A DNA stretch of 64,000 nt. It comes from Candidatus Tayloriibacteriota bacterium. GTDB taxonomy: Bacteria; Patescibacteriota; Minisyncoccia; Phycocordibacterales; PALSA-1337. The stretch is taken from contig JACRJP010000002.1 in the NCBI GenBank assembly GCA_016215455.1, positions 87,622 through 151,621 on the forward strand, given 5' to 3'. How positions within the stretch are numbered: the stretch's first letter is position 1; each line of letters starts with the position of its first letter. This document shows, in pieces, positions 1 through 64,000 of this stretch. Under the pieces are notes generated by a model, which saw only the letters and a list, made by a program, of their open reading frames with translations, had not been told where the DNA came from and did no database searches. The translations under genes and the position numbers were made by a program.

Positions 1-732
1 TGTTTTGAGTTGAGAGAGATTAGCGGTGATACCAGTAAAATCAACTGCTGGTACGGGGAATTGTCGTCCTGCCATAAATACATCAGGGCGATTTGGTACA
101 GCAGCAGGAGGTGCCGGATCAACAGGACTATCTTGAGTGTACACACCAAAACGATATGAACCTGGAGCATCAGGATCGATATATTTATCTTTTGCACTTG
201 TTACAAGATTGTGTGCAACACCATCAAATCTAATTCCTTCATTCGAGTGAATCGGTCCGAACACTTCTGTTCCTGCTCCAAAACGCATAACATCATTTGC
301 TGCCACAGCATATTTCGCAAGCGAAGGAATAGCAAGACTTACGGCAATCGTGCGAGAAACTGTTGGATATGCTACGACAGTTCCCTTTGATTGAATTTTA
401 ACTACCGTAGAACCTATCGGAGGAGGAGTGATTGTAAGAGTAAACTGACCAATAACATTTCCATCTTTATCAGTAAAATCATGTACATATGGACCTGGGT
501 TAGCTGTACCATCAGTGTAATCTGATTGAGCATGCGCAAGATGCCAGCGATAATAATCAATTCCCGCTTCAGCAATTTGAAACGCTTGTTCACGAGCTGC
601 TAGCTGGCGTTGGTTACGAAGAACCGATGCTCCCCAACTTACAAAAGCAGAAACAATAATAACTACAATAACTCCAAAGACGAGAGCGTTGATCAAAATA
701 AAACCTTCTTTTTTTGCGTGAATATATTTCAT
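1..732 (-). CDS. Type IV pilus minor pilin / PilX-like protein (N-terminal hydrophobic segment, partial; C-terminus runs off window start)
   Basis: Reverse-strand ATG at 732 overlaps the upstream stop (ATGA). Translation begins MKYIHAKKEGFILINALVFGVIVV with a hydrophobic N-terminal helix typical of pseudopilins. It sits in a co-directional pilin/pilC/pilB block. Absent from the ORF track only because no stop lies in the window. Confidence 0.45.
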   Translation of the reverse strand, partial: MKYIHAKKEGFILINALVFGVIVVIIVSAFVSWGASVLRNQRQLAAREQAFQIAEAGIDYYRWHLAHAQSDYTDGTANPGPYVHDFTDKDGNVIGQFTLTITPPPIGSTVVKIQSKGTVVAYPTVSRTIAVSLAIPSLAKYAVAANDVMRFGAGTEVFGPIHSNEGIRFDGVAHNLVTSAKDKYIDPDAPGSYRFGVYTQDSPVDPAPPAAVPNRPDVFMAGRQFPVPAVDFTGITANLSQLKT

Positions 733-1340
733 AGATTGTCTTTCAAATTACGCAATGTCACCTGGCTTGTATATGAACGTGAAACTGGTGATCGATTGAT
801 ATCAGCGTCTAATATGAGATTCACATTTACCAATCGAACCGAAGTAAGCGGAATAGGATAGCCATACGGTTCTGTCGTACCATCATAATTACTTCCGTAA
901 TACGTGAAAAGTGGTGTTGAGGTAGAGTTACGAATATTCGAAGTAAGAATTGTTACTACTTCATTACCAGGAACATATGTAAGTGGAGATCCTGTGGGTT
1001 TAATAACTCCTTTTTTAAGCGTAGTACTCGCAATATAATATCGTATTTGTTCTTTCAAGTTGTCAGAATCAGTATCGGCGAAAAAGGTTATCGAGCTCGT
1101 ACCTGCTTGCGCAAGAGGATACGCGCCGTTATTCCCTACAGATGATGTACGCAATTCTCGCGTAATCGTACGAAGAATAATACGAGCATCATACGAAGTG
1201 GTAAGAGAACCACTCGCAGTTGCACCGTACTGTATAACATCTCTCTGAAAAGTACTGACTGCAATAAATACAATACTAAAAATACCAAGAGCAACGAGAG
1301 TTTCAACGATAGTAATTCCTTTTGTAAAATTATACTTCAT
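729..1340 (-). CDS. Prepilin-type N-terminal cleavage/methylation domain protein (pilin/pseudopilin)
   Basis: N-terminus MKYNFTKG|ITIVETLVALGIFSIV is a class III signal: G followed by a hydrophobic helix with Glu at +5. Confidence 0.6.
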   Translation of the reverse strand: MKYNFTKGITIVETLVALGIFSIVFIAVSTFQRDVIQYGATASGSLTTSYDARIILRTITRELRTSSVGNNGAYPLAQAGTSSITFFADTDSDNLKEQIRYYIASTTLKKGVIKPTGSPLTYVPGNEVVTILTSNIRNSTSTPLFTYYGSNYDGTTEPYGYPIPLTSVRLVNVNLILDADINRSPVSRSYTSQVTLRNLKDNL

Positions 1341-1342
1341 AT

Positions 1343-3145
1343 TTATTGTGGAGTAAGAACTACCGACTGCTCAGTCCAATCGTTTTCTATTGAAACATTT
1401 GTTGATGAAGTAGCATACCCTACTCGACCCACATCAACAGTATACGTTCCTGTAGAAAGATTTGAGAAAAATACTTGTCCAGGAGGAGTACATGCCGACG
1501 TAAATGTTATTGACGTATCTGCAACGGTTGGAGTATATGAACTACTTGCAGTACTTAAAAACAACTTGTAGCGAACATATCGATCGTTATTATGAATAGA
1601 ATTAATAGCAGTATTTAGTGGTGTATAGAAAGAATCAGAAGTACCATCTGGACCTTTATATGACCATACTGCTACATCAGATGTTGTTGCTGTTGCAATC
1701 TGTGCACGAACACTATCACTTCCAGCACTCACAGGTTGATCCACAGGAGTTACAAAGATCTGTCGAAAATTACTCAAAGATCCTGTATCAAATATCGACG
1801 ACTCAAGAACTGCATTTGTTACATACTCTCCGAATGTTTGTAGAAGATGAACTTCGCCTGCAGGATCATTTGTTGTTGCATTTCCATTATCAGAATAGTA
1901 CTGATTCGCTGTAACAAAATCTTGTTGTCCTCCCCCACCCGACCAATCAGTCTGAGAGACAAAACCTTGTCCTGTATATTTTGAAAGAGATATTGGTCCT
2001 GAAAGTTCTACAAAAGCATCGGTCAAAGGTAGACCAGTTGAACTATCTTTCACTGTTACCAACAGTCCTTGTGAATTTTTTGGAGCAACAACAAGCAAAA
2101 CATCTTGAGTTGAATTAGGAGTAATGTTTATTTGATTCAAAGGACTGAGACCAATAAGATCATACGTGGAATCATTTGGTCGTATTGTATAACTATCCCA
2201 TTCAACATTATTCACCGGTTGAATACCTGCTCCATTTGTCTGAAGATCTTTGTGTGTTTTATAAATTACAGGTGAGTTTCCTATTTGCTTAGCACCTGTC
2301 ATTGTATAATCAAAATTTCCAACAGGAGTACACGTTGGTGTAACACTTGAGAAATTAACCTCACTTACCCTATCAATAATAAAACTCACTTGAGTAACCT
2401 GTTGCATAGCGACCGTAGCATTTCGCTTAGTTGGATTAGGATTACTGACACTTACAGGATATGTTCTATCAATAGAATATCCACTTTTAGTTACTGTAAT
2501 TTCATAAGCATCAGTTCCTGGTGGAATATCAACAAGCTGTAACATTCCATTGTTATCAGTCTCATCATTAATCGTAATAGTAGACGTGCCTGTTCCTTGT
2601 ACAACTGTTACCTGAGCCTGTGGCACTGCAACTCCATTTGCGTCAAAGACTCGAATGAAAAGAGCACCATTTGTTGAGGCATTCTCAAGATTTTTAGGAG
2701 CAACATTTGAAGTTACCGTAATCGGTGAAAAATTTGTACACGTAGGACACGCAACCTCCACCTCAACTAGTTTATTATCAGCAGGAGCAGTGTCATTAGG
2801 AGTTCCTCCCAAAGTACCATCAAAAGGTAAATCTATATTTCGAATCGTGGTGGTAACAACAAAATTAAATCCACTTCGAGTAAGATTCTGGACATGAGGA
2901 ATTTTTCCACTAGGAATACCCGATACTATACCAACATCACCGTATGGAAGATTACGAGCAATTTCAAATTGTTCATTAGCAAGATTGAGGGCTGCAATTT
3001 TTGTTTGACTGTATGAAGTTAACTTAAACAAACTTACAAATGCTTGGTACCCAGCAAGGGCGATAATAAGAAATACCGCTGTTCCTACAAGAACCTCAAT
3101 GAGAGTGAATCCTTTGTTGTAAAAAGTATTTCGACCCAAAAACAT
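1343..3145 (-). CDS. Large prepilin-type protein (600 aa) with extended Thr/Ser/Asn-rich beta-type extracellular domain
   Basis: N-terminus NKG|FTLIEVLVGTAVFLII is a canonical prepilin peptidase site. The long C-terminal region is low in charged residues. Confidence 0.6.
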   Translation of the reverse strand: MFLGRNTFYNKGFTLIEVLVGTAVFLIIALAGYQAFVSLFKLTSYSQTKIAALNLANEQFEIARNLPYGDVGIVSGIPSGKIPHVQNLTRSGFNFVVTTTIRNIDLPFDGTLGGTPNDTAPADNKLVEVEVACPTCTNFSPITVTSNVAPKNLENASTNGALFIRVFDANGVAVPQAQVTVVQGTGTSTITINDETDNNGMLQLVDIPPGTDAYEITVTKSGYSIDRTYPVSVSNPNPTKRNATVAMQQVTQVSFIIDRVSEVNFSSVTPTCTPVGNFDYTMTGAKQIGNSPVIYKTHKDLQTNGAGIQPVNNVEWDSYTIRPNDSTYDLIGLSPLNQINITPNSTQDVLLVVAPKNSQGLLVTVKDSSTGLPLTDAFVELSGPISLSKYTGQGFVSQTDWSGGGGQQDFVTANQYYSDNGNATTNDPAGEVHLLQTFGEYVTNAVLESSIFDTGSLSNFRQIFVTPVDQPVSAGSDSVRAQIATATTSDVAVWSYKGPDGTSDSFYTPLNTAINSIHNNDRYVRYKLFLSTASSSYTPTVADTSITFTSACTPPGQVFFSNLSTGTYTVDVGRVGYATSSTNVSIENDWTEQSVVLTPQ

Positions 3146-3147
3146 AA

Positions 3148-4362
3148 TTAAATAATGTTAACTAACGAGTACATTGGAGAAATCATTGAGATAGCAAAGA
3201 ATCCTACCGCGGCTCCGATAAATACCATGAGAAATGGTTCGATGATCGTCGACATATCCTTAGTTCTTTGCTCAATATCTTCTTCGTAATACACAGCTAC
3301 GCCGAGGAGCATCTCTCCAACCTTACCCGTCTCCTCTCCCACTGACATCATCTCACCAAGAAACACAGGGTAAAGTTTTGAATTTTCAATGAAGATCTTC
3401 GACATTGGTGTACCCTTTTTTATCTCTTCCTCAGCTTGAATTAAAATCTTTTTATAATGAACATTCTGAAGCACATCAGTAGCAATGTGTACCGATTCAA
3501 CAACAGCTACACCTGAAGTCAACAATGATGAAAGAGTTCGTGCGGTACGAGCAGCATTTACTTCTCGAACTAATTCTCCAAACACAGGGAGTCGAAGTAT
3601 TGCATAATGAACAATCTTTTTTCCTTGAGGACTACGTGCCCATACATACACAAAGTATCCAATAACTGCCAAGATAATGAGAACCCAAAAACCTTGAGTG
3701 CGAAGAGCATCGCTTACTGCGACTACTATTCTCGTTGAAAGTGGGAGAGTGATTTTGAGATCACGGAATGTAGCCGTAAGTGTTGGAACAATATAGGTAA
3801 GCATGAGAATACCAATAATAATCATGACTCCCAAAATAACCCCAGGATACATCAAAGATCCACGAACTTTTCGTTCGAGAGTGTACGAACGATCCATCTG
3901 TGTAGCAATTATCTTAAGAGACCCAGCAAGCATTCCACTTTCCTCACCTGCTCGTACCATTGATCGGAAAAGGGGTGAAAAAACATTCTTATATCCATCA
4001 AGAGAATCACTAAATGTTTTTCCATTACTAATATCATTCATAATAGCTGTCAAAATTTTCTTGAGAGCTTTATTACTACTCTGTTTCTCGAGTACTTCAA
4101 GAGCTCGTGTTACCGCAAGGCCTGCTTCAAGCATGGCACCAAGATTTCGAGCAAAAATAATTTTTTCTTGAGTCTTAACTCCAGAACCAAAAGAGATGTG
4201 AAAAATATTTGAAAAGCCTTTACCAGTTGATACTGGAGATGCTTTAAGAACACTTTCTCCAACTTCTCTCAACTCTTTATACAATACAAACTTATCAGCA
4301 GCTTCACGCTCTCCTTCGTATATTTCTCCTGTTGATTTTTTTGCAGTGTATATAAAACGCAT
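3148..4362 (-). CDS. pilC: Type IV pilus / T2SS inner-membrane platform protein PilC/GspF
   Basis: 404 aa, two GspF-type repeats, three TM segments, sited between the pilin genes and the PilB ATPase. Confidence 0.8.
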   Translation of the reverse strand: MRFIYTAKKSTGEIYEGEREAADKFVLYKELREVGESVLKASPVSTGKGFSNIFHISFGSGVKTQEKIIFARNLGAMLEAGLAVTRALEVLEKQSSNKALKKILTAIMNDISNGKTFSDSLDGYKNVFSPLFRSMVRAGEESGMLAGSLKIIATQMDRSYTLERKVRGSLMYPGVILGVMIIIGILMLTYIVPTLTATFRDLKITLPLSTRIVVAVSDALRTQGFWVLIILAVIGYFVYVWARSPQGKKIVHYAILRLPVFGELVREVNAARTARTLSSLLTSGVAVVESVHIATDVLQNVHYKKILIQAEEEIKKGTPMSKIFIENSKLYPVFLGEMMSVGEETGKVGEMLLGVAVYYEEDIEQRTKDMSTIIEPFLMVFIGAAVGFFAISMISPMYSLVNII

Positions 4363-4370
4363 ATAGATAA

Positions 4371-6119
4371 TTATTCTGAAATTACTCGAAGCACTTCTTC
4401 AATTGTTGTAAGACCGAGCACACACTTAAATACTCCATCTTCAATCATTGTGAGCATTCCCTCTTTCTTTGCTTGTGCCTCAACTTCATCTGCAGTCGCC
4501 CCTTTCATAATTAATTCTTTAATTGCAGAACTTACCTTGAGTACTTCGTGAATTCCGACTCGTCCACTGTAGCCATCAGAACCTTCTTTTTGTGCAGGTT
4601 TCCAAAAAGGAATTTTCTCCCACGTTGCTTTTTGATCAACTATCTTTTCAGCCTTAAGTGTTGCAAGAATTTTGTCGAGGTCGACAGATTTTCCGAGTGC
4701 AGCAAGTTCTGCTTTTGTTAAAACATGTTTTTCTTTACCCTCAGCAAGTCGACGAACAAGACGCTGTGCAATAACTACATTGAGTGTTGAGACGAGAAGA
4801 AACGGCTCGATCTTCATATCAAGAAGACGTGGCAAAGCACCCGCAGCAGAGTTGGTGTGGAGTGTTGAAAGTACCAGGTGGCCAGTGAGCGATGCGTTGA
4901 CCGCAAGCGAAGCTGTCTCGTTATCTCGAATTTCACCGACCATGATAATATCAGGATCTTGTCGAACAAGAGTTCGAAGACCGGAAACGAAGGTGAAGCC
5001 GATTTCTGGCTTAACCTGAGTCTGATTTACTCGTTTCATCTGATATTCAATCGGATCTTCAATCGTTGAAATATTCACATCAGGCTGATTCAAAATATCA
5101 AGAATTGTATACAACGTTGTCGTCTTTCCTGAACCAGTAGGACCTGTTGTAAGAATCATACCAGTTGTTTGAGTTGTTGCGTGGTGAATTCTTTCAAGAC
5201 CTTCCCCATGGAATCCAAGTCCTTCAAGACTAAAGCCCGAGACGTTGTCACGCAACAAACGCATCACAGTTTTTTCTCCGTAGTATGTTGGCAAAATCGA
5301 AACACGGAAAGAAACTTTTTCATTCGTCATATCGACTTTGAAACGACCGTCTTGTGGAAGACGTTTTTCATCAAGCTTAAGATTTGAAAGAACTTTAATA
5401 CGTGCAGTAATTGATGGTTCTGCATTTTTTGGCAACACCATAGCGTCACGCAACATACCATCAATTCGATATCGTACGACGACCTCTGCTTCCATTGGTT
5501 CAATATGAATATCTGATGCATTCTGAAGAATCGCATGCTTAAGCAATGTATCAACGATACGAACCACAGGAAGATCTTCAGCAATTTTTTTGAGATCAGC
5601 TTCTGAAACCTCTTCACCAGCCGCTTCTGAGATAGTTTTAAGTGTTGCAGATTCTTTTTGAATAATATCCCCGAATTCTGCCTTGAGACTTTTTTGATAT
5701 TGAATAATTACACTTCGTATTGATTCAGTATCGGTAAGTCGAGGAAGAATTTTAAGATGAACTTTTTTCTTAATGAAATCGATCGCCGCAAGATCATCAG
5801 TATCAAGCATCGCCACCTCAAGAGTGTCTTCAGTTTTTTTGAAAGCAACAATGTTATGATTTCGAGCGACAGGCTCAGGAATCATTGAGAGAGTTTCTGC
5901 TGGAATTTTCTTTGTCTTAAGATCAACAAAAGGAATACCCAAGACATACGCCTGCATACGACGAAGATTATCTTCAGTGATTTTTCCACTTGCCACAAGT
6001 ACATCTCCCACTCGAGTTTTCTTCTCTTCAGCCTCTTTTTTAGCATCATCAAAATCAGCTTTCGATATGAGATTAGAATCGAGAATAAATTTATTAAGCT
6101 GTGAGTCTTCAATGATCAT
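4371..6119 (-). CDS. pilB: Type IV pilus assembly ATPase PilB/GspE family
   Basis: GspE N-terminal domain, Walker A GPTGSGKTTT, Asp/His boxes. The ORF track extends to 6161 using a TTG; the ATG at 6119 (MIIEDSQLNKF) is the more likely start. Confidence 0.85.
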   Translation of the reverse strand: MIIEDSQLNKFILDSNLISKADFDDAKKEAEEKKTRVGDVLVASGKITEDNLRRMQAYVLGIPFVDLKTKKIPAETLSMIPEPVARNHNIVAFKKTEDTLEVAMLDTDDLAAIDFIKKKVHLKILPRLTDTESIRSVIIQYQKSLKAEFGDIIQKESATLKTISEAAGEEVSEADLKKIAEDLPVVRIVDTLLKHAILQNASDIHIEPMEAEVVVRYRIDGMLRDAMVLPKNAEPSITARIKVLSNLKLDEKRLPQDGRFKVDMTNEKVSFRVSILPTYYGEKTVMRLLRDNVSGFSLEGLGFHGEGLERIHHATTQTTGMILTTGPTGSGKTTTLYTILDILNQPDVNISTIEDPIEYQMKRVNQTQVKPEIGFTFVSGLRTLVRQDPDIIMVGEIRDNETASLAVNASLTGHLVLSTLHTNSAAGALPRLLDMKIEPFLLVSTLNVVIAQRLVRRLAEGKEKHVLTKAELAALGKSVDLDKILATLKAEKIVDQKATWEKIPFWKPAQKEGSDGYSGRVGIHEVLKVSSAIKELIMKGATADEVEAQAKKEGMLTMIEDGVFKCVLGLTTIEEVLRVISE

Positions 6120-6194
6120 GGGTAGAACTTTACGCTGTAAGTATATCAAAAATACGCCCAAAACACTTGGGGAAACCGTGGATTAAACTACTTT

Positions 6195-6279
6195 TTGACA
6201 AACTTGCTTAAATACCATATACTACTTTTGTGTTAAGTTGCGTTCGCTTAAGGATTCCTTGAGCGGACCCGTTTTTTTA
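6195..6279 (+). promoter_or_regulatory. Sigma70-like promoter (TTGACA-N17-TATACT) followed by an imperfect hairpin plus T7 run, upstream of nusA
   Basis: TTGACA at 6195-6200 and TATACT at 6218-6223. Hairpin gcgttcgcttaagg/ccttgagcggac at 6243-6270 is followed by TTTTTTT at 6272-6278. nusA ATG is at 6300. Confidence 0.4.
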
Positions 6280-6299
6280 TACGTAATCAAAAATCACAT

Positions 6300-7448
6300 A
6301 TGTTCGATCTCAAAGTTATCCATTCCGTTCTTGATCAGATGGAACAAGAACGAGGAATTCCAAAAGAAAAAATGCTCGAAGCAATCGAGTTGGCCCTTGC
6401 TACTGCCTACAAAAAGGAATACGGCAAGAAAGGTCAGATTGTTCGTGCTACATTTGACGTAAATAGTGGTAAAACAGAGTTTTACCAAGTCAAAATCGTT
6501 GTCGATGAATCAAAAGTCATCATGACTGACGATGAAGAGGAGCAGGATATTGAGAATACAGATGAAGAAAACATTAAAGTTCGCTTCAATCCAGAACATC
6601 ACATTCTCCTTGCTGATGCTAAGAAAATCAAGAAAGACGCCAAAATCGATGATGAAATCGTCTTCCCTCTTGAAGCAAAGGCAGATTACGGGCGCATTGC
6701 TGCTCAAACAGCAAAACAAGTCATTATCCAAAAGATTCGTGAGGCTGAAAAAACTTCAGTTATGGCAGAATACGGCCAGAAAGAAGGCGAAATTGTCACA
6801 GGAAGTGTCCAGCGTATCGAACGAGGTATCCTCTATATCGATATGGGCCGAGCTGTGGGTATTCTTCCTTACGAAGAACAGATTCCATCTGAACGTTACA
6901 AGCAGGGTGAGCGAATTCGAGCATATCTCTATGCTGTAGAAGAAAGTCCTAAGGGAATCGTTCTTCGACTCTCTCGTTCACATCCAAAGTTCCTTGCTCG
7001 ACTTTTTGAAATCGAAGCTCCTGAAATTGCAGCTGGTATCGTTGAAATCAAGGCAATTGCTCGCGAAGCAGGTGCTCGCTCAAAGATCGCTGTTTCTTCA
7101 AAAGATACTCATATTGACCCAATTGGATCACTTGTTGGTCAGCGAGGAGTACGTGTTTCAACAGTTATGAGTGAACTTGGTGGTGAAAAGATTGATATTA
7201 TCGATTGGAACGAAGATCCAGCTATCTTTATCGAAAAAGCTCTCTCTCCAGCAAAAATTGTCAGTATTGAGCTTAATAAGGAGGAAACAAAGGCTACTGT
7301 TCATGTAGCAGAAGACCAGCAATCTCTTGCAATTGGTAAAGGAGGGCAGAATGTTCGCCTAGCAGCAAAACTCACTGGTTGGAAAATCGATATTCAATCA
7401 ACGGGCAAGCCAGCAGTTACAACAGAAGAAGGTACAGATTCTAAATAA
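6300..7448 (+). CDS. nusA: Transcription termination/antitermination factor NusA
   Basis: N-terminal domain, S1 domain ([14 protein letters not shown]) and two KH domains ([30 protein letters not shown]). Confidence 0.9.
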
Positions 7449-7479
7449 CAGCTTAACATAGGCTTAATTTAACAAAATC

Positions 7480-8019
7480 ATGGCAAATTTACTTCACGAT
7501 ATTGATCCAGGTACAGCTCAAGAAATTACCACTATTATAGAAATCAATAGAGGTTCAAAAAACAAGTACGAAATCGACAAAAAAACAGGTCTTATCGCTC
7601 TTGACCGAGTTGGCCACACTTCTCAGGACTTTCCCTTTGATTATGGCTTCATTCCCCAGACTCTTTGGGATGATGGTGACGCTGTAGATGTGATTGTACT
7701 CACAACATATCCTCTTTTCCCTGGTATCCTCGTCCGTGTACGACCTGTTGCTATCATGAGTATGATCGACAGTGGCGATGCTGACGACAAAATCATCGGA
7801 GTTCCTGTAGATGACCCACGTTGGGCTAATGTACAAGATCTTAAGGATGTAAACCCTCACACCCTCAAAGAAATCGAACACTTCTACTCAACATACAAGA
7901 AACTTCAGAATAAGGAGGTAAAAGTAAATGGTTTTAAGGGTAAAAAAGAGGCCGAAGCAGCATTTGCGCGAGGCAAAAAGCTCTACAAAGAGGCTCACTC
8001 AGAAAAAAAGAGTAAATAA
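7480..8019 (+). CDS. ppa: Inorganic pyrophosphatase (family I)
   Basis: 179 aa; segments IEINRGSKNKYEID and DGDAVDVIV are characteristic. Confidence 0.85.
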   Translation: MANLLHDIDPGTAQEITTIIEINRGSKNKYEIDKKTGLIALDRVGHTSQDFPFDYGFIPQTLWDDGDAVDVIVLTTYPLFPGILVRVRPVAIMSMIDSGDADDKIIGVPVDDPRWANVQDLKDVNPHTLKEIEHFYSTYKKLQNKEVKVNGFKGKKEAEAAFARGKKLYKEAHSEKKSK

Positions 8020-8123
8020 AACCTAACAATCAACTAGTTATACACAAAAAGAGCTCTATTATAGAGCTCTTTTTGTGTAGTATAATTAGGAGCGTATTAT
8101 TAAATTAATAGATTATAATAACA

Positions 8124-8930
8124 ATGAGTTCTACGTATAAAAAATTCTCAATCCTCGCCGCTCTTGTTCTTGCTCTCTCAGTGGGCGGACAAGTTTCTGC
8201 ACAAACGACCGAAGTAAGCGGAGAAGATTCTGCTGTTGGATCAGCAGGAACATCAGTAACCGTTCAAAAAGATCCAGCAGGACGTCCTCTTCCCCCAAAA
8301 GACCCTCGAGTAAAACCAGCAATTAATGGTATGCGAAAAGAAAATCTTGAACAAAACAAAGATCTTCGAAACAAGATGCTTGGGGAACGAAAAGAAATAG
8401 CAAATGAACGTCGAGAAGATGTAAAGACCCTTCGAAATGAAAAGCGAGAGGATTTCAAAAACGCATCATCGACATCAGAGAAAAAACTTATCATTGAACG
8501 TTTTCGAGATGCAAAAGGAGAGCTTCTTAAGAAGGCTCGAAAAGATGAAGTGATCTCTCGCCAGAAAATGATTGTTAATGAACTTACTCTCAAGTTGAAG
8601 TATCTAAAGGATGCTGCAAATCGAATTGAGAATATCCTCGCAAAGATGGAGTCTCAAGGTAAGTCAGTTACTGATGCACGACTTGCACTTGATACAGCTG
8701 GAAAAAAGATTGTTGCAGCTGAAGTAGCTATAGATGCTTTCAAAAACTGGAAGCCGACAGAAACTGGTACAGCATCAACAACAGAAGTATCACTAACAAA
8801 ACCACGTGAAGCTGCTCAGGGTGCAATTACTGCAATCAAAGATGCAGCAGAAGCATTACGAAAAATACTTCCTTCAGTTGAGCCTAAGCGCGAAGCTACA
8901 GCAAGTACAACAGTTCAAACTACTAACTAA
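8124..8930 (+). CDS. Secreted coiled-coil protein, Lys/Arg/Glu-rich (hypothetical)
   Basis: Signal peptide MSSTYKKFSILAALVLALSVGGQVSAQ, followed by a long charged helical region. Confidence 0.5.
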   Translation: MSSTYKKFSILAALVLALSVGGQVSAQTTEVSGEDSAVGSAGTSVTVQKDPAGRPLPPKDPRVKPAINGMRKENLEQNKDLRNKMLGERKEIANERREDVKTLRNEKREDFKNASSTSEKKLIIERFRDAKGELLKKARKDEVISRQKMIVNELTLKLKYLKDAANRIENILAKMESQGKSVTDARLALDTAGKKIVAAEVAIDAFKNWKPTETGTASTTEVSLTKPREAAQGAITAIKDAAEALRKILPSVEPKREATASTTVQTTN

Positions 8931-8941
8931 CGTAAAATAAT

Positions 8942-9238
8942 ATGGATACTACAACACAACCAAATCCAGGACAGGTTCCACCTCCAGTAATGAACCCTAA
9001 CCCTATGACTCCTCCTGCTCATGAACACAAACCAATAGGACCAATTATCGGTGCCCTCATTATCGTTCTTGTTCTCATTATCGGTGCTTTATATATCTGG
9101 GGACAGAAGCTTAACCTCGATGAACAGAAAAAGGCTCCTGAGACAACTGAACAGACAGCTACAACATCAGACGAGTCTGCTTCTGTGATTCAATCAATCG
9201 AAGCAAGTCTCGGAGATATTGATGATCTCAACTTCTAA
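8942..9238 (+). CDS. Small single-pass membrane protein, Pro-rich N-terminus (hypothetical)
   Basis: 98 aa; TM helix IGPIIGALIIVLVLIIGALYIW. Followed by a terminator. Confidence 0.45.
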   Translation: MDTTTQPNPGQVPPPVMNPNPMTPPAHEHKPIGPIIGALIIVLVLIIGALYIWGQKLNLDEQKKAPETTEQTATTSDESASVIQSIEASLGDIDDLNF

Positions 9239-9266
9239 TACACTATAGAAGTATATGTTCCCTAAA

Positions 9267-9299
9267 CCTGCCGACTCTCACGAGTCGGCAGGTTTTTTA
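9267..9299 (+). terminator. Rho-independent terminator
   Basis: cctgccgactc-tca-cgagtcggcagg followed by TTTTTT. Confidence 0.7.
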
Positions 9300-9357
9300 T
9301 ATAAGATATATATCAAACTTGCATATCATTCTAAATATAGGTAGACTTTGAAAACTT

Positions 9358-10500
9358 ATGGCAACAACAAAAAAGACAGCAGCAGAAAATAAAGAAAAAA
9401 AGTTATACAAAGACAGTAAAATCAACAAACTTCCTGGTTCAATGGTAGAAATTACCGCAGCAATCCCTGTAGATGTTCTTTCGGGTTACCGCGCTCAAGC
9501 CCTCAAAAACATCAATGAAACTGTCACTATTGATGGTTTTCGTAAAGGAAACGTACCTGAAAAAACATTGATAGCTAAGGTAGGTGAGATGAATATCCTC
9601 TATGAAATGGCAGAACTCGCTCTCGAGAAAGTCTACCCCGCTATCATAACTGATGAAGCTCTTGATGTAATCGGTCGTCCTGAAATAAGTATCACGAAAA
9701 TTGCCGCTGACAATGATCTTGAATTTAAAATAACAACAGCCGTAACGCCAGAAGTAACTCTTGGTGATTATAAAAAAGCTCTCAAGAAAATAGCGAAGGG
9801 TGAAGAAAAAGCAGAAGTAACTGACGAAGATATCTCAAAGATTCTCGAGGAACTCCGCACCTCACATGCAAAGAGACTTGCTCATGACGCTCTTCATGCA
9901 CTCGAAGGATCAAACCCTGACGAGGAGAGTGAAGATGCACACCAGCACGCCCCTATTTCTGAAGAAGACATAAAGAAAAATCTCCCTGAATTGAATGATG
10001 ACTTTGCAAAGATTCTTGGAAATTTTGCAACACTCGATGAACTTAAGACTCGCATCAAAGAGAATGTTCTTGGAGAAAAAGAAAAGAAAATAAAGGATAA
10101 AGCACGTCTTGCACTCTCTGATGTACTTCTTGAGACAGCAACAATTGATATTCCAAAAATTCTCGTTGATGCAGAACTCACTCGATCAGAAGGACAATTC
10201 CGTGACGATATTTCACGCATGGGAATCAAGGTTGATGACTATCTCAAACACACCAAGAAAACTATCGACGATCTCAAAGAAGAATGGCGAGACTCAGCAA
10301 CAAAGAAAGCAAAGCTTCAACTTATTCTAAACACTATTGCTAAAGAAGAAAAAATTCGACCTGACGTAAAAGATATTGAGAAAGAAGTTGAGTATATTAC
10401 TGAGTACTACAAAGATGCAGACAAAGAACGTGCATATGTCTACGCAGAAAGTGTTCTCACTAATGAGCTTGTATTCAAATTCCTCGAGGAACAGAAATAA
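9358..10500 (+). CDS. tig: Trigger factor (ribosome-associated chaperone)
   Basis: N-terminal ribosome-binding motif GFRKGNVP. 380 aa with K/E-rich central and C-terminal arms. Confidence 0.8.
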   Translation: MATTKKTAAENKEKKLYKDSKINKLPGSMVEITAAIPVDVLSGYRAQALKNINETVTIDGFRKGNVPEKTLIAKVGEMNILYEMAELALEKVYPAIITDEALDVIGRPEISITKIAADNDLEFKITTAVTPEVTLGDYKKALKKIAKGEEKAEVTDEDISKILEELRTSHAKRLAHDALHALEGSNPDEESEDAHQHAPISEEDIKKNLPELNDDFAKILGNFATLDELKTRIKENVLGEKEKKIKDKARLALSDVLLETATIDIPKILVDAELTRSEGQFRDDISRMGIKVDDYLKHTKKTIDDLKEEWRDSATKKAKLQLILNTIAKEEKIRPDVKDIEKEVEYITEYYKDADKERAYVYAESVLTNELVFKFLEEQK

Positions 10501-10517
10501 TTCTTAGGTATACAAAA

Positions 10518-11222
10518 CTAACGAAGGAGAAGGAGTGAGAGTACTGCGATAGCAGCCGTTTCAGCACGAAGCACCTGTGTACCAAGAGAGTATACAGGTG
10601 TTTTGTTTGCTCGGAACAACTCAAGTTCCTTTGGTGACCATCCTCCTTCAGGACCTATGTATACAGCAAAAGGACCTTCTGTAGGTACACCAGACGCTGA
10701 TGTGATAAAAGCACTGCCAGTTGGGTCAAAAGCAGCCTTAGGAATATCATAGTGTGTCAAAGCATCAGTAAGTGTCGCTATCTCATATAGGCGAGGCAAA
10801 ATAACTCTTCCTGACTGTTCAGAGGCTTCGATAATAATCTTTTTAGCTCGTTCGAAGTTAAGATCTTTCTTTTCACTTCTTTCAGATATAAGAGGAATAA
10901 CGCGATCAACCCCGAGCTCAGTCGCTTTTTCAAGAATCCACTCAAAGGTATCTTTCTTGGTAATTGATACAAAAAGATATACTTCCCTTTTGGTACTAAG
11001 AGGCTTTTGTTCTTCATGAGTAACAATTAAACGAGCTTCAGCACCTTCGATGTATTCAATACTTGCTGTATATTCATAGCCTGAATTATCAAATACTATA
11101 ACACTATCACCAGGGGCATAACGAAAGACTTTCTTCCATTGATGTATCAATTGTTCGTTATTGATAACAATATTCTTGGCATTTCCTACCGTTTCCTCAA
11201 TAAAAAATCTATGGAGTCGCAT
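10518..11222 (-). CDS. rsmE: 16S rRNA (uracil1498-N3)-methyltransferase RsmE
   Basis: Starts MRLHRFFIEE, the hallmark RsmE N-terminus. SPOUT fold with C-terminal glycine-rich motif. Start placed at the internal ATG 11222. Confidence 0.75.
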   Translation of the reverse strand: MRLHRFFIEETVGNAKNIVINNEQLIHQWKKVFRYAPGDSVIVFDNSGYEYTASIEYIEGAEARLIVTHEEQKPLSTKREVYLFVSITKKDTFEWILEKATELGVDRVIPLISERSEKKDLNFERAKKIIIEASEQSGRVILPRLYEIATLTDALTHYDIPKAAFDPTGSAFITSASGVPTEGPFAVYIGPEGGWSPKELELFRANKTPVYSLGTQVLRAETAAIAVLSLLLLR

Positions 11223-11312
11223 GTGCACAGTGTACACTGGAGTTTCAGACTCATCAAATACAAAATAAAAAACCACAACCCTAATCTAGGTTATGGCTGA
11301 AACAAGGAATCT

Positions 11313-12203
11313 CTACTCACAGATCATTCCTCTAAGAAAGTTCTCGACCTCACCAGCGTAGCCCGGAAGAACTGCGACAGTAATGTAAGGTGTCGGGACT
11401 GGTGCATGAGGAATCGCTGGATCACAATCATGAACCTCAAGGGTTTCAGGATTAATTCGGAAATACACAACACCGAGCGCTTTCGAGATGCCAAGAACTG
11501 GCACCTCATCCCACGGAGTGCTATGTGCTGGATCGAGGAGTAATATCGCCACCTCCCCTTTCCATAGTCGAGCAAAGAAAGTTCCGTAACTTCCGCCCAA
11601 AACTTCCACATCTTTGCACAAACCACCTTGGCTGTGTTTGAAAAGGATTTTTCGCACCTGACGTGAAAATTCTGTCGGACTCGTATTACTCATCACATAC
11701 CGTCTCGCCAGAGGCATACTGGTATCCGACGCTAAGACCTGATCGACGCCGAAACGGGTGCGGATCGGAACAGGATTCTCGGGATCGAAACCATAGATTT
11801 CTCCAGTGTTCACGTCTCCAACAAATCCTGCAACAATCTTACCGCCACGGACCACACCAACCATGGTACCGACGCCGTGCGATTGTCCTCGAGCAAACGC
11901 TTTGGTGCCATCGAGTGGGTCAATCGTAATATACACATCGTCATGAGGAATGGTGCATGGTCGCCGAAGTCCATCTTCTTCACCAACAAGGCCGAAGCCG
12001 GGCAAATATTTAGTGAAGTGAGTAATATAGACTTCTTGGGCTGCACGATCGGCAGTTGTAACGATGTCTTCGCGAACACCGTCGTAATGTGTCTTGGATT
12101 CAGCAATGAACGTAGCGGCTTGTTCGCGAATGACTGCGATTGCTTCGTGCATTGCTCTCCGAATTACCGGGCCAATCTTTTTGGGATCATATTCAATGTT
12201 CAT
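11313..12203 (-). CDS. Inositol monophosphatase family protein (IMPase / bisphosphate nucleotidase-like)
   Basis: Metal-binding motifs GEEDG and ITIDPLDGT(K)AF, plus a WDxxA-like segment. Confidence 0.7.
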   Translation of the reverse strand: MNIEYDPKKIGPVIRRAMHEAIAVIREQAATFIAESKTHYDGVREDIVTTADRAAQEVYITHFTKYLPGFGLVGEEDGLRRPCTIPHDDVYITIDPLDGTKAFARGQSHGVGTMVGVVRGGKIVAGFVGDVNTGEIYGFDPENPVPIRTRFGVDQVLASDTSMPLARRYVMSNTSPTEFSRQVRKILFKHSQGGLCKDVEVLGGSYGTFFARLWKGEVAILLLDPAHSTPWDEVPVLGISKALGVVYFRINPETLEVHDCDPAIPHAPVPTPYITVAVLPGYAGEVENFLRGMICE

Positions 12204-12387
12204 GTTCGTTTCCTTTCTATGTGTTCGTACCGATTATCTTCATCCGCTCTCAGAATATCAACCCTGTATGGATTTGTAATAAAAATATGACTGATATGTA
12301 AGAATCGACCAATACTATCTACATATAGATTGATATATAAGGCTATATGTGTAATAATATTATTGTAACTATTTATTACATATATAC

Positions 12388-13113
12388 ATGAAGAACTCAT
12401 CAGTACTCTCCTCTCTAGGTTTATCACCATACGAAACATCTTTATATCATCTTCTGCTCGATACAGGACCAGCATCACCAACCCTCCTACAGAAGCTTTC
12501 AAAAATACACAGACCTCTTGTTTACAAAGCTCTCGAAGGACTTGTCGAAAAACGACTTGTGGCTATTACAGTAAAAGGTAAACGAAAAGTATACATTGCA
12601 GAATCACCTGACAGACTCACTACCCTATTTAAACGTCTCGAAGAAAATCTTCTTTCTGAAATAGAAGAACTCCACACAGTTCATCAGCAATCAAAATCAT
12701 CAAAACCAGTAATTACATTCGGCGAAGGTGAAAGTGCTATTAGAAAGAGCTTCATGGATGTAGTTGCCACTCTCAACAAAAACGAAAAATATTATCGATA
12801 TAGCCCTGGTTACGATTTATTTGATAAAGAAAAATTCCTACCAAGAAAATATAAAAGTGTTCGTGATGCAAAACAAATTGAAAGATACGTAATCGCCAAT
12901 GAAGCAGTAAAAGACCATAAATTTGGAATGAATAAACAAATCAAGATGGTCCCCGCGGCATTTGATCTCTTTAATGACAGAATCGGTCAGGTGGTATATC
13001 GAGATAAAGTGACTATTGTTGATTACGAAAGCAAAACAACAATCACCATCCAACACAAGAAATTTGCTGAATTTCAAAAGAAGATCTTCCGACTCCTATT
13101 TTCAAAGCTTTAA
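12388..13113 (+). CDS. TrmB-family HTH transcriptional regulator
   Basis: N-terminal LGLSPYETSLYHLLL ... LVYKALEGLVEKRLV is the TrmB winged-helix signature. Confidence 0.6.
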   Translation: MKNSSVLSSLGLSPYETSLYHLLLDTGPASPTLLQKLSKIHRPLVYKALEGLVEKRLVAITVKGKRKVYIAESPDRLTTLFKRLEENLLSEIEELHTVHQQSKSSKPVITFGEGESAIRKSFMDVVATLNKNEKYYRYSPGYDLFDKEKFLPRKYKSVRDAKQIERYVIANEAVKDHKFGMNKQIKMVPAAFDLFNDRIGQVVYRDKVTIVDYESKTTITIQHKKFAEFQKKIFRLLFSKL

Positions 13114-13158
13114 AAATGTGTAATATTAGGTAACTAATTAATTTAAATACTTATTACC

Positions 13159-13728
13159 ATGCTTATTCCAACAGTTATCGAAAAAACAAACTTCGGCGAG
13201 CGAGCATACGACATCTATTCTCGACTTCTCAAAGAAAACATCATTTTCCTTGGTGGCCCCATCAATGATCAAGTAGCAAACATTATTATCGCTCAGCTTC
13301 TCTTTTTACAATCAGAAGATCCAAAGAAGGATATTTCACTCTACATTAACTCTCCAGGAGGGTCAGTAACTTCTACTCTTGCTATTATCGACACCATGAA
13401 CCACATCAAAAATGATGTCTCTACAGTCTGTGTCGGTCTCGCTGCTTCAGGCGGTGCTTGGGTTCTCTCTTCAGGAGCTAAAGGTAAGCGTTATGCACTC
13501 GAGAATGCTGAAGTTATGGTCCATCAACCTCTTGGAGGTGCTGAGGGTCAAGCTACTGACATCGAAATCAGTGCCCGCCACATCTTAAAGATGCGAGAAA
13601 ACCTCAATAGAATCCTTTCAAAAAATACAGGTCAACCCCTAGCTAAAATCGAGAAAGATGTTGAACGTGATTTCTACATGAATGCTGAAGAATCTAAAAA
13701 ATACGGCCTTATAGACAAAGTTCTCTAG
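13159..13728 (+). CDS. clpP: ATP-dependent Clp protease proteolytic subunit ClpP
   Basis: Catalytic Ser in GLAASGG, His in MVHQP and an Asp are present. 189 aa. Confidence 0.9.
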
Positions 13729-13881
13729 GTGTTATATGCTTTGGACATTACTGGATTAATTGCGAAACCACGCCAATCCTAGTAACTCTTTGATGTAGAT
13801 CACCTTCAGTATTTCATCCACTCTCGAAACACCGGTTTACACTACAGAATTTGCTTGATTGCTACGTGGTTTCATTAAAGT

Positions 13882-15411
13882 ATGTCATTAAAAATAGTAG
13901 CGCTTCTTCTCTCCCTTGCAGGTGTTATCGGGGTTGGGATCGGCTACTATCTCCGCCTCATTATTTCCCTTGGAAAAAAGGGTTCGATGGAGCTCGAGAT
14001 TAAAGAAATGCTCTTAGGAGCCAAAGAAGAAGCGAAAAAAATAACAGCAGAGGCACAAAGTAAGTCAGAGAAGTTGATAGAGACAAGTAGAAGTGAGATT
14101 CGTGAAAAAGAAGAGAAGATAAAGCAGGTTGAGGCACGTTTAATCAAAAAAGAAGACTTACTTGATAAACGTCAGCAGGATATTGATAGAGAAGTAGAAA
14201 TTGTTAAGGAAAGAGTTGCTGAAATAAAAACCATTAAAGAACGCGCCGATAAACTCGAGGCGGATCGTCAGGCTGCACTCGAAAAAGCGGCAAATCTTAC
14301 TCAAGAACAAGCTCGAGCTGAAATTATCAGTACCATTGAGAAAAATGCAGCAGAAGATTTGTCAGTACGACTTCAAAAACTTGAGGTTGCTGGAGAAGAC
14401 GTGCTTGAAAATAAGGCAAAGGAAATTCTCGCAACATCAATCCAACGTCTCGCAAACTCAGTGGCAAGTGACATCATGTCAACGATTGTTCCCCTTCCTA
14501 ACGATGAGCTGAAAGGAAAGATAATTGGTAAAGAAGGTCGCAACATAAAGACATTTGAACGTATGACGGGAGTCGAAGTTATCATCGACGATACACCTGG
14601 TGCACTTACCATCTCTTCATTTGATCCTGTGCGACGCCAGGTGGCACGTATGGCTCTCGAAGAACTCATCAAAGACGGCCGTATACAACCAGCAAAGATC
14701 GAAAAGCTTGTTGAAGAATGCCAGGCGAATATCAATAAGATTATTAAAGAAAAAGGAGAACAAGCTGCATACGAATGTGGTGTTTTGAACCTTGATCCTC
14801 GAATTCTCTTGATTCTCGGCCGACTTCATTTTCGAACAAGTTATGGCCAGAATGTTTTGCAGCACTCAATCGAAATGTCACACATTGCAGGTATGATTGC
14901 AGCTGAAATCGGAGCAAACGTGAACGTTGCTAAGGCAGGTGCCCTTCTCCACGATCTTGGTAAGGCACTCGACCATGAAGTAGCCGGTACACATGTTGAA
15001 ATAGGTCGCAGAATTCTCCAGAAATTTAACGTTAGTGAAGATATTATCAAAGCGATGCAAGCGCATCATGAGGAATATCCTTACGAAACAGTTGAATCAC
15101 GAATCGTACAAACCGCTGATGCTATTTCCGGTGCACGTCCTGGTGCTCGACGCGACAGTATCGAAAACTATCTCAAGCGTCTTACAGAACTCGAGGCCAT
15201 TGCTAGTTCATTCCCTGGAGTTGAAAAATCATATGCTCTACAAGCAGGACGAGAAATTCGCATATTTGTTACTCCTGATAGTGTTGATGATTTTGCAGCT
15301 AAAAAACTTGCTCGAGACATCGCTCTCAAGATTGAAAAGGATCTTCGTTACCCTGGAGAAATCAAAGTCACGATCATTCGCGAAACACGAGCTATTGAGT
15401 TTGCGAGATAA
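13882..15411 (+). CDS. rny: Ribonuclease Y
   Basis: N-terminal TM, coiled-coil, KH domain (GKIIGKEGRNIKTFE) and HD domain (LHDLGKA...H). 509 aa. Confidence 0.9.
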   Translation: MSLKIVALLLSLAGVIGVGIGYYLRLIISLGKKGSMELEIKEMLLGAKEEAKKITAEAQSKSEKLIETSRSEIREKEEKIKQVEARLIKKEDLLDKRQQDIDREVEIVKERVAEIKTIKERADKLEADRQAALEKAANLTQEQARAEIISTIEKNAAEDLSVRLQKLEVAGEDVLENKAKEILATSIQRLANSVASDIMSTIVPLPNDELKGKIIGKEGRNIKTFERMTGVEVIIDDTPGALTISSFDPVRRQVARMALEELIKDGRIQPAKIEKLVEECQANINKIIKEKGEQAAYECGVLNLDPRILLILGRLHFRTSYGQNVLQHSIEMSHIAGMIAAEIGANVNVAKAGALLHDLGKALDHEVAGTHVEIGRRILQKFNVSEDIIKAMQAHHEEYPYETVESRIVQTADAISGARPGARRDSIENYLKRLTELEAIASSFPGVEKSYALQAGREIRIFVTPDSVDDFAAKKLARDIALKIEKDLRYPGEIKVTIIRETRAIEFAR

Positions 15412-15585
15412 ACTATACTTTTTGATGATTTCAAAATACTTTTGCATATTTAGCAATAGTGTTTTCTAATTCATAAGGCAATTGCGGCAAACTGTAGCCG
15501 TTATATAATGATTCACGAGGTAGGCTCTAGCGGAATCCCGTTAGATGTTGATTATTAGCGAGCGCAAGCTCAAATAAAGAACACT

Positions 15586-15858
15586 ATGAATAAAGCAGAT
15601 ATCATCGAAGCAGTGCACGCAGTATTGGGTGGTACAAAGGTACAAGCAGAACAAGCAGTTGAAGCAGTAGTCAACTCTATCATCAATACTCTTAAGAAAG
15701 GTGATGAGGTTTCAATCGCTGGCGTGGGTATCTTCTCAGTGAAGATGCGAGCTGCTCGAGAAGCTCGAAACCCTCGAACAGGTGAAGCTATCAAGGTTCC
15801 TGCTATGAAAGTTCCTAAGTTCCGAGCTGCTAAGGCTCTCAAGGACGCTGTAAAATAA
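15586..15858 (+). CDS. hup: DNA-binding protein HU
   Basis: 90 aa; MNKADIIEAV..., arm motif RNPRTGEAIKVPA. Confidence 0.9.
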   Translation: MNKADIIEAVHAVLGGTKVQAEQAVEAVVNSIINTLKKGDEVSIAGVGIFSVKMRAAREARNPRTGEAIKVPAMKVPKFRAAKALKDAVK

Positions 15859-15900
15859 TCAAGTCAGCGCACAAATAAGGCTCGACTCGAGCATTATTAC

Positions 15901-15929
15901 AAAAAACCACCATAAGGGTGGTTTTTTGT
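15901..15929. terminator. Bidirectional rho-independent terminator
   Basis: aaaaaaccaccataagggtggttttttg, flanked by A-run and T-run, between convergent hup and tRNA-Gly. Confidence 0.7.
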
Positions 15930-15969
15930 TATCTCTGTATTTTAAATAGGTAACCTTATACGAAACAGA

Positions 15970-16043
15970 TGGTGCGGGATGGGGGAATCGAACTCCCGAC
16001 AACAGTTTGGAAAACTGTAGTTTTACCACTAAACTAATCCCGC
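15970..16043 (-). tRNA. tRNA-Gly (anticodon UCC), CCA encoded
   Basis: Reverse complement gcgggattagtttagtggtaaaactacagttTTCCaaactgttgtcgggagttcgattcccccatcccgcacca folds as a cloverleaf. Anticodon loop is tttccaa. Confidence 0.8.
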
Positions 16044-16065
16044 ATGTGCACCAATATAGCAAAAA

Positions 16066-16410
16066 CTACTTGATTTTACCAGCCCCTTTCCCCTTCTTCT
16101 CATTACTCTTTTTTACTATCTCTACCAAAACATCAAAATCGTCTTCTTTATCAAGCTTTTTTCGACGGATACTACCACACTGAACACACTTGTGAATAAT
16201 GTAGATATCACCTGACATTGTCTCTGATCCTATAGGCTCCATAAGCCCTCCACAGACTTCCCTACGGTCACCAGGGTGAATATCAACATGCTTACTCCAT
16301 AAGCAATACGGACAGTGATTTGTATACCCACTCCCCTTCACTGACGCACCACATCGTCCACAGGAAAAATCCTCAATAGTTCTTTGAAAAAGTTTTGTAT
16401 CACTACTCAT
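16066..16410 (-). CDS. RNHCP-domain zinc-ribbon protein
   Basis: Contains CGRCG...YTNHCPYCLWSKHVD...CGG...HKCVQCG, matching the RNHCP-domain arrangement of paired Cys motifs. Embedded between tRNA genes. Confidence 0.55.
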   Translation of the reverse strand: MSSDTKLFQRTIEDFSCGRCGASVKGSGYTNHCPYCLWSKHVDIHPGDRREVCGGLMEPIGSETMSGDIYIIHKCVQCGSIRRKKLDKEDDFDVLVEIVKKSNEKKGKGAGKIK

Positions 16411-16425
16411 ACCAGATATTGATTG

Positions 16426-16498
16426 TCGGGGCGCCGGGATTCGAACCCGGAGTCACATGATCCCAAGTCATGCATGTTAGCCGTTACACCACGCCCCG
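16426..16498 (-). tRNA. tRNA-Pro (anticodon UGG), CCA not encoded
   Basis: Reverse complement cggggcgtggtgtaacggctaacatgcatgactTGGgatcatgtgactccgggttcgaatcccggcgccccga. Acceptor cggggcg/cgccccg. Confidence 0.75.
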
Positions 16499-17072
16499 AA
16501 TTAACCACAACATAGTAGCACACGCTTTGAAAAAACTCCATATTTTAAGCCGAGAGTGGTATTTTCTTCATGAAACAAAGAATACATGTGTTTGATAGAT
16601 ATATTTTAACCAGAACCGCCATAAATATAATCTCTCTGTCACTATCCCCTATTCAACAACACAGACCTGAATAACCATTTAAATTCATAGGCAGTATCTT
16701 CCCGTCCATAGTTGGTTTTGTACTTGATATCAAGCTTTCACCTTCCCAAGAATACGCAGTATCTCTTTGAATAACTGCAACACGGTCTAGTTTTCTAAGT
16801 TTACGGACAACTAGATTTTCTCACAATCACCCAATTTAACAGTCTATTTATTGATATGTTTCATGATTACCATAACTAGTGTTTCATGTGAAACAATTTA
16901 ATGTCTCTATTAAAATATGTCTTATTAAGGTTATTATGGCTTAACTAGGCTAAATAATTGATAAAATCGGTCTAAAATCCTTCTCAAGAGGTCACGATTA
17001 TAAGCCATTTTTTCTGTCTTTTATTCCCATAATCCCCAAGGTTATCCACAGTTTGGGGAATTCAAGACAAAC

Positions 17073-17102
17073 AAAAAGACCTTGTTTTAAGGTCTTTTTG
17101 TT
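17073..17102. terminator. Bidirectional terminator hairpin downstream of tRNA-Gly(GCC)
   Basis: aaaaagaccttgttttaaggtctttttgtt. Confidence 0.65.
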
Positions 17103-17126
17103 ATATAAAATCTATCCTTTCTTGAA

Positions 17127-17200
17127 TGGTGCGGGTAGAGAGAATCGAACTCTCGCCTCATCCTTGGCAAGGACGTGTGCTACCACTAAACCATACCCGC
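17127..17200 (-). tRNA. tRNA-Gly (anticodon GCC), CCA encoded
   Basis: Reverse complement gcgggtatggtttagtggtagcacacgtccttGCCaaggatgaggcgagagttcgattctctctacccgcacca. Confidence 0.8.
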
Positions 17201-17290
17201 ATTTCCTAGTATTTTGCTTTGAAACACCAACAAAAACAACGAAAACAGTATATAACCTAATTTAATTTTACACAATTCACCTCAACAAAC

Positions 17291-17365
17291 TGGTGCTCCC
17301 GGAGGGATTCGAACCCCCAACAACGGTTCCGAAGACCGGTATGATATCCATTTCACCACGAGAGC
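17291..17365 (-). tRNA. tRNA-Arg (anticodon UCG by manual fold), CCA encoded
   Basis: Reverse complement gctctcgtggtgaaatggatatcataccggtctTCGgaaccgttgttgggggttcgaatccctccgggagcacca. Isotype assignment rests on a hand-folded anticodon loop cttcgga. Confidence 0.6.
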
Positions 17366-17434
17366 ATTAAAAAATGCGTGTTTGTATCATACTCTAAGTT
17401 ATGAAAAAGTCCAAAGGTATACTAGAATAGTGCT

Positions 17435-18931
17435 ATGAATTCTACTGTAAAGGGAATAGGTGTGGAAGTACCGAAAGAAGTAATTACTGTCACCGAAACC
17501 CTAAAAAACAAGGGTTTTGAAGCCTATATCGTGGGTGGTTGTGTGCGCGATCTCCTTATAGGCAGAACGCCTAAAGACTGGGATGTAACTACAAACGCGA
17601 CTCCTGAAGAGATAATTACGGCTTTTCCTAAAACATTCTACGAAAACACCTTTGGTACTGTAGGAGTTGTTGATGAAAATACTACCGACGAAAGTTTGAA
17701 GGTGATAGAAGTAACTCCATACCGCCTTGAAACGGGCTATAGTGACTTTAGACGCCCGGATGAAGTAAAGTTCAGTAAACACCTCAAAGATGATCTTGAA
17801 CGTCGTGATTTCACGATTAACGCGTTAGCAGCGGATGTGGCTAATGGAAAAATTGCCAACATTCTTGATTTCCATAACGGACAAAAAGATTTAAAAGACA
17901 AAACCTTACGTGCGGTAGGGGATGCCAATGAAAGATTTCATGAGGATGCGCTTCGCAGCCTACGTGCCGTCAGAATAGCCACAGAATTAGGTTTCATGAT
18001 TAACAAGGAGACTGAGGAAGCTATTGTTACACATGTAACATTACTCAAACACATCTCTTGGGAGCGAATTCGAGACGAATTCAGTAGAATACTCATGTCA
18101 GACTACCCAGCTAATGGTATATTCTTGGCTCAACGACTTGGTATAATCAAAGAGATTGTACCTGAACTCGAAGCAGGAATAGGTGTAGAACAGAATCAGG
18201 CTCACGCTTTTGATGTATGGACACACCTCCTAAAGTCACTTCAGCATGCCGCTGATAAGAAATGGCCTCTCGATATCCGACTTGCGGCTCTATTTCACGA
18301 TATATCAAAACCTGAAACACGAAGATTTTCACATGAAACACAACAATGGACATTCTATGGCCACGAAGTAGTTGGTTCACGTGTAACACAGAAAATACTT
18401 GATCGACTCAAATACCCACGTAAAACAATAGACAAGGTTGTGAAACTCGTTCGTTGGCATATGTTCTTCTCAGACACAGAAAGTATTTCTCTATCGGCTG
18501 TACGTAGAATGATTGCTAATGTTGGCACAGAAAACATCTGGGATCTCATGAATGTTCGTATTTGTGACCGAATAGGGACGGGAAGACCTAAAGAAAACCC
18601 TTACAGACTCAGAAAATACCAATCAATGATCGAAGAAGCTCTTCATGACCCTGTTTCTGTCGCAATGCTCAAAATAGATGGAAAAAAGATAATGGAGGTT
18701 ACAAAAATAACACCGGGACCAAAAATAGGGCAGGTTCTTAATGCCTTACTTGAAGATGTCCTTGAAAATCCATCTCATAATACAGCCGAATATCTTGAAA
18801 ACACAGCCAAAAAACTGATCGAACTGAGTGACGAGGAGCTAAAAAAGAGAGGGGAAGCAGGAAAAGAGCTTCGTGAGGCCGAAGAAGAGAAGAATCTCGA
18901 GGAAATACGGAAAAAATACCACGTTTCATAA
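17435..18931 (+). CDS. cca: CCA-adding enzyme / tRNA nucleotidyltransferase with HD domain
   Basis: Head domain GGCVRDLLIGRTPKDWDVTT... RRDFTINALA, plus HD-domain His/Asp motifs. Lies immediately after the tRNA cluster. Confidence 0.8.
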   Translation: MNSTVKGIGVEVPKEVITVTETLKNKGFEAYIVGGCVRDLLIGRTPKDWDVTTNATPEEIITAFPKTFYENTFGTVGVVDENTTDESLKVIEVTPYRLETGYSDFRRPDEVKFSKHLKDDLERRDFTINALAADVANGKIANILDFHNGQKDLKDKTLRAVGDANERFHEDALRSLRAVRIATELGFMINKETEEAIVTHVTLLKHISWERIRDEFSRILMSDYPANGIFLAQRLGIIKEIVPELEAGIGVEQNQAHAFDVWTHLLKSLQHAADKKWPLDIRLAALFHDISKPETRRFSHETQQWTFYGHEVVGSRVTQKILDRLKYPRKTIDKVVKLVRWHMFFSDTESISLSAVRRMIANVGTENIWDLMNVRICDRIGTGRPKENPYRLRKYQSMIEEALHDPVSVAMLKIDGKKIMEVTKITPGPKIGQVLNALLEDVLENPSHNTAEYLENTAKKLIELSDEELKKRGEAGKELREAEEEKNLEEIRKKYHVS

Positions 18932-18952
18932 GAAACATACGGTAATTACAAC

Positions 18953-18992
18953 AAAAAAGCCCTTCTATCATTCGATAGAAGGGCTTTTTTGT
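18953..18992 (+). terminator. Rho-independent terminator
   Basis: aaaagcccttctatcattcgatagaagggctttttt. Confidence 0.7.
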
Positions 18993-19367
18993 TAATCATG
19001 AAACATATTTCAGATAAATCCCCATAAATAAACTAACCGCGCTTGAAGAACAAGAGTAGGAACAGTTCTTCGCACGCGGTTTTGAGAGAAATCCACGTGC
19101 TTGCCAAAAGGGGTTTAAGTAATTTTCTTCTAAAAAGAAGTGATTTCCTAGAGGGAAACCTAAAAATATACTTGTGAAGAAATACTTCAACCAGCCTAAG
19201 CCAAACAAGGGTTTTCAATAACTACCCACTACGTTGGAAAAGAGCTGGTGGACTAAATGTCCTATAGTCACCGTACCTCGGTGTATGTGACTTTTATCTG
19301 GGATTAGTATAGCAACTGTAAAAGACATGTAAAGGACTTACTGTGGATAAGTCACAATAAATGTCCT

Positions 19368-20135
19368 TTATTTTATTTCAAGAAGAATCGGGCAGTGATC
19401 AGAACCTGTAATTGTGTCCATAATATCAGCTTTTTTTACCTTCGACAGAATTTTGGGAGTAACAAAAAAATAATCGATTCGCCAACCAACATTACGTTCA
19501 CGAGCAAACGTTTTCATATCCCAATATGTATACCTACTCGTTGCGCGAGGGTTTAAATGTCGGAAAATATCTGTGTATCCATGACCAATAACTTCATCTA
19601 TCCATGCACGCTCTACAGGGAGAAATCCTGTGTTTTTCTCATTTTCTTTAGGTCGAGCAAGGTCAATTTCAGTATGCGCGGTGTTAACATCACCACAGAA
19701 TATAATTTCGTGACCTTTCTTTCGAAGAGTGTTGATGTATTTCAAAAAAGCATCATAAAACTTAAGCTTAAAATCAAGACGTTCTGGTCCACCACCTCCA
19801 TTGGGGAAATATGTATTAATAAAAACAAAATCTTTGAAGAAAAGGGCGAGGAATCGACCTTCCTGATCCAGAGCCTCTACCCCTAGACTATATTCAACTT
19901 TAAGTGGCTCTTCTTTTGAAAAAACGGCTACACCACTATAACCTTTACGCCCTTTTGAGTGGTCGAAAAAGGCATGGTACCCAGCCGGACTTCGTACACC
20001 ATCCTCGAGTTGATCTGGATGTGCCTTTGTCTCCTGAAGACAGAAAATATCGGCATTTTGTTGTAATAACCAATCAAAACCACCTTTTTTGATATTTGCA
20101 CGAATACCGTTGACGTTCCATGAGATTATTTTCAT
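19368..20135 (-). CDS. xth: Exodeoxyribonuclease III (AP endonuclease)
   Basis: MKIISWNVNGIRA start, ExoIII/APE1 family motifs. 255 aa. Confidence 0.85.
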   Translation of the reverse strand: MKIISWNVNGIRANIKKGGFDWLLQQNADIFCLQETKAHPDQLEDGVRSPAGYHAFFDHSKGRKGYSGVAVFSKEEPLKVEYSLGVEALDQEGRFLALFFKDFVFINTYFPNGGGGPERLDFKLKFYDAFLKYINTLRKKGHEIIFCGDVNTAHTEIDLARPKENEKNTGFLPVERAWIDEVIGHGYTDIFRHLNPRATSRYTYWDMKTFARERNVGWRIDYFFVTPKILSKVKKADIMDTITGSDHCPILLEIK

Positions 20136-20175
20136 GAAAATATCATAGCATATTTAGTCTAAAGTAGATTAAGGC

Positions 20176-21132
20176 CTATTTTCGACCCTTACCATGGAAC
20201 TTTTTATGGATGTTTCGTAATTCACTATCTGTGATATGTGTATAAATTTGGGTTGTTCCAATATTTGCATGACCTAACAGCATTTGAACTGAACGTAGAT
20301 CGGCACCGTTACGCAAAAGATCTGTGGCAAATGAGTGTCGAATAACGTGAGGAGTAACTTTTTTTGATATACCGACCTTTATTGCATAGTACTTCACAAT
20401 ACGTTCTACCGAGCGGGGAGTGAGGCGCATTGTTTCATTTTTACCTTGCGCAAGCTTGGCATTTCCTGTACGAACCTGTACAAACAAAGCATCATCCATA
20501 TCATCACGCTTGTCTAAATAGGCCTTAACCATAGCCTTTGCATCATCAGAAAGAAATACCACACGAACCTTTTCTCCCTTACCACGAACGGAGAATTCGT
20601 CTTGCTTTAGATTAATATCTCGAGGGAGACTACAAAGTTCTGATACACGTAGGCCTGTAGAGAAAAATAGCTCGAGAATGGCTCTATCTCTGAGTCCTTT
20701 GAGAGTTCCTGTGTCCGGAGCAGACATCAATCGTGATAAATCATCAAGAGAAATGAGATCGAGAGACCGTTCAGGGACTTTTGCCAACTCAATACGGTCC
20801 GGAGGGAGTGATTCAACTCCTCGACGAGCTAAATACTTGAGAAACGAGCGTAACGCAATAAGATAATAGTTCTGAGTACGTTTTTTCATTCCAGGAGCAG
20901 ACATACCCTTAGCTGCCTTACCCTCCTGTCGATTCAGCCATAGGCGGTACTCTCTCAAGAGGTTATCAGTGATCTGCTGAGGCTTATCTATCTTGGCAAA
21001 TTCAAAAAAACGAGAGATATAGTGGTCATAATTACCCACAGTACTGAGACTTCGACCCTTCTCAATTTCAACATATTGGAGGAATTCGAGCTTTAGGTCC
21101 TTGAGATTACGGGATGCAGCAGACATGTGCAT
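20176..21132 (-). CDS. xerC: Tyrosine recombinase XerC/XerD family
   Basis: C-terminal catalytic box RHSFATDLLRNGADLRSVQMLLGHANIGTTQIYTHI (R..H..R..Y). N-terminal SAM-like DNA-binding domain. Confidence 0.75.
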   Translation of the reverse strand: MHMSAASRNLKDLKLEFLQYVEIEKGRSLSTVGNYDHYISRFFEFAKIDKPQQITDNLLREYRLWLNRQEGKAAKGMSAPGMKKRTQNYYLIALRSFLKYLARRGVESLPPDRIELAKVPERSLDLISLDDLSRLMSAPDTGTLKGLRDRAILELFFSTGLRVSELCSLPRDINLKQDEFSVRGKGEKVRVVFLSDDAKAMVKAYLDKRDDMDDALFVQVRTGNAKLAQGKNETMRLTPRSVERIVKYYAIKVGISKKVTPHVIRHSFATDLLRNGADLRSVQMLLGHANIGTTQIYTHITDSELRNIHKKFHGKGRK

Positions 21133-21184
21133 AGTATAGCATGTACTTGCAGTCAGAAGACTTTCATGCTACTATGGTGCCAAC

Positions 21185-21451
21185 ATGTTAACGACACGAC
21201 AGAAACAAAAAATAATCAAAGAAACGGGGATTCACGGTAAAGATACTGGTTCTCCGGAAGTTCAGGTATCTCTTCTTACAAAGCGAATTGACGAACTTGC
21301 TTCACACCTCAAGAAACACAAGCAAGACAACCATTCTCGACGAGGACTTCTTGCGATGGTAGCTGACCGACAGTCACACCTCAATTACCTTAAGAAGAAG
21401 AATCCAAAGCGATACGCTTCTATTACGAAGAAACTCGAAATCAAGAAGTAA
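21185..21451 (+). CDS. rpsO: 30S ribosomal protein S15
   Basis: 88 aa; LTKRIDELASHLKKHKQDNHSRRGLL is the S15 signature. Confidence 0.9.
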   Translation: MLTTRQKQKIIKETGIHGKDTGSPEVQVSLLTKRIDELASHLKKHKQDNHSRRGLLAMVADRQSHLNYLKKKNPKRYASITKKLEIKK

Positions 21452-21457
21452 TCTCTC

Positions 21458-21484
21458 AAAAACCACCGCTACGGTGGTTTTTGT
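21458..21484 (+). terminator. Rho-independent terminator after rpsO
   Basis: aaaaccaccgctacggtggtttttg. Confidence 0.7.
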
Positions 21485-21522
21485 ACTTAATTTACCTTTA
21501 GTTAGTAGTAAAAAATCACACT

Positions 21523-22059
21523 ATGACAGTTATTAAACATTCAGAACAGAGAGTAGGAATCTTCATTGATGCCCAAAATCTCTACCACAGCGCAAAAAAT
21601 ATTTATCATGCACGCGTCAACTTTGGCCAAATCGTCAAAGATGCACTTGCAAACCGTGCCCTTATCCGTGCAGTAGCTTACGTAATCACCACAGAAGCAG
21701 GGGATGAAAAAGCCTTCTTTGAAGCACTTCTTAAAATGGGAATCGAAACAAAGACAAAAGATCTTCAAATTTTCTCAAGTGGTAACAAGAAAGCTGACTG
21801 GGACGTTGGTCTTGCGATCGATGCAGTCAAACTCGCACCGAAACTCGATGCAATTATCCTTGTAACAGGGGATGGGGACTTTATTCCACTCGTACAATAC
21901 CTTCAAATTCATGAGGGGTGCCAAGTAGAAGTAGTCTCATTTGGTAAATCAACATCAAGTAAGCTCATCGAAGCAGCTGATGACTTTTTTGACCTCGATC
22001 ACAACCCTCGAAAATATCTCATGGGAGCACGTCTCGGAGATTTCAAGAAAACAAAATAA
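21523..22059 (+). CDS. NYN-domain (LabA-like) protein, predicted RNA nuclease
   Basis: GIFIDAQNLYHSAK ... ADWDVGLAIDAV ... LVTGDGDFIPLV matches the NYN/LabA acidic catalytic residue pattern. Confidence 0.65.
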   Translation: MTVIKHSEQRVGIFIDAQNLYHSAKNIYHARVNFGQIVKDALANRALIRAVAYVITTEAGDEKAFFEALLKMGIETKTKDLQIFSSGNKKADWDVGLAIDAVKLAPKLDAIILVTGDGDFIPLVQYLQIHEGCQVEVVSFGKSTSSKLIEAADDFFDLDHNPRKYLMGARLGDFKKTK

Positions 22060-22112
22060 AATTTTCCACGAAAATAAGTGCTCTCTTTGCGCAATTTTGC
22101 TACACTTAGCAC

Positions 22113-24230
22113 ATGCACAAGAAAGAGTACTCTATCGAAGTAGGAGGGGAGCGACTTATTGCTGAATTTAATGATCTTGCAGATCAAGCTCATGGTTCAG
22201 TACTCGTTCGTTACGGAAATACCATAGTTCTCGGAACAGCAGTTATGTCAAAAGAAATTCGTGAAAATGATTTCTTTCCACTTACCGTTGAATATGAAGA
22301 ACGTTTCTATGCCTCAGGAAAAATACTTGGCAGCCGTTTTGCACGACGTGAAGGCCGACCTTCTGACGAAGCAATTCTTTCAGGTCGCCTCATCGATCGA
22401 ACACTACGCCCTCTTTTTGATCAGTGGATTCGAAATGAAGTTCAGGTTGTTACAACTGTACTTTCTATTGGTGAACACGATCCTGACGTCGTAGCAATTA
22501 TCGCAGCATCTCTTTCTCTCGGTGTATCAAACATTCCTTGGAATGGTCCTGTATCGGCTGTACGTATCACAAAAAATAAAGAATTTGAAATAAATCCAAC
22601 CTACACTCTACGAAAAGAAACTTCTATTGAATTCGACATGGTTGCATGTGGTAAAGATGGTCTCATTAACATGATTGAAGTTGCTGGAAAAGAAACAGAT
22701 GAGAGTTTGGTTGTGAAAGCCTTACAACAAGCCTCAAAAGAAATTGAGAAGATTCAAACATGGCAACAGAAAATTATTTCAGAGATAGGTGTACCTAAGA
22801 AAAATATTCCAAAACCATCTCTTACCCCAGGTACAGCAGAACTTTTTGCACAAGAAATTACACCAAAACTTAATTCATACGTATTCAGTGGACCAGGTCA
22901 CACAAAGATAACAGAAATTAATGATATTTGGTTACATATTTTTAAAGAAAAGATTCCTGGAGGAAATACAGCTCTCGCTCAGGGATTATTTGATGAGTCA
23001 GTTAATACACTCCTTCATACAGAAGCTATAGAAAATTCTCGACGAGCAGATGGTCGTGAACTCGATGAAATACGGCCGCTTTTTGTACAAGCAGGAAAGT
23101 TTTCTCCTGTACTTCACGGTTCTGGAATATTCTACCGAGGAGGGACTCATATCCTCTCTATACTTACACTTGGTGGACCACAGGATTCACAAATTATTGA
23201 TGGAGCAGAGATCACTGATACAAAGAGATTTATGCATCACTATAATTTTCCTCCATTCTCAACAGGTGAGACAGGAAGAATCGGGGGACTCAATCGACGA
23301 ATGGTTGGTCATGGAGCTCTCGCTGAAAAAGCTTTAGTGCCTGTACTTCCAGACACAACGACATTTCCTTATACCATCCGTCTCGTATCTGAAGCTCTTG
23401 CATCAAACGGATCTACTTCAATGGGATCAGTGTGTGCATCAACTCTTTCTCTTATGGATGGGGGAGTGCCTATAAGTGCACCCGTTGCAGGTATAGCATC
23501 AGGACTTATGATGCGTGAAAAGAAGGGGCTCCTTGGTGGCACAAAATATGACTACAAAATACTAACTGACATTCAAGGACCAGAAGATCATCATGGTGAT
23601 ATGGATTTTAAAGTAGCAGGAACTCGAAAAGGAATTACTGCAATACAGATGGATGTAAAGGTTAATGGAATTCCTCTCGCAATTCTTGAAGAAGCATTTA
23701 AGAAAGCTCAACAGGCTCGATATACCATTCTTGATCTTATTGAAAAAGAACTACCAAAACCTCGTAAGGATATTTCTTCACATGCTCCGAAAATACTAGC
23801 ACTACGTATCAAACAAGATCAGATAGGATTAGTTATTGGTGGGGGAGGAAAAACTATTAATGATATTAAAGAAAAAACTGGAGTAGATGATATCGCCATA
23901 GAAGACGACGGAACAGTATACATTACAGGAAAAGATACGACTGCAGAAAAAGCTCGCGATATCATAGAAAGTATGACGCATGAATTTACTGTTGGTGAAA
24001 AATTTGAAGGGGAAGTCACCAAGATACTCGACTTTGGAGCATTCGTCCGCATAAGTCCAACAACCGAAGGACTTGTTCATATCTCAGAAATTGCTCCATT
24101 CAAAATTGACGCGGTAGCTTCACACCTCAAAGAAGGTCAGAAGGTTCCTGTTATCATCAAAGAAATTGATGAGAGGAAGCGTATTAATCTCTCGATCAAA
24201 ATGGCAGACCCTAATTTTATTAAACAATAA
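22113..24230 (+). CDS. pnp: Polyribonucleotide nucleotidyltransferase (PNPase)
   Basis: Two RNase PH-like domains followed by KH (GGGGKTINDIKEKTG) and S1 (GEKFEGEVTKILDFGAFV) domains. 705 aa. Confidence 0.9.
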   Translation: MHKKEYSIEVGGERLIAEFNDLADQAHGSVLVRYGNTIVLGTAVMSKEIRENDFFPLTVEYEERFYASGKILGSRFARREGRPSDEAILSGRLIDRTLRPLFDQWIRNEVQVVTTVLSIGEHDPDVVAIIAASLSLGVSNIPWNGPVSAVRITKNKEFEINPTYTLRKETSIEFDMVACGKDGLINMIEVAGKETDESLVVKALQQASKEIEKIQTWQQKIISEIGVPKKNIPKPSLTPGTAELFAQEITPKLNSYVFSGPGHTKITEINDIWLHIFKEKIPGGNTALAQGLFDESVNTLLHTEAIENSRRADGRELDEIRPLFVQAGKFSPVLHGSGIFYRGGTHILSILTLGGPQDSQIIDGAEITDTKRFMHHYNFPPFSTGETGRIGGLNRRMVGHGALAEKALVPVLPDTTTFPYTIRLVSEALASNGSTSMGSVCASTLSLMDGGVPISAPVAGIASGLMMREKKGLLGGTKYDYKILTDIQGPEDHHGDMDFKVAGTRKGITAIQMDVKVNGIPLAILEEAFKKAQQARYTILDLIEKELPKPRKDISSHAPKILALRIKQDQIGLVIGGGGKTINDIKEKTGVDDIAIEDDGTVYITGKDTTAEKARDIIESMTHEFTVGEKFEGEVTKILDFGAFVRISPTTEGLVHISEIAPFKIDAVASHLKEGQKVPVIIKEIDERKRINLSIKMADPNFIKQ

Positions 24231-25324
24231 TGAATCCTGAGAATTTTCCACCACTTCCTCAAACAGGTCTTCAAAAAACTGTCAACAAAATGACAGAGGG
24301 TACATCTGTAACTACACCAGCACCTGTAATCCCTCCGAATCCAGCACCAACACCCACTCCCACAACTGAACCAGAAACAACAAATCAATTCAAATACCAA
24401 AAAGCACTTCGAACATACGAAGGGGATGTAGCTGCTGCTTTAGCAGGTAGAAAAGTTTCAGTGGCAACTATTGCTATTGCTGAAAATGTGGAGCGCCAAA
24501 AAATACAAGAACAAACATCAGTCACAACACTGAACGTTGCCACCCCACCAGCAACTCCATCAAAAATTCCTAAAAATCTCCTGTTACTTCTTCTAAGTCT
24601 TCTACTCATCGGTGGCGGTGCATATGGAGCGTATTATCTCTACCAACAAAGCGCCCTTGGAACAATTACACTCCCTGATATTACTCCATCAAAAGTACAG
24701 GGAATTATTCCGAGTTCACGACAAAAAGAAATTATCGCAACATCATTTACCGACACCACTGTACGCGAAAGAATTGCACAGGAACGTTTAACCGCACAAT
24801 TAAAAAATGGAGAAGTTGAAGAGCTTTACATCCTCATGAATCAAAACTCGGTAAAGAGCTTAATCCCTGCTGCCCAGGCTTTTCCTCTTATCGCATCAAA
24901 TGTTCCTGGAGAAGTGATCCGCTCTCTTAGTCCACGACTTATGGTAGGTCTCTTGGGAGAAAATGGAGCAACAACACCTTTTGTTCTCGCAAAATCAAAC
25001 TTCTTCCAAAGTACATTTACCGGGATGTTGTCGTGGGAAGAAAAAATGTTCCGAGATTGGCAACCGTTCTTAATTGATGATACAGCTCGATTCGTTCCAG
25101 TCGCAACGACAACTGCAACAACAACCACTACAACCCTTTCACGTGGACCTCGGTTTGAAGACTTGACGTATCGCAATAAAGATCTTCGTGTACTAAAAAA
25201 TGACTCTGGAAACATCTTCTTCTTATACTCATTTATTGATAAAGAAAACCTTATTATTACGACTAGTTTGAGTGCTTTTGACACACTTCTTAAAAGTTTC
25301 GAAAAACAAAGTTACATACGGTAA
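24230..25324 (+). CDS. Bitopic membrane protein with Pro/Thr-rich N-terminus (hypothetical)
   Basis: Start overlaps the pnp stop (TAATG). TM LLLLLLSLLLIGGGAYGAYYLY. No recognisable domain. Confidence 0.5.
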   Translation: MNPENFPPLPQTGLQKTVNKMTEGTSVTTPAPVIPPNPAPTPTPTTEPETTNQFKYQKALRTYEGDVAAALAGRKVSVATIAIAENVERQKIQEQTSVTTLNVATPPATPSKIPKNLLLLLLSLLLIGGGAYGAYYLYQQSALGTITLPDITPSKVQGIIPSSRQKEIIATSFTDTTVRERIAQERLTAQLKNGEVEELYILMNQNSVKSLIPAAQAFPLIASNVPGEVIRSLSPRLMVGLLGENGATTPFVLAKSNFFQSTFTGMLSWEEKMFRDWQPFLIDDTARFVPVATTTATTTTTTLSRGPRFEDLTYRNKDLRVLKNDSGNIFFLYSFIDKENLIITTSLSAFDTLLKSFEKQSYIR

Positions 25325-25358
25325 TTGCATCACTTTTGCTTTGTGGTATGATCGTGAC

Positions 25359-25745
25359 ATGAAAAGCAAAGACATTACTTATTTCAAAGACCGATTAATC
25401 AAAGAGAAAGCCACTCTCGAGGAAGAACTCAAGAGTGTTGGCCGAATTAATCCTGAAAATCCATCTGATTGGGAAGCAACGGTTGATGACAGTGATGTCG
25501 ACAGTGCTGATGAAAATGAAGTTGCTGATAAGATGGAAGAACTTGTTGAACATAAAGCAATTCTCACTCAGCTCGAAAAACAACTTGGTGAGGTACATAA
25601 CGCTCTCGAACGAATTGAACAAGGAAAGTACGGTATATGTGAGGTATCAGGAGAAGAAATCGAACGAGAACGTCTTGAAGCAAATCCTTCAGCGCGAACC
25701 TCAATCAAACATCTACGCGATTTAGAAGGCCTCAAGAAAAACTAA
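25359..25745 (+). CDS. DksA/TraR-family-like protein lacking the C4 zinc finger
   Basis: Coiled-coil N-terminus and a C-terminal GKYGICEVSGEEI segment resembling the DksA finger region but with a single Cys. The ORF track starts at 25272; the ATG at 25359 (MKSKDITYFKD) looks likelier. Confidence 0.4.
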   Translation: MKSKDITYFKDRLIKEKATLEEELKSVGRINPENPSDWEATVDDSDVDSADENEVADKMEELVEHKAILTQLEKQLGEVHNALERIEQGKYGICEVSGEEIERERLEANPSARTSIKHLRDLEGLKKN

Positions 25746-25755
25746 AATAAAAATA

Positions 25756-25786
25756 AAAACAGTTTCATGCTGTTTTTATTTTTTCT
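25756..25786. terminator. Bidirectional terminator between convergent genes
   Basis: aaaaacagtttcatgctgtttttatttttt. Confidence 0.65.
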
Positions 25787-25850
25787 TCATAGTTGGTTTT
25801 GTATACTTCCACTATGAATTATGCAAATATAAAAGGGAATACTACTCAAA

Positions 25851-26954
25851 CTAGAAGGTATTTCGAGCTCCTCGAATCTCAAAGTGAACGTGAGGACCAG
25901 TAGTTTTACCCGTCATACCGATTCGTCCAATACTTTGACCTTGTTCCACCTTATCACCCACCTTAACAAGGTTTGTACTCATATGAGCATAGAGAGTCTG
26001 TGTACCATTTGGGTGACTGATAACAACATAGTTACCATAACCATGATTCCAGCCTGCATTAGCTGAACTGATGATAACAGTACCTGCAGCTGAAGCACGA
26101 ATAATGGTACCGATTGGGCTCGCAAGATCCACAGCGTTATATCCATGAAGACCCTGACTTCGAGAACCACCGACAATTGGTCGAATATAATATCCAGGGT
26201 ACAAAGGACCACTTGCTCCGTGAAGAGCTGCTGTAGGGTTTTTGGCAGCGTTTGCTGGTAGTTTTGGCTGAACAATTGTTGGAATTTCAGCGTCGGGCAC
26301 AATAATCACATCTCCTACGGCCAAAACAGAAGATTCTGTGAGGTTGTTATACTCTGCAACTTCATCAAAATCAGCTTTATATTTATTCACAATACCCTTC
26401 AATGTTTCTTTTGACTTAACTACGTGACGAACACCTGAAATAGGGAGGATAACGAGGTTTTGACCTTCTTTAAGAACACTTGATCGAGATAGATCATTTG
26501 CCCAAAGAATAGTATTGACTGAGACATCAAAAATCTTAGCGATTTTCTCAAGAGAATCTCCTTTTCGAACAGTATAGAGACTAATACTTGTTCCCGTAGC
26601 ATCTTCTACGTCAGCTATTGTCCCAGCTGGACCAGACTCTGATATTACAGCAGTACCACCTGATACCATAGAGATTTGAGTTGCCCCAGAATTAGGATTA
26701 GGGTTCGAATTCACCACCACCTGAAGCAACTGCATTGTTTGAGAATTCACTTCTGAAACATCCACAGCAGCAGCAGAAACTTCAGGGGTAACATCATTTA
26801 AAATCGACGAGAAAAAACCCGCACTTACTGGATGCGGGGCAAAAATAACAAAACAACAAAGAAGAAGCTTCGAAGTAAAAAGCTTAAGAGAAACTGAGAA
26901 ATTATTTAGAAACTTTTGAGTTAAATTCATGCGATAAACGGCGGGTTCTGTCAA
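25851..26954 (-). CDS. M23-family metallopeptidase with two LysM domains, secreted
   Basis: C-terminal HGYNAVD ... GPHVHFE (M23 HxxxD / HxH motifs). Two LysM repeats (YTVRKGDSLEKIAKIF.., HVVKSKETLKGIVNKY..). N-terminal signal peptide. Confidence 0.8.
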   Translation of the reverse strand: MTEPAVYRMNLTQKFLNNFSVSLKLFTSKLLLCCFVIFAPHPVSAGFFSSILNDVTPEVSAAAVDVSEVNSQTMQLLQVVVNSNPNPNSGATQISMVSGGTAVISESGPAGTIADVEDATGTSISLYTVRKGDSLEKIAKIFDVSVNTILWANDLSRSSVLKEGQNLVILPISGVRHVVKSKETLKGIVNKYKADFDEVAEYNNLTESSVLAVGDVIIVPDAEIPTIVQPKLPANAAKNPTAALHGASGPLYPGYYIRPIVGGSRSQGLHGYNAVDLASPIGTIIRASAAGTVIISSANAGWNHGYGNYVVISHPNGTQTLYAHMSTNLVKVGDKVEQGQSIGRIGMTGKTTGPHVHFEIRGARNTF

Positions 26955-27221
26955 ACTTTCTCACACCAATTTAGAGTCGTTTTTAATCGGGATATTTCAG
27001 TAATATATGGCTCTATGAAGCCGTATATTTTGTACTCTGCCGTAGAGGTACTTTCCAAGGATACGTGGGTGTGCATCAAAAGTCAACGGGGGGTGTGGAG
27101 AGATTTTATGGTGTAATATTATGAACATTCTGTCAAATATTGACTTGCTAGAGTAGTAAAAAGTATTTTGAAATATCGTTCTATAAAAAATGTCACGATC
27201 ACATCTGATATACTCAGTGTC

Positions 27222-29174
27222 ATGTCAACAAATTCTCTCAATGAACGTCAAAAAAAAGCGACCGAGACGCTCGATGGACCTCTTCTCATTCTTGCTGGAG
27301 CAGGAGCAGGTAAAACAAAAACCCTCACTCATCGAATTATCAATCTTGTACATCGAGGAGTAGCACCTCATGAGATTTTAGCTATCACCTTCACCAACAA
27401 AGCAGCTAAAGAGATGCGTGACCGAGTTAACCATCTTCTCTCAACCGATACAAGCTTAAATGTACCGATTTCTTTCAATGAACGTCCATTTGTAAGCACT
27501 TTTCACTCTCTAGGAGTACACATCATCAAAGAAAATAGCCGTATCCTCGACATTCCACGACATTTTACAATCTATGATCGTAATGATTCAAAACGAGCAG
27601 TAAAAAATGCTCTCGAGGAACTCAATCTTGATCCGAAACAATACGATCCTAACAAAATTCTCTCTATCATCTCACGTGAAAAGGGAGATGGTGTGTCATC
27701 TGTAGAATATGCAGCCCGTAATCTCGATTTTTTCCCAGAAATCGTAAGTAAGGTGTGGCAAAAATACGAACAACAACTTAAGAAAGACAAATCTCTTGAT
27801 TTTGATGATCTTCTTCTCAAAACAATGCTGCTCTTAAGAAATAATGCTGCTGTACGAGAACATTACGCCCAAACTTGGAAATATGTTCACATTGATGAGT
27901 ACCAAGACACTAATCGAGTACAGTACGAGATATCTCGTCTTCTTGTAGAGAAACATCGCAATATCTGTGTTGTTGGAGATATTGATCAAAATATTTATAG
28001 CTGGCGAGGAGCTGATATTCAAAACATTCTTAATTTCGAAAAGGACTATCCTGAAGCAACCGTTATTCTTCTCGAGGAAAACTACCGCTCAACACAAACG
28101 ATTTTGACGGCAGCTAATAGTGTTATTGAAAAAAATGTCATGCGACGAGACAAAAAACTCTTCACCAACAATGGTGAAGGGGACAAGATCGAACTCATCG
28201 AGACATATGATGAGAATGAAGAGGCTCGAACCGTTGCCGAGAAAGCAAAACTTCTCATAGCAAACGGTGTCTTGCCTGAAGAAATCGCAGTATTGTACCG
28301 AGCAAACTTTCAATCACGTATTCTTGAAGAAGCGTTTTTGAGAAAAAATGTACCATACCAAATACTCGGAACTCGATTCTTCGACCGAAAAGAGATCAAA
28401 GATGTACTCTCATTTATTCGTCTTGCGCTTAATCCCGACAATTCAGGAGACTTAAGCCGAGTTATCAACGTTCCTCCACGTGGAATTGGGAAAGTGACCC
28501 TTCTTAAAATCTTAGAGGGCAAGAAAAATGAACTATCAGGGTCTATGCAAGAGAAAGTTGGACAGTTTTTCAGAATCCTTGAAAGAATTCGCGAAGTGGC
28601 AAGTACAGAAAAACCCTCAGAACTCATTAAATTTACCATTCGAGAGACAGGAATTGAGTCTTCACTCAAAATGGGCGACCCCGAAGATCAAGAACGTCTT
28701 GAAAACCTTCGTGAAATGGTGACACTGGCCACAAAATACGATGAAACGCCAGGAGAAGAGGGTATAGAGAAACTTTTAAGTGACGCCGCTCTTGCAACAG
28801 ACCAGGATGAACTCCAAAAACCTCAAAGTGCCGTGAAACTGATGACTGTCCATGCCTCAAAAGGTCTTGAATTTGACTATGTCTTCATAGCAGGACTTGA
28901 AGAAGATCTTTTTCCTCATGCACGGCTCAACGAAGAGCATGTATCAGCAAGTGGCCAAGAAGAAGAGAGACGTCTCTTCTATGTAGCACTCACTCGTGCT
29001 CGAAAAAAGGTTTTTCTGTCATTCGCTGCTATTCGTACGATATTTGGAGCCCAAAAGGTAAACATTCCATCACAATTCATTGCAGATATTGATGTGGCTC
29101 TCATTGAACGAAATTCTCCCGATCAAAATGGGGAACAGGCTCGTGGAATAAAGGCTATTTTCATTGATTTCTAA
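27222..29174 (+). CDS. pcrA: ATP-dependent DNA helicase UvrD/PcrA family
   Basis: Motif I AGAGAGKTKTLTHR, DEYQDTN, and the rest of the SF1 motif set. The ORF track starts at 27168; ATG 27222 (MSTNSLNERQ) fits the family N-terminus better. Confidence 0.85.
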   Translation: MSTNSLNERQKKATETLDGPLLILAGAGAGKTKTLTHRIINLVHRGVAPHEILAITFTNKAAKEMRDRVNHLLSTDTSLNVPISFNERPFVSTFHSLGVHIIKENSRILDIPRHFTIYDRNDSKRAVKNALEELNLDPKQYDPNKILSIISREKGDGVSSVEYAARNLDFFPEIVSKVWQKYEQQLKKDKSLDFDDLLLKTMLLLRNNAAVREHYAQTWKYVHIDEYQDTNRVQYEISRLLVEKHRNICVVGDIDQNIYSWRGADIQNILNFEKDYPEATVILLEENYRSTQTILTAANSVIEKNVMRRDKKLFTNNGEGDKIELIETYDENEEARTVAEKAKLLIANGVLPEEIAVLYRANFQSRILEEAFLRKNVPYQILGTRFFDRKEIKDVLSFIRLALNPDNSGDLSRVINVPPRGIGKVTLLKILEGKKNELSGSMQEKVGQFFRILERIREVASTEKPSELIKFTIRETGIESSLKMGDPEDQERLENLREMVTLATKYDETPGEEGIEKLLSDAALATDQDELQKPQSAVKLMTVHASKGLEFDYVFIAGLEEDLFPHARLNEEHVSASGQEEERRLFYVALTRARKKVFLSFAAIRTIFGAQKVNIPSQFIADIDVALIERNSPDQNGEQARGIKAIFIDF

Positions 29175-29215
29175 GGATTTTTAGCCTTTTGGGCAATTCC
29201 TGCTAGAATACCCTT

Positions 29216-30034
29216 ATGAAACCAATATTTGCCAAGAAATCACTCGGTCAAAACTTCCTCCATGCCCCAAATGTAGTGAGAAATATCGTTATTACAGGCC
29301 ATATATCGCCAAAAGAGAGTGTTTTAGAGATAGGTCCAGGAAAAGGAGTCCTTACAGAAGCCCTTCTTGAAGCTGGTGCAACGGTTACCGCAGTAGAGAA
29401 AGATGACAACCTTATCCCTTTTTTAAATGAAAAGTTCAAAGAATTCGTAAAAACGGCTCAACTGAAGCTTTTTCATGCAGATATCCTTGAAATTTCACCT
29501 ACAACCATTGGAATTGAGCATCCCTATAAGCTTATCGCCAATATTCCGTACTACATAACAGGAGAAATCATAAGAAAATTCCTTGAAACTTCTACCCCAC
29601 CAGAATGTATGGTGCTCATGGTCCAAAAAGAAGTAGCTGAACGAATTGTGTCACGAGATGGCAAAGAAAGTATCCTCTCTATCAGTGTTAAAGCGTACGG
29701 AAAACCAAAATACGTTGAAACGGTGAAAGCGCGCTGTTTTAGACCAATTCCTAATGTAGATTCAGCTATTTTATTGATCGACAGCATATCAAAGGAGTTT
29801 TTCAATCAGCACAAAGTGTCAGAAGAACACTTTTTCAATGTAGTTCGTGCTGGTTTTGCTCACAAAAGAAAGTTTTTAATTAATAATTTGGAAATACTTG
29901 CTCCGAAACCAATTTTGATATCAATTTTTAATGAAATAGCTATTTCTCCAACGGTTCGAGCTGAATCAATCAACACAGAAACTTGGGGAAGAATTGCACA
30001 AAAAATTTCTTCTTCTTTTCCACAGAAAAACTAG
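29216..30034 (+). CDS. rsmA: 16S rRNA (adenine1518/1519-N6)-dimethyltransferase RsmA/KsgA
   Basis: KSLGQNFL start motif and SAM-binding VLEIGPGKGVLT. Confidence 0.85.
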   Translation: MKPIFAKKSLGQNFLHAPNVVRNIVITGHISPKESVLEIGPGKGVLTEALLEAGATVTAVEKDDNLIPFLNEKFKEFVKTAQLKLFHADILEISPTTIGIEHPYKLIANIPYYITGEIIRKFLETSTPPECMVLMVQKEVAERIVSRDGKESILSISVKAYGKPKYVETVKARCFRPIPNVDSAILLIDSISKEFFNQHKVSEEHFFNVVRAGFAHKRKFLINNLEILAPKPILISIFNEIAISPTVRAESINTETWGRIAQKISSSFPQKN

Positions 30035-30097
30035 GAAAATCAATCATCTTTTCTGAAATCTTTGCTATAATTATGGGTAGTTTGGAATCCAACTACC

Positions 30098-31000
30098 TTG
30101 AACTACCCTCGCTCAACAATCAGCCTGAAAAATATTCTATTAATCCTAGGTGCTGTAGTCATCATCGGAGGGTCTCTTATTGTCTCAAAACGAAATACTG
30201 AAAAAAATAAAGCTGCACAACTTACGTATCAAGCACCACTTGTAGCAACTACAAGTCTCATCACCATTGAAGGGGATACTACAAAAGATTGGGAAAAAGA
30301 ACTGATTTCAACCCACACCTATGATCCAAAAAATCCCACAGTAAGTTTTTCAACAAGTACTAATGCCAAGGACAAGAAACTCACTTCAACTGAGATACTC
30401 GCTCGAACTTTGTTTGCAAAATACATGTCACTCAACCAGCTCGGTCTCGGAAAAGATCCTCAGAGTCAGCAGGATAGTATCAACGAAGTTCTTGCAGCAA
30501 GTCTCAAAGATTTTAATCCTCCTGTGTACAGTGATAAACAAATCAAAGTAAGCAGTGACACAAGTACTGATGCTCTAAAAAAATATGGTAACGCAGTTGG
30601 TGAAACTTTTCTTACAAACACTGTCAGTGCACGAAACGAGACTGTAATCTTGAAAGAGGCAGTTGAAAATAACGATCCAAAAGTTTTAGCTGAACTTGAT
30701 CCAACTCTCGCAAGTTATCGAAAGATGCTCGTTGGACTTTTTGCGATACCTGCTCCAAAAAATATGGCAGCAAATCATCTCGCCATGATCAACAACGTAG
30801 CTGGTCTTATTTATCTTATTGAAAATTTTAAAAAAGCTTTTACCGATCCTGTTATGAGTCTACAGGCTGTAGGATACTATCAACAAATAGCTGAAGGTCT
30901 TGGGATATCATTTACTAATATAAGAAATACTCTTATGCAAGGAAATGTTACCTACACAATCACAGAAGGGGGTTCATTCTTTATTGCACCACAAAAATGA
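30098..31000 (+). CDS. N-terminally membrane-anchored extracytoplasmic protein, first gene of the T4SS-like operon (hypothetical)
   Basis: TM ILLILGAVVIIGGSLIV followed by a 270 aa soluble domain. TATAAT at 30065-30070 just upstream. Confidence 0.5.
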   Translation: MNYPRSTISLKNILLILGAVVIIGGSLIVSKRNTEKNKAAQLTYQAPLVATTSLITIEGDTTKDWEKELISTHTYDPKNPTVSFSTSTNAKDKKLTSTEILARTLFAKYMSLNQLGLGKDPQSQQDSINEVLAASLKDFNPPVYSDKQIKVSSDTSTDALKKYGNAVGETFLTNTVSARNETVILKEAVENNDPKVLAELDPTLASYRKMLVGLFAIPAPKNMAANHLAMINNVAGLIYLIENFKKAFTDPVMSLQAVGYYQQIAEGLGISFTNIRNTLMQGNVTYTITEGGSFFIAPQK

Positions 31001-32685
31001 AACTAGCTATTTTCAAAAAAATAACTCCTCTTTTCCTTATACTTGCTCTTACTCTTTCAAGTATCTCTCCACTCTTTGTTCCAAAAGAAGCTAAAGCTTT
31101 ATTCGGCTTCGGAGATATCGTTAATGACCCTTGGAACACAATCCAAAATACAATTTCTGCATCAGGAAGTGCCATTCGTACAGGTCTTCAAACAAGTCTC
31201 AACTTAAAGGAATTCACTCTCGATGCAATCGCATATGCCCTTGCAAAACAAATACTCCGTCAGGTTGTAAGTGACACCGTCAATTGGATCAACTCAGGCT
31301 TCGATGGAAACCCTGCTTTCCTTAGTGATCCAGCAGGATTCTTTTTGGGAATAGGGGATGAGATTCTTGGAAAATTCCTTGAGAGTATGGAGCTCACCAA
31401 CTTCCTTTGTTCACCATTTAGTATCGATGTTCGTATTGCTATCGCTTTCCGTTATCGTCCATTCTCAAAACGAGTACCGTCATGTACCCTAAGTCAGGTA
31501 ATTAAAAATAGTGAAAATGCCATTGAAGGAGCAAACATTAACGGTTTCACTGCTGGTGATTTCAAACAAGGAGGCTGGCCTGCATTCGTATCACTCACAA
31601 CAGAACCTCAAAACAATCAGTATGGTGCATTTATCGAAGCAGATAACGAACTTTCGATTCGAATTGGCAACAAAACACTTCTCAAACAAAACGACCTACT
31701 TCAAGGTAAAGGATTCCTATCTTGGGAAAAATGTACCGATATTCCTGTAAGTGCATCATCAAATACCGTAGGGCCTGTAGCGGCAGAGGCGCCAACTTTT
31801 TCTGAACAAGCTGGAATTTTCAATGCAGATGCATACAGCGGCACGGCACCAGCTGTACCGGCAAACTATGTTGAAAAAAATCCAGCAATGGTACCCCAGC
31901 AACACTGCGAAACACAAACTCCTGGATCAGTTATCTCTGGTCAACTCGAAACATCTCTTGGATCTCCAATTCGAGAGTTGGAACTTGCTGATGAAATTAA
32001 CGAAATTGTTAATGCTCTTTTTGCTCAACTCATCAAACAAGTTCTTACAAGTGGTCTTCGGGCTATCACCGGAAGTAGTCCAGGTGATCCTGACTCATAT
32101 ATCACTAAACTTGAAAATGAACGAGTTCAGAGCGACAGCCAACTTCAAACTATCAAGCTTAATATCCTAGAAAGTATTGATCGTTATATTAACCAAGGGG
32201 AAAAATACAAGACTGACAAAGAGACATCTCTGAAATACGGTTTGGATACAAAGAAACAACTCGATGATGTAAAAACTTGCTTCGAGACAAAACTCACTGC
32301 GGTATATACGCCACCACTCCGTGAAGATCAAAAGAATTTTGCAGCAAACAGTATTGCTCGAGCCGAATCAATCATCGTAACAAGTGTTGCTTCAACAACA
32401 ACACACCTTTACAGTGACGTTCTCTTTGCTGACGCACAAATAGCTCGTCTTGCTACAATTAAAGCGACAGTAACACGGGCTACTACAGTCAATGACATCA
32501 GCCCTCTAGCAAATGAGTATAACGGTCTTATAACTACCGGCGCGGTCATTGATGAAAGTGACACTACTCGAGCACAAACACAAATTACATTAGTACAAGA
32601 AGAAATGGATCCAATCCGCCAGACAGCAACTCGGCTTCAGCAGTCATGTAACCTGTTCCCATCAGTTATTACACCAATACCTTAA
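30997..32685 (+). CDS. Secreted 562 aa protein (hypothetical) in T4SS-like operon
   Basis: Signal peptide MKLAIFKKITPLFLILALTLSSISPLFVPKEAKA. Start overlaps the upstream stop (ATGA). Confidence 0.5.
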   Translation: MKLAIFKKITPLFLILALTLSSISPLFVPKEAKALFGFGDIVNDPWNTIQNTISASGSAIRTGLQTSLNLKEFTLDAIAYALAKQILRQVVSDTVNWINSGFDGNPAFLSDPAGFFLGIGDEILGKFLESMELTNFLCSPFSIDVRIAIAFRYRPFSKRVPSCTLSQVIKNSENAIEGANINGFTAGDFKQGGWPAFVSLTTEPQNNQYGAFIEADNELSIRIGNKTLLKQNDLLQGKGFLSWEKCTDIPVSASSNTVGPVAAEAPTFSEQAGIFNADAYSGTAPAVPANYVEKNPAMVPQQHCETQTPGSVISGQLETSLGSPIRELELADEINEIVNALFAQLIKQVLTSGLRAITGSSPGDPDSYITKLENERVQSDSQLQTIKLNILESIDRYINQGEKYKTDKETSLKYGLDTKKQLDDVKTCFETKLTAVYTPPLREDQKNFAANSIARAESIIVTSVASTTTHLYSDVLFADAQIARLATIKATVTRATTVNDISPLANEYNGLITTGAVIDESDTTRAQTQITLVQEEMDPIRQTATRLQQSCNLFPSVITPIP

Positions 32686-32687
32686 TT

Positions 32688-34949
32688 ATGAAGAAAGTAA
32701 TTCTTTACATTCTCATACTCGCAATCTTTATACCGACGACACTCGGGGTCTTTACGCCTAAGACAGCTCAAGCAAGTTGCGTCCCTTCACTTTCAGCAAC
32801 AATCACAGGTGGTTTTAAGATAACAGACTGTATCAATGAAGTTTCAACACTTGTCGTCTTTCCAATAGTAGGAAAGTTTCTTCAAGTAAGTGGTTTCTTA
32901 TTCGGTCTTTCAGTAAAAGCGAACCTAGGTATAGCAAATCTTGTTGATACAACAACAAATGGAGGAAGTGTTATTGGGGAAGTATGGAAAAACATCCGAG
33001 ATCTTTCAAGTATTTTCTTTATCGGAATGCTTTTATATGCATCATTCGCAATGATCCTTGGTGTAAGTGGTCCAAATGTAAATCAACTCATTGTATCAAT
33101 GGTACTTGCAGGACTTCTTATCAACTTTAGTCTATTCGGAACACGACTTATTATCGACGCATCAAACACCGTCTCATTATTGTTTTACAACGCCATAACT
33201 CCAGCGGGAAGTGCGGCAACATACGATGCGAGTTTTGCTGGTGGGTTAGGGGGCGGAATCGGAAGATTTATTGATTCTAAGATTGATGATGGTGGAATCT
33301 CAAACAATATCATGAGTGCTCTTGAGATGCAGACATTATTTGCTTCAGTCAAACAAAAACCAGGACAGTGGGTTCTCCAATCAATCGTTACAATGATCGG
33401 TGGCACCTTCCTCATGATTATTGCTGGTCTAGCATTCCTTGCTGGAGCACTCATGTTTGCTTACCGCCTTGTGATCCTCATTCTCCTCATGGCATTTTCT
33501 CCATTACCTGTCATTGCAATGATTCTTCCACAGACAGGGAAGTACGCAAAAGAATGGACTGATACTCTTATTAGTCAGTGTTTGTTTGCTCCTATCTATC
33601 TATTCCTTATGTATGTTGCGCTCAAGATTGCAACTGATCAAAGACTCATAGCTTTGTTTGGAGCACAACGCAAAACAGGCCTTGCTGATGTTATGAATCT
33701 CAATAATGCAGCAGGTCTCAGTGTTGGTCCTCTTCTTCAATATACAATTGTCATTATGTTGATGTACTACGCTCTCGTTGCTGCAAAATCATACGGTGGA
33801 CACGGTGCAGATATGGGAATTAAATGGATGAAAGGAGTTCAGTCATGGGGACAAGGGTTCGTGGGAAGAAACTTTGTTGCACGCCCAGCTCGAATGGTGG
33901 GAAATCTTTATGATAAAGCTCTCTCTGATCCAAAATCAGGACGCGTTACGAGTGTTCTAGCAAAAATCGGAAAGGTTACTGGGGTTGATCGTGGTATTCG
34001 CGAGACACTCTCTAGTATTGAAAAAGATAAATATGGCAACACAACTCTTGAAGGAGAAGAGAAGGCTGATAAGGCTCGTCTCAAAGATCTTAAAAACTTA
34101 CGAGAAGGTGGTAACCGTACTTCAAAAATCGAAAATGCTCTCAAGGTTCTTAAAAATGGTGGAACGGAAGCAGAACTTGGTAAGGCGCATAGCGATCTAA
34201 AGGATGCTATAAAAACAATGAGTTCTGCTGAATTAAAAGAATTGGACAAAGATACACTTAAAAACGAACACTTTGCAGCACGTCTTTCTTCGTCACAATT
34301 TGAATCTCTCATGAAAAACGACGACATCTCGGAATCTGATAAAAATAAAATCAAAGAGGCTCGTGCAACCGGTGTTACAAAACTCATTAATTCAAAAGGA
34401 ACTGTTACAAAAAAGAATAAGGATGGTAAAGAGGAAACAAACTCTGTTATGGGTCCAAACGAACTTCTCGCAGAAGGGAATATTGATCTTGCAAAACTTA
34501 GTACGGAGAACCTTGAAAAGCTTGCTCCATACCTTAGTCGTGGTAAGTATGAAAACCTCATGAAAGAAAATGATAACCCTGATCGCAACATCAGTGAAGC
34601 TGCAAAAGAAAAAATTACAGCGGCTCGGAAAAAATTCCTTGAAAGTAAAATGTTTGAAAGTGCTCCAGTTGCACCAGATAGTGCTGATGCTGAAGCTGTA
34701 GGACGACTTGTTAAATCAATGAAACCTGACGAGTTGTTCCCAATCATAGGAAATGATCTCGCAAAACTTACAAAACTTGCACCGTATCTACAAAATGATC
34801 ATCTACAGAAGATTGTTAGTGAATTTGATAAAGATACACAATTAGACATTGCCATGAAAATTATAGACCTTGATAAAAATGTTTATAAGAAAGTTCCTGG
34901 AATAGGTTTCGCTCGAAAAGTATGGAATCTATCATCAACACATCCATGA
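32688..34949 (+). CDS. VirB6/TrbL-like polytopic membrane protein with long K/E-rich C-terminal tail
   Basis: Signal/TM1, then at least 5 further TM helices across residues 100-330, then a 400 aa hydrophilic tail with internal repeats (DLAKLSTENLEKLAPYL / DLAKLTKLAPYL). Architecture typical of the T4SS channel subunit VirB6. Confidence 0.5.
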   Translation: MKKVILYILILAIFIPTTLGVFTPKTAQASCVPSLSATITGGFKITDCINEVSTLVVFPIVGKFLQVSGFLFGLSVKANLGIANLVDTTTNGGSVIGEVWKNIRDLSSIFFIGMLLYASFAMILGVSGPNVNQLIVSMVLAGLLINFSLFGTRLIIDASNTVSLLFYNAITPAGSAATYDASFAGGLGGGIGRFIDSKIDDGGISNNIMSALEMQTLFASVKQKPGQWVLQSIVTMIGGTFLMIIAGLAFLAGALMFAYRLVILILLMAFSPLPVIAMILPQTGKYAKEWTDTLISQCLFAPIYLFLMYVALKIATDQRLIALFGAQRKTGLADVMNLNNAAGLSVGPLLQYTIVIMLMYYALVAAKSYGGHGADMGIKWMKGVQSWGQGFVGRNFVARPARMVGNLYDKALSDPKSGRVTSVLAKIGKVTGVDRGIRETLSSIEKDKYGNTTLEGEEKADKARLKDLKNLREGGNRTSKIENALKVLKNGGTEAELGKAHSDLKDAIKTMSSAELKELDKDTLKNEHFAARLSSSQFESLMKNDDISESDKNKIKEARATGVTKLINSKGTVTKKNKDGKEETNSVMGPNELLAEGNIDLAKLSTENLEKLAPYLSRGKYENLMKENDNPDRNISEAAKEKITAARKKFLESKMFESAPVAPDSADAEAVGRLVKSMKPDELFPIIGNDLAKLTKLAPYLQNDHLQKIVSEFDKDTQLDIAMKIIDLDKNVYKKVPGIGFARKVWNLSSTHP

Positions 34950-35560
34950 TAAACACAAATATACCTTCAGAAATACTTGATGTTGCAAATTCTGCCGCCT
35001 TATTTGATAAGGTAGAACTTGTCACAAAACCATTTGAACTTCACATCAACCAAGTAGGTGAATTAGACTCTATCGTGCGACAAGCACTGAAAGGTGAAAT
35101 TCCTCGTGAAGAAATCTTGAAATATATTGTCGAGAACCTCGAGGTTGATGATGTTACTGGGAGTAAAATTCTTAAAACAATCAATCTCGAAATATTCCAA
35201 AAACTTCGTGAGCTCATTCTTGAGACTCACAATGAAAAGGAAGGTGGTAATGCTGAAGAAACATTAGCTCAAATCGAAAATACCGTGACGGAACCACTTG
35301 CGACAAAGTTACCTATAAATGTATTAGAAAAAAATACACCTCACGATCTCGCAAAAATTCCTGGCCAAACAGCGCACAATGTTCCTCATGTTGAACAAAC
35401 ACCACCAACACCTCCAATTGTCGAAAAACCTCGAAATCCCTTGCAGGGCCTAACTGCTCCTGTCCATAATCCAATGGAATCAGAGGTTCTTCAACCAAAA
35501 AAATCTCCTAACACACGTGGATACGACACAGTAGACCCATATCGTGAGCCGATTAATTAG
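34946..35560 (+). CDS. Soluble acidic protein with Pro-rich C-terminus (hypothetical) in T4SS-like operon
   Basis: ATG at 34946 overlaps the upstream stop by 4 nt. No TM segment. Confidence 0.45.
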   Translation: MINTNIPSEILDVANSAALFDKVELVTKPFELHINQVGELDSIVRQALKGEIPREEILKYIVENLEVDDVTGSKILKTINLEIFQKLRELILETHNEKEGGNAEETLAQIENTVTEPLATKLPINVLEKNTPHDLAKIPGQTAHNVPHVEQTPPTPPIVEKPRNPLQGLTAPVHNPMESEVLQPKKSPNTRGYDTVDPYREPIN

Positions 35561-35628
35561 GGCTGACGATAAGTAATCCCCTAAAGCTCTACAGAAGAGT
35601 AAAATGACAGTGTATACTATAGGTACGT

Positions 35629-36069
35629 ATGCGTTTCCAAGTCCCACAATTTATCGAAGTTGAGGATAAAGTCTTCGGACCACTCACCGTTAAGCAATTC
35701 ATCTATATTGCTGGTGGGGGAGGAGTTTCATTCATTATATGGTCACTTATCCCAGTTCCTCTCGTATTCAAACTAGTTATCATCCTCCCAATTATTGCAT
35801 TCTCATGCGCTTTGGCATTCTATAAGGTAAATAACAAACCCTTTATTAACGTTGTTGAAGCTGCATTCAAATATTTCTTTGCATCAAAGCTCTATATTTG
35901 GAAAAAAGCACCCAAAAAACCAGAAGTAGTAATGGCAGAGAGTCCACAGAAGCTTGTTGATGAATATAAGAGTATACTTGTACCAAAGATATCCGAAAGT
36001 AAACTCAAAGATCTCACATGGAGTCTCGATATTAAGGAAAGTATGTATTCCAACAAAAATCAACGCTAA
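35629..36069 (+). CDS. Small two-TM membrane protein, VirB3/PrgI-like position (hypothetical)
   Basis: 146 aa; hydrophobic hairpin FIYIAGGGGVSFIIWSLIPVPLVFKLVIILPIIAFSCALAF. Lies directly upstream of the VirB4-like ATPase, as VirB3 homologues do. Confidence 0.4.
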   Translation: MRFQVPQFIEVEDKVFGPLTVKQFIYIAGGGGVSFIIWSLIPVPLVFKLVIILPIIAFSCALAFYKVNNKPFINVVEAAFKYFFASKLYIWKKAPKKPEVVMAESPQKLVDEYKSILVPKISESKLKDLTWSLDIKESMYSNKNQR

Positions 36070-36707
36070 TGGCAAAAATATCAGGAACAACTCAAGAATT
36101 TGTACCGATCCGAGAAATACGAGATGGTGTTGTTATCTTGAAAGATGGCTCAATGAGAGCAATCGTTATGGCTTCATCTCTCAACTTTGCTCTCAAATCA
36201 ACAGATGAACAAAACTCTATCATCTATCAGTTTCAGAATTTCATCAACTCTCTTGATTTCTCTGTACAAATCTTTGTGCAATCAAAAAAGCTTGATATAC
36301 GGCCGTATATTAGTCTTCTTGAAGGACGCTATAAGGAGCAGGGTACTGATCTTATGAAGATCCAAACTCGTGAATACATTGAATTCATCAAAACTTTCGT
36401 TGAAAACAGTAATATCATGACAAAAAGCTTCTTTATAGTAATCCCTTATAGTCCTCCTGTTATCAATGACTCTCACAACCCAATCAAAAGTCTCCTCGGA
36501 AACTCATCGAGTGACAAAACAAAGGTGAGTGGCAGTGGATCATTCGATGAAAGTCGAACACAACTTGAACAACGTGTAGGAGTTGTGGAACAAGGTTTAA
36601 CACGCTGTGGAATTCGCGTAGCAGAACTTGGAACAGAGGAAATTGTCGAGCTCTTCTATAAGATATTCAATCCAGGAGACATGGAGAAGCCAATTCAACA
36701 ATCATAA
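36069..36707 (+). CDS. 212 aa soluble protein immediately 5' of the VirB4-like ATPase (possible detached VirB4 N-terminal domain)
   Basis: Start overlaps the upstream stop by 1 nt. Ends in TAA one nt before the ATG of the ATPase gene. Confidence 0.45.
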   Translation: MAKISGTTQEFVPIREIRDGVVILKDGSMRAIVMASSLNFALKSTDEQNSIIYQFQNFINSLDFSVQIFVQSKKLDIRPYISLLEGRYKEQGTDLMKIQTREYIEFIKTFVENSNIMTKSFFIVIPYSPPVINDSHNPIKSLLGNSSSDKTKVSGSGSFDESRTQLEQRVGVVEQGLTRCGIRVAELGTEEIVELFYKIFNPGDMEKPIQQS

Positions 36708-36708
36708 T

Positions 36709-38520
36709 ATGGGAATTTTAAATAAAATTTTTGGCAAAAAACAGGAAGAGGCCGTTGTATCAGTACTTCCACAAGAAATATATGAAGCTGGGGTGCTCGA
36801 ACTTCAGGATGTTATTGCTCCTTCAGCCCTTAAAATAAGTCCAAAAGAACTCAATCTTGGAGAAAAAGTAGCTCGTACTTTCTTTGTGATTTCATACCCA
36901 CGCTACCTTACTGACAGCTGGTTTGCCCCTATCATCAACCTTGATAAGGTTTTTAACATCTCAATCTTCATTCATCCGGTTGAAACAGCTAAGATCCTTC
37001 GACATTTCCAAAAGAAAGTAGCCGAAGTACAAAGCCAAATCAATGAACGTGAATCAAAAGGTCTCGTTCGTGATCCAATGCTCGATACTGCATATCAGGA
37101 TCTTGAACAACTTCGAGACAATCTTCTACAAGCACAAGAAAAGATCTTTGATGTCGGTGTGTACATCACAATATATGGTGATAACGATGGAGAATTGGAT
37201 AAGATAGAATCTGAGGTTAAATCAATCCTCGAAGCAAAACTTGTATACATCAAACCCGCACTCTTCCAACAAGCAGAAGGGTATAAGAGCGTACTACCGA
37301 TCGCTGATGATGAACTCATGGTTCATTCAAAGCTCAACTCAGCCCCACTTTCGAGTCTCTTTCCATTTGTTTCATTTGACCTTACATCAGACAAAGGAAT
37401 TCTCTATGGTATTAATCGTCATAATGCCAGTTTGGTACTCTTTGATCGATTTCTTCTTGAAAACTACAACTCAGTGACATTTGCAAAGGCTGGTTCTGGT
37501 AAATCATATTGTACAAAACTCGAAATTCTTCGAACACTTATGTTCGATACAGAAGTTATCGTGATCGACCCTGAACGCGAATATGAATACATGGCCGAAG
37601 CAACAGGAGGAAAGTACTTCAACATCTCACTTACATCAGAACACCACATCAATCCATTTGATCTTCCTGTACCACGCGAAGACGAAGCTCCATCAGATGT
37701 TCTTCGTTCACATATTGTTAATCTTGTAGGACTCTTCCGTATCATGATGGGAGGTATCAGCCGTGAAGAAGATGCGATTATTGATCGAGCAATTACCGAA
37801 ACATACGCTCTTAAGGATATTACTCCTGAGGCAGACTTTGCAAAGGTGGAACCACCACTCATGTCAGACTTTGAATATGTTCTTGCTGGCATGGAAGGAG
37901 GAGAGTCGCTTGTACAACGCCTTACGAAGTATACGAAGGGTACATGGTCAGGTTTCATCAATCGTCCAACCAACGTTGATATTAATAAAAAGTTCGTGGT
38001 GTTCTCTCTTCGAGATATGGAAGACGAACTCAAGCCAGTAGCAATGTATATTGTTACACACTTCATCTGGAACGCTATTCGTAAAAATCTCAAAAAACGC
38101 CTTCTTGTAATCGACGAGGCATGGTGGATGATGAAATCTGAAGATACGGCTTCATTCCTACTTGGTTTGGCAAAACGAGGTCGTAAATACTATCTTGGAC
38201 TTGCAACGATTACCCAGGACGTTGATGACTTCCTTAAATCTCCATATGGTCTACCTATCATCACCAACTCATCGATTCAGATACTTCTCAAGCAATCTCC
38301 ATCATCAATCGACAATATCCAGAGAACATTTAATCTCACTGATGAGGAAAAATATCTTCTTCTTGAATCAGATGTAGGAGAGGGGATATTCTTCGTGGGA
38401 CTAAAACATGTTGCAATCAAGGTTATTGCTTCATATACCGAAGATCAGATTATAACGACAAATCCTTCGCAAATTCTTGAAATTAAGCGTGCAAAGAAAG
38501 AACTCGAGGCTTCTCAATAA
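36709..38520 (+). CDS. VirB4/TrbE/TraC-family type IV secretion ATPase
   Basis: Walker A FAKAGSGKSY, Walker B LLVIDEAWWMM, and a conserved LATITQDVDDF block. 603 aa from ATG 36709; the ORF track gives 36628 in the same frame. Confidence 0.7.
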   Translation: MGILNKIFGKKQEEAVVSVLPQEIYEAGVLELQDVIAPSALKISPKELNLGEKVARTFFVISYPRYLTDSWFAPIINLDKVFNISIFIHPVETAKILRHFQKKVAEVQSQINERESKGLVRDPMLDTAYQDLEQLRDNLLQAQEKIFDVGVYITIYGDNDGELDKIESEVKSILEAKLVYIKPALFQQAEGYKSVLPIADDELMVHSKLNSAPLSSLFPFVSFDLTSDKGILYGINRHNASLVLFDRFLLENYNSVTFAKAGSGKSYCTKLEILRTLMFDTEVIVIDPEREYEYMAEATGGKYFNISLTSEHHINPFDLPVPREDEAPSDVLRSHIVNLVGLFRIMMGGISREEDAIIDRAITETYALKDITPEADFAKVEPPLMSDFEYVLAGMEGGESLVQRLTKYTKGTWSGFINRPTNVDINKKFVVFSLRDMEDELKPVAMYIVTHFIWNAIRKNLKKRLLVIDEAWWMMKSEDTASFLLGLAKRGRKYYLGLATITQDVDDFLKSPYGLPIITNSSIQILLKQSPSSIDNIQRTFNLTDEEKYLLLESDVGEGIFFVGLKHVAIKVIASYTEDQIITTNPSQILEIKRAKKELEASQ

Positions 38521-38526
38521 AACTCC

Positions 38527-39072
38527 ATGGCACAAAAAGGATCTATGTCAGCAGGAAAGTGGTTCATCCTCTATGTTATTAGTGGTTTTGTTGATCTTCT
38601 CCAAATAATTCTTGATTTTTTTGCTATTGGAATTGTAATCAATAGAGTTATTGATATCTTTTTAGGACTTGGATTACCTATATATCTTCATCTCAATGGA
38701 ATTCCAATGTTCGAGACAAAGAATTTAATGCTCTATATATCTGTATTTATTGGTGAAGAAATTCCTCTTGTTGATGCACTTCCATTATGGACTTTTGAAG
38801 TTTGGCGTATGCATAAGAACTATATAACATCACAATTAACAGAGGCTGTCCCCGCACTTACCCCAACAGCTCAAGCTATGAGTGGTATTAAAAATCCTCA
38901 ACAAACTCCACCTCTTAATAAAGATGGGGTACGCCAGCCACCACAAAGACAACGCGTACAGCAAATTAAGGTCAATACTTCTCAAAAACAACAAGAAGCA
39001 GATATTATATCCCCTGACTTCAATCAAACTTCTGAGAAATCCTCAGATGATGACCTTAAAGAGGCAGCATAG
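38527..39072 (+). CDS. Polytopic small membrane protein with Gln/Pro-rich tail (hypothetical)
   Basis: 3-4 predicted TM helices in the first 110 residues. Confidence 0.45.
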   Translation: MAQKGSMSAGKWFILYVISGFVDLLQIILDFFAIGIVINRVIDIFLGLGLPIYLHLNGIPMFETKNLMLYISVFIGEEIPLVDALPLWTFEVWRMHKNYITSQLTEAVPALTPTAQAMSGIKNPQQTPPLNKDGVRQPPQRQRVQQIKVNTSQKQQEADIISPDFNQTSEKSSDDDLKEAA

Positions 39073-39091
39073 TATGCTAAAATAATAGGGT

Positions 39092-40126
39092 ATGCATTCT
39101 CGTACTCTTAGAATTTTGACTGTCTTCTTCATAACCCTTGTTGTTGTAGGGACACTAGCTTCAACCCCACTCACTGTTTCAGCACAACAACCTTATGATT
39201 CTTTTGCCATTGAAACTACACCAACAAATCCAGCACCCGGACAAAGTGTAGTTGTTCAAGTAAAAAGTCTTTCTTCAGACATCGCACACGCTGATATTGC
39301 TTGGTATGAAGGATCGACCTTACTCAAAAGAGGGAATGGTCTCTCACAAATTACCGTCACAGCCCCAAAAAACGGAACTTCTATGAAGATTACCTCTATC
39401 ATTAGGGCGTCTGATGGAAAATCGTCAACACAGACAGTAACTATCCGCTCTGGTGAGGTTGATATGTCATGGGAAGCTCTAACATACACACCACCTCTAT
39501 ATCAGGGTCGTAGTATCTATACAAGTCAATCGAATATTAAAATTGTCGCACTTCCAAATCTTCGTGATAACAACGGTCGTTTAATTTCTCCTGATGATCT
39601 TGTGTACAAATGGAAAAAAGACTCAACAGTACTCGGAAGTCTTTCTGGATATGGAAAACAGAGCCTTACTCTAAAAGGAGACATTGTATCTCGGCCTTTT
39701 ACAATTACCGTAGATGTTGCTTCTCGCGACAATAGTATTAAAGGTCAAGGTTTTATGAATGTCGATGCTGTTGATCCTGAGGTACTACTCTATGAAGAAG
39801 ATCCTTTGTACGGTGTACTCTACAATCGTGCTGTTGGTGAACAGTTTTCATTAAAAAACGAAACAAAACTTACTGCTGAACCATATTATTTTTCTACAAC
39901 AAACAAAAGTGACTCTGCTTTACGTTATACATGGAGTATTAATCGACTTGAACAAAACGATATTCGAGGAACAAATCTTATCCTACGACCAAAAGGGGAT
40001 GTGGAAGGAGTTTCTTTAATTTCTCTTAGAATTGATAACTTACGAGAAATTCTCCAAAGTAGTTCAGCTGAAATTGGGGCATACTTTAGTAAAAAACAAC
40101 AAGAGGAGCTTCCTTTATTTCAATAA
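39092..40126 (+). CDS. Secreted beta-rich protein (hypothetical, possible surface/adhesin component)
   Basis: Signal peptide MHSRTLRILTVFFITLVVVGTLASTPLTVSAQ. Repeated Ser/Thr-rich beta-like segments. Confidence 0.5.
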   Translation: MHSRTLRILTVFFITLVVVGTLASTPLTVSAQQPYDSFAIETTPTNPAPGQSVVVQVKSLSSDIAHADIAWYEGSTLLKRGNGLSQITVTAPKNGTSMKITSIIRASDGKSSTQTVTIRSGEVDMSWEALTYTPPLYQGRSIYTSQSNIKIVALPNLRDNNGRLISPDDLVYKWKKDSTVLGSLSGYGKQSLTLKGDIVSRPFTITVDVASRDNSIKGQGFMNVDAVDPEVLLYEEDPLYGVLYNRAVGEQFSLKNETKLTAEPYYFSTTNKSDSALRYTWSINRLEQNDIRGTNLILRPKGDVEGVSLISLRIDNLREILQSSSAEIGAYFSKKQQEELPLFQ

Positions 40127-40129
40127 AAT

Positions 40130-41263
40130 ATGAAAAAAATACTTTTTATAATCGCAACTCTACTCATACTCACAAATCCTAGTGAAGGAAAAGCTGCTAT
40201 TCAAAGTTATAAACTACTTGAACCTCTTCCTTGTATCGGAACAACACAAGAATGTGTTGGGGGAAGGGTAGAACAAGTAGATCTCAAATCATACGTAGGA
40301 TACATTTTCAAACTTGTAATTGCCTTAGCTGGTGCTATTGCTGTATTTCGCATTACATGGGGAGGCTTTAAATACATGACGACCGACGCTATATTCGGTA
40401 AACAAGAAGGAAAGAAGGAGGTCAAAGACGCAATATATGGCTTAATCATGATACTTGCCTCATATCTTATACTTCGAACAATTGATCCACGGTTGGTAAA
40501 TATTAATACTGAAATTAAACCAATTGAACAAGCTGAGTACATAGACATGAACTCACTTTTTACTGACGTTGAAGAAGCAAGCAAGACTCTCTCAGAGGCA
40601 AATAAAACAGCCGGTGAATTAAGAGCTCAGATTGCAGCACTCAGAGCCCAGGCGGGAACGACAACGGATGAAGATTTAAGCATTCGACTTCGAACGGAAG
40701 CTCTTAATCTTGAACGTAAGGCTGAGAATATAACAGCAAATGCTGTAGCTGATGTAAATTTCGATTTGGCGAGAAAATCATTACAACAAAATACTGAGGT
40801 TTCTCTAAGCACGTCATTTAAAACCGATCTCGAATCAAGAATAAGAGTTATAGAAAAATCAGTACAAACAAACGTTCAACAACTGACTGATCTCGGAGAT
40901 ATTGATGGGGCAGCAAAACTTAAAGACAAAGGCAACTTCTATGTTATGTCAGTACGAGACGAATTAGATTTTACCGAGAAATTTAAAAAGATTGAAGAGA
41001 TAAATAATACCCGAACCACATGGACGACTGGTTTATGGGGTGGGCCGTATCTATACCTACTTGGAAAAGGTGTTGATAAAATTAAAAGTAAAAATGAATC
41101 TATTGTAGTTGCAGGAGATACTTTGATTAGTGAACTTCGAGCAAAAGAATCAAAAGCTCAACAATCAACAGATCCAGCACTGCAACAAGGCTACCTTGAT
41201 AATCTTCATGAACAAATTAAACAAACAGAAGATTTAATTAAACCACTTCGTCCAAATCCATGA
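40130..41263 (+). CDS. VirB2/TrbC-like pilin-topology domain fused to 250 aa coiled-coil region
   Basis: Signal peptide, then two hydrophobic helices (YIFKLVIALAGAIAVFRITWGGF and IYGLIMILASYLILRTI) separated by a short charged loop. Then a long Ala/Glu/Lys/Gln-rich helical region. Confidence 0.4.
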   Translation: MKKILFIIATLLILTNPSEGKAAIQSYKLLEPLPCIGTTQECVGGRVEQVDLKSYVGYIFKLVIALAGAIAVFRITWGGFKYMTTDAIFGKQEGKKEVKDAIYGLIMILASYLILRTIDPRLVNINTEIKPIEQAEYIDMNSLFTDVEEASKTLSEANKTAGELRAQIAALRAQAGTTTDEDLSIRLRTEALNLERKAENITANAVADVNFDLARKSLQQNTEVSLSTSFKTDLESRIRVIEKSVQTNVQQLTDLGDIDGAAKLKDKGNFYVMSVRDELDFTEKFKKIEEINNTRTTWTTGLWGGPYLYLLGKGVDKIKSKNESIVVAGDTLISELRAKESKAQQSTDPALQQGYLDNLHEQIKQTEDLIKPLRPNP

Positions 41264-42579
41264 AAAAAAGCACAGCATCATTACTTATATTCATAGTTCT
41301 CCTCATTCTTGGAGGGATTGGTTGGTATGTCTATACAACAAAGATTGCCCCACAGACAGGCACAACAGGTACTGATCCTTTTGGAGGATTTAACCCACTT
41401 GGAGGAACTGGCTCTACAGCGGTACCAGCAAATAATCAGGTGCCTACAACCCCTGATAGTCCTACAACAACCACACCGACACCAACCAAACTTCCTTTAC
41501 TACGACAACTTACTATAACACCAGTAGCTGGGGCTATGGCTTCGACAACAGCATCTTCAACAATTGTAAGATATGTTGATCGTGGGGTAGGGCATATATA
41601 TGAAATATCTCTAACTTCAAATGATTCTCAAAAAATCACCAACACAACAATTCCTCGTGTCTATACAACAACATGGAACCGACAAGGTACAGCTGTCATT
41701 CTTCGCTATATCAAAGAGGGAAGTACAATAATTAGTAACTTCTACGCAGACATCATCCCTCCAAAGAAGATTGTTGCGTCCTCTTCACCAAAAACAGCAA
41801 CAAGTACAGCAACCTCAACTATCGTTTCAACCCCAACACCCGTACAAGATGTTGTTGGTGAATTAAAAGGAAGATTTTTCCCAAGTAATATAATTGATAT
41901 AGCTGTTTCACCAAAAGGAGATCGTCTTTTTATCCTGTCCGAGGAAGGTGAGGGGAGTGTTGGATACCTCTCTCGTTTTACCGGAGATACTCGAACACAG
42001 ATATTTAATTCTCCACTTACACAATGGAATGTTGATTGGAATAATGAAGATAGTATTATACTAACCACAAAGGCAACCTACGCAGGTGTAGGTTTTGCAT
42101 ATCTTATTGATCTCAAGAAAGGTACTACAGAAAAGATCCTAGGGCCTTTGCGAGCACTCACAACAAAAGCAAGTACTGATACAACACAGTTATTCTATAC
42201 TTCGAGCGTTGATGGTAAACGCTTTATCTCAAAGATATTTACTCTAAAAGACCAAACTTCTCAGGATGTTGTATTCAGAACTCTCCCTGAAAAGTGTGTG
42301 TGGAGTAAGAAAAACTCTTCAATTATATTCTGTGCGGTACCAACAGACTTACGTGATACAAACCTACCTGATAGTTGGTATCAAGGAAAGGTTTCTTTTG
42401 TTGATACAGTATGGGAACTTGATACAGAAACAGGGGAGGTTCGCCAATTATCTAATCTTCTTGATCAATCAGGAAAGATAATTGATGTTACCAATCCATT
42501 CTTAGATCCAAAAGAAAACTTCCTCATCTTCACAAACAAACGAGACTTGACCCTCTGGTCACTTGATATTCAAGACTAA
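41260..42579 (+). CDS. Membrane-anchored protein with Thr/Pro-rich linker and beta-propeller-like C-terminal domain (hypothetical)
   Basis: N-terminal TM LLIFIVLLILGGIGWYVY, Thr/Pro linker, then repeated beta-strand-like segments. Last gene of the operon. Confidence 0.5.
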   Translation: MKKSTASLLIFIVLLILGGIGWYVYTTKIAPQTGTTGTDPFGGFNPLGGTGSTAVPANNQVPTTPDSPTTTTPTPTKLPLLRQLTITPVAGAMASTTASSTIVRYVDRGVGHIYEISLTSNDSQKITNTTIPRVYTTTWNRQGTAVILRYIKEGSTIISNFYADIIPPKKIVASSSPKTATSTATSTIVSTPTPVQDVVGELKGRFFPSNIIDIAVSPKGDRLFILSEEGEGSVGYLSRFTGDTRTQIFNSPLTQWNVDWNNEDSIILTTKATYAGVGFAYLIDLKKGTTEKILGPLRALTTKASTDTTQLFYTSSVDGKRFISKIFTLKDQTSQDVVFRTLPEKCVWSKKNSSIIFCAVPTDLRDTNLPDSWYQGKVSFVDTVWELDTETGEVRQLSNLLDQSGKIIDVTNPFLDPKENFLIFTNKRDLTLWSLDIQD

Positions 42580-42591
42580 CAACAGCTTTAT

Positions 42592-43347
42592 CTATTGGTT
42601 TTTTCGAGCAATTTGTCGACGCACCACAATCTCTTGGAAGATAGTAAATACATTTGAAACGATCCAGTATAGAGCAAAGATTGCTGCTGCCTTTGGTGCT
42701 TGGGTAGGAATGAGGAAATACGAAATAATAAACACCATAACAGGGAGAACGTACTTCATCTGCTTCATAGCATTTAACATAACTTCCTGACCAAAACCTT
42801 GGGTATTGTTTGCAGACTTTGCTGGAGTGGTCGCCTTAAGAGAGAAGTGGATCTGTACAAACTGTGAGACGGCAACAAAAAGAGATAGGACGAGACTTTT
42901 TTGAGTAATATCAATAAAACCAAAGAGAGTCATCTTAATAACAGGAACTGAAACAAAAGAGTAGAGATAACTTACATCAACAACAGGAAGACCCTTTTCA
43001 AACACTGAATACATCGCAATAAAGATAGGGAGTTGAATAATAAGTAGAAAGATACTTGAAAAAGGATTTACTTCTTTATCTTTATACATCTGCATTGTTG
43101 CTTTTGCCTGCTCTTCTTTGTTGTCTTTATATTTTTCACGAATCTTCGCAAGCTCAGGTTCAATTTCTTTCATTCGAGCCTGAGTAATAATAGACTTTCG
43201 AGAAAGAGGGAAGAGGATCAACCGAACAATACAAGTAAAAAGAATAACCGCAATTCCAGCATCTATTAATGGAACATAGTCCATGAGAAGGATGAGGATA
43301 TTGTAAAGTGGCTTAAAGACTATCGTTGAATATAAATATGAAAACAT
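42592..43347 (-). CDS. yidC: Membrane protein insertase YidC (short form)
   Basis: 251 aa, 5 TM segments, position after rnpA. Confidence 0.8.
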   Translation of the reverse strand: MFSYLYSTIVFKPLYNILILLMDYVPLIDAGIAVILFTCIVRLILFPLSRKSIITQARMKEIEPELAKIREKYKDNKEEQAKATMQMYKDKEVNPFSSIFLLIIQLPIFIAMYSVFEKGLPVVDVSYLYSFVSVPVIKMTLFGFIDITQKSLVLSLFVAVSQFVQIHFSLKATTPAKSANNTQGFGQEVMLNAMKQMKYVLPVMVFIISYFLIPTQAPKAAAIFALYWIVSNVFTIFQEIVVRRQIARKNQ

Positions 43348-43356
43348 TGTCTTTTA

Positions 43357-43692
43357 TTATATAAGAGAACCCTTTAAAAGGACATTCTTAATTTCGGTTG
43401 TTAATTGTTCTGGCGAGAGGTCTTTTATGTTTGTCTTAAGGACAAGCACCCCTTCATACCCTGGCCGTAGCTCAACCATAAGGTTTTTTAGGCTAGCGTA
43501 CACTCGGCGACGGAGTAAGTTCCTCATAACCGCTGTTGTAGCGACTTTCTTAGGGATTGTAACAGAAAACCGGCTCTGTACAGCGCCGGTTTTCTGAATT
43601 CTCATAAGAAAACGAGGGGAGTGTATTGGTGTTCCCGAAGTAACAACTCGAGCAAATTCTTCGCTTCGAAGTGTACGTGATCGTGGAAGCAT
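43357..43692 (-). CDS. rnpA: Ribonuclease P protein component
   Basis: 111 aa basic protein with RLRRRVYASL-type motif, between rpmH and yidC. Confidence 0.8.
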   Translation of the reverse strand: MLPRSRTLRSEEFARVVTSGTPIHSPRFLMRIQKTGAVQSRFSVTIPKKVATTAVMRNLLRRRVYASLKNLMVELRPGYEGVLVLKTNIKDLSPEQLTTEIKNVLLKGSLI

Positions 43693-43695
43693 GTA

Positions 43696-43830
43696 TTACA
43701 CTGTAATTCGTCGACGTCCTTTTGATCGACGTCGCTTCATAACATTCTTTCCTGCTGTCGACTTTCGACGCTTCAAGAAACCATGTGACCGAGCTCTCTT
43801 TCTTCCTTTAGGTTGATACGTTGTTGACAT
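43696..43830 (-). CDS. rpmH: 50S ribosomal protein L34
   Basis: Reverse-strand translation MSTTYQPKGRKRARSHGFLKRRKSTAGKNVMKRRRSKGRRRITV (44 aa). Below the ORF-track size cut-off. Confidence 0.85.
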   Translation of the reverse strand: MSTTYQPKGRKRARSHGFLKRRKSTAGKNVMKRRRSKGRRRITV

Positions 43831-43908
43831 AACAAAACAACTCTACAGTAAATTTGTATTTTTTTCAAGTGGTTCTTGAGAGGGGAGTAAAAAATATTGC
43901 AGAATTTT

Positions 43909-43947
43909 TTTTCCACAACTTATCAACATAGTTATAAACTTTCCACA
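43909..43947. other. DnaA-box-like 9-mers in rpmH-dnaA intergenic region (oriC candidate, part 1)
   Basis: TTTTCCACA (43909-43917), TTATCAACA (43920-43928), CTTTCCACA (43939-43947). Consensus is TTATCCACA. AT-rich surroundings. Confidence 0.5.
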
Positions 43948-44010
43948 AGTTCTCTAAAATATTAACAACGATATACTATGTTCATCGAATTACTATTTTA
44001 AAAACACATC

Positions 44011-45363
44011 ATGATGACAGATACAACCAAACTCTGGCAAACGGTACTTACTGAAATCGAACTTTCTGTTTCAAAGGCAAATTTTTTGATGTGGTTCAAG
44101 GAAACTTATATTCAAAAGGTTCATGAGGGAGTGGTGTATCTCGGTGTTCCAAGTACTTTTATTCAAGAATGGCTTAATAAGAAGTTTCATAACATCATTT
44201 TACGAGTCCTTCGTGAATCTGATGGCCAAATTCGAGCTTTAGAGTATGTGGTTGTAAAAGATGCAGAGAAACGTAAGGAGGAACCTCAAAAAATAGCAGC
44301 TCAACAGATGACTTCAAGTCTTCCTTTGAATGATTACTATATAAATAAGGACGATAACCTTAATCCTCGATACACTTTTGATAATTTTATCGTTGGACCA
44401 TTCAATGAACTTGCTTTTGCAGCAGCACAAGCAATCATTAAAAAGCCCGGAACCGCATATAATCCATTTTTCATATATGGAAGCACTGGTCATGGTAAAA
44501 CACACCTCATCCAAGCAATAGGGAATCATATAAAAGAGACTCATCCAGGGAAAAAGGTCTTCTATCTCACTTCAGAAAAGTTTGGATCTGACTATGTAAG
44601 CTCTCTACAGGCAAATAAAATTCTTGCTTTCAAGGAAAAGTATCGTAAATACGATGTTTTGATCATTGATGATATCCAATTCTTCTCAAACAAGGAGAAA
44701 TCACAAGAAGAACTCTTCCATTTATTCAACTCTCTCTATGAGGGGAATAAGCAGATCATATTCTCATCAGACAAACACCCTAATTTCATCCCAAATCTCG
44801 AGGATAGACTTCGTTCACGCTTCGGTTCAGGAATGATTATTGATATTCCTATCCCTGATCACGAATCTCGGCTCCAGATTCTTCAAGCAAAAGGTAAGAT
44901 GAATAACCTTAGTATTGATAATGAAGTAGCTCAATTCTTAGCCGCAAATGTAGAGGGAAGTATTCGAGAGCTTGAAGGTGTACTTAATGCGATTATCTGC
45001 CAAACACAACTAAAAGGACGTGCTCTAAGTCTTCTTGAGGTAAAAAATCTTATTAAAAACAGTTCTCGACCTAAAAAAACAGCTTCAGTGAAGGATGTTA
45101 TCAAACTTGTAGCTGATTTCTATAAAATTAGTGAAGATAGTATCTATGACAAGACACGAAAAAAAGAAGTAGTTAAACCTCGTCAGGTAATTATGTACAT
45201 CCTCCGTGAAGATTTCAGTATTTCATATCCATCTATCGGTGAAAAACTTGGTGGGAGAGATCATACTACTGTTATTCACTCTTGTGAGAAGGTAAAAGAG
45301 GATATTAAGGTTGATAGTAACCTCGTACAAGAACTTTCTGAGATTCGTGCGATGATGGCATAA
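44011..45363 (+). CDS. dnaA: Chromosomal replication initiator DnaA
   Basis: AAA+ Walker A GSTGHGKTHL, Walker B LIIDDIQ, and a C-terminal DNA-binding helix-turn-helix. 450 aa. Confidence 0.9.
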   Translation: MMTDTTKLWQTVLTEIELSVSKANFLMWFKETYIQKVHEGVVYLGVPSTFIQEWLNKKFHNIILRVLRESDGQIRALEYVVVKDAEKRKEEPQKIAAQQMTSSLPLNDYYINKDDNLNPRYTFDNFIVGPFNELAFAAAQAIIKKPGTAYNPFFIYGSTGHGKTHLIQAIGNHIKETHPGKKVFYLTSEKFGSDYVSSLQANKILAFKEKYRKYDVLIIDDIQFFSNKEKSQEELFHLFNSLYEGNKQIIFSSDKHPNFIPNLEDRLRSRFGSGMIIDIPIPDHESRLQILQAKGKMNNLSIDNEVAQFLAANVEGSIRELEGVLNAIICQTQLKGRALSLLEVKNLIKNSSRPKKTASVKDVIKLVADFYKISEDSIYDKTRKKEVVKPRQVIMYILREDFSISYPSIGEKLGGRDHTTVIHSCEKVKEDIKVDSNLVQELSEIRAMMA

Positions 45364-45368
45364 AATAT

Positions 45369-45552
45369 TGTGGATATTCTTGTGAGTAAGTTGGGGAATA
45401 CATAATCAAAAGTCTGTGAGTAGTTGAGGATAAGTTTGTTTTTTAAAAAATATTTCCAGATATATGTGAGTAACTCTAATAGAGTGTGGATTATTTTTTA
45501 CAAATTATAAGGCTTTGATTAGGTGTATAATTGAGTTATACCCAAATCCACA
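45369..45552. other. DnaA-box cluster in dnaA-dnaN intergenic region (oriC candidate, part 2)
   Basis: TGTGGATAT (45369-45377), TGTGGATTA (45485-45493), AAATCCACA (45544-45552), each one mismatch from the consensus. Repeated GTGAGTA motifs and AT-rich stretches. Confidence 0.5.
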
Positions 45553-45601
45553 GGACTAATAATGGTGAGTTGGTCTAAATATAAAATAAATACTAATACT
45601 T

Positions 45602-46702
45602 ATGAAAATAGAATGCGTTCGGGATAAGTTAGTTCCAATCCTCCAAAGTGTTGAACGTATTGCGAGTAAGAATCTTTCACTCCCAATACTTTCTTGTATT
45701 TATTTGGAAGCAAAAGATAGTGAATTAATCCTACGAACAACAAATCTTGATGTTGGTGTTGAGATTAGAGTACCTGCAAAAGTTGAAGTTCCTGGTGTAG
45801 TTGCTATTGGAGCCTCAATCCTTACAAGTTTTGTTGCGAGTGTAACACTTGATAAGAATATTAAATTTGAGCTCATTGAGGGTAATCTAAAGGTTACAAC
45901 TGCGCATAACTCAACAATTTTGAAAGCTCAACCAGCGGATGATTTTCCTGCTCTTCCTTCTATTTCAAGCGACGATATGTTTCTTATCAATTCACAAGAT
46001 TTCCTTAAGGGGTTAAAATCTGTGTCATATAGTGCTTCTGTTTCAGGGGTTAAGCCGGAACTCTCAAGTGTTTGTGTGTATTGTGAAGACGGTAATGTTG
46101 TTTTTGTTGCTACAGACTCATTTCGTCTCGCTGAAAAGAAAATAAAGGCTCGAAAAAGTAAGGATTTTGGTCAGATACTCATTCCTGTGAAGAATGTAGT
46201 TGATATTATTCGTGTATTCGATGGAATTGATGCCGATCTTGAGATTGGTTTGAGTAAGAATCAACTCACTATCACATATGAATCAATCTATTTTGTTTCT
46301 CGTGTTATTGATGGAATCTTTCCTGACTACAAACAAATTCTTCCAAAACAATCTACCACTGAAGTGGTAGTACTGAAAAACGATCTAATCGACGCGCTAA
46401 AGCTCTCAAACCTTTTTTCGGATAAGTTCCATCAGGTTAAGATTTCTGTGTCACCAAGCTCAAAATCATTCGAATTAAAAGCAAAGAGTAATGATATTGG
46501 AGAAAATGTTCGTAAGATTGACGCGACATTAGAAGGGGATGATGTTGAAGTTAATTTTAATCAAAAATATATTACGGATTGTTTTCAATCAATCGACGCT
46601 GATAGTATGAGTCTTAGTTTAAGTGGACTTAATCGCCCGATGATTATCCATCCTGTCGGTGGAGGTCAGTTTACTTACCTTGTAATGCCAATGAACCGTT
46701 AG
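45602..46702 (+). CDS. dnaN: DNA polymerase III beta sliding clamp
   Basis: 366 aa; three-domain clamp; directly downstream of dnaA. Confidence 0.85.
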   Translation: MKIECVRDKLVPILQSVERIASKNLSLPILSCIYLEAKDSELILRTTNLDVGVEIRVPAKVEVPGVVAIGASILTSFVASVTLDKNIKFELIEGNLKVTTAHNSTILKAQPADDFPALPSISSDDMFLINSQDFLKGLKSVSYSASVSGVKPELSSVCVYCEDGNVVFVATDSFRLAEKKIKARKSKDFGQILIPVKNVVDIIRVFDGIDADLEIGLSKNQLTITYESIYFVSRVIDGIFPDYKQILPKQSTTEVVVLKNDLIDALKLSNLFSDKFHQVKISVSPSSKSFELKAKSNDIGENVRKIDATLEGDDVEVNFNQKYITDCFQSIDADSMSLSLSGLNRPMIIHPVGGGQFTYLVMPMNR

Positions 46703-46703
46703 T

Positions 46704-46961
46704 ATGTTTAATATAAGCCAATTTCTTGAACGTTTTAAACACCTTGAAACAAACGAAACAGGAATGCGGTCGGCAATCTCCGATGCTATTCATCAGATTG
46801 TAGGGGTTAATGTTCCTCTTGAGGCAATTTCATATAAAAATAGTGTTATTAGTCTAAAAATAGATGGGGCACTCAAGAGTGAGTTGTATATAAAGAAGCA
46901 AAAAATGTTTGATATGCTCAAAAAAACACTTCCTCATCTTAAGGATATTCGTTTTTCTTAG
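46704..46961 (+). CDS. DUF721/DciA-like small protein
   Basis: 85 aa; start 2 nt after the dnaN stop. The pattern ...IVGVNVPLEAISYKNSVISLKIDGALKSELYIKK... resembles DUF721 proteins typically found beside dnaN. Confidence 0.35.
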   Translation: MFNISQFLERFKHLETNETGMRSAISDAIHQIVGVNVPLEAISYKNSVISLKIDGALKSELYIKKQKMFDMLKKTLPHLKDIRFS

Positions 46962-46972
46962 TAGATTTGTAA

Positions 46973-49504
46973 CTAACGACCTATTGGAAGGGTAAGGGTA
47001 GCTTCTCCTTTGTTAAGAATGTCGTCATACATTACAACTCGGATTTCTGCTCTATTTCCAAGGTTTGAGATACTGTTTGGAATAAAACTATATGAGAAAG
47101 GATTTTGTTCGTCAGATCCAAGATATGTGTTATTCACAAAAAACTCTGCACGTTTAATATTCATCTTACTTATTGCGGTTGCTGAGATGGTAATTCTGTC
47201 ATCTTTATAGAACTTACTATCCGAAGTAGGGGAGGTGATGGTTACCTTAGGGAAATTTTCAGGCACATGAACATCGTCAGTTGCTGTCGGTTTTACAAAA
47301 GCCCCACCCTCAACAAATCCTGGATTTCTTGCTTTCCATTCTTCAACCCACTTTCGTACACCATATTCCCAATTATTAAATTGATTATCAGACGCTGGAT
47401 TTGTTGGAACTTCTCCGTTTGGATTATCTTTATCGAGCCAGTAGAGGATAGAGTGAACATTATTTTGAACAATCTCCTCTTTGAATTCTATCGGAGTATA
47501 GTCAGTCGCAAGTTTTCCTGAGATTTTGTCACGGAAGTATGAATTACCACCTCTCCAGACACCTCGAAGAACAGGTTTAAGGTTGTCGGGTAGGGGTTCT
47601 GGTTTTTGAAAATGACTAACAGGTTGATTTTTAACAACCTCAGTAAAGAGAGCAGCCCATACAGGGGCAATAACAAGACCAGCAACTTTCTTTTCCATTG
47701 CGGTGTTGTCATTTTTTCCTGCCCAAGCACCAATCACAAGATCAGGTGTATATCCCTCAATCCATACGTCACGGTAGTCGTTTGTTGTACCTGTTTTAAC
47801 CGCAACCTCACGACGCATTGGTTCGATGAGAGTGTTAAGACTCTCAAGTCGTACTGATGGGTCAGAAAGTGCGTCGTTTATTTGGCGAGCGACATTTTGG
47901 GGAATTGCTTGGATAGGATTTTCTGTTGCTTGTTCAAGTATATTACCATCAGCATCTTTAACCATGAGAACGGCTCGGGTATCATTACGAACGCCATCAT
48001 TAGCAAACACACCATAAGCACCAGTGATTTCAAGAAGGGAAACTTCTCCACCTCCGAGAACAAGAGTGAGACCGTAACGATTTGGGTCCTTAAGGGTAGT
48101 AATACCCATATTTTCCGCTGTATGGATTGAGTCTTTGATACCAGCAAGGTAGAGGGTTTTTACTGCAGGAATGTTACGTGAGTGTGCTAAAGCCTTCTTC
48201 ATTGTTTCTGGACCCTCAAAAAGACCGTCGTAGTTTTCTGGAGAATAACATTTTGCAGATGTGTTTTTTGGTGTTCCATCCGGGTTACATTCACTCGAGA
48301 ATTCTGTTTTGACATCAAAAAGGATAGTCTCTGGTGTGTAACCTTTTTGGAATGCTGTTGCATATACAAAAGGTTTAAATGCCGATCCAGGCTGACGGAA
48401 TGCAGTTGTAATATTGAAGTTTCCATCAATTCTCTTGTCATAGTAATCACGAGAACCAATCATCATGAGAATATCTCCTGTTTTTGGACTAATACCCACC
48501 ATTGCTGTGTTACTTGCTCCAAAATCAGCTTCAAGGCGGGGTGCAAAACCACGAACAACCTCCTCTGCTTTTTCTTGTAAGCTGTAATCAAGTGTTGTAA
48601 TAACAGAAAGACCTCCTTGCTCAACAGTTTCTTCTCCATACTTATCTACAAGATATTGTTTTACATACAAAGAGAAATGAGGGGCACGTATATTAGTGTT
48701 TGTTTTTTCACGAAACACTACAACTTCCTTGCTCGCTATATCGTAGTCTTCTTGTGTAATAAATTTATTTTCTAACATCTTGCGAAGAACAAGTTGTTGT
48801 CGCTTATCGAGAGCTTCTTTATTTTTGCCGTAAGGGGAATAGAAGGTTGGTGCTTGAGGAATTGCGGCAATATAGGCAGCCTCACTCAATGTTACATCTT
48901 TTGCTGACTTACCAAAGAATAGGCGACTCGCTTCCTCAACACCGTACACACTTCCTCCATAAGGGGTTTCGTTGAGATATGTACTTAAAATCTGGTCTTT
49001 TGTAAGGATTTTTTCAACTTTTACTGCCAAAACCCATTCTTTGAGTTTTCGGGTGATAGTCTTGTCTTTAGTAAGAACACTGTTTTTGATAACTTGTTGA
49101 GTGATTGTTGATCCTCCTTGGGTAAGGCCTCCTGGAATAAGGTCAGCAATGATGGCACGGAGAATTGCAGTTGGTTTGATACCAATATGTTGATAAAACT
49201 CGTTATCCTCAATAGAAATTGTTGCATTTTTGATATTTTGAGAGATATCTTCGAAAGGGATTATGGTTCGTTTGGTGTTCTCGTGAATATCGTAGAGGAG
49301 TATTTTCCCGGTACGATCAAATATTTTTGTTGATTGGGCTATTTTACGCTGAGAAAAAGCGCTAATATCAGGCATTTTAAGGTTGGCAAGCCAGATAATT
49401 CCAGCACCCCCAACAAACAGCATAATGGCCAAACCGAGTATTACAAGCTCTTTCCAAAGTTTTTTAGATCTAAAAAAACCACGTTTTCTTGTCATTCTCA
49501 CCAT
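46973..49504 (-). CDS. Class A penicillin-binding protein (transglycosylase + transpeptidase), PBP1A-like
   Basis: N-terminal TM. GT51 motifs (IEDNEFYQHIGI, GGSTITQQ). Transpeptidase SxxK (SAFKPF), SxN and KTGT motifs. Extended C-terminal domain. Confidence 0.85.
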   Translation of the reverse strand: MVRMTRKRGFFRSKKLWKELVILGLAIMLFVGGAGIIWLANLKMPDISAFSQRKIAQSTKIFDRTGKILLYDIHENTKRTIIPFEDISQNIKNATISIEDNEFYQHIGIKPTAILRAIIADLIPGGLTQGGSTITQQVIKNSVLTKDKTITRKLKEWVLAVKVEKILTKDQILSTYLNETPYGGSVYGVEEASRLFFGKSAKDVTLSEAAYIAAIPQAPTFYSPYGKNKEALDKRQQLVLRKMLENKFITQEDYDIASKEVVVFREKTNTNIRAPHFSLYVKQYLVDKYGEETVEQGGLSVITTLDYSLQEKAEEVVRGFAPRLEADFGASNTAMVGISPKTGDILMMIGSRDYYDKRIDGNFNITTAFRQPGSAFKPFVYATAFQKGYTPETILFDVKTEFSSECNPDGTPKNTSAKCYSPENYDGLFEGPETMKKALAHSRNIPAVKTLYLAGIKDSIHTAENMGITTLKDPNRYGLTLVLGGGEVSLLEITGAYGVFANDGVRNDTRAVLMVKDADGNILEQATENPIQAIPQNVARQINDALSDPSVRLESLNTLIEPMRREVAVKTGTTNDYRDVWIEGYTPDLVIGAWAGKNDNTAMEKKVAGLVIAPVWAALFTEVVKNQPVSHFQKPEPLPDNLKPVLRGVWRGGNSYFRDKISGKLATDYTPIEFKEEIVQNNVHSILYWLDKDNPNGEVPTNPASDNQFNNWEYGVRKWVEEWKARNPGFVEGGAFVKPTATDDVHVPENFPKVTITSPTSDSKFYKDDRITISATAISKMNIKRAEFFVNNTYLGSDEQNPFSYSFIPNSISNLGNRAEIRVVMYDDILNKGEATLTLPIGR

Positions 49505-49523
49505 TCTAGCATATTATTTTGAC

Positions 49524-50747
49524 ATGTTTTGGAAACGAAAAATAACTACTGTTACTGACCCGGCACGGATAGATGCTTTTCTTGATCGTGGTATTGAAAA
49601 TGTATATCCAAATAAAGAATTTGTTCGGGCAAAAATGCTCCGTGGAGAACGACTATCAATGTTTCTTGGTATTGATCCAACAGGTCCAACACTTCATTTA
49701 GGTCATGTTATTCCAATAAAAAAACTTCAAGAGTTCCAACAATTGGGTCATCAGGCAATTTTACTCATCGGCGACTTTACAGGAATGATAGGTGATCCAA
49801 CGGATAAGAGTGCAACACGTAAAAAACTCACTCGTGAACAAGTTCTTTCTAATGCTTCTCTTTATAAGCAGCAGGCAGCAAAGTTTCTTGATTTCACAGG
49901 TCCTAATAAGGCATTAATAAAATACAACAACGACTGGCTCGGAAAAATGAACTTTGCTGAGGTTCTTGAACTTGCATCCCTTATGACAGTTGATCAGATG
50001 TTGAAACGAGATATGTTTCAAAAGAGAATCGAAGAGGGTAATCCTATTTATATTCATGAATTTTTGTACCCACTTCTTCAGGGATATGACAGTGTTGCGA
50101 TGAATGTAGATGGAGAGGTTGGAGGTAATGATCAAACATTTAACATGCTTGCTGGACGCGATCTTGTAAAGGCAATTAATAAAAAGGAAAAGTTTGTCAT
50201 TGCAAGTAAACTCCTTGTTGATTCGACAGGTAAGAAAATGGGGAAGACTGAGGGGAATATGGTAAGTCTTAATCAAACAGCAGATCAGATGTTTGGAAGT
50301 GTTTTGAGTTGGTCAGACGGACTCATCATTCCAGGACTTGAAATTTGTACCAACATATCTCTTGATGAGATTCGTGTAATTGAGAACAAAATGAAGGAGG
50401 GAATGAATCCTCGAGACGCTAAGGTTCTTCTCGCAAAAGAGATTGTTGGTATGTATCACGGAAAAGAAGCCGCTGACAAAGCAGAACAAAACTTCATTAA
50501 GACATTTAAAGAAGGAGCCTTACCAGAAGACGTTCAAACTGTTGCTGTCGCGAAGGGTGAGAAACTTGTTGATATTCTTGTTAAAGAAAAATTAGTTGAA
50601 TCAAAGAGTGATTTCCGTCGCCTCATTGAAGGTAATGCAGTATCAGTTATTGGAGGAGATGTTATTACATCACCTGACTACAGCATTGACGGGCCAGTTA
50701 AGATCAAGGTGGGTAAGCGTCGGTTTATTAGTATCGAGGTTCGTTAA
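49524..50747 (+). CDS. tyrS: Tyrosine--tRNA ligase
   Basis: HIGH-type motif PTLHLGH, KMSKS-type KKMGKT, C-terminal S4 domain. The ORF track begins at 49383; ATG 49524 fits, leaving only 19 bp between the divergent PBP and tyrS starts. Confidence 0.85.
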   Translation: MFWKRKITTVTDPARIDAFLDRGIENVYPNKEFVRAKMLRGERLSMFLGIDPTGPTLHLGHVIPIKKLQEFQQLGHQAILLIGDFTGMIGDPTDKSATRKKLTREQVLSNASLYKQQAAKFLDFTGPNKALIKYNNDWLGKMNFAEVLELASLMTVDQMLKRDMFQKRIEEGNPIYIHEFLYPLLQGYDSVAMNVDGEVGGNDQTFNMLAGRDLVKAINKKEKFVIASKLLVDSTGKKMGKTEGNMVSLNQTADQMFGSVLSWSDGLIIPGLEICTNISLDEIRVIENKMKEGMNPRDAKVLLAKEIVGMYHGKEAADKAEQNFIKTFKEGALPEDVQTVAVAKGEKLVDILVKEKLVESKSDFRRLIEGNAVSVIGGDVITSPDYSIDGPVKIKVGKRRFISIEVR

Positions 50748-50751
50748 TAAC

Positions 50752-50783
50752 AAAAAAACCGCCCTTGAGCGGTTTTTTTGTTA
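50752..50783. terminator. Bidirectional rho-independent terminator
   Basis: aaaaaaaccgcccttgagcggtttttttg. Confidence 0.7.
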
Positions 50784-50990
50784 TTATTCTTCCCACTTAT
50801 CACCGAATGGATTGATATCACTTTCATCAAGACTCTCCTCATCTTCCTCAGTTTTAACTCCTTCTGTTTCGATTTCCTCGTCTGTGGTGTCTTCGTCTCC
50901 AAGAATAAGGTCAGGGTCTACTATCTTTGTTTCGTCGTCCTTTTCTTCCTCGTCTTTTAGGTTTGTTGTTACGTCTCTTTCGTCGCTCAT
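50784..50990 (-). CDS. Small highly acidic protein (68 aa, about 45% Asp/Glu), hypothetical
   Basis: Intact ORF in an otherwise empty 350 bp gap; no homology recognisable. May not be expressed. Confidence 0.3.
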   Translation of the reverse strand: MSDERDVTTNLKDEEEKDDETKIVDPDLILGDEDTTDEEIETEGVKTEEDEESLDESDINPFGDKWEE

Positions 50991-51101
50991 ACTAAATTAA
51001 TTACTGCTCATAATTTGTGATTGTATAGTTGTAACACATTCTATTTTCTTTGCAAGATTTTCAGAAGAATCTTTTTGTGGAAAAGTGTATTTTTTCAAAA
51101 A

Positions 51102-51584
51102 TTATTTTGCGCGACCATGAATAGCGGCACATGTAAGTCCAATTGCGATAGCGTCATACTCATCATCATATTTTATTTTTTTATTGATCGAGATGAGTTT
51201 GTCGACCATTGATAGTATTTGTTTCTTGTCACTTTTTCCATATCCAGTAACTGCAATTTTTACAGCAATGGGTGTGTATTCGTACACAGTAAGATTGTTG
51301 TTGAGAGCTTGATATAGAATTGCTCCACGAGTTTCAGCAACATGAAGAGCTGTTTTTTGATTCTTTGTAAAAAAAAGAGTTTCCATAGCAAATACATCAG
51401 GAGAGTATTTTTCTATAACACGTGCCACCTCTAAACTAACTTGGTGGAGTCGTGTATAAAAAGTATCTTTAGGGTTGGTGGTATAACAGTCTGAATACAG
51501 AAGTGTTTCTTTTGTTGTTCCATTTTTATCAATCACCGCAATACCAAGTCGGTCGTATCCAGGATCTACAGCAAGAATTTTCAT
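51102..51584 (-). CDS. ruvC: Crossover junction endodeoxyribonuclease RuvC
   Basis: MKILAVDPGYDRLGIAV start with catalytic Asp/Glu pattern. 160 aa. Confidence 0.85.
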   Translation of the reverse strand: MKILAVDPGYDRLGIAVIDKNGTTKETLLYSDCYTTNPKDTFYTRLHQVSLEVARVIEKYSPDVFAMETLFFTKNQKTALHVAETRGAILYQALNNNLTVYEYTPIAVKIAVTGYGKSDKKQILSMVDKLISINKKIKYDDEYDAIAIGLTCAAIHGRAK

Positions 51585-51600
51585 AGGTATATTGTAACAA

Positions 51601-51625
51601 AAAAGCCCGGTCTATGCCGGGCTCC
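51601..51625 (-). terminator. Rho-independent terminator after yebC
   Basis: On the minus strand: agcccggcatagaccgggct followed by TTTTTGTT. Confidence 0.6.
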
Positions 51626-51627
51626 TT

Positions 51628-52158
51628 TTATTCTGCGTTAGTAAACACCTCTTGCACTTCATCATTATCCTCGAGCTCTTCAATGAGTTTTTCAAGGATA
51701 GCCCCGTCCTCTTCGCTGATAGGGATCGTTGTCTGGGGTATCCAACCTTCAGATGTTTTTTGAAATGCCCACGTTGCACTTCCTTGAGCTGCAAGTTCAA
51801 AACCGTTTTTTGAGAGAATGTGTTTAACTTCTTGAGCTGCTTTATTACGATTTTCAGTAAGGCCCTCAATGATTAAGGCTGAGCCACCTGGACCATATGA
51901 TTCATAGGTGACAGACTCCATCGCTGCAGAGTTGTCAGCAGTTGCTTTTTTCACTGCTCGGTCGATTGTGTCATTCGGTACGTTTTCTTTCTTTGCTTTT
52001 TCAATAGCATTTACAAGACCAGGTGATCGAAGGTTTCCACCTGCTTTTTTTGCTTCTGCTGTAATTAACTTCACCATTTTTGTGAAAGTCTTACTCTTTT
52101 GAGCATCAGTCTTTGCTTTTTGATGCTTAATCTTTGAATATTTATTGTGTCCAGCCAT
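51628..52158 (-). CDS. yebC: YebC/PmpR-family DNA-binding regulator (short form)
   Basis: MAGHNKYSKIKHQKAKTDAQKSKTFTKM is the family's invariant N-terminus. Confidence 0.8.
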   Translation of the reverse strand: MAGHNKYSKIKHQKAKTDAQKSKTFTKMVKLITAEAKKAGGNLRSPGLVNAIEKAKKENVPNDTIDRAVKKATADNSAAMESVTYESYGPGGSALIIEGLTENRNKAAQEVKHILSKNGFELAAQGSATWAFQKTSEGWIPQTTIPISEEDGAILEKLIEELEDNDEVQEVFTNAE

Positions 52159-52212
52159 ATGTTTCTAAGTATATAGTTACTAAGATAAAATTCAACATTA
52201 CTATAATTGCTC

Positions 52213-53244
52213 CTATAATAACTTTCCAGAGCCTTTCATATCGAGGTGTGCGTATGCTTTGTCTGTTACTGTTCGTCCACGTGGAGTACGTTCAAGAAGT
52301 CCAAGTTGTATAAGGTAAGGTTCGTAGACTTCTTCGATAGTAGCCTGTTCTTCTGAAAGGGCAGCACCAAGAGTGTTGAGTCCAACAGGACCTCCTCCAA
52401 ATTTATCAATCATAATCTTGAGAATGTCTCGGTCAGCAGCGTTAAGACCCAGTTCATCCACTCCGAGCATTGCGAGTGTTTTTACTACTGTGTCATGGGA
52501 TAGAACTCCACCATTATGCACTTGAGCAAAATCACGACACCGTTTGAGAAAGTAGTTTGCAGTACGTGGTGTGAAACGACTTCGTTTTGAAATTTCAGCT
52601 ACAGCCTTGGGATCAATCTTAATACCGAGAATTTTTGCAGAACGCTCTATGATCTGACCAATTTCATCATTAGTATAAAATTCAAGCTTAAATACACCAC
52701 CCGAGAAACGTGATCGAAGAGGGGATGAGATCATTGCGATACGTGTTGTTGCTGCAATCAGTGTAAATTGAGGAAGTTCGAGTTGGATAGTTCGAGCAGA
52801 CGGACCTTTACCGATAATAATATCAAGGGACCCTGATTCCATAGCAGGGTAGAGTACTTCTTCAATTGCTTTGTTGAGACGATGAATTTCATCGATGAAC
52901 AATATATCACCATGAGAAAGGTTGGTAAGAATTGAAGCAAGGTCACCCACCTTGAGAATTGCTGGCCCCGATGTCACTTTCATTTGAGCTTTTGTTTCCT
53001 TTGCTATGAGATGAGCGAGTGTTGTTTTACCGAGTCCTGGAGGACCATAAAAAAGTATATGTTCTGGAGGATGTTCACGCTGTTGTGCCGCTGTAAGAAG
53101 AATATGGAGGTTATCTTTGATGTTTTTCTGACCAATGTATTCGTTCCATGTGCCAGGACGAAGGGTATAGTCGAGGTGATTAACCTCTTTATCCTGAGTC
53201 TGTTGCGTTTCTTTTGGTTTTTTGGTCGTTTTCTCGGTACTCAT
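52213..53244 (-). CDS. ruvB: Holliday junction branch migration helicase RuvB
   Basis: LRP..W.EYIGQ N-terminal motif, Walker A GPPGLGKTTLA, Walker B ILFIDEIHR. ATG 53244 chosen over the ORF-track 53280. Confidence 0.9.
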   Translation of the reverse strand: MSTEKTTKKPKETQQTQDKEVNHLDYTLRPGTWNEYIGQKNIKDNLHILLTAAQQREHPPEHILFYGPPGLGKTTLAHLIAKETKAQMKVTSGPAILKVGDLASILTNLSHGDILFIDEIHRLNKAIEEVLYPAMESGSLDIIIGKGPSARTIQLELPQFTLIAATTRIAMISSPLRSRFSGGVFKLEFYTNDEIGQIIERSAKILGIKIDPKAVAEISKRSRFTPRTANYFLKRCRDFAQVHNGGVLSHDTVVKTLAMLGVDELGLNAADRDILKIMIDKFGGGPVGLNTLGAALSEEQATIEEVYEPYLIQLGLLERTPRGRTVTDKAYAHLDMKGSGKLL

Positions 53245-53402
53245 GGTTATATGGGTATATTCTAACCTGACTTGACACAAAATACTATTTATGCTAGGAT
53301 ACTAGATGTAAACTTTTAAATAAGTTGGGTTCTATACAACTCCTGTAAAGCGGCACACCGAGTACTCTCGATGGCCGTTTTTACATATAATATCAAGTTC
53401 AT

Positions 53403-53550
53403 AAATCTCTAAGCAATTTAGCCTATTTGCGTAGGTTAACTGATGTTCGTCTAAGGACGTCCTGGTTCCACCCCGGTGTTCTTACTGGGTCTATCCTCGG
53501 GGGTTCGTTTAGCTTTTGGTGATCTCATTAAAAGTATTGCTTAGAGATTT
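53403..53550. repeat. 148 bp element bounded by perfect 15 bp inverted repeats with GC-rich palindrome-rich core
   Basis: aaatctctaagcaat (53403-53417) pairs with attgcttagagattt (53536-53550). Core contains aggacgtcct and ccaccccggtg palindromes. Confidence 0.5.
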
Positions 53551-53726
53551 CTGGACTTGATTGCACTATCGCGCATCTATTCTGTTGTAAATCGCTTTTC
53601 TCTCAATACCTTCTCTCACGTTTCTTTGAAGCGTTCTTTTGCTGCATTCAATACTACTCTTCCTTTTTTAAAATTCAATTGACACTGCAAAAATTCTGCT
53701 TCATAACAGAATTTCTTGTTAAAAAA

Positions 53727-55400
53727 CTAGTATTCAGTGATGTCAATCACACGTTCGAGCTCATCAAGAGTTGTAATTCCTTTGAGTACTTTGAGAACAC
53801 CATCTTGTGGCATTGTGAGAAGTCCTTGTGGTCGTGCAGCGTCACGAATGAGTTTTTCGCTTGATCCAGTTTCAATGAGATTGTTAACTGCTTCATCAAT
53901 GAGAATGCCTTCATACACACCAACTCGGCCTTTGTATCCAGTCTTATTACACTTATCACACCCAACAGCTTCCCAAACTTTTGTGTGTTCAGTAGGGATT
54001 TCGTTTTTATCAGTAATAGCATTGAGCACTTTCTCAACTTTTTCAAGAACTGGTCCAGTGAGAGTTGATTCTTTTCTACATACAGGACAAAGTTTTCGAA
54101 CGAGACGTTGAGCAAGAGCAATGGTTATAGCAGAACTAATTACTCGAGAGTTGATACCTAGATCGAGAAGGCGGGGGAATGAGCCAGCTGCATTGTTGGT
54201 GTGGAGAGTAGAAAATACCAAGTGACCCGTCAATGCAGAGTTGATGGCGATTGCCGCTGTCTCGCTATCTCGAATTTCTCCCACCATGATGATGTCAGGA
54301 TCTTGTCGGAGAGCTGAGCGGAGTCCTTCAAGGAAGGTGTAACCCTGGTCATTAACTTGTGTTTGTACGATACCAGGAAGATGGTATTCGATAGGGTCTT
54401 CAATGGTAATAATCTTAATTGCAGGAGCATGTACCTTCTTGAGAAGAGCATAGAGGGTTGTTGTTTTTCCTGAGCCAGTAGGACCTGTTGTAAGGAGCAT
54501 GCCGTTTGGTTTGTCGATCTGGCGGAGAATAGTGGCAAGTAACTTATCATGAATACCAAGTTCCTCAAGCGGAACAGAAATTGATTTTGGATTCAAAATA
54601 CGAAGTACCACCGATTCGTTATATGCACCCGGTAGAATCGAGGTTCGAATTTCAATATCAGTATCTTTGAGGTGCACACTAAAGCGACCATCCTGAGAAT
54701 CTTTTTTGATATTAAGTTTGAGTCCTGAAAGAAGTTTGATACGAGAAAGGAGAAGGGTATAAGTACTTGTGTCAAAACGAAGAACATCCTGAAGTACACC
54801 GTCGAGTCGATAACGAATACGAATGTATTCTTCTTCTGGTTCGATATGAACGTCAGATGCTCCTGTTGCAAGTGCACCAGCGAGAATTGTTTCGAGAATA
54901 CGCGAGATACGGTAGCTTTTCTTCTGAGTAAAGATGTCAGTAAGAATCTCTTGAACTTGAGGAAGGCCTGTTACTTGATCAACAATCTTTGCAATTTCAT
55001 CATTTGAAATTTCAAGTGAACCCGCTTTTGTTTCATAGGCAAATGAAAGATCTTTGTAAGCATTCCAACCTTTTTCAAGACTTGCTGTTGAGGCTACGTT
55101 TACATTCACTTCAAATCCTTTTTCTTCAAGAGATTTAATAACAGCAACAGTCTTCTCGTCTCCTGGCTGACGAGCGGCCACCTTTAGTTTTTTGTCGAAA
55201 ATAGCATAAGCAACGATACGTGCTTCTCGAGAATCTTTCTCATCAATGAGACGAAGAGCATCGGTGTTAACAGCTACGGTTGATAGGTCAACATAGTCGA
55301 GACTGTATTTAGCACCAAGAAGTTGAACAAGATCTTCTTCCTCTTTTTTTAGTAGCTCTGCGAGCTTATGTTTCTGCTTGTCTTCGTCAAATTGAACCAT
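53727..55400 (-). CDS. Second PilB/GspE-family secretion ATPase
   Basis: GspE N-terminal domain (LGAKYSLDYVDLS), Walker A GPTGSGKTTT, tetracysteine motif CPVC...CDKC. 557 aa. Confidence 0.8.
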   Translation of the reverse strand: MVQFDEDKQKHKLAELLKKEEEDLVQLLGAKYSLDYVDLSTVAVNTDALRLIDEKDSREARIVAYAIFDKKLKVAARQPGDEKTVAVIKSLEEKGFEVNVNVASTASLEKGWNAYKDLSFAYETKAGSLEISNDEIAKIVDQVTGLPQVQEILTDIFTQKKSYRISRILETILAGALATGASDVHIEPEEEYIRIRYRLDGVLQDVLRFDTSTYTLLLSRIKLLSGLKLNIKKDSQDGRFSVHLKDTDIEIRTSILPGAYNESVVLRILNPKSISVPLEELGIHDKLLATILRQIDKPNGMLLTTGPTGSGKTTTLYALLKKVHAPAIKIITIEDPIEYHLPGIVQTQVNDQGYTFLEGLRSALRQDPDIIMVGEIRDSETAAIAINSALTGHLVFSTLHTNNAAGSFPRLLDLGINSRVISSAITIALAQRLVRKLCPVCRKESTLTGPVLEKVEKVLNAITDKNEIPTEHTKVWEAVGCDKCNKTGYKGRVGVYEGILIDEAVNNLIETGSSEKLIRDAARPQGLLTMPQDGVLKVLKGITTLDELERVIDITEY

Positions 55401-55471
55401 ATTGTTTTTTTATTGCTCTAAGTATATCGCAGAAGGGAAAAGAAGGGAAAAATGGCTCTAGATAAGAGATA

Positions 55472-55501
55472 TTGACGATACGGTCATTTAAATGGTATAA
55501 T
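55472..55501 (+). promoter_or_regulatory. Near-consensus sigma70 promoter (TTGACG-N18-TATAAT), preceded by a perfect tandem 10 bp repeat
   Basis: TTGACG at 55472-55477; TATAAT at 55496-55501. agaagggaaa occurs twice in tandem at 55431-55450. Confidence 0.45.
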
Positions 55502-55567
55502 ATATAACAGGTGGGCACAGTGTTTGTGTCCAGATACCGTTCAACCGCAGCATTTTCCGTAACGTCT

Positions 55568-56089
55568 ATGAAACCCTCGTTCCTTATCAGTCTATTTCTC
55601 ACTCTCGCTACCCTCGTCACGGGTTGCGCCCAGTCAGGTGCAGCTCATCGGGTTTATCCTGGTGGAACAACTAGTTACTCCTCGACTACGTCGACGGAGT
55701 ATCATGTGTCCCGTCCGGGACCGTCGTGGCAGGGTAACAACTTCTACGATCATCCGATCGGAGCGAGTCGGATTACTCCGGTTCGCACGTATCGGAGCGA
55801 GACTTTGGTGGACCTTGGAGTATTCCAACACCATCGAGTGTCAGAGAAGGTAGCCTCTCCAACACTAATTCTGCCAGATGGCAGGTCGGTAACGGAGGTT
55901 ACCCGCTATCAGTCGACTCAAACGTCGACTCGACCCCAGCAGGTCTATCCCACCACATCCTACGGTGGGTTCACTGGTGTCCAGCCCTCCTACATCGATA
56001 ATACGTCGGGGAGGTCGGGTCGCAGTTCATTTCCATCGTCATCGGTGACGGTGACCCCAGTGTCGCCTTTCAGGGCATTGGGTAGGTGA
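55568..56089 (+). CDS. Lipoprotein, Ser/Thr/Arg/Pro-rich, encoded in a conspicuously GC-rich segment
   Basis: MKPSFLISLFLTLATLVTGC signal with lipobox. The ORF track starts at GTG 55511. Codons such as TCG/ACG/GTC/CGG dominate, unlike neighbouring genes. Confidence 0.5.
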   Translation: MKPSFLISLFLTLATLVTGCAQSGAAHRVYPGGTTSYSSTTSTEYHVSRPGPSWQGNNFYDHPIGASRITPVRTYRSETLVDLGVFQHHRVSEKVASPTLILPDGRSVTEVTRYQSTQTSTRPQQVYPTTSYGGFTGVQPSYIDNTSGRSGRSSFPSSSVTVTPVSPFRALGR

Positions 56090-56166
56090 CTGAGTCACCA
56101 ACACGTTTACGGCCGGCAGCATGCGCAAGCATCTGCCGGCCTAAATCTTTATGTTATGATATTTGC

Positions 56167-56619
56167 ATGCTTACGATTTCACATACGGTTGCCGAAACAG
56201 AATCACTCGCTTCTTTTTTTATATCTAAGTTAGTTGCTCGACCTCCAACCGCAGTTGCTACAGTTCTTGGTTTAAATGGTGATCTTGGATCAGGCAAGAC
56301 TGCATTTACAAAGGGAATAGCTCAAGCCCTCCATGTTCAGGAGCTCGTTACGAGTCCTACATTTGTTATTGAAAAGATATACCAACTCGACAATTCTCGT
56401 TTTGCTAACCTTATTCATATTGATGCATATCGACTTGATAAGGGGGAAGATTTGGTGAGACTTGGTTGGGATGCCATCATTAAAGACCCAAAGAATCTTA
56501 TTATCGTTGAATGGCCACAGAATGTAAAAGATATTATGCCAGCTAATACTATTGATATTGTGTTCACTTTCGTTGATCCTGCTACACGAGGAATTGAGAT
56601 TAAAGAAATACAACAGTAG
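56167..56619 (+). CDS. tsaE: tRNA threonylcarbamoyladenosine biosynthesis ATPase TsaE
   Basis: Walker A GDLGSGKTAFTKG and IHIDAYRL motif. ATG 56167 preferred over ORF-track 56086. Confidence 0.75.
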   Translation: MLTISHTVAETESLASFFISKLVARPPTAVATVLGLNGDLGSGKTAFTKGIAQALHVQELVTSPTFVIEKIYQLDNSRFANLIHIDAYRLDKGEDLVRLGWDAIIKDPKNLIIVEWPQNVKDIMPANTIDIVFTFVDPATRGIEIKEIQQ

Positions 56620-57035
56620 AGTAAAAATAAAAAGAGGTTAGGTGCCGGCAGGTAGCGCCCTACACACCACTACACGGGACATATACCCACCGGCACCAAC
56701 TCGAACTTAGGAGGGGGCTTTACTTCCCTCACTACGCCGCAACCCATCCGGGCTCGACATCTTTTCAATAGTTTATGATCAGGTCCGGCGGGCGTAAGCA
56801 ACACACAGCCTGCCCGCCGGACCATCACCCACAACCACAGCTACAACACACAAACTTGCAGGTGACCTCAGTCAGTCAATCCGCGTATCCATGTATCTCT
56901 TAACCTAGCAGTATGGCTGACGAAGATGAAGAGTGATCAAACTATTCTATCTAGCGTAATTGTACGCCCGTAGAGTTTTTGTTGTCAAATTTCTTTTTAG
57001 CACACTTTTTATTTGGTTAGGATATAATCTCATTA

Positions 57036-59495
57036 ATGCCAAAGACACCAGCAAAAACTACGTCACAAGAGCGATTAATCCTTCTTGATGCACATGCAAT
57101 CCTTCATCGTGCATATCATGCTCTTCCTGATTTCATGTCGACGAAAGGAGAACCTACAGGAGCTTTGTATGGTCTTGCAACAATGCTCATTAAGATCATT
57201 CAGGACCTGAAGCCAACATATATTGTTGCGTGTTACGATCTTCCTCAACCAACATATCGTCATGAGGTATATAAGGATTATAAAGCGGGACGTAAAAAGG
57301 CTGAACCTGAGCTTGTCTCACAGATGAAACGGTCACGTGACGTGTTCACTGCTTTTGATATTCCTATATATGACAATCCAGGATTTGAAGCTGATGACAT
57401 GCTCGGTACGATTGTTGAACAGGTTCTCAAAGGAAAAGAATTTAAAAATATCGATGTTGTTATTGCTTCAGGTGATATGGACACTCTTCAGCTTATTGAA
57501 GGAAAAAGAATCCAGGTATACACGTTAAAGAAGGGAATAAAAGATACTATTTTGTACGATGAAGAAGGAGTAATGAATCGATTTGGTTTTGGTCCAAAAC
57601 TTTTACCCGACTACAAAGGTCTTCGAGGAGACACTTCAGATAATATTATCGGTATTAAAGGTATTGGAGAAAAAACTGGCAGTATTCTCATTCAAACATT
57701 CGGTACGATTGAAAATATGTATAAGGAGCTCGATAAGAGCGACGAGCCTTTTAAAAAAGTAGGAATTACTCCACGTATCATAGACCTTCTAAAAAATGGA
57801 AAAGAAGAAGCAATGTTCAGTAAGATGCTCGCTTCAATTCGTCGAGATGCTCCAATTAAATTTTCTTTGCCGCATCCATGGAAGAGTGCTATTGATATGA
57901 AAAAGATCGATATGTTATGTGCAGATCTCGATTTCCGTACTCTCGGTGCTCGTGTTCGTGAAGCTATATCAGGTAAGATTGCATCAACAAAAAATAGCTC
58001 AACACAGTCTTCTGATGAGGGTTATCATGTTGCGTATGGAGAAGGAGAGGGTGATATAGAAACACATGATGGTGATACTCCAGAAACTATCGATGAAAAA
58101 GAATTACAGGAGACATTACTCGCTCTCTGGGTGGCTGATTCAAACAAAACGAATCCAACACTCGATGATATCTACACATTTGCTGGTGTTCGTAACTTTG
58201 CTCAGGCACGTGAGATTATATTCAACGAACTCAAAAAACGTGGAGGTGAAAAGATTCTTGAGACAATAGAAAAGCCACTTACACCTGTTCTTAAAAAGAT
58301 GCAGGACTATGGTATCAAGATTGATGTTACATATCTCAAGAAACTTTCGGAGGACTATCATATTGAGCTCGAAAAGATTCAAAAGAAGATTTGGGAATAT
58401 GCCGGTGAGGAATTTAATGTTGCTTCTCCAAAACAACTAGGTGAAATTTTGTTCGTAAAGATGGGACTCAAGGTAAAGAATCAAAAAAAGACAGGAACAG
58501 GTGCTTTTTCAACAAAAGAATCTGAGCTCGAAAAACTTCGTGAGACACACCCGATTATTGAGGAGATTCTCAAGTATCGAGAATTCGCAAAGCTTTTGGG
58601 TACATATATTGATGTGATTCCTACACTCGTTGATGATGGTAATCGTCTTCATACAACATTTATTCAATCAGGTGCTGCGACTGGTCGCATGGCATCTGAA
58701 AATCCTGGTATTCAAAATATTCCGAATAAGACAGAACTCGGACGCGCTATTCGTCGGGCCTTTATTGCGGAGAAGGGAATGAAGTTGCTTGCATTCGATT
58801 ATTCTCAAATTGAATTACGTATCGCAGCTTTTCTATCAGGTGATGAGAAACTCATTTCTATTTTTAAAAATGGTGAAGACGTTCACACCGCAGTTGCTTC
58901 ACAAGTATTTGGTATTCCGCTTGATAAGGTTGATAAAGAAATGCGACGACAAGCAAAAGTCATTAACTTCGGTGTCATGTATGGTATGGGAGTAAATGCA
59001 TTACGACAAAATCTTGGTACGGATCGTGCTGCTGCTCAGAAATTCTATGATGAATACTTTGCTAAGTTTTCAGGACTCGCAACATATCTTGAAAAGACAA
59101 AAGCAGAGACTGCTCTAAAAGGCTATACTGAGACGTTTTTTGGACGTCGCCGTTACTTCGAGGGTATTCGTTCAAAACTTCCTTTTATCCGTGCATCTGC
59201 TGAACGTATGGCAATCAATGCTCCTATTCAAGGAACTGAAGCGGATATTGTAAAGATCGCTATGATACGAGTGGATGAGTGGCTTACTGAAAAGAAATTC
59301 GGTGATAGTGTTCGTATGCTACTTCAAGTGCATGATGAACTTGTGTTTGAGGTTGAAGAAAAAATGATTCCTAAGATTGTCCCTGATATTCAGAGAATTA
59401 TGCAATCTGTTATTGATCCAAAAGAAACAAAGGGTGTTGTTTGTACAACTGAAGCGAAGGTGGGGGATACATGGGAAGATATGGATAAGTTATAA
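57036..59495 (+). CDS. polA: DNA polymerase I (5'-3' exonuclease + polymerase domains)
   Basis: FEN-type N-terminus (LLDAHAILHRAYHAL). Polymerase motifs RRQAKVINFGVMYGMG and QVHDELVFE. 819 aa. Confidence 0.9.
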   Translation: MPKTPAKTTSQERLILLDAHAILHRAYHALPDFMSTKGEPTGALYGLATMLIKIIQDLKPTYIVACYDLPQPTYRHEVYKDYKAGRKKAEPELVSQMKRSRDVFTAFDIPIYDNPGFEADDMLGTIVEQVLKGKEFKNIDVVIASGDMDTLQLIEGKRIQVYTLKKGIKDTILYDEEGVMNRFGFGPKLLPDYKGLRGDTSDNIIGIKGIGEKTGSILIQTFGTIENMYKELDKSDEPFKKVGITPRIIDLLKNGKEEAMFSKMLASIRRDAPIKFSLPHPWKSAIDMKKIDMLCADLDFRTLGARVREAISGKIASTKNSSTQSSDEGYHVAYGEGEGDIETHDGDTPETIDEKELQETLLALWVADSNKTNPTLDDIYTFAGVRNFAQAREIIFNELKKRGGEKILETIEKPLTPVLKKMQDYGIKIDVTYLKKLSEDYHIELEKIQKKIWEYAGEEFNVASPKQLGEILFVKMGLKVKNQKKTGTGAFSTKESELEKLRETHPIIEEILKYREFAKLLGTYIDVIPTLVDDGNRLHTTFIQSGAATGRMASENPGIQNIPNKTELGRAIRRAFIAEKGMKLLAFDYSQIELRIAAFLSGDEKLISIFKNGEDVHTAVASQVFGIPLDKVDKEMRRQAKVINFGVMYGMGVNALRQNLGTDRAAAQKFYDEYFAKFSGLATYLEKTKAETALKGYTETFFGRRRYFEGIRSKLPFIRASAERMAINAPIQGTEADIVKIAMIRVDEWLTEKKFGDSVRMLLQVHDELVFEVEEKMIPKIVPDIQRIMQSVIDPKETKGVVCTTEAKVGDTWEDMDKL

Positions 59496-59501
59496 AAATA
59501 C

Positions 59502-60215
59502 ATGCTATACGTTTTTTGTGGAGACATTGTAAAAGCAAAGAAAAAAGCGCGCGAGTTAGCGAAGGTACTTCTCACCAAGAAACCTGACGCTTCACTATTT
59601 GAACTTACTCCGGATTCATGGAATGAAGCCGCTTTTCAGGAGTATCTTGGAGGTCAGGGACTTTTTGAAAAAAAATATATTGTTCTCATGCACGAATTAG
59701 CGAGTCATAAACAAACAAAAGACTTTTTTCTTGATAATCTCAAAGAACTTAAGGCTTCTGAAAATGTTTTTGTTCTTGTTGAAGGAGAATTAACAAAAAA
59801 AGATCAAGCTCCTCTTGAAAAAAACGCTGAAAAACTCCAATCGTTTGATGTTTCTGAGAAAATAAATAAAAAAGAATTTAATATTTTTGCTCTTACAGAT
59901 GCAATTGGTCGCCGTGATGCAATTGCTGCGTGGACTATATTTACTCAGGCACAGATGGCAGGAATGGAAGCTGAACAGATTCATGGCATGATTGCATGGC
60001 AACTTAAGGCGATGGCGCTTGCTCAGGTCTCAAAAGATGCAAAATCATCAGGACTCAATCCGTTTGTATTTACTAAAGCTGTGGCTGCTGCAAAGAAATA
60101 TTCACAAGAAGAAGTTGTTTCTCTCTATAACAAGCTCATTCGTGACTATCACAATTCACGTAGAGGAATGATTGATTTTTCTCTTGCTACCGAACAATTT
60201 TTGTTGAGTTTGTAA
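59502..60215 (+). CDS. holA: DNA polymerase III delta subunit-like (HolA-like)
   Basis: Begins MLYVFCGD (the iYllyGed-type start). Three-domain helical architecture. 237 aa. Assignment by pattern only. Confidence 0.4.
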   Translation: MLYVFCGDIVKAKKKARELAKVLLTKKPDASLFELTPDSWNEAAFQEYLGGQGLFEKKYIVLMHELASHKQTKDFFLDNLKELKASENVFVLVEGELTKKDQAPLEKNAEKLQSFDVSEKINKKEFNIFALTDAIGRRDAIAAWTIFTQAQMAGMEAEQIHGMIAWQLKAMALAQVSKDAKSSGLNPFVFTKAVAAAKKYSQEEVVSLYNKLIRDYHNSRRGMIDFSLATEQFLLSL

Positions 60216-60241
60216 AATAAAAATATGAAGCAGAGCTTCAC

Positions 60242-61321
60242 TTAGTAACGGGCAACCTTCCAGCTTATTTTTTGACCTGCTCGGAAGGGGACGATCTTCG
60301 TTACGAATTTTGCCCCATTTCGCACGTCGTAGGCGAGGGGTACCGTCCAAGCCCGCTTCACCATAGTGAGCATTCTGGTTCTCCGCTTAATCCCATAGAA
60401 TGCGAGACCAAACTGACTTGAGAATCCTGCAAGACGTTCGAGAGCCTCATGTTTTTCGAACAATTCAACGAGCAAGGGGAGAGCAACGGGTGTTGTCCAA
60501 ACTCCAGCAGCACAACAATCAGCCTCCTTCTTGTCGAAGGGATGAGGCGCTGAGTCTGTTCCCCAGAAGAATTTGGGATCCCCTGAGATTGCGGCTCGCA
60601 CAAGAGCATCCCGGTCTTCGGGGCGCTTGGCATACGGGCGACACGCATGGTGTGGCCTGAGAAATTCACCTGCTCCAACAGGATCACACAACACATTGTT
60701 GAGGGTGAGAAAGAGATGATGCAAGGTGATACTTGCCGCAACCGTTTTCCCAAGATTTCGAACCAAATCAACAGCCGCTTTGGTGGTGATGTGTTCGAGA
60801 ACAATCCGCAGTGTCGGGAAATCCCGATGAAGTTGTCGAAGATATTCAAAGAAGAATTCTTCTCGATCGAGAACGAAGACATCTCCTCCGACTTCGCCGT
60901 GAATACAGAGAATCACCCCTGTGTCTTCCATGGCTTTGAATGTCGGGTATAGCTCGCGGAGCTTGTCCAAGTCGACACCGTCTGCTGAATTGGTCGTGAC
61001 ACCGACGGGATACATCTTCGCCGCAACAACACCCAACTTCTTGGCTTGAATGATGATATCCGGCGTGGTTTCCATTGTGAGCTTGATGAGGGTAAGTGGG
61101 AGAAACGAAGCGTTTGCTCCTCGGGCTGACCTCATGATGTCCGATTGGTAACGGCAAGCATCCTCACCGGTAAGAATGGGAGGGTTTGTGTTGGGCATGA
61201 CGATCGCACCATCAAAATGTCGTGCCGTGAGTCTCGTGACAAGACGCATGAGAGGACCTTGTCTCAGATGCGTATGCATATCGAAAGGACGAGGGATACG
61301 GAACATGGGAACTGATGTCAT
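60242..61321 (-). CDS. pyrC: Dihydroorotase (E. coli PyrC-type, class II)
   Basis: RPFDMHTHLRQG metal-binding start. Other blocks: AIVMPNTNPP, KMYP..TTNS, HGEV, LEHITT, GTDSAPH. Clearly GC-rich. Confidence 0.85.
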   Translation of the reverse strand: MTSVPMFRIPRPFDMHTHLRQGPLMRLVTRLTARHFDGAIVMPNTNPPILTGEDACRYQSDIMRSARGANASFLPLTLIKLTMETTPDIIIQAKKLGVVAAKMYPVGVTTNSADGVDLDKLRELYPTFKAMEDTGVILCIHGEVGGDVFVLDREEFFFEYLRQLHRDFPTLRIVLEHITTKAAVDLVRNLGKTVAASITLHHLFLTLNNVLCDPVGAGEFLRPHHACRPYAKRPEDRDALVRAAISGDPKFFWGTDSAPHPFDKKEADCCAAGVWTTPVALPLLVELFEKHEALERLAGFSSQFGLAFYGIKRRTRMLTMVKRAWTVPLAYDVRNGAKFVTKIVPFRAGQKISWKVARY

Positions 61322-61413
61322 ATCTCAGTAAGAGTCGTAGTTTATGAATGAACGCTTGATCCATATTACTTACCACAATAAGAAAAGCAAATAAAAATGC
61401 TGCCACAAATTGG

Positions 61414-62415
61414 TCAGCGATATGCGAGCCCCCGCTTATAGCGGATACTCTCATCTATGGTGGTTGCAACCATTGTCGGCGCAAGGAAGGCGATCGATCC
61501 CAACGAAATCGCATCAGCTCCAGCATCCAAGACTTCTTTGGCTGTGCGAGGAGAAGTGATTCCGCCTCCACCGATGATTGGTTTTCTGATTCCAGTGGCG
61601 CGCGCCTCTTTGATCCAACTCGTCACCATTGCGTGAAGAGGGGTTCCTGAGATACCGCCTCTGCCTTTGGGACCGAAGCGGTGTTCAAGAGGCGAGGTTG
61701 TCGTTCCAAAATACGACATCCTCAGTTCATCACTCGCCGCATTCCATGGTAGGGTGTTGAAGACGCATAAGGCTGCACATGCAGGTTCAACTGCAATTGT
61801 TCGTGCGATAGTCACAGGTGTCCCTGGCGAAAGCTTGACGATGTAGGGGACATCGAATTCATCTTTCGCTGCACGGAGCACGGGAACCACTTCGTCGGTG
61901 AACTCAGTGGGGTCGTGTCCTGTGTTGGGACAACTGAAATTAATCTGCACCCCAAATGGAGCCTTGAACTCCGGTTTCTTGTCGCGAAGCATTCGTGTCA
62001 TCGCAACAATTTCAGTAAGGCGTTGCGACGGAGTGTCTGCGACAGACATGATCGAAATCATGAAAGGTTCTGGCCATCTTTGCCAAAATCCTTGCTCGAG
62101 CAGAAATTCCATTCCAGGTCCGGAAAGACCAACTGCATTGATTGCGGCGCCTGTCCGTCGGTTGACGTGGATACATTTCGGCATCCACTCGCAGGGAGTG
62201 ACCCCGTCTGGTTTCAGGGGCATATTTCCTGCCCGAGCGTTCAGGGTAGTGGTCTTGCTCACGAATGTTGAACCATTGAAGTTAAGACCAAAAGGTTTGA
62301 GAAGATGGTGATACCACCAGCCTTTGCCGTGAAAATTACGAACGCCTGATGCGTCGATTACAGGAGAAAAGGGAATTCCCTCGAGATACAGTGTCTCTGA
62401 TCCAAGTGTGTGCAT
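61414..62415 (-). CDS. pyrD: Dihydroorotate dehydrogenase family protein (class 1-like, Cys active site)
   Basis: ASG motif (VIDASGV), active-site NFSCPNTG, FMN-binding PIIGGGGI...AGADAISLGS. GC-rich. Confidence 0.7.
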   Translation of the reverse strand: MHTLGSETLYLEGIPFSPVIDASGVRNFHGKGWWYHHLLKPFGLNFNGSTFVSKTTTLNARAGNMPLKPDGVTPCEWMPKCIHVNRRTGAAINAVGLSGPGMEFLLEQGFWQRWPEPFMISIMSVADTPSQRLTEIVAMTRMLRDKKPEFKAPFGVQINFSCPNTGHDPTEFTDEVVPVLRAAKDEFDVPYIVKLSPGTPVTIARTIAVEPACAALCVFNTLPWNAASDELRMSYFGTTTSPLEHRFGPKGRGGISGTPLHAMVTSWIKEARATGIRKPIIGGGGITSPRTAKEVLDAGADAISLGSIAFLAPTMVATTIDESIRYKRGLAYR

Positions 62416-62509
62416 ATGCGCAGTATGGAGGTGATATGAGCAGTTGAAACTCCCGTAGTTTTAACATACTTTATATATAAAACCAAACCTTAGTTTTTGC
62501 TGTAATTAG

Positions 62510-62582
62510 TGCACCCAGTTGGAATCGAACCAACGACCCTCTGCTTAAAAGGCAGGTGCTCTACCGACTGAGCTATGGGTGC
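62510..62582 (-). tRNA. tRNA-Lys (anticodon UUU), CCA not encoded
   Basis: Reverse complement gcacccatagctcagtcggtagagcacctgcctTTTaagcagagggtcgttggttcgattccaactgggtgca. Confidence 0.8.
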
Positions 62583-62603
62583 AAGTGCATGCAATATACC
62601 ACA

Positions 62604-62960
62604 CTAGAGCGGCCAATCAAGGGCCAGCATACCTGCTCCTGAGAAGATGAGAGAAAGTGACATTGCAAGAAGGAGTATGTAGTAGTTTACTCCCGCAGTG
62701 AGGAATGAACGAGTTTTCATCTTATGAACGAGTTGCACTACGAGAATGAAAGAAGCAACGATTGCAGCGAGTTGTGTGAGAAGACCAACAATGAACAGGA
62801 TACCAAGAATGAGAGTAATGATTCCAAAAAGTACGAGTTCTTTTTCTTTTGTTTTTATTCGTTTGTAGCCGATATAAAAGAATACGACACCGAGCACTAT
62901 ACGAATAATGATTGGAGCGATTAAGTTGTACGTAAGCAAAGTTGGGAACATATTAAGCAT
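62604..62960 (-). CDS. DoxX-family small membrane protein
   Basis: 118 aa, four TM helices, RIVLGVVFFYIGYKRI-type N-terminal motif. Confidence 0.5.
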   Translation of the reverse strand: MLNMFPTLLTYNLIAPIIIRIVLGVVFFYIGYKRIKTKEKELVLFGIITLILGILFIVGLLTQLAAIVASFILVVQLVHKMKTRSFLTAGVNYYILLLAMSLSLIFSGAGMLALDWPL

Positions 62961-62981
62961 ATATGTTAGTATATCACGCGT

Positions 62982-63488
62982 ATGAATAACGTCACGCTAC
63001 TACTCCATGATATTAGAAGTGTCCATAATGTTGGATCTATTTTCCGAACTGCAGAGTGTTTGGGTGTAACAAAGATTGTGGTATCAGGAGTTACTCCGGC
63101 ACCTATTGATCGGTTTGAAAAAAAGCGCGCTGATTTTGCCAAAGTTGCCCTGGGAGCAGAAGATATGGTGCCCTGGGAGATTATTACTGATGCAAAAGAA
63201 TATATCGAAGCCTTTAAACAGGGAAGATTATCAGGAATGACCGAAAAAGGTTTTGTGATTGTTCTTGAACAAGATCAAAAATCTGTAGATTACAAAAAAG
63301 TAGAGGTACCTGTGAATACTCCTGTATTAGTCGTATTGGGTAATGAGGTAAGTGGCGCACCACAAGAGCATCTCAACCTTGCTAATGTCATCGCTGAAAT
63401 ACCTCAAGCAGGTCTCAAAGAATCTCTTAATGTAAGTGTCGCTGCTGCGATTGTTCTTTTTCGATGGTTCGACAATCGAAGTGTATAG
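62982..63488 (+). CDS. SpoU/TrmH-family (SPOUT class IV) RNA 2'-O-methyltransferase
   Basis: HNVGSIFRTAECLG, VLGNEVSG and LNVSVAAAIVL motifs. Confidence 0.75.
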   Translation: MNNVTLLLHDIRSVHNVGSIFRTAECLGVTKIVVSGVTPAPIDRFEKKRADFAKVALGAEDMVPWEIITDAKEYIEAFKQGRLSGMTEKGFVIVLEQDQKSVDYKKVEVPVNTPVLVVLGNEVSGAPQEHLNLANVIAEIPQAGLKESLNVSVAAAIVLFRWFDNRSV

Positions 63489-63505
63489 GTCTACAATTGT
63501 AGTAT

Positions 63506-63979
63506 ATGAACATTCGACCCCTCGAGAAAAAAGACACACCAGAAGTTGCTCAACTGATTCATGCTACATGGTATACCCATGCTGACATTGAATCTGGTTT
63601 TCTTCGTAAAGAATACCTTGAGAGTATCGATATTGATTACTATCTGAGACTTTGTTTTGGTTCTGATACAAATTTCATGTTTGTTGCTGAAGAAAATGGC
63701 AAAATTATTGGTTGTTGTCGAGTCGAGATACAGGAGGCTGAGCCAGTACTGGTGAGTGATCGACTTGCATATATTCACGACATTATTGTCGATGAAGATT
63801 TTCAACGACATCATGTAGCAACAGCACTGCTTGAAACAATTGAAACTTTTGTTAAAAAAGATCTAAAGATACATCTCATCAAGTCTCGTGTCTATACATT
63901 CAACACTGCCGCGACTGGTTTGTTTGAGAAACGACACTATAAAGATCTTTATTCAGAATTCTATAAGAAACTTGATTAG
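63506..63979 (+). CDS. GNAT-family N-acetyltransferase
   Basis: 157 aa. Acetyl-CoA motif region IHDIIVDEDFQRHHVATALLE. Confidence 0.6.
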   Translation: MNIRPLEKKDTPEVAQLIHATWYTHADIESGFLRKEYLESIDIDYYLRLCFGSDTNFMFVAEENGKIIGCCRVEIQEAEPVLVSDRLAYIHDIIVDEDFQRHHVATALLETIETFVKKDLKIHLIKSRVYTFNTAATGLFEKRHYKDLYSEFYKKLD

Positions 63980-64000
63980 GTACGTGTAGTTAGTTTTTGG

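Follow-up and report, generated by a model that had tools for sequence, protein, structure and literature searches.

[quoted passage not shown] 2025, PMC12102498; Wang et al. 2023, PMC10633639). In Paceibacteria it includes TrsD, PrgI, VirB6 and a VirB2-like protein, without a relaxase, and its neighbours are dnaA, dnaN, rnpA and ksgA (PMC12102498). The VirB4 proteins of this group form a monophyletic Patescibacteria clade nested in MPF-FATA, and in many Patescibacteria the VirD4 homologues lie distant from virB4 (PMC12102498). A homologous cluster is essential for the epibiotic growth of S. epibionticum, a member of a different class, Saccharimonadia (PMC10633639, PMC12857230). We analysed a stretch of 64 kb, here called the window, and found a locus of this kind. 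With a probability of roughly 0.85, judged from gene content and gene order, the region represents the core chromosomal T4SS of Patescibacteria (Paceibacteria / Candidatus Taylorbacteria), belonging to the lineage-wide Patescibacteria clade and derived from monoderm MPF-FATA machinery with a CD1110-type VirB4.

Eleven co-directional, tightly packed ORFs (g1 to g11), all on the + strand, occupy positions 30098-42579, with coordinates verified in the sequence. An earlier note on this DNA had described them as an eleven-gene T4SS-like operon built around VirB4, with overlapping junctions or junctions of 0-20 bp. The gene cluster stands, as all ORFs were found where the note had placed them and their order recurs in essentially all of 42 loci of related genomes. 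The junctions also hold for the most part, being either overlaps (ATGA at g1/g2, g3/g4 and g10/g11; TAATG at g5/g6) or gaps of 2 nt (g2 to g3), 1 nt (g6 to g7), 6 nt (g7 to g8), 19 nt (g8 to g9) and 3 nt (g9 to g10); the exception is a spacer of 68 nt 5' of g5 (35629). This and the 63 nt between ksgA and g1 are the only two longer spacers, and each could provide room for a promoter. A putative operon promoter with an extended -10-like element, TGCTATAAT (30063-30071, + strand), was read from the sequence of the ksgA-g1 spacer. Its TATAAT, preceded by TG, lies at 30066-30071, one base off the position 30065 reported before. Since no -35 element was found for it, and since a consensus scan showed that promoter-like sites are not enriched in the region (28, against 38 +/- 5.6 in shuffles), its role as the operon promoter is no more than plausible. 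At the other end, g11 ends at 42579, and 12 nt separate it from the stop of yidC, which is convergent as had been noted. The GC content of the operon is that of its flanks. Hydropathy analysis left three products without a hydrophobic segment (g4, g6 and g7), and we predict these three to be cytoplasmic; the claim that all products but two are secreted or membrane-embedded was therefore incorrect.

The motor gene, g7 (36709-38520), codes for the C-terminal 603 aa of a VirB4 ATPase, and both Walker A (AKAGSGKSY) and Walker B (LLVIDEAW) can be read in the translation. The product matched the NCBIfam model NF045971 (VirB4-like conjugal transfer ATPase, CD1110 family) with 365.6 bits, above the cutoff of 325, over model positions 173-733 of 752, and it matched Pfam P-loop_TraG with 95.9 bits; the TraC, VirB4 and VirB4_CagE models were matched as well. 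The VirB4 assignment proposed earlier is thus upheld. FtsK/HerA was considered as an identity for g7 and rejected, the above-cutoff match being to the VirB4 CD1110 family. The preceding gene, g6 (36069-36707), matched the N-terminal parts of three NCBIfam models: VirB4_plasma (102-233 of 894, 1.2e-10), CD1110 (2-118 of 752, 1.4e-6) and TrsD (14-143 of 201, 2.1e-6). By these matches, g6 encodes a detached, TrsD-like N-terminal domain of VirB4, so that the eleven genes would make up ten functional units, with one of these divided over two genes. The division between TrsD and VirB4 is kept in all loci, with varying spacers and frames. Both the domain and the persistence of the split in relatives had been missed by the earlier note.

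Three products form the membrane platform and the pilin. The g3 protein (32688-34949) is a candidate extended VirB6/TrbL-like polytopic protein with about 7 hydrophobic segments and a charged C-terminal tail of ~350 aa. Its match to Pfam PF04610 (TrbL) is weak, with an E-value of 1.1e-4 and a score of 22.4 bits where the gathering cutoff is 25.9. Of 28 orthologues, 6 reach E<=0.01 with TrbL, and a PDB profile search returned no match. The tail (residues 401-753) contains 14% K, 8.5% E and 7.6% D, in keeping with the K/E-rich tail described before; self-BLAST detected no internal repeats, and its supposed repetitiveness was therefore not confirmed. The g5 product (35629-36069), previously noted as a two-TM protein in the VirB3 position, belongs to the PrgI family (Pfam PF12666; 43.4 bits, gathering cutoff 27), which is VirB3-like. 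It has two hydrophobic segments, its gene lies beside the VirB4 genes, and it was found in 42 of 42 loci. The VirB2 topology assigned to g10 (40130-41263) is also borne out, by a match to Pfam PF18895 (T4SS_pilin) barely above the gathering cutoff (26.9 against 26.6 bits). The pilin domain (residues ~55-118) has two TM helices, and the K-rich content of the loop between them suggests that this loop is cytoplasmic. A variable C-terminal extension of ~260 aa, predicted to be extracellular, follows. Conservation is confined to the first third of the protein (tblastn coverage 0.32), and the orthologues are 106-628 aa long. Searching the window with an HMM of these orthologues revealed no other pilin-like ORF; the pilin gene is likewise single in 60 of 62 loci.

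The remaining six products are lineage-specific partners, four of which (g1, g2, g9 and g11) are extracytoplasmic. By hydropathy, g1 (30098-31000) encodes a bitopic membrane protein with a TM segment at residues 12-30 and a fast-evolving ectodomain of ~270 aa. Pairwise comparisons give a median identity of 22.5%, bacterial TSP3 repeats occur in 10 of 29 orthologues, and most loci have a 1-TM ORF of ~300 aa in this slot. The soluble, poorly conserved product of g4 (34946-35560; ~205 aa) has no TM segment by hydropathy, and a second open ATG upstream, at 34922, offers an alternative start. Among 57 loci, 48 have a single ORF of at least 60 aa in the slot between VirB6 and PrgI, and another 6 have two or three there; nearly all of these ORFs lack a TM segment, and most are ~180-260 aa long. 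The g8 product (38527-39072) is small and, by hydropathy, a polytopic membrane protein; its tail is rich in Q and P. A 2-4 TM ORF of ~130-190 aa lies between VirB4 and g9 in 48 of 67 loci. None of g1, g4 and g8 matched a family in Pfam or NCBIfam.

The g2 product (30997-32685; 562 aa) is predicted to be Sec-secreted and carries a DUF4141/VirB5-like motif, IVNDPWNTIQNTISA (residues 41-55), followed by a conserved Cys-rich domain and, at the C-terminus, a helical bundle. We tentatively regard it as a candidate VirB5-like pilus-tip or nucleator protein. Minor pilins of the VirB5/TraC/TrbJ family are secreted proteins of ~220 aa, with a three-helix bundle and conservation of the mature N-terminus, and their genes adjoin virB6. 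A DUF4141 motif scores above the gathering cutoff in g2 orthologues, the g2 gene lies directly 5' of the VirB6-like gene, and in Bacteroides CTns the place of TraI is taken by DUF4141; homology between TraI of CTnDOT and VirB5 has been reported (PMC4027160). An hhalign comparison of g2 with VirB5 gave P=0.0035, confined to the motif. Pfam gave no VirB5 match, and neither Foldseek (using a model of which half is low-confidence) nor a PDB profile search returned a match. Structure prediction covered g2 and g11. The g9 product (39092-40126), with a signal-like N-terminus that predicts Sec-dependent secretion, consists of three tandem homologous beta-rich domains of ~105 aa each, which align pairwise with 91-96% probability (hhalign; E 1e-6 to 6e-9). 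These are probably Ig-like, as suggested by weak Ig-type Pfam matches in a few orthologues, and g9 is present in 42 of 42 loci. For g11 (41260-42579), the AF2 model (pLDDT 85.4, pTM 0.76) predicts a membrane-tethered beta-propeller, with a TM helix at residues 3-27, a disordered T/P-rich linker at 31-73 and the propeller at 80-439. Foldseek returned 1204 PDB matches at E<=1e-3, the best being WD40, TolB and S9-peptidase propellers; the structural check proposed earlier for this protein thus gave a fold. It has 762 homologues and occurs in 42 of 42 loci, and its sequence is the same as that of HZA80_00785 from a Candidatus Taylorbacteria MAG. No VirB8-like (NTF2-fold) subunit, sought with Pfam, NCBIfam and orthologue searches, and no VirB1-like subunit was recognised by sequence in the operon.

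The synteny check that had been recommended gave a clear outcome. The order uvrD-ksgA-g1 to g11-yidC-rnpA-dnaA-dnaN recurs in essentially all of the 42 full-length loci compared, each from a different species-level Paceibacteria genome, and even at the poorly conserved g4 and g8 positions most loci have ORFs that agree in size and topology. The locus is fixed between ksgA and yidC-rnpA-dnaA, and the recurrence of the gene order means that the arrangement is not due to chance. Relatives occur in at least 583 species-representative genomes; the best 80 of these are all from Patescibacteria/Paceibacteria MAGs, at 78-89% identity. Evolution proceeds at two speeds. Median pairwise identity is 80.5% for VirB4 (34 genomes), 62% for TrsD and 52% for PrgI, compared with 60% for DnaA, 49% for DnaN and 44% for YidC, so that VirB4 is more conserved than DnaA; the exposed subunits, at 22-30%, evolve fast.

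VirB4, PrgI and TrsD are homologous to components of Gram-positive conjugative plasmids and integrative conjugative elements (ICEs), and the locus could be imagined as an ICE, or a remnant of one, that lies near the origin by chance and serves, or formerly served, DNA transfer between cells. However, Pfam scans of all ORFs of at least 150 aa detected no relaxase, coupling protein (T4CP), VirB11 or ICE integrase in the 64 kb window, in agreement with what had been noted for the surroundings of the operon. The sole tyrosine recombinase in the window (20176-21132) is of the Xer type, no tRNA lies at the operon borders, and no relative was found on IMG/VR viral contigs. A gene for a relaxase or coupling protein could lie in the rest of the genome, outside the window. 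The composition shared with the flanks, the identical insertion context in essentially all of the 42 genomes, and a VirB4 more conserved than DnaA, the opposite of a decaying or mobile element, also speak against an ICE. This reading is largely refuted, and we consider it highly improbable.

A competence-type machine of the kind represented by H. pylori ComB or archaeal Ced, taking up DNA from the environment or the host to obtain nucleotides, would account for the missing relaxase and VirD4, as ComB runs without either. Patescibacteria are unable to make nucleotides, the T4SS has been named as a candidate route for acquiring them (PMC11665869), and in the class ABY1 comF, recG and radA are found together with T4SS loci (PMC12102498). 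Nevertheless, uptake appears unlikely: the weak CedB match (NF041017, 31.9 bits against a cutoff of 700) reflects only a shared P-loop, VirB7/9/10-like proteins of the ComB type are absent, and the operon has no DNA-binding or nuclease partner. Moreover, competence in S. epibionticum needs T4P/ComEC, and there the T4SS is essential and comEC is not. We think it similarly doubtful that the locus encodes an attachment organelle alone, that is, a VirB4-powered pilus or surface fibre that fixes the epibiont to its host and passes no substrate. The pilin, the possible tip protein and the fast-evolving Ig-like and propeller ectodomains would suit such a structure, as would the lack of a substrate-recruiting coupling protein in the window, and VirB4 alone is enough for pilus biogenesis in classical systems (PMC4027160). 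Yet the window already contains type IV pili genes (pilB, pilC and a pseudopilin), and such pili give adhesion and motility in Saccharibacteria; an extended candidate VirB6 channel subunit has been kept, and secreting T4SSs without a T4CP exist (Ptl, Brucella VirB).

In the Patescibacteria T4SS that we favour, the VirB4/TrsD motor would dock on PrgI and VirB6 and power the extraction of pilin from the membrane. The pilin would form a cell-wall-spanning channel or a pilus-like filament, of which g2 may be the VirB5-like nucleator and tip. The fast-evolving exposed parts would touch the envelope of the host cell that bears the bacterium, and macromolecules would cross at this site, with effectors leaving the bacterium or host material entering it. 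Such a machine would operate without conjugative transfer of its own DNA. A relaxase-free, origin-proximal T4SS cluster is a core chromosomal feature of ultrasmall, host-dependent Patescibacteria, and a biologically important one.

Among known systems, the locus shares with Agrobacterium VirB and the MPF-T pilus module (VirB2, VirB5, VirB6) a two-TM pilin and a candidate polytopic VirB6, but it has no VirB7/9/10/11. The resemblance of g2 to VirB5 is slight and does not reach significance with Foldseek or a PDB profile search, and g2 is longer (562 aa against ~220 aa), with the extra conserved Cys-rich domain. Like H. pylori ComB and archaeal Ced, it would be a relaxase-free machine with a VirB4-family ATPase and a non-conjugative function, here proposed from the genes; it differs from them in lacking the ComB VirB7-10 parts and in scoring far below the CedB cutoff. 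The conjugative MPF-FATA systems of monoderms (the CD1110 type of C. difficile CTn2, Prg/Pcf of pCF10, Trs of pGO1/pSK41) have in common with it a CD1110-family VirB4, a PrgI-type VirB3 and the absence of an outer-membrane core complex, and pGO1 also has a TrsD-type separate VirB4 N-domain. In contrast to these systems, no relaxase, T4CP, VirB1-type hydrolase, VirB8-like protein or PrgB-type adhesin was recognised here, a VirB2-like pilin is present where Gram-positive systems have none, and the locus is chromosomally fixed rather than mobile. Even the closest plasmid VirB4s, of the CD1110 type from Firmicutes and Actinobacteria, share merely 28-35% identity with g7.

The closest likeness is to the Patescibacteria clade itself (PMC12102498; SEML1_0006-0019 of S. 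epibionticum, PMC10633639), with which the locus shares VirB4, a separate TrsD, PrgI, a VirB6-like protein, a PF18895 VirB2-like pilin and the lack of a relaxase and of a nearby T4CP (here, within 64 kb). The fixed, Gram-positive-style, non-conjugative T4SS of a host-dependent bacterium that the earlier note had envisaged thus equals the published system. As reported for Paceibacteria, it is chromosomal and lies beside dnaA, dnaN, rnpA and ksgA, and the core order VirB6 ... PrgI-TrsD-VirB4 is that of S. epibionticum. Unlike the clade as described, it has no recognised NTF2/VirB8-like protein or adjacent lysozyme/peptidase, and one pilin gene with a long variable extension stands here in place of the six-gene pilin array of Saccharimonadia. 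What this locus adds to the described system is small: the g11 beta-propeller, the three tandem beta-rich domains of g9 and, tentatively, the VirB5-like features of g2, the DUF4141-motif protein, all three of them partners that are not discussed in PMC12102498 or PMC10633639.

All eleven plus-strand genes between ksgA and yidC (g1 to g11, 30098-42579), proposed from the sequence alone as a type IV secretion system (T4SS) operon, were found at the expected coordinates. They are tightly packed: nine of the ten internal junctions either overlap (at ATGA in three cases, at TAATG in one) or are spaced by 1-19 nt. The exception is a 68-nt spacer between g4 and g5, ahead of 35629; gaps this long occur only there and 5' of g1 (63 nt). 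The stop codons of g11 and of the convergent yidC are 12 nt apart. Upstream of the operon, a TATAAT hexamer is present, but at 30066-30071 rather than 30065; it is preceded by TG, forming the extended -10-like string TGCTATAAT. No -35 element was found for this hexamer, and a consensus promoter and terminator scan of the operon region was uninformative, returning fewer promoter-like sites than shuffled sequence; a promoter at 30066-30071 is therefore plausible only. The 68-nt spacer (35561-35628) contains TATACT/TATAGG-like hexamers and could be an internal promoter site for the half of the cluster that begins with PrgI, TrsD and VirB4. Two antisense ORFs (33908-34747 and 37464-38093) and an alternative-frame ORF (31823-32170) were judged spurious because they lie inside conserved plus-strand genes.

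The product of g7 (36709-38520, +), called a VirB4-family ATPase in the earlier note, matched the CD1110 family of VirB4 above cutoff (365.6 bits against 325; model positions 173-733 of 752), and additionally TraC, VirB4/CagE and Pfam P-loop_TraG. The preceding gene, g6 (36069-36707, +), had been left without an assignment. It matched N-terminal regions of VirB4 models (CD1110, 2-118; Mbov_0397, 102-233) and the TrsD family of staphylococcal plasmids, and so fills the N-terminal stretch absent from the g7 match in the same models. Thus, VirB4 is encoded as two genes, g6 specifying a detached, TrsD-like N-terminal domain. A programmed frameshift or a sequencing error joining g6 to VirB4 was considered and rejected: in the relatives compared, a stop codon separates the two genes, their spacers vary from -4 to about 500 nt, and all three relative frames occur; the two-gene arrangement is real. 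With g4, a soluble protein, g6 and g7 bring to three, not two, the products that have no hydrophobic segment.

Other core components were recognized with differing strength. PrgI (VirB3-like; g5, 35629-36069, +) scored above the Pfam cutoff. The VirB6/TrbL-like protein (g3, 32688-34949, +) matched weakly, below the Pfam cutoff; 6 of 28 orthologues also matched (E≤0.01), and a profile search of VirB6 against PDB sequences returned nothing at E≤0.01; its tail, described earlier as repetitive and K/E-rich, is indeed charged, and self-BLAST found no repeats in it. The product of g10 (40130-41263, +) matched T4SS_pilin at the Pfam cutoff, and a search with an orthologue HMM found no further pilin genes in the window. 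The loop between its two helices is rich in lysine, which makes an extracellular location probable for the C-terminal extension.

The remaining subunits are specific to the lineage. The structure model of g11 (41260-42579) is confident (pLDDT 85, pTM 0.76) and consists of an N-terminal membrane helix, a disordered T/P-rich linker and a beta-propeller with generic matches to TolB, WD40 and S9-peptidase propellers and no catalytic domain; on this model, g11 is a membrane-tethered beta-propeller. The secreted protein g9 (39092-40126) is built from three homologous domains in tandem, each about 105 aa long (hhalign probability, 91-96%), with weak Ig-type matches in a few orthologues. Profile searches of g9 and g11 against PDB sequences gave nothing at E≤0.01. 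The bitopic protein g1 (30098-31000) has bacterial TSP3 repeats in a third of its orthologues. Though g4 (34946-35560) and g8 (38527-39072) are barely alignable, most loci have a soluble protein of ~200 aa in the slot of the former and a protein of ~150 aa with 2-4 TM segments in that of the latter.

The secreted protein g2 (30997-32685), with its invariant cysteines, may be related to VirB5. Its gene lies immediately 5' of the VirB6 gene, the same placement as virB5, and several orthologues matched Pfam DUF4141 above the gathering cutoff, right where the mature protein begins. DUF4141 proteins sit at the TraI position in Bacteroides conjugative transposons, and TraI of CTnDOT is reported to be homologous to VirB5 (Guglielmini et al., 2014; PMC4027160). 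Alignment of the g2 family with Agrobacterium tumefaciens VirB5 by hhalign gave P=0.0035, confined to a signal-peptide-proximal V-x-D-P motif. The Pfam VirB5 model did not match, a Foldseek search of the g2 model against the PDB returned nothing at E≤1e-3, and a profile search against PDB sequences gave no match at E≤0.01. The AF2 model has low confidence over half of the protein, the conserved N-terminal half being unmodelled (pLDDT <50). We consider the odds that g2 is VirB5-like to be about even; such a protein was not reported for the Patescibacteria clade by Quinonero-Coronel et al. (2025; PMC12102498).

Scanning one genome per species, we found at least 583 relatives of the VirB4 ATPase. 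The best 80 of these all come from Patescibacteria/Paceibacteria MAGs (e.g. Taylorbacteria, Zambryskibacteria, Campbellbacteria) and are 78-89% identical. A scan of viral contigs for VirB4 found no relative, and the nearest plasmid VirB4s are of the CD1110 type, from Firmicutes and Actinobacteria, at 28-35% identity. A Candidatus Taylorbacteria MAG encodes a protein identical to g11, HZA80_00785. Of 42 loci with full flanks, essentially all keep the order uvrD-ksgA-g1-g2-VirB6-(g4)-PrgI-TrsD-VirB4-(g8)-g9-pilin-g11-yidC-rnpA-dnaA-dnaN. Among 34 genomes, the median pairwise protein identity is 80.5% for VirB4, 62% for TrsD, 60% for DnaA (44011-45363), 52% for PrgI, 49% for DnaN, 44% for YidC and 22-30% for the extracytoplasmic T4SS subunits. 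Constraint on the motor thus exceeds that on the replication initiator, and the exposed subunits evolve very fast; for a single operon, so sharp a two-speed pattern is unusual.

The absence of a relaxase, a VirD4-type coupling protein and VirB11 from the locus, claimed in the earlier note, was borne out by Pfam scans of the window ORFs of at least 150 aa; those outside the cluster are housekeeping and type IV pilus genes only. As no relaxase or coupling protein lies nearby, conjugation by the cluster is unlikely; the machine may export effectors, take in host material or serve for attachment alone. The lone tyrosine recombinase, 9 kb upstream, is of the Xer type, no tRNA flanks the cluster, and its G+C equals that of the flanks. 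The proposed position among housekeeping genes near oriC also held: yidC, rnpA, dnaA and dnaN follow downstream, and oriC can be located next to dnaA from the minimum of the cumulative GC skew and from small clusters of sites resembling DnaA boxes. The operon (within 27168-43700) is transcribed towards oriC, as are some 70% of the genes that lie to the left of dnaA. Up to about 43 kb the GC skew is negative irrespective of gene orientation, and to the right of this point it is positive; the 12.5-kb operon is therefore head-on to replication, an orientation retained in almost all of the 42 loci.

Several other features of the window were recorded. A LysM and M23 peptidase gene (25851-26954, -), 3 kb upstream of the operon, may encode the missing wall-remodelling partner of the T4SS; VirB1-type matches are associated with virB4 specifically in Paceibacteria, and 83 also carry domains such as M23/LysM (PMC12102498). 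Type IV pilus genes occur at 729-6161 and 53727-55400: pilB (4371-6161, -), pilC (3148-4362, -), a gene for a 600-aa pseudopilin with N_methyl and CarboxypepD_reg domains (1343-3145, -), and a second PilB/T2SSE-type ATPase gene (53727-55400, -). A stretch at 60200-62600 with a G+C of about 0.50 (background, about 0.39) holds an amidohydrolase-like (60242-61321, -) and a dihydroorotate-dehydrogenase-like gene (61414-62415, -) and terminates at tRNA-Lys (62509-62582). It has the look of an islet gained by horizontal transfer, with genes of pyrimidine-pathway type in a lineage that has been described as lacking nucleotide synthesis. About 2 kb at 15412-17434 is occupied by four tRNA genes (Gly, Pro, Gly, Arg) at intervals of 90-630 bp; there is no ORF of at least 150 aa here, and an Rfam gathering scan detected nothing else.

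The function and substrate of the T4SS have been termed "completely unknown" (PMC11665869). In Southlakia epibionticum, Tn-seq showed the homologous cluster to be essential for growth as an epibiont (Wang et al., 2023; PMC10633639). Reviews have raised effector delivery or uptake from the host as speculative roles (PMC12857230), and a 2026 preprint describes a Microgenomatia parasite that acquires host RNA and has tubular connections, which "may be T4SS pili". From established T4SS biology, VirB4/TrsD would dock on PrgI and VirB6 and pull the pilin out of the membrane, and the extracted pilin would form a channel or filament that spans the wall; the host-facing surface would consist of the pilin's C-terminal extension together with g1, g2, g9 and g11. 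Conceivably, the machine of Paceibacteria is a true conjugative-type pilus on a monoderm cell. A VirB5-like g2 tip would nucleate the single VirB2-like pilin, whose large variable ectodomain would decorate the filament; the propeller and Ig-like partners would guide it through the wall, and it would penetrate the host envelope and import host macromolecules, e.g. RNA or nucleotides. We regard this as improbable, at roughly 15%. It would explain a motor more conserved than DnaA and, if true, would represent the first growth-essential, inward-directed T4SS.

The phylum Patescibacteria holds a large share of bacterial diversity, and Paceibacteria have very few cultured members. The T4SS is among the few machines common to nearly all Patescibacteria, is essential in the sole species tested, and heads the list of candidates for the means by which these minimal cells draw on their hosts. 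In the description by Quinonero-Coronel et al. (2025; PMC12102498), the VirB4 proteins of Patescibacteria form a monophyletic clade within the monoderm MPF-FATA class. The T4SS of this clade is present in about 80% of genomes; TrsD, PrgI/VirB3, VirB6 and VirB2-like pilins are encoded close to virB4, a relaxase hardly ever is, and in Paceibacteria the system adjoins dnaA, dnaN, rnpA and ksgA. The cluster studied here is that system, which supports the earlier reading of a chromosomally fixed, non-conjugative, Gram-positive-style T4SS. Because earlier publications already cover the system's existence and ancestry, its lack of a relaxase and its place near the origin, the finding is a rediscovery. 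What it adds to the published system, in a clean, complete example from Paceibacteria, are the accessory-subunit assignments and the marked two-speed evolution: a sharper parts list with a motor under extreme constraint, fast-evolving exposed subunits, a tethered beta-propeller, a three-domain secreted protein and a possible VirB5-like protein.

Follow-up and report, generated by a model that had tools for sequence, protein, structure and literature searches.

A putative structured small RNA gene divergent from ruvB in Patescibacteria of the Parcubacteria type

The gap between ruvB and pilB

The window referred to throughout is the whole 64-kb stretch of DNA that was analysed. Within it, a gap without coding sequence separates ruvB, of the ruvB-yebC-ruvC operon, from a gene for a PilB-like ATPase of type II/IV secretion (Table 1); the coordinates of the gap and the identity of both flanking genes, as given in a first-pass annotation of this DNA, are borne out by Pfam. 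Another pilB-like gene is found at about 4380-5930. On the minus strand, a hairpin and T-run close to the end of the pilB-like gene that borders the gap, read from the sequence and its fold, are likely to be the intrinsic terminator of that gene. The gap had been described as holding far more non-coding DNA than is found elsewhere, which is overstated: gaps of 390-560 bp between ORFs of at least 100 aa also occur in other parts of the window. ORF-free stretches by the same measure lie at 8930-9358, 15411-15970, 21132-21523, and 56619-57036, and an Rfam scan at gathering thresholds gave no match in these four.

Table 1. Features of the ruvB-pilB region, with positions in the window.
Feature	Position	Strand	Remarks
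ruvC	51102-51584	minus	same strand as ruvB, after yebC
yebC	51628-52158	minus	downstream of ruvB, same strand
ruvB	52213-53244	minus	Pfam RuvB_N, AAA_lid_4, RuvB_C; divergent from the putative RNA gene
Gap without coding sequence	53245-53726		between ruvB and the T2SSE/PilB-like ATPase gene
Promoter, -35 box TTGACA	53272-53277	+	sigma-70-type; 17-nt spacer to the -10 box
Promoter, extended -10 box TGCTAGGAT	53292-53300	+	10 of 12 in promoter scan; TG extension
Variable leader	53301-53390	+	about 90 nt in the window; own hairpin (53344-53385) ending in a U-run
RNA core	53392-53561	+	covariance-model match, fold z-score, pair counts
P1, closing stem	53392-53418 / 53535-53561	+	pairs the two ends of the RNA; 26 bp
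H1, 5' hairpin	53419-53425 / 53432-53438	+	optional, sequence free
Central arm, linker helix	53442-53444 / 53507-53509	+	
Central arm, invariant AGGA/UCCU helix	within 53448-53457 / 53494-53503	+	
Central arm, CCUGGU/ACUGGG helix	53461-53466 / 53484-53489	+	
Central arm, variable tip	53470-53473 / 53477-53479	+	
H5, 3' hairpin	53513-53521 / 53526-53534	+	9 bp, abuts P1
Terminator-like hairpin with T-rich tail	53618-53644	+	terminator scan; downstream of the RNA
Hairpin ATTCTG-N8-CAGAAT, then T-run	53695-53716	minus	read from sequence and minus-strand fold
pilB-like type II/IV secretion ATPase gene	53727-55400	minus	Pfam T2SSE, E = 8e-120; convergent with the putative RNA gene

The gap carries an inverted repeat with arms of 26 nt (53392-53417 and 53536-53561) that are 92% complementary and lie 118 nt apart. 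The perfect 15-nt arms that the first-pass annotation had placed at 53403-53417 and 53536-53550 are exactly there, the repeat in fact being longer. Markov-shuffled windows contain 0.34 pairs of perfect inverted 13-mers within 200 nt, whereas the real window contains 31 such pairs at nine sites; eight of these sites are ordinary short-loop hairpins and the sole long-spacer site is the repeat in the ruvB-pilB gap, which is therefore more than a chance occurrence. Long perfect hairpins with stems of 13-20 bp and short loops, probably strong terminators, are seen at 8041-8079, 18950-18993, and 50745-50786. The sequence enclosed by the repeat had been called a GC-rich core; with a GC content of 0.46, against 0.40 for the whole window and 0.27-0.36 for the flanks, it is only mildly richer.

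Searches for known RNA families and further copies

The element in the gap corresponds to no catalogued RNA family. At gathering thresholds, an Rfam scan of the whole window returned five tRNAs only, none of them in the gap; permissive scans with Rfam 15 (E <= 10, both strands, searches of 236-561 nt) gave no family match for the window or for two of the homologous loci described below (L031 and L010), the names returned being noise (SpF36, Bacilli-1, mir-263, SNORA77, sodium riboswitch, HOTTIP). The family is thus absent from Rfam. ARAGORN placed no tRNA or tmRNA in the gap and found the five true tRNAs elsewhere in the window. This bears on the suggestion of a tRNA-like or tmRNA-related fragment, which had been raised from a T-loop-like sequence, GGGGGTTCG: neither ARAGORN nor Rfam recognizes a tRNA or tmRNA there, and the sequence is peculiar to this window and is not kept in homologues. 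The palindrome aggacgtcct, also singled out previously, is present in the window and is likewise specific to it, the homologues having the non-palindromic AGGACRUYCUGG.

Several further RNA classes were considered against their conserved motifs and architectures, in addition to the Rfam results. SRP RNA, RNase P RNA, 5S rRNA, and tmRNA are unlike the element in fold and conserved bases and gave no Rfam match. The CUGAUG of hammerhead ribozymes occurs in only two members, again with no Rfam match; a tracrRNA-like similarity (AAGGNNNGUCC) and a bridge RNA, the latter on sequence and architecture, were also rejected, neither having an Rfam match. A retron msr-msd RNA, again unmatched in Rfam, was rejected since the locus has no reverse transcriptase gene, the neighbours being the convergent pilB-like gene and the divergent ruvB. 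The literature searched on Patescibacteria, Saccharibacteria, Parcubacteria, and the candidate phyla radiation held nothing relevant on 6S RNA or on structured RNAs.

Further copies of the element, as would be expected of the MITE-like element that had been proposed, were not found. Within the 64-kb window, second copies of the unit or of its arm occur at chance level only; blastn of phage and plasmid collections gave no copy; and the flanks of the unit (ATAAT and TGCAC) are not duplicated, there being no target-site duplication. Metagenome and viral sequences were searched with the pattern TCTCTAAG-N-AGGAC-N-ATCCT, which was too loose and returned 240 stretches, mostly chance matches; filtering by nhmmer and a covariance model left 17 metagenome loci and no viral ones. 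A tighter viral pattern gave one chance match, inside an ORF of 732 aa, which the covariance model rejected.

Distribution of the element

Relatives of the locus were fetched by a scan with the RuvB protein, one genome per species, which placed the window among Patescibacteria; the labels of the records include Nomurabacteria, Zambryskibacteria, Ryanbacteria, Kaiserbacteria, Sungiibacteriota, Paceibacterota, and Minisyncoccia. By nhmmer, the element was detected immediately upstream of ruvB in nine of the closest loci. R1, a covariance model made from ten sequences, matches the element in 20 of the loci fetched by RuvB, and a second model (R2) adds L063, for a total of 21 genome loci; neither model finds an element in about 55 ruvB loci from phyla other than Patescibacteria. 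The 17 metagenome loci, confirmed by covariance model, were obtained with the RNA pattern and without ruvB as bait. In the window, the covariance-model match spans 53391-53562, with scores of 148 bits (R1) and 130 bits (R2). R1 also gives a weak match of 19.6 bits at 18949-18994, on one of the long perfect hairpins, inside the large gap 18931-19368.

The family therefore comprises 38 loci besides the window, all from Patescibacteria, each with a single element that lies upstream of ruvB on the opposite strand; the RuvB proteins of these loci are 58-81% identical to that of the window. The gene order pilB-RNA-ruvB is conserved, and in the metagenome members whose flanks are present the element always has the 3' end of pilB on one side and the 5' end of ruvB on the other. 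In L018, L022, and L012 pilB is displaced, and in the flank of L010 it is not seen, yet the RNA is still beside ruvB; the link of the RNA to ruvB is tighter than that to pilB. The neighbouring genes of the family loci gave no hint to a partner protein beyond ruvB. The family is found in Patescibacteria of the Parcubacteria/Paceibacteria type, across several candidate phyla, a breadth that is bounded by rough E-values and the use of close relatives.

Six members (L002, L008, L011, L012, L014, and L018) are labelled 'Candidatus Saccharibacteria'; their RuvB proteins are 65-81% identical to that of the window and they share this RNA with loci labelled Nomurabacteria, Zambryskibacteria, and Minisyncoccia, so the labels may be unreliable. 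L021 has, at about 3610-3790 on the minus strand and upstream of its ruvB, an RNA with a four-way junction that follows the same design, with the promoter TTGACA-N17-TGCTATGCT and the closing stem AAAUUGCAGGCAA / UUGCCUGCAAAUU. It is probably a divergent family member, and as both R1 and R2 miss it, the family is probably wider than the models detect.

Fold and covariation

Read from the comparative sequence evidence, the two arms of the inverted repeat are the closing stem (P1) of a conserved structured RNA. The core is about 170 nt in the window and 131-185 nt across members, and P1 is a near-perfect duplex of 20-30 bp. From the tip of P1 a 5' hairpin (H1, absent from L014, L016, L017, and L018), a central arm, and a 3' hairpin (H5) extend (Table 1). 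The central arm consists, in order, of a linker helix, the AGGA/UCCU helix, an internal loop, a YCUGGU/ACUGGR helix in which tandem U-G and G-U pairs are nearly invariant, and a variable tip. Minimum-free-energy folds of 11 members are tight three- or four-way junctions with few unpaired bases. On the plus strand the window element folds with -69.7 kcal/mol (z = -7.3) and on the minus strand with -47.4 kcal/mol (z = -4.5); the whole gap on the minus strand has z = -4.8.

Support for the fold comes from two alignments. RNAalifold on a MAFFT alignment, which was fitted to no structure, gives 43 pairs, 27 of them with compensatory changes. In the 31-sequence model alignment, which was fitted to the covariance model and so leans towards the structure, 46 of 63 pairs have changed on both sides, and 90% of cells are paired, compared with 73% after shuffling and 39-51% with the partner slid; the covariation score is 0.47 as against 0.19 in shuffled alignments, and none of 500 shuffles reaches any of the observed measures. 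The linker strands also pair together with covariation (columns 59-61 with 134-136, and the pair 65/129).

Conserved nucleotides are almost all in helices: the inner 13 bp of the closing stem (AUCUCUAAGCAAU / AUUGYUUAGAGAU), the invariant AGGA/UCCU helix together with a flanking C and UA, and the CUGG/CUGG helix. Hairpin sequences, junction strands, and single-stranded linkers vary freely, and no conserved single-stranded motif was found across the family alignment.

Strand, promoter, and transcript ends

The RNA is predicted to be read from the plus strand of the window, opposite to ruvB and pilB. Across the family, predicted pairs on this strand include 153 G-U against 37 A-C, the latter being no commoner than other types of mismatch, and the strand that corresponds to the plus strand is the more stably folded one in 20 of 21 homologues. 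A promoter of the form TTGACA-N16-18-(TG)nTAnnnT is present and perfect on the RNA strand of all 39 family loci; in the window it would place the transcription start of the small RNA near 53307.

The leader is not conserved: depending on the locus, between 7 and 216 nt separate the -10 box from the foot of P1. In the window the leader is some 70 nt longer than in the closest relatives and is bounded by its own 15-nt inverted repeat (53298-53312 / 53380-53394), with a perfect TATAAT at 53386-53391, immediately after the leader hairpin. The stretch 53298-53394 might hold a terminator or attenuator that has been inserted, or else a second promoter; as modelled, the leader hairpin with its U-run could end transcription before the RNA core.

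At the other end, the terminator-like hairpin downstream of P1 in the window is a possible 3' end of the primary transcript, to judge by its sequence; in many homologous loci a canonical terminator or a U-run directly follows P1. In L013, L104, L109, L170, and L176 the sequence CTCC(T/A)TTATTCAC is conserved, as a mark of one subgroup, right after the closing stem; its opposite strand, GTGAATAA(T/A)GGAG, resembles a ribosome-binding site.

Coupling to ruvB

In 30 of the 39 loci the promoter reads TTGACAT, the opposite strand of which is ATGTCAA, so that the -35 box and an ATG of the ruvB strand overlap. Where it was read, this ATG is the ruvB start codon (Met-Ser-...), as is visible in L001-L005, L007, L008, L010, L011, L013, L015, and L031; in L018 it is the ORF start. 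The -35 box and the first codons of ruvB therefore share bases. The ruvB ATG of L018 is only some 35 nt away from the foot of the RNA stem, so that a promoter for ruvB must sit inside the RNA gene or on its far side, a leaderless message excepted. Where a Patescibacteria ruvB locus has no such RNA, the opposite-strand promoter is missing as well.

The window and L022 have an intact RNA although their promoter is uncoupled from the start of ruvB. Most relatives begin ruvB with ATGTCAAG; the window has GTGTCAAG in its place at 53278, which is not in frame, and its ruvB opens 34 nt farther along, with the ATG at 53244 (or with an in-frame TTG at 53280). An apparent insertion of about 34 nt thus separates promoter and start codon.

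Candidate promoters for ruvB beyond the 3' end of the RNA are seen in L002, L004, and L005; over all loci, the best scores for such a promoter are alike on the two strands (8.7 versus 8.4). A CAATTGACA motif at 53676-53685, between the 3' end of the RNA and the pilB terminator, is shared by the five closest relatives only, L001, L002, L004, and L005 included, and has no matching -10 box on the plus strand. On the ruvB strand it could, from its sequence, serve as a -35 box (TTGAAT-N16-TAGTAT in the window); as a general ruvB promoter it was rejected, being convincing by eye in the five closest relatives and not general over all loci.

Proposed function of the RNA

The preferred reading, with a probability of roughly 0.6, is that the gap holds an independently transcribed, structured small RNA of about 170 nt that is stable, probably binds a protein, and belongs to a family outside Rfam. 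That an independent structured RNA gene is present is highly likely taken by itself, and the conservation, strong covariation, strand-specific G-U pairs, and own promoter agree with the stable structured RNA that was one of the two readings of the first-pass annotation. How the RNA works is a more tentative matter: action as a stable, independently transcribed RNA that binds a protein is given somewhat less than an even chance. The variable leader suggests that a primary transcript would be processed, being trimmed to the stem-closed core. The combination of free loops and linkers, conserved duplexes, and a long terminal helix favours a shaped ligand or scaffold for a protein; the core would then act by its shape, as ligand, scaffold, or decoy of a conserved protein, and not as a seed-pairing RNA. 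Transcription of the RNA probably also competes with that of the ruvB-yebC-ruvC operon, given the head-to-head overlap of its strong promoter with the 5' end of ruvB; such promoter competition or interference would be a secondary, and probably genuine, effect.

As a possible extension, held with less confidence than protein binding as such, the RNA may be part or ligand of an undescribed conserved ribonucleoprotein of Parcubacteria-type Patescibacteria, in a housekeeping class that would rank with 6S RNA and Y RNA. The protein would recognize the invariant helical motifs, and the RNA gene would be locked head-to-head onto the ruvB start codon. That a four-way junction of the RNA mimics a Holliday junction and titrates RuvABC is very unlikely because several members have no fourth arm.

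Alternative explanations

The main rival, itself rather unlikely, is a purely antisense role, in which the RNA is a cis-encoded antisense or transcriptional-interference regulator of ruvB and is folded for stability only. The promoter would fire head-on, and polymerase collision together with cleavage of the duplex by RNase III would set expression of ruvB-yebC-ruvC, the RNA being complementary to any long ruvB leader. The overlap of the -35 box with the ruvB-strand ATG in 30 of the 39 loci speaks for this, as do the tighter linkage to ruvB than to pilB, the joint absence of RNA and opposite-strand promoter from other Patescibacteria ruvB loci, the spacing in L018 (which would put the ruvB promoter inside or beyond the RNA gene, leaderless initiation apart), and the candidate ruvB-strand promoters beyond the RNA in L002, L004, and L005. 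However, no consistent ruvB-strand promoter lies beyond the RNA when all loci are considered, the ribosome-binding region of ruvB would be left uncovered by the RNA, and the RNA is intact in the window and L022, where its promoter is uncoupled from the ruvB start. Moreover, an antisense RNA needs neither invariant helical motifs nor compensatory changes that preserve hairpins of free sequence. By comparison with a shaped, protein-binding RNA, an element acting in cis on the ruvB strand, be it a 5' leader or a structure for processing or stability between pilB and ruvB cistrons, is a far weaker candidate. On the map the element immediately precedes ruvB, the reverse strand could still adopt most of the fold, so that an antisense or ruvB-leader transcript may yet have a role, and both the minus-strand element and the whole gap on that strand fold better than shuffles; but the other strand folds better in 20 of 21 homologues, the conserved promoter points away from ruvB, G-U pairs greatly outnumber A-C, and the tandem U-G/G-U pairs would be C-A/A-C mismatches on the ruvB strand. 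No riboswitch family matches, and the next gene on the RNA's strand side, pilB, is convergent. The riboswitch or ruvB leader suggested by the first-pass annotation is accordingly unlikely, since the evidence assigns the RNA to the other strand.

A 6S-like closing stem had also been raised. That the RNA is a counterpart of 6S RNA (ssrS, RF00013) specific to this lineage, abundant and binding the housekeeping RNA polymerase holoenzyme by mimicry of promoter DNA, is improbable, if less so than a cis-acting element. The present RNA is similar in its size of about 170 nt, in the pairing of its two ends in a long closing stem, and in its single-copy, syntenic gene with a strong promoter and conserved position; 6S RNA is a rod of 160-200 nt with closing and apical arms, to be set beside a core of 131-185 nt here. 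The present RNA shares with Firmicutes 6S RNA a variable apical arm and, 3' of the centre, a hairpin, and in lactic acid bacteria the 6S gene adjoins the recombination-associated gene rarA, which is only a loose parallel to ruvB (PMC8414754). The lack of anything relevant in the literature on 6S RNA or ssrS in Patescibacteria, Saccharibacteria, and the candidate phyla radiation would also fit. In contrast to 6S RNA, however, the centre is no large single-stranded bubble: the linkers pair with covariation, and the 11 folded members form tight three- or four-way junctions. The closing stem, almost perfect and nearly invariant in sequence, has none of the typical 6S bulges, and no 6S covariance model matches the window, L031, or L010 even at E <= 10. 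A MITE or other miniature mobile element with terminal inverted repeats is hardly tenable. The 26-nt inverted arms do bound a unit of about 170 bp, but these arms covary as an RNA helix, no second copy is present in the 64-kb window and no confirmed one in phage, plasmid, and viral collections, and target-site duplications are absent. Moreover, the 38 other loci, in which RuvB identity falls to about 58%, have one syntenic copy each, with no presence/absence polymorphism at the orthologous site.

Comparison with other RNA systems

Y RNA and YrlA resemble the present RNA in having a long conserved stem that joins the two ends and bears a multi-helix module, and in conservation of the stem as at a protein-binding site. 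They differ in that the present RNA has no tRNA-like T-arm/D-arm module, has free hairpin loops, gives no Rfam match, and is linked to ruvB.

The pairs oxyS-oxyR, gcvB-gcvA, and micF-ompC, which serve as comparisons for a divergent small RNA gene, share with this locus an RNA divergent from a protein gene and promoters in one short intergenic region. The OxyS, GcvB, and MicF RNAs use conserved single-stranded seeds for base pairing, and their conservation extends to close relatives only, whereas the present RNA is conserved in its helices, its neighbour ruvB is not a regulator, and its -35 box overlaps the start codon of that neighbour.

The raiA motif, OLE, and ROOL-type candidates are orphan conserved structured RNAs of unknown function. 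Like them, the present RNA was discovered by comparative sequence analysis and has strong covariation and a multi-helix fold; it differs in sequence, in fold (no Rfam match), and in host group, and is smaller than OLE or ROOL.

Implications for Patescibacteria

A large part of bacterial diversity belongs to the Patescibacteria, whose genomes are tiny and of which hardly any are in culture; very few details of their non-coding RNAs are known. The overlap of the -35 box with the ruvB start is a case of compact genome architecture that ties an RNA gene to a recombination-repair operon. An invariant duplex, a consensus promoter, and a spread over several candidate phyla suggest that the RNA is abundant and important, and its partner would open a new way into the regulation or the RNA-protein biology of Patescibacteria.

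Follow-up and report, generated by a model that had tools for sequence, protein, structure and literature searches.

The GC-rich lipoprotein locus

The window, that is, the whole stretch of 64,000 nucleotides that was analyzed, comes from an uncultured Patescibacteria (CPR) bacterium and carries on its plus strand a coding sequence for a 173-amino-acid (aa) prolipoprotein at positions 55568 to 56089, running from an ATG at 55568 to a TGA ending at 56089, stop codon included. The signal peptide is encoded at 55568 to 55624 (plus strand), and the codon that follows (55625 to 55627) specifies Cys20, the last residue of the lipobox MKPSFLISLFLTLATLVTGC (LVTGC). The mature protein thus comprises 154 aa and not the 174 aa given in a preliminary description of this DNA. 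The divergent left neighbor is a gene for a pilB-like T2SSE/type IV pilus ATPase (53727 to 55400, minus strand; Pfam T2SSE, E = 8e-120), and the conserved right neighbor is tsaE (56167 to 56619, plus strand; Pfam TsaE, E = 2.5e-30; gene call in L002), which has its own -10-like box, TATGAT, at 56153 to 56158, 8 nt before its ATG.

Comparison with the closest relative, L001, identified the locus as a real protein gene and not an RNA. The lipoprotein genes of the two genomes differed by 25, 11, and 67 substitutions at the first, second, and third codon positions, dN was 0.081 and dS was 0.90 (dN/dS, 0.09), and the signal peptide carried two indels, each of 3 nt and in frame, all in agreement with the preliminary assignment of a lipoprotein gene. 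The substitution periodicity at the locus was compatible with the lipoprotein frame only. Two overlapping alternative-frame open reading frames (ORFs), at 55634 to 55834 (minus strand) and 55638 to 55853 (plus strand), do occur where they had first been placed; they gave no match in Pfam, found no support as genes, and are regarded as by-products of the high GC content.

Lipidation signal and properties of the protein

PROSITE rule PS51257 defines a lipobox as [LVI][ASTVI][GAS]C, places the Cys between residues 15 and 35, and requires that the hydrophobic stretch before it contain no D, E, R, or K. The window protein fits this rule (FLTLAT-LVTG-C, with Cys20 after a hydrophobic stretch without D, E, R, or K), and Lys2 supplies a positive charge within the first 7 residues. 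G19 and C20 were invariant across the 13 sequences of the family alignment, and the lipobox was kept in 13 of the 14 family members. The exception, P0003 of genome L163, which lies outside the 13-sequence alignment, has a type-I-like signal peptide without a Cys, so lipid modification is dispensable for the family. Neither Lgt nor LspA was found among about 20 ORFs scanned within the 64-kb window. The window protein is predicted to be lipid modified and located at the surface, where it is probably exposed.

Ser, Thr, Pro, Gly, Arg, and Ala are abundant in the protein, part of which is disordered. Its central beta module contains two conserved motifs, ASRI...Y.RS and DG.SVT. AlphaFold2 models of the window protein and of the L003-type protein, each built with a 13-sequence alignment, had pLDDT values of 48 and 49, respectively; only a central beta-hairpin around a conserved DG motif reached 58 to 75, with mostly disorder elsewhere, and because both models are of low confidence the predicted fold is uninformative on function. 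The C-terminal residue is basic (K or R) in 13 of the 14 family members, the exception being the shorter P0014; this conserved residue hints at an Lpp-like envelope tether. Searches of Pfam, NCBIfam, and PDB sequences with the window protein and with the family profile returned no match, the Pfam LPP, PilP, and PilF models included, and a literature search for reports of abundant lipoproteins associated with type IV pili in Patescibacteria yielded nothing specific to the family.

Promoter, leader, and terminator

A sigma-70-type promoter of the lipoprotein gene was recognized at 55472 to 55501 (plus strand). It consists of TTGACG (55472 to 55477), an 18-nt spacer, and TATAAT (55496 to 55501), with an extended -10 TG at 55493 to 55494 (TGgTATAAT), and it matches 11 of the 12 consensus positions. 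The arrangement TTGACT-N18-TGGTATAAT is kept upstream of the lipoprotein gene in L001 and L163, and L003, L004, L083, and L007 have comparable near-consensus promoters ahead of the gene; all seven family members examined combined a near-consensus promoter with a terminator of their own. In L163, the promoter moves with the lipoprotein gene, past an inserted IMP cyclohydrolase gene. The near-consensus promoter TTGACG-N18-TATAAT first noted at the locus is therefore confirmed, and because it travels with the gene it is the gene's own rather than a resident promoter, as it had been called.

A perfect 10-bp tandem repeat (AGAAGGGAAA x2; 55431 to 55450, without strand) is located 31 to 50 nt ahead of the ATG of pilB. 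No second copy exists in the window, such a repeat arose in none of 100 shuffles, and L001 has it in identical form. In L163, an imperfect copy remains by pilB, and the lipoprotein promoter is about 1 kb away beyond the inserted gene. The repeat sits exactly at the positions first reported for it, where it had been listed as preceding the lipoprotein gene, but it belongs to the pilB side of the intergenic region and not to the lipoprotein promoter.

The predicted 5' untranslated leader spans 55509 to 55567 (plus strand), with a predicted start, a length of about 59 nt, and a GC content of 51%. The reading frame is open from a GTG at 55511 within this leader, and the ATG at 55568 is also in frame. 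Use of this GTG as the start of a leaderless mRNA, as initially suggested, is not conserved: a 4-nt indel in L001 puts the GTG out of frame, the leader substitutions relative to L001 were 4/4/3 by codon position and thus lacked periodicity, and the GTG abuts a conserved 5' hairpin. Since leaderless mRNAs look common in this genome, judging from the spacing of -10-like boxes before start codons, the GTG may nevertheless be used in the window strain. The hairpin is a predicted stem-loop at 55513 to 55531 (plus strand) with a 7-bp stem (GGGCACA-gtgtt-TGTGTCC). It is identical in L001, is represented in L163 by a 7-bp hairpin of different sequence at the same place (GTAGGCC-atgt-GGTCTAC), and has no counterpart in L004 and L083, whose leaders are A rich.

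An intrinsic terminator was located at 56111 to 56155 (plus strand). Its hairpin, GGCCGGCAG-CATGC-GCAA-GCAT-CTGCCGGCC (56111 to 56141; arms at 56111 to 56119 and 56133 to 56141; stem of 9 + 4 bp), is followed by a T-rich tail, and the 70 nt after the stop codon, hairpin included, have a folding energy of about -28 kcal/mol. A GC-only hairpin had been noted here at 56109 to 56139; the hairpin is present, with its coordinates corrected to those given above. The arms are kept in L001 and L163, and in L163 a clean T-run comes next.

Base composition and codon usage

The lipoprotein gene is 55% GC, and the GC content in 300-nt windows was 0.53 to 0.57 across the region versus about 0.39 around it. 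Its GC3 of 0.56 was the highest among the 51 ORFs of the window, of which 47 had values of 0.20 to 0.36 and three enzyme genes had values of 0.44 to 0.51. TCG accounted for 46% of the Ser codons (background, 6%) and ACG for 35% of the Thr codons (background, 9%). TCG, ACG, CGG, and AGG were enriched in the gene, and these G-ending, CpG-rich codons are rare in the genome overall, a choice contrary to translational optimization for high expression. The outlier status in composition and codon usage that the preliminary description had put forward for testing was thus borne out. Along the locus, GC content was 0.31 upstream of the predicted transcription start, 0.51 in the 5' untranslated region (UTR), 0.50 to 0.56 in the coding sequence, 0.63 in the 3' UTR plus terminator, and 0.20 beyond, so that the GC-rich block coincides with the predicted transcript.

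The encoded protein deviates in parallel. GC2 was 0.58 versus about 0.35 in other genes, GARP residues made up 0.26 to 0.31 of the lipoproteins versus 0.13 to 0.25 in neighboring genes in all genomes examined, and R/(R+K) was 0.87 versus 0.33 to 0.39 in neighbors. The GC excess could reflect the amino acid needs of the protein, with the odd codons arising by chance or drift in a short gene. The GC2 and GARP values fit such an origin, as do models that are mostly disordered around a central beta-hairpin. We consider it improbable nonetheless, given that every member shows a GC3 excess of about 20 points in spite of the saturation of synonymous sites between subfamilies and that the noncoding 5' and 3' UTRs are GC rich too. 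Furthermore, the R/(R+K) ratio suggests that nucleotide-level pressure shapes the protein and not the reverse.

Distribution and inheritance of the family

The lipoprotein family comprises 14 proteins and is confined to related Patescibacteria. When 1.84 billion representative proteins were searched exhaustively with phmmer, the only matches were the window protein itself and P0003 (53% identity), which is encoded in the equivalent slot of L163. Pairwise BLASTP of the window protein against its L003 and L004 counterparts was not significant; homology of the subfamilies was therefore argued from hhalign (window group versus L083/L004/L003 group: E = 3.8e-5, probability of 71%), a profile search, and synteny. 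The profile search yielded 13 proteins, and each of those with a contig that was read sits directly upstream of tsaE-polA; among the contigs read, the family genes are divergent from pilB wherever the contig extends far enough. The synteny ruvB-pilB / lpp-tsaE-polA holds in relatives. The moderate profile-profile score together with this synteny argues for homology among the three subfamilies. The family is previously undescribed and restricted to one Patescibacteria (CPR) clade.

Genes in the same slot were found in L001, L163, L003, L004, L083, and L164 to L170, and the lipoprotein gene was absent only from the more distant genomes L008, L011, L012, and L016, whose PilB identity does not exceed 56%. 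All relatives that carry the family, with PilB identities ranging between 98% and about 65%, have the gene at this locus together with its GC excess. In ten genomes of 33 to 46% GC, GC3 was 0.41 to 0.59 in the lipoprotein gene versus 0.18 to 0.42 in its neighbors, an excess of about 20 points in every member measured. At the protein level, the lipoprotein evolves approximately 7 to 12 times faster than pilB; the window protein is 47% identical to its counterpart in L163, and PilB is 93% identical between the same two genomes. Relative to L001, dS was 0.90 for the lipoprotein gene, 0.82 for pilB, and 0.87 for tsaE, and the lipoprotein subfamilies track the PilB clades. Polarized third-position changes comprised 20 W>S and 8 S>W, and thus did not point to a drift towards AT; the W>S excess carries little weight because the outgroup, L163, is saturated (dS > 3).

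The slot accepts additional genes, namely, the IMP cyclohydrolase gene in L163 and an unannotated ORF of 157 to 161 aa in L003, L164, and L165. In addition, no similarity to the family was detectable in the same-slot lipoproteins of L007, L009, L084, and L091, in the product of a shorter lipoprotein ORF that lies upstream of pilB in L010, or in the secreted proteins encoded by L092 and by a second ORF of L084; these dissimilar occupants reflect either extreme divergence or replacement. No homologue was detected by tblastn in plasmids or phages, and the surroundings of the lipoprotein gene contained neither a tRNA nor a mobility gene nor flanking direct repeats.

These data bear on the claim that the gene was captured from a foreign source, i.e., that it came recently from a GC-rich donor, entered the interval between pilB and tsaE downstream of a resident promoter, and has yet to drift to the composition of the host. 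The gene is the strongest outlier in GC3 and codon usage in the window, the remaining GC-rich genes of the window look like acquired enzymes, and the slot takes extra genes in relatives. A recent acquisition is highly improbable, however. Every family-carrying relative has a similarly GC-raised orthologue in the same place beside tsaE, the finding that the preliminary description had itself named as telling against capture, and the gene was consequently inherited and not recently imported. Moreover, dS is the same as that of the flanking genes, GC-to-AT changes are not in excess, the subfamilies track PilB, the promoter travels with the gene, signatures of mobility were not found nearby, and neither a donor nor a homologue outside the clade emerged from the 1.84 billion representatives or from plasmids and phages. 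Acquisition could be rescued only by placing an ancient transfer at the clade's base, and selection would still be needed to account for a GC3 that has stayed high. On the comparative evidence, the lipoprotein gene was inherited vertically with pilB, tsaE, and polA.

mRNA folding

The lipoprotein mRNA had a minimum free energy of -0.41 kcal/mol/nt, compared with a mean of -0.22 for 48 other genes, and a z score of -5.3 relative to synonymous-codon shuffles; codon order, and not content alone, contributed about 35 kcal/mol of folding energy. In the family, z scores against synonymous shuffles were -1.7 to -5.3 in six of eight genes tested (window, L001, L163, L003, L004, and L083), and the unrelated slot occupants gave -4.3 (L007), -0.1 (L084), and -6.8 (L091). 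Weak values of -0.1 to -1.8 were obtained for 3 of 11 genes tested (L163, L003, and L084). Excess folding is not confined to the lipoprotein gene, since z was below -4 in the same comparison for 3 of the 48 other window genes. For the segment from 55500 to 56145, z was -8.2 relative to dinucleotide shuffles, the sense strand folded better than the antisense strand (-6.5 versus -3.3), and many short perfect hairpins were present within the GC-rich sequence.

Individual base pairs were compared between the window and L001. None was specifically conserved, and no compensatory double changes were seen in this one close sequence pair, for which power is low. Broken pairs numbered 32, against 36.2 +/- 3.5 expected (P = 0.14), synonymous change was slightly lower at paired sites (0.35 versus 0.47), and 59 of 162 predicted pairs recurred in the L001 fold. 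Searches of Rfam 15, at gathering thresholds for the whole window or at E <= 10 for 55350 to 57100, returned nothing relevant and chance-level matches only.

GC-rich islands of AT-rich genomes are often large structured noncoding RNAs, and the locus might encode such an RNA, with the ORF incidental or the transcript dual in function. The folding z scores, the strand asymmetry, the many short hairpins, and a GC block that matches the transcript beyond the ORF would all be expected of one. This is nevertheless very unlikely in view of the coding signature (25/11/67, a dN/dS of 0.09, indels that preserve the frame, and retention of the lipobox by 13 of 14 members), the lack of any Rfam family match even at E <= 10, the zero compensatory changes and the broken pairs not below chance between the window and L001, and the recurrence of just 59 of 162 pairs.

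A process that would dispense with any function at the mRNA level is GC-biased gene conversion through frequent local recombination at a fast-evolving surface locus. The fast protein evolution relative to L163 in spite of 93% PilB identity, the variable gene content of the slot, the third-position bias of 20 W>S to 8 S>W, and the failure of specific RNA pairs to be conserved are compatible with it. We regard it as unlikely, since dS matches that of the flanks, so that the one close pair available bears no trace of imported alleles, the GC content steps sharply at the predicted transcript start and at the terminator, and the order of synonymous codons adds about 35 kcal/mol of folding energy; in addition, the W>S excess itself is weak because of the saturated outgroup.

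Proposed model and significance

The reading that we favor, and hold to be probable, is that the locus is a single-gene unit for a small envelope lipoprotein, inherited vertically, with a GC-rich, compact mRNA kept by selection. Transcription would begin near 55509, driven by the near-consensus extended -10 promoter that belongs to the gene, and the mRNA would open with a stem-loop near its 5' end. Translation would initiate at the ATG at 55568 without a Shine-Dalgarno sequence, an element that is missing from almost all genes of the genome. The precursor would be exported and then lipid modified at Cys20, and transcription would end at the 13-bp GC-rich hairpin just before tsaE. The high G+C content would be an old family trait kept by selection and extending to all codon positions, both UTRs, and the amino acid makeup. 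Because the block matches the predicted transcript and the mRNA is unusually compact, we infer that the mRNA is the level on which the trait acts: an abundant envelope protein would be made from a message that persists and resists nucleases. The rationale would be that of E. coli lpp mRNA, to which there is no homology. The lipoprotein is thus probably highly expressed, and mRNA stability would be the selected property.

A bolder version of this model is rather doubtful. Here, synonymous sites, UTRs, and the choice between Arg and Lys would be under long-term, clade-wide selection for a property of the mRNA, and the protein would perhaps be an Lpp-like tether. The property could be extreme longevity or nuclease resistance in ultra-small, ribosome-poor cells or a second function at the RNA level.

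The locus is a cautionary case for genome scanning: an island of GC content and codon usage with overlapping ORFs mimics a fresh transfer, yet the gene is old and vertically inherited. Composition alone gives the wrong answer here, and comparative data settle the origin. A small uncharacterized lipoprotein family is also defined, with a fixed position between a pilB-like ATPase gene and tsaE. Because it is fast evolving, probably highly expressed, and probably surface exposed, the lipoprotein is a reasonable candidate for a role in envelope structure or host contact in epibiotic Patescibacteria. Finally, the clade-wide, transcript-bounded GC excess with its extra folding energy would offer a testable example of synonymous-site selection for mRNA compactness.

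Comparison with known systems

The locus resembles acquired genomic islets in its sharp local deviation in G+C content and codon usage within an AT-rich genome; it differs from them in that the deviation is common to orthologues and the gene codiverges with its neighbors, with neither mobility signatures nor a donor. Like the large GC-rich structured RNAs of AT-rich bacteria, such as the Rfam families OLE, ROOL, and GOLLD, it is a GC-rich island, here of about 630 nt, with a very negative folding z score and a promoter plus terminator, but unlike these RNAs it is protein coding under purifying selection and has neither an Rfam match nor covariation. Like generic lipoprotein substrates of Lgt and LspA, the window protein has an n-region Lys, a hydrophobic h-region, and the sequence L-V-T-G-C with Cys20, whereas its relative P0003 in L163 has a type-I-like signal peptide that lacks the Cys. 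The E. coli ompA mRNA is stabilized by a 5'-terminal stem-loop, and the lipoprotein mRNA has a 7-bp hairpin about 4 nt from its predicted 5' end, of different sequence in L163; in contrast to ompA, the start is a predicted one, and L004 and L083, with their A-rich leaders, lack the hairpin.

The final comparison is with E. coli lpp, whose mRNA was reportedly characterized as hairpin rich in 1980. Patescibacteria are not known to have an outer membrane. The window protein has no sequence homology to Lpp (no Pfam or NCBIfam match), its mature form of 154 aa is predicted to be beta-rich or disordered, unlike the 58-aa coiled coil of Lpp, and its C-terminal Arg lacks the epsilon-amino group that cross-links Lpp to peptidoglycan. 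Transcription of lpp is constitutive, its mRNA is stable (half-life, about 10 min), and the protein is extremely abundant, at about 750,000 copies in each cell (PMC5924895). The two systems are alike in that each is a single-gene unit for a small lipoprotein with a classical lipobox, has a strong promoter in AT-rich DNA, and ends in its own intrinsic terminator; the window gene would also be like lpp in protein abundance and mRNA stability, and the basic C-terminal residue of 13 of the 14 family members parallels the Lys with which Lpp ends.

Layout and composition of the lipoprotein locus

The lipoprotein ORF, which the preliminary description had called from the sequence alone, occupies 55568-56089 (ATG to TGA) and specifies a 173-aa protein with the N-terminus MKPSFLISLFLTLATLVTGC. 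To its left, on the minus strand, is a divergently oriented gene for a pilB-like ATPase (53727-55400; Pfam T2SSE, E 8e-120), and to its right is tsaE (56167-56619; Pfam TsaE, E 2.5e-30). The earlier calls of the gene, its promoter, and its terminator were right: a 10-bp tandem repeat lies at 55431-55450, a TTGACG-N18-TATAAT promoter with an extended -10 TG at 55472-55501, and a GC hairpin at 56111-56141, shifted 2 nt rightward from the position first given. The compositional and codon-usage anomaly reported for the gene was also borne out. GC content rises from ~0.39 to 0.53-0.57 in 300-nt windows, and the GC3 of the ORF, 0.56, is the highest among the 51 ORFs in the window, of which 47 have values of 0.20-0.36 and three enzyme genes have values of 0.44-0.51. 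GC2 is likewise high (0.58). Of the Ser codons, 46% are TCG (background, 6%), and of the Thr codons, 35% are ACG (background, 9%); CGG and AGG are also overrepresented.

Protein gene versus structured RNA

Because the region folds far more stably than its dinucleotide shuffles (z = -8.2) and is dense in short perfect hairpins, a large noncoding RNA was the first reading tried. Rfam, queried with gathering thresholds and again at E <= 10, gave no match for the region. Among the 5.8 billion proteins searched were an identical copy, from L002 (whose DNA is that of the window), and a single homologue, 84% identical, on L001, a 2.3-kb contig of the closest relative in which the order pilB/ORF/tsaE is that of the window. 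Between the window and L001, substitutions at codon positions 1, 2, and 3 of the ORF numbered 25, 11, and 67, both indels in the signal peptide region were 3 nt long, and dN was 0.081, dS 0.90, and dN/dS 0.09, an unambiguous coding signature. When L001 was tested against the predicted minimum-energy structure of the window, there were no compensatory double changes, and 32 pairs were broken, compared with 36.2 +/- 3.5 expected by chance. The coding signature and the negative pair test thus identify a protein gene without a conserved specific RNA structure, and with the Rfam result they led to rejection of the large structured noncoding RNA.

No family, domain, or solved-structure match was found for the lipoprotein. 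Two AlphaFold runs gave low confidence (pLDDT 48 and 49), with moderate confidence only in a central beta-hairpin around a conserved DG motif; in these models, the N-terminal linker and the C-terminal tail look disordered.

Inheritance of the gene within the clade

The flanking PilB protein groups the window with uncultured Patescibacteria (CPR), the top species-level relatives having PilB identities of 65 to 69%. Among these relatives, the order ruvB-pilB/X-tsaE-polA is kept, where X is a small, divergently transcribed lipoprotein gene whose GC content is always above that of its own genome. Lipoprotein and locus GC are 0.50 and 0.34 in L003, 0.49 and 0.36 in L004, and 0.53 and 0.41 in L083; the corresponding GC3 values are 0.51 (neighbors, 0.21-0.30), 0.49 (0.23-0.32), and 0.56 (0.36). 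With the mature protein as query, phmmer run exhaustively over 1.84 billion representative proteins added a single homologue, P0003 (53% identity), whose gene occupies the same slot on L163. Pairwise BLASTP of the window protein against those of L003 and L004 was not significant. The L004 and L083 lipoproteins match each other (E 5e-8), and profile-profile comparison joined the window group to the L083/L004/L003 group (E 3.8e-5, probability 71%), with the common motifs ASRI..V..Y..RS.E, DG+SVT, and a C-terminal RA[IL]G...K/R. A profile search yielded 13 proteins; all matches with an examined contig lay directly upstream of tsaE-polA, were divergent from pilB wherever the contig extended to pilB, and had GC3 values of 0.41-0.54, compared with 0.18-0.42 for their neighbors. 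The three lipoprotein subfamilies correspond exactly to three PilB clades.

The gene had been read as a foreign one captured behind a resident promoter. Recent capture is rejected because orthologues of similar GC content hold the same locus in close relatives, and dS between the window and L001 is that of the flanks (lipoprotein gene, 0.90; pilB, 0.82; tsaE, 0.87). Around the gene, neither a tRNA nor a mobility gene nor flanking repeats were found, and no homologues were found beyond the clade among the 1.84 billion representatives, in plasmids, or in phages. Better candidates for acquisition in the window are the three GC-rich enzyme genes, all on the minus strand: an inositol monophosphatase family gene (11313-12203), an Amidohydro_2 gene (60242-61321), and a dihydroorotate-dehydrogenase-like family gene (61414-62415).

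The promoter also proved not to be a resident element with a captured passenger. In L163, an inserted IMP cyclohydrolase gene (1311-2075), an extra gene of the slot, separates pilB from the lipoprotein gene; an imperfect tandem repeat remains beside pilB, and a TTGACT-N18-TGGTATAAT promoter remains with the lipoprotein gene. A near-consensus promoter and an intrinsic terminator of its own accompany the gene in seven of seven cases examined (the window, L001, L163, L003, L004, L083, and the unrelated counterpart in L007, judged from its flanks). The promoter is therefore part of the lipoprotein gene unit, and the 10-bp repeat is part of the DNA upstream of pilB.

Start codon and leader

A leaderless mRNA starting at GTG 55511, as previously suggested, did not hold up. 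From this GTG to ATG 55568 there is no codon periodicity (substitutions, 4/4/3), a 4-nt insertion in the L001 leader puts the conserved GTG out of the lipoprotein frame, and directly beside the GTG is a 7-bp stem-loop (55513-55531), unchanged in L001 and matched in L163 by an equivalent hairpin that a different sequence forms at that position. The conserved start is thus ATG 55568, which opens the MK... signal peptide, and the ~59 nt 5' of it would be an untranslated leader; the GTG may occasionally be used in the window strain alone.

Across the whole window, a Shine-Dalgarno-like tetramer precedes only 4 of 42 start codons examined, and 19 of 42 genes have -10-like hexamers (TAnn[AT]T) 6 to 14 nt 5' of the start codon, as in tsaE (TATGAT, 56153-56158; ATG 56167). 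This scarcity and this pile-up together suggest that leaderless or very-short-leader mRNAs are common, indeed widespread, in this genome.

Variability of the slot and other features of the window

An extra unannotated ORF of 157 to 161 aa, with no Pfam family on record, lies in the slot in L003 (4439-4924), L164 (2273-2749), and L165 (738-1211), and L165 and L166 have a second small secreted protein 3' of the lipoprotein gene (L165 1797-2207). In relatives at a greater distance, GC-rich lipoprotein or secreted-protein genes occupy the same position: L007 (4148-4846), L009 (4407-4856), L084 (3359-3853 and 2121-3011), L091 (3370-3843), and L092 (3020-3646). Their products have no detectable similarity to the family; these genes may have diverged extremely or been replaced repeatedly. 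Beside the L007 lipoprotein gene, a secreted protein (3294-4028, minus strand) carries an S-x-G-C-V-R motif that by eye recalls L,D-transpeptidase (YkuD) catalytic sites.

The tsaE-polA spacer (56620-57035) is a second GC-rich block (47% GC; >50% in its core, 56640-56900). Its minus strand has a promoter-like TTGACA-18-TACAAT (56988..56959) and a hairpin, GGTGCCGG...CCGGCACC (56699-56643), followed by a T-run; folding z values are -5.8 (minus strand) and -5.2 (plus strand). No Rfam family matched the block at E <= 10, and none of the relatives examined has a counterpart; the block may be a noncoding RNA of ~300 nt. Elsewhere, a PrgI-family gene amid membrane and secreted proteins at 30098-42579 suggests a conjugation-like type IV secretion cluster, and 729-6161 is a type IV pilus cluster with pilin-like genes and a second T2SSE ATPase gene (4371-6161).

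Cause of the GC excess

The lipoprotein GC3 is ~20 points above that of neighbors in genomes of 33 to 46% GC, and synonymous sites are saturated between subfamilies; a neutral remnant of an old transfer would already have decayed. Polarized changes (W>S, 20; S>W, 8; outgroup saturated) show no GC-to-AT excess. Amino acid composition contributes to the excess, in the GC2 value and in GARP residues (0.26-0.31 of the protein). R/(R+K), at 0.87 versus 0.33-0.39 in neighbors, points to nucleotide-level pressure on the gene. For the cause of the excess, the main rival to the best reading given below is GC-biased gene conversion at a surface-protein locus that evolves quickly. The lipoprotein does evolve fast, being 47% identical between the window and L163 while PilB keeps 93%. 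The GC step in the window tracks the predicted transcript, not the ORF: GC is 0.31 upstream of the predicted start, 0.51 in the 5' UTR, 0.50-0.56 in the CDS, 0.63 in the 3' UTR and terminator, and 0.20 beyond.

The lipoprotein mRNA has the most stable fold in the window (-0.41 versus a mean of -0.22 kcal/mol/nt). Against synonymous-codon shuffles, which keep protein sequence and codon usage, z was -5.3 for the window gene, -3.4 for L001, -1.7 for L163, -1.8 for L003, -2.8 for L004, and -3.0 for L083; for unrelated slot occupants it was -4.3 (L007), -0.1 (L084), and -6.8 (L091). The 48 other window genes averaged -0.66 (sd 1.45), with three below -4. nusA and two unannotated secretion cluster genes (6300-7448, 34922-35560, and 36069-36707), which are not GC-rich, have z values of -4.2 to -5.6.

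Our best reading, which we infer from these patterns, is selection for a compact, GC-rich, probably long-lived message for an envelope protein expressed at a high level. The negative covariation test would then follow from pairing partners that turn over and do not become fixed. The rare G-ending codons of the gene speak against simple translational optimization.

Comparison with known systems

The one mildly unusual thing left is the GC-rich, hyperfolded, transcript-bounded, clade-conserved mRNA of an orphan lipoprotein family; it merits a note but does not amount to a new type of system. A C-terminal Lys or Arg is present in 13 of the 14 family members, the exception being the shorter P0014, and in P0003 a type-I-like signal peptide replaces the lipobox. 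Our only commitment as to the product is a predicted abundant lipid-anchored or secreted envelope protein. Although the window lipoprotein lacks homology to E. coli lpp and its predicted fold differs, lpp is the closest working analogue of the gene, with abundance and mRNA stability here being what we infer; lpp is a strong single-gene unit whose stable mRNA yields a small lipoprotein in very high copy number (PMC5924895).

Follow-up and report, generated by a model that had tools for sequence, protein, structure and literature searches.

What fills the gap between tsaE and polA in a genome whose relatives mostly keep fewer than 40 nt upstream of polA? The window analyzed here is the whole 64-kb stretch of DNA, taken from a MAG of Patescibacteria (Paceibacteria/Parcubacteria-like) with a G+C content of ~40%, and its PolA is at most 69% identical to the top species-level GTDB matches. 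The locus is laid out as follows:

56167-56619, plus strand: tsaE (Pfam TsaE, 1.5e-30)
56620-57035: tsaE-polA gap, 416 bp
57036-59495, plus strand: polA

Part of this gap (56641-56900) had been singled out in the original prediction as GC-rich, stem-rich and non-coding, and every item of that description could be reproduced. G+C is indeed raised (0.51 versus ~0.40; 0.505-0.545 in 200-nt windows versus 0.37-0.41 in the flanks; the window's other intergenic regions have 0.28-0.43). No ORF of 60 aa or more is present, the longest being 54 aa (minus strand, 56670-56834) and 42 aa (plus strand), and stop codons occur in every minus-strand frame of the predicted transcript. The stem ggtgccgg/ccggcacc (56641-56648 and 56690-56697) exists and was extended by a repeat finder to 14 nt with 86% complementarity; the perfect 12-bp stem ggtccggcgggc/gcccgccggacc (56782-56793 and 56812-56823), the 9-mer CAGGTCCGG (56780-56788) and the C/A-rich tracts were found as well. 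The element as a whole is larger than first noted, spanning ~56625-56988 within the gap, and it is single-copy in the 64-kb window.

The reading of the segment on the plus strand could not be upheld, since the promoter, the U-run of the terminator and the helices that depend on G.U pairs all indicate the minus strand. The predicted transcription unit consists of:

56983-56988, minus strand: -35 hexamer TTGACA of the predicted promoter
56959-56964, minus strand: -10 hexamer TACAAT of the predicted promoter, with the predicted transcription start at ~56952
56625-56952, minus strand: predicted transcript of ~330 nt, between promoter and terminator
56641-56697, minus strand: terminator hairpin with a 14-bp stem, -32.8 kcal/mol
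56625-56637, minus strand: U-run UCUUUUUAUUUUU, which follows the terminator and abuts the tsaE stop codon

The promoter, TTGACA-18-TACAAT (56988-56959, minus strand), agrees with the sigma-70 consensus at 11 of 12 positions. The 64-kb window has only three sites scoring at least 11/12, each of them between genes; the two besides this one precede correctly oriented genes by 67-77 nt, so matches of this quality appear to be meaningful in this organism. The terminator hairpin, at -32.8 kcal/mol, ranks second in stability among the hairpin-plus-U-runs of the window. It is followed by the U-run UCUUUUUAUUUUU on the minus side only; on the plus side the sequence then reads AACUCGAACUU. Because no minus-strand gene lies upstream of it on that strand, only a transcript initiated within the gap would explain this terminator. 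Judged from the sequence, the two marks of a stand-alone sRNA gene, namely a promoter of its own and an intrinsic terminator on the same strand, are both predicted here.

The fold predicted for the transcript (RNA position p = 56954 - window coordinate) is composed of the following modules:

56934-56946, minus strand: 5' strand of P1, AAUAGUUUGAUCA, the closing helix
56824-56921, minus strand: P2, a long irregular hairpin with many G.U pairs
56782-56823, minus strand: P3, a GC hairpin that corresponds to the 12-bp stem mentioned above
56759-56781, minus strand: 3' strand of P1 and AU-rich linker, UGAUCAUAAACUAUUGAAAAGAU, the best-conserved interior stretch
56735-56758, minus strand: P4, a hairpin
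56709-56733, minus strand: P5, a hairpin with a hypervariable loop

In this predicted order, P1 encloses P2 and P3 and is succeeded by the AU-rich linker, P4, P5 and the terminator. The 5' strand of P1 pairs with 56767-56781 (duplex of -11.6 kcal/mol), and the unpaired 5' tract of the RNA is CUCUUCAUCUUC. On the minus strand, the predicted RNA reaches an MFE of -136 kcal/mol and forms 113 pairs, including 21 G.U pairs, and 68% of its nucleotides are paired; the plus strand reaches -106 kcal/mol and 86 pairs.

The folding z-score was dropped as a discriminator. Both strands of the element reach about -4.6 to -5.2 against dinucleotide shuffles (plus strand, -5.2), whereas other intergenic regions used as controls range from -6.5 to -8.5 and the CDS of a neighboring lipoprotein gene gives -4.6. 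Because these controls fold as well or better, fold stability alone is not diagnostic in this genome; it is the G+C content and the promoter and terminator signals that set the element apart. Among the intergenic regions, 18932-19367 (z of -6.5 on the plus strand and -7.6 on the minus strand) is the most extreme after the ruvB-pilB gap; it contains a long near-perfect palindrome, AACAAAAAAGCCCUUCUAUCGAAUGAUAGAAGGGCUUUUUUGUU, that resembles a bidirectional terminator.

The ruvB-pilB gap itself holds a widely conserved structured RNA of ~150-185 nt (core 53401-53552, plus strand; outer stem ~53390-53562), located on the strand opposite to both flanking genes, in which a closing stem, AAAUCUCUAAGCAA/UUGCUUAGAGAUUU, surrounds three inner hairpins. 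A covariance model built from 13 sequences detected 25 related loci at E values of 1e-7 to 1e-31 (homologues include L064:60-211, L031:310-463, L001:710-865 and L050:433-581), and the plus strand always scored ~100 bits above the minus strand. Both sides have changed in 26 of 41 pairs, and 94.5% of cells are paired versus 39-50% in slid controls, with none of 500 shuffles reaching the observed values. The strand is fixed by conserved G.U pairs, and several homologues carry a U-run after the closing stem. This RNA has no match in Rfam even at E<=10, and it is 6S-sized but branched. We rejected the idea that the tsaE-polA element is a paralogue of it, as its covariance model does not match the element. 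It is better supported and more widespread than the element, and is probably the more significant of the two.

Relatives of the window locus were gathered by PolA and TsaE searches and by exact-protein look-ups. L059 and L071 represent the same species and are identical, and L072 is a strain of the window species with a synonymous divergence of ~6%. The closest relative, L060, has a PolA that is 83% identical and a tsaE-polA gap of 490 bp. L070 encodes a TsaE that is 81% identical over its 113 aa, on a 542-nt contig that ends 95 nt past tsaE. In L064, whose TsaE is also 81% identical, tsaE and polA are 21 nt apart and the element is absent; it is likewise absent from L065 to L069 (66% identical; tsaE-polA gap of 2-32 nt) and from ~45 other related species. 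The gap upstream of polA does not exceed 235 nt in any of the 46 related species scored, and is shorter than 40 nt in 33 of them. TsaE identity places the window, L060 and L070 closer to one another than to L064, and the element is a derived insertion common to these three. It is clade-specific, since L064, at a similar distance, and ~45 other species lack it, and dispensable, since L064 does without it. The promoter-to-terminator unit recurs in L060, and its terminator end in L070.

Other insertions occupy the same gap elsewhere, with two unrelated ORFs in L062 and a different 180-bp insert in L061. The latter (L061:4821-5000; PolA 69% identical) contains a Shine-Dalgarno-like GGAAGGAGG, next to it a 6-codon ORF (MKYDKW) and, after that, a hairpin and U-run resembling a plus-strand terminator; together they suggest a leader peptide or an attenuator ahead of polA.

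Searches by sequence did not extend this distribution. With blastn, nhmmer and tblastx against 58-70 related loci, we recovered only L059, L071 and L072 together with a polA-proximal block of 56 nt in L060. A metagenome scan with the pattern TTGACAACA-N13-17-TASAAT-N4-8-GATAGAA returned 18 matches, all of them unrelated promoters with no GC-rich segment downstream. A protein search with the N-terminal part of PolA, meant to pick up short contigs with the promoter end, yielded no close relatives that were new (best match, 79% identical), this domain being too conserved. A 12-nt identity between the linker and tsaE (56367-56378) was also set aside, as it is at the chance level for a 64-kb window.

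Of the L060 gap, blastn and tblastx align only the 56 nt adjoining polA with the window. At the corresponding place, L060 has a minus-strand promoter, TTGACA-16-TAGAAT, which also scores 11/12; TTGACAACA of the promoter region is kept, and GATAGAA immediately 3' of the -10 hexamer (56951-56945) is identical, so that both RNAs have GAUAGAA at the predicted start. The terminator and U-run of L060 again abut the tsaE stop. The L060 element has a G+C of 0.51 versus 0.42 for its polA gene, and a folding z of -6.4. Despite the turnover of sequence, G+C is high in all three lineages (0.51, 0.51 and 0.60, versus 0.28-0.43 in other intergenic regions). An A-rich tract after the tsaE stop is common to the window, L060 and L070, and in L070 it is accompanied at the equivalent place by two small hairpins and, downstream of them, a GC terminator hairpin.

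P1, P3, the linker, P4, P5 and the terminator occur in L060 in unchanged order, with the reservation that the correspondence of P1, P3, P4 and P5 was partly read by eye and made by hand, which leaves room for over-fitting. The P1-equivalent duplex of L060 has -9.0 kcal/mol, with compensatory changes read by eye. The base of P3, GGUCCGG/CCGGACC in the window, is GAUCCGG/CCGGAUC in L060, so that, again as read by eye, a G-C pair is replaced by an A-U pair. A 9-bp hairpin is found at the P4-equivalent place, where the compensatory changes were likewise read by eye, and the terminator differs by one double and two single compensatory changes. P2 shows 0 differences from strain L072 and is unalignable with L060. 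Of the 43 consensus pairs of the 3' domain, 9 still pair after changes on both sides, in a MAFFT/RNAalifold alignment of three sequences; the structure comparison as a whole drew on only two full-length homologues, a strain variant and a fragment of 95 nt. An HMM made from the aligned core of the window and L060 (P3 3' strand, P1 3' strand and linker) retrieves this family alone.

The strain comparison points tentatively in the same direction. Seven point substitutions separate the RNAs of the window and L072, and none of them breaks a predicted pair; when the same base changes were placed at random in a simulation, zero disruptions arose in 2.3% of trials (P=0.023). The substitutions at 56737 and 56753, both in P4, each convert G.U to A-U, and one other converts C-G to U.G. 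A cluster of nine differences (56716-56725) lies wholly inside the loop of P5, the stem of which is kept. In the terminator, all strain differences are at unpaired positions, and a 1-nt insertion of L072 at 56683 falls in the internal loop of its hairpin and frameshifts the sole 54-aa ORF. The 5' domain contains one substitution where ~12 would be expected at the synonymous rate (P=6e-5). This excess of conservation is suggestive only, being weakened by the patchiness of inter-strain divergence: difference-free runs of 236-350 nt are present in the flanking CDS as well, in a recombination-like pattern.

The segment had also been considered a possible fragment of foreign high-GC DNA like the lipoprotein gene next to it, an idea that found no support. 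The lipoprotein gene (55568-56089; G+C of 0.55, lipobox LVTGC) is not foreign, because relatives carry fast-evolving GC-rich lipobox genes (0.50-0.61) at the same position, of which only that of L064 is detectably homologous (34% identity). As for the element, blastn gave no match in the phage collection and a single 36-nt chance match in the plasmid collection, and the repeat finder detected no terminal repeats flanking it. It is nevertheless a clade-specific insertion.

Two further observations were made on the neighboring genes. In the lipoprotein gene, a patch at 56011-56038 has 11 inter-strain substitutions, mostly 3 nt apart; this points to a recombination tract under coding constraint, and the period of three implies that the gene is coding. 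Downstream, 60242-62415 comprises two adjacent minus-strand genes with a G+C of ~0.51 versus 0.40 for the genome, one of which is a weak, sub-threshold Amidohydro_2 match (Pfam, 26.3 versus the 26.4-bit cut-off) and the other DHO_dh-like (dihydroorotate dehydrogenase family). The genes after holA in L060 differ from this pair, which may be an acquired island.

Taken together, these data lead us to regard the element, with moderate confidence, as probably a stand-alone minus-strand gene for a structured non-coding RNA, a gain of a single genus-level clade. According to the model that can be drawn from the sequence, the sigma-70-type promoter (56988-56959) would start a transcript near 56952, which would fold into a 5' domain, with P1 around P2 and P3, followed by the AU-rich linker, P4 and P5, and would end at the strong intrinsic terminator (56697-56641) and its U-run down to 56625. 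Most likely, such an RNA would be a stable, structured sRNA acting in trans. A protein or a target RNA would probably bind at the P1/P3 junction, which is conserved, and at the single-stranded linker; P4, P5 and the terminator may serve mainly for stability and definition of the 3' end. In a bolder version, the element would be the founding member of a genus-restricted class of structured RNAs of ~330-390 nt in Paceibacteria, recently gained between abutting housekeeping genes, with a three-way-junction core that is protein-binding or catalytic and not a simple antisense; we offer this tentatively and consider it rather doubtful.

Could the same features be the relics of something that has ceased to function? 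On this account, the element would be a functionless remnant of a clade-specific insertion, either a decayed small gene or acquired DNA, with an old promoter and terminator and incidental interior hairpins. We consider this unlikely. It would suit the absence of the element from L064, L065, L066 and ~45 other species, as well as an interior that is unalignable with L060 although the PolA proteins are 83% identical; the tsaE-polA gap is a variable spot, as the inserts of L062 and L061 illustrate, and structured GC-rich sequence is not unique to the element in this genome. However, reduced genomes keep this gap very short, and 330-490 bp of junk in three lineages would be unexpected. G+C stays at ~0.51-0.60 and is not decaying towards 0.28-0.43; the promoter, 5' end, P1, P3 base, linker and terminator are kept; and the substitutions between strains avoid breaking pairs. 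Moreover, tblastx revealed no ORF remnant in common, and no phage or plasmid match accompanies the element.

A second alternative, which we judge quite improbable, is an action in cis, either as a structured spacer or 5' UTR of a plus-strand transcript that covers tsaE and polA, or as an antisense RNA that stops or degrades tsaE read-through and insulates polA. On the plus strand, AACUCGAACUU comes after the hairpin downstream of tsaE, which leaves tsaE without a terminator on that strand and makes read-through into the element likely; such a read-through transcript would be fully complementary to the minus-strand RNA. That tsaE and polA abut in relatives, where they are probably co-transcribed, is in keeping with a cis role, and so are the folding of the plus strand (z of -5.2) and a conserved TATAAT 6-7 nt before the polA ATG, which suggests that polA has its own promoter. 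On the other hand, a terminator is all that an insulator needs, and 330-390 nt that include a conserved junction and linker would be superfluous. The plus strand has 27 pairs fewer and is unable to form the 21 G.U pairs, and the conserved near-consensus promoter on the minus strand favors a dedicated transcript. The alternative also overlaps with the stand-alone RNA gene that we prefer, as one and the same RNA could be a cis antisense.

The TATAAT before polA belongs to a motif, GG(A/T)ATAATC, which is conserved in four lineages with or without the insertion, TATAAT ending 6-7 nt before the polA ATG:

GG(A/T)ATAATC sites: window 57018-57038; L064:3150-3173; L061:4985-5003; L060:672-692

Its position suggests a polA promoter from which the mRNA would be leaderless or nearly so.

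The suggestion that the segment is an atypical SRP or 6S RNA is a part of the original prediction that did not survive, while its core, a non-coding, GC-rich and structured RNA candidate that belongs to no known family, did. Searches with Rfam 15 at the gathering threshold on both strands gave no match to the element. Neither did cmscan with permissive filters on 1.8 kb around the locus (both strands, none at E<=10) or on the whole window, where nothing at E<=1 fell in the element and Rfam gave tRNAs elsewhere plus noise. Rfam returned nothing meaningful for the orthologous region of L060, and ARAGORN reported no tmRNA in the window, only five tRNAs at other places.

A highly diverged copy of a known universal RNA (SRP RNA, 6S, RNase P RNA or tmRNA) can be regarded as effectively refuted. 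Its size is within the range of RNase P RNA and tmRNA, CAGGUCCGG is present on the plus strand, and GAGGGAAGUAAAGCC recalls, if loosely, the consensus of the RNase P CR-I region, which we counted in favor of this explanation. Against it, Rfam yields nothing at E<=10 for either strand of the window locus or L060, and ARAGORN nothing; a universal housekeeping RNA would occur in relatives, and the element is missing even from close ones, which is incompatible with an essential RNA of this kind. The candidates also fail individually. For tmRNA, ARAGORN found no tRNA-like domain or tag frame and Rfam no match. RNase P RNA lacks an Rfam match, and the sole CR-I-like stretch is the hypervariable loop of P5, which differs between strains at 9 of 10 positions. 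6S RNA has no covariance match either, and the predicted fold of ~330 nt is branched (P1 around P2 and P3, with three further hairpins) and not a 6S rod. For bacterial SRP RNA there is no covariance-model match, a domain IV motif of the GGUCAGGUCCGGAAGGAAGCAGCC type with a GNAR tetraloop was not found, and CAGGTCCGG turned out to be the 5' arm of a plain 12-bp hairpin.

Finally, a fast-evolving small-protein gene is hardly credible: there is a 54-aa minus-strand ORF at 56670-56834, ORFs of 71 and 65 aa are called on the minus strand of L060, and the neighboring lipoprotein gene proves that GC-rich fast-evolving genes exist here, but tblastx finds no peptide common to the window and L060, the 1-nt insertion of L072 at 56683 frameshifts the 54-aa ORF, which crosses P3, P4 and P5 and enters the terminator stem, and the 71-aa ORF of L060 begins upstream of the predicted promoter.

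The regulatory and structural RNAs of Patescibacteria (CPR) have hardly been studied, and our literature search found nothing on them. If the stand-alone RNA gene is real, ultra-small genomes that normally leave a few bases between genes would nonetheless gain and retain structured RNAs that are specific to a lineage and several hundred bases in length, and the unit would be a tractable target for metatranscriptomics. If it should in addition found a new class, it would be a case in which an ultra-reduced genome has evolved and fixed a structured RNA gene. The narrow distribution of the element limits its immediate significance.

Compared with known systems, the element shares with SRP RNA (4.5S, RF00169; large form, RF01854) the 9-mer CAGGUCCGG of the 5' side of domain IV. 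In the element, however, this 9-mer is on the wrong strand and falls in a perfect 12-bp stem capped by an 18-nt loop, whereas SRP domain IV is a loop-interrupted helix with a GNAR tetraloop; in addition, the element is absent in relatives. The likeness to 6S RNA (RF00013), which is abundant and often missed in divergent phyla, is that of a stand-alone structured RNA. 6S RNA is a rod of ~180 nt with a central bubble, while the element is ~330 nt long, multi-branched and confined to one clade.

In two studies from the Breaker lab, long GC-rich intergenic regions of AT-rich genomes were enriched for structured RNAs (Stav et al. 2019, PMC6429828; Brewer et al. 2021, PMC8632094). The element resembles the Breaker-lab candidates in being a long intergenic region with a G+C well above the genome average, and none of their published motifs in Rfam 15 matches it. 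Those motifs were accepted on covariation across many representatives, whereas the element is represented in two to three lineages.

The closest parallel is with stand-alone sRNA genes such as Spot 42 (spf), the gene of which adjoins polA in E. coli. The element has in common with them the predicted make-up of a self-contained, non-coding transcription unit with a sigma-70 promoter, an intergenic location, a GC hairpin followed by a U-run, unpaired stretches between hairpins and restriction to a narrow taxon. It differs from typical base-pairing sRNAs in being three times longer (~330-390 nt) and far more paired (68%), and has no sequence similarity to any sRNA in Rfam. The candidate RNA, which fits no known family, would count as a bacterial stand-alone sRNA.
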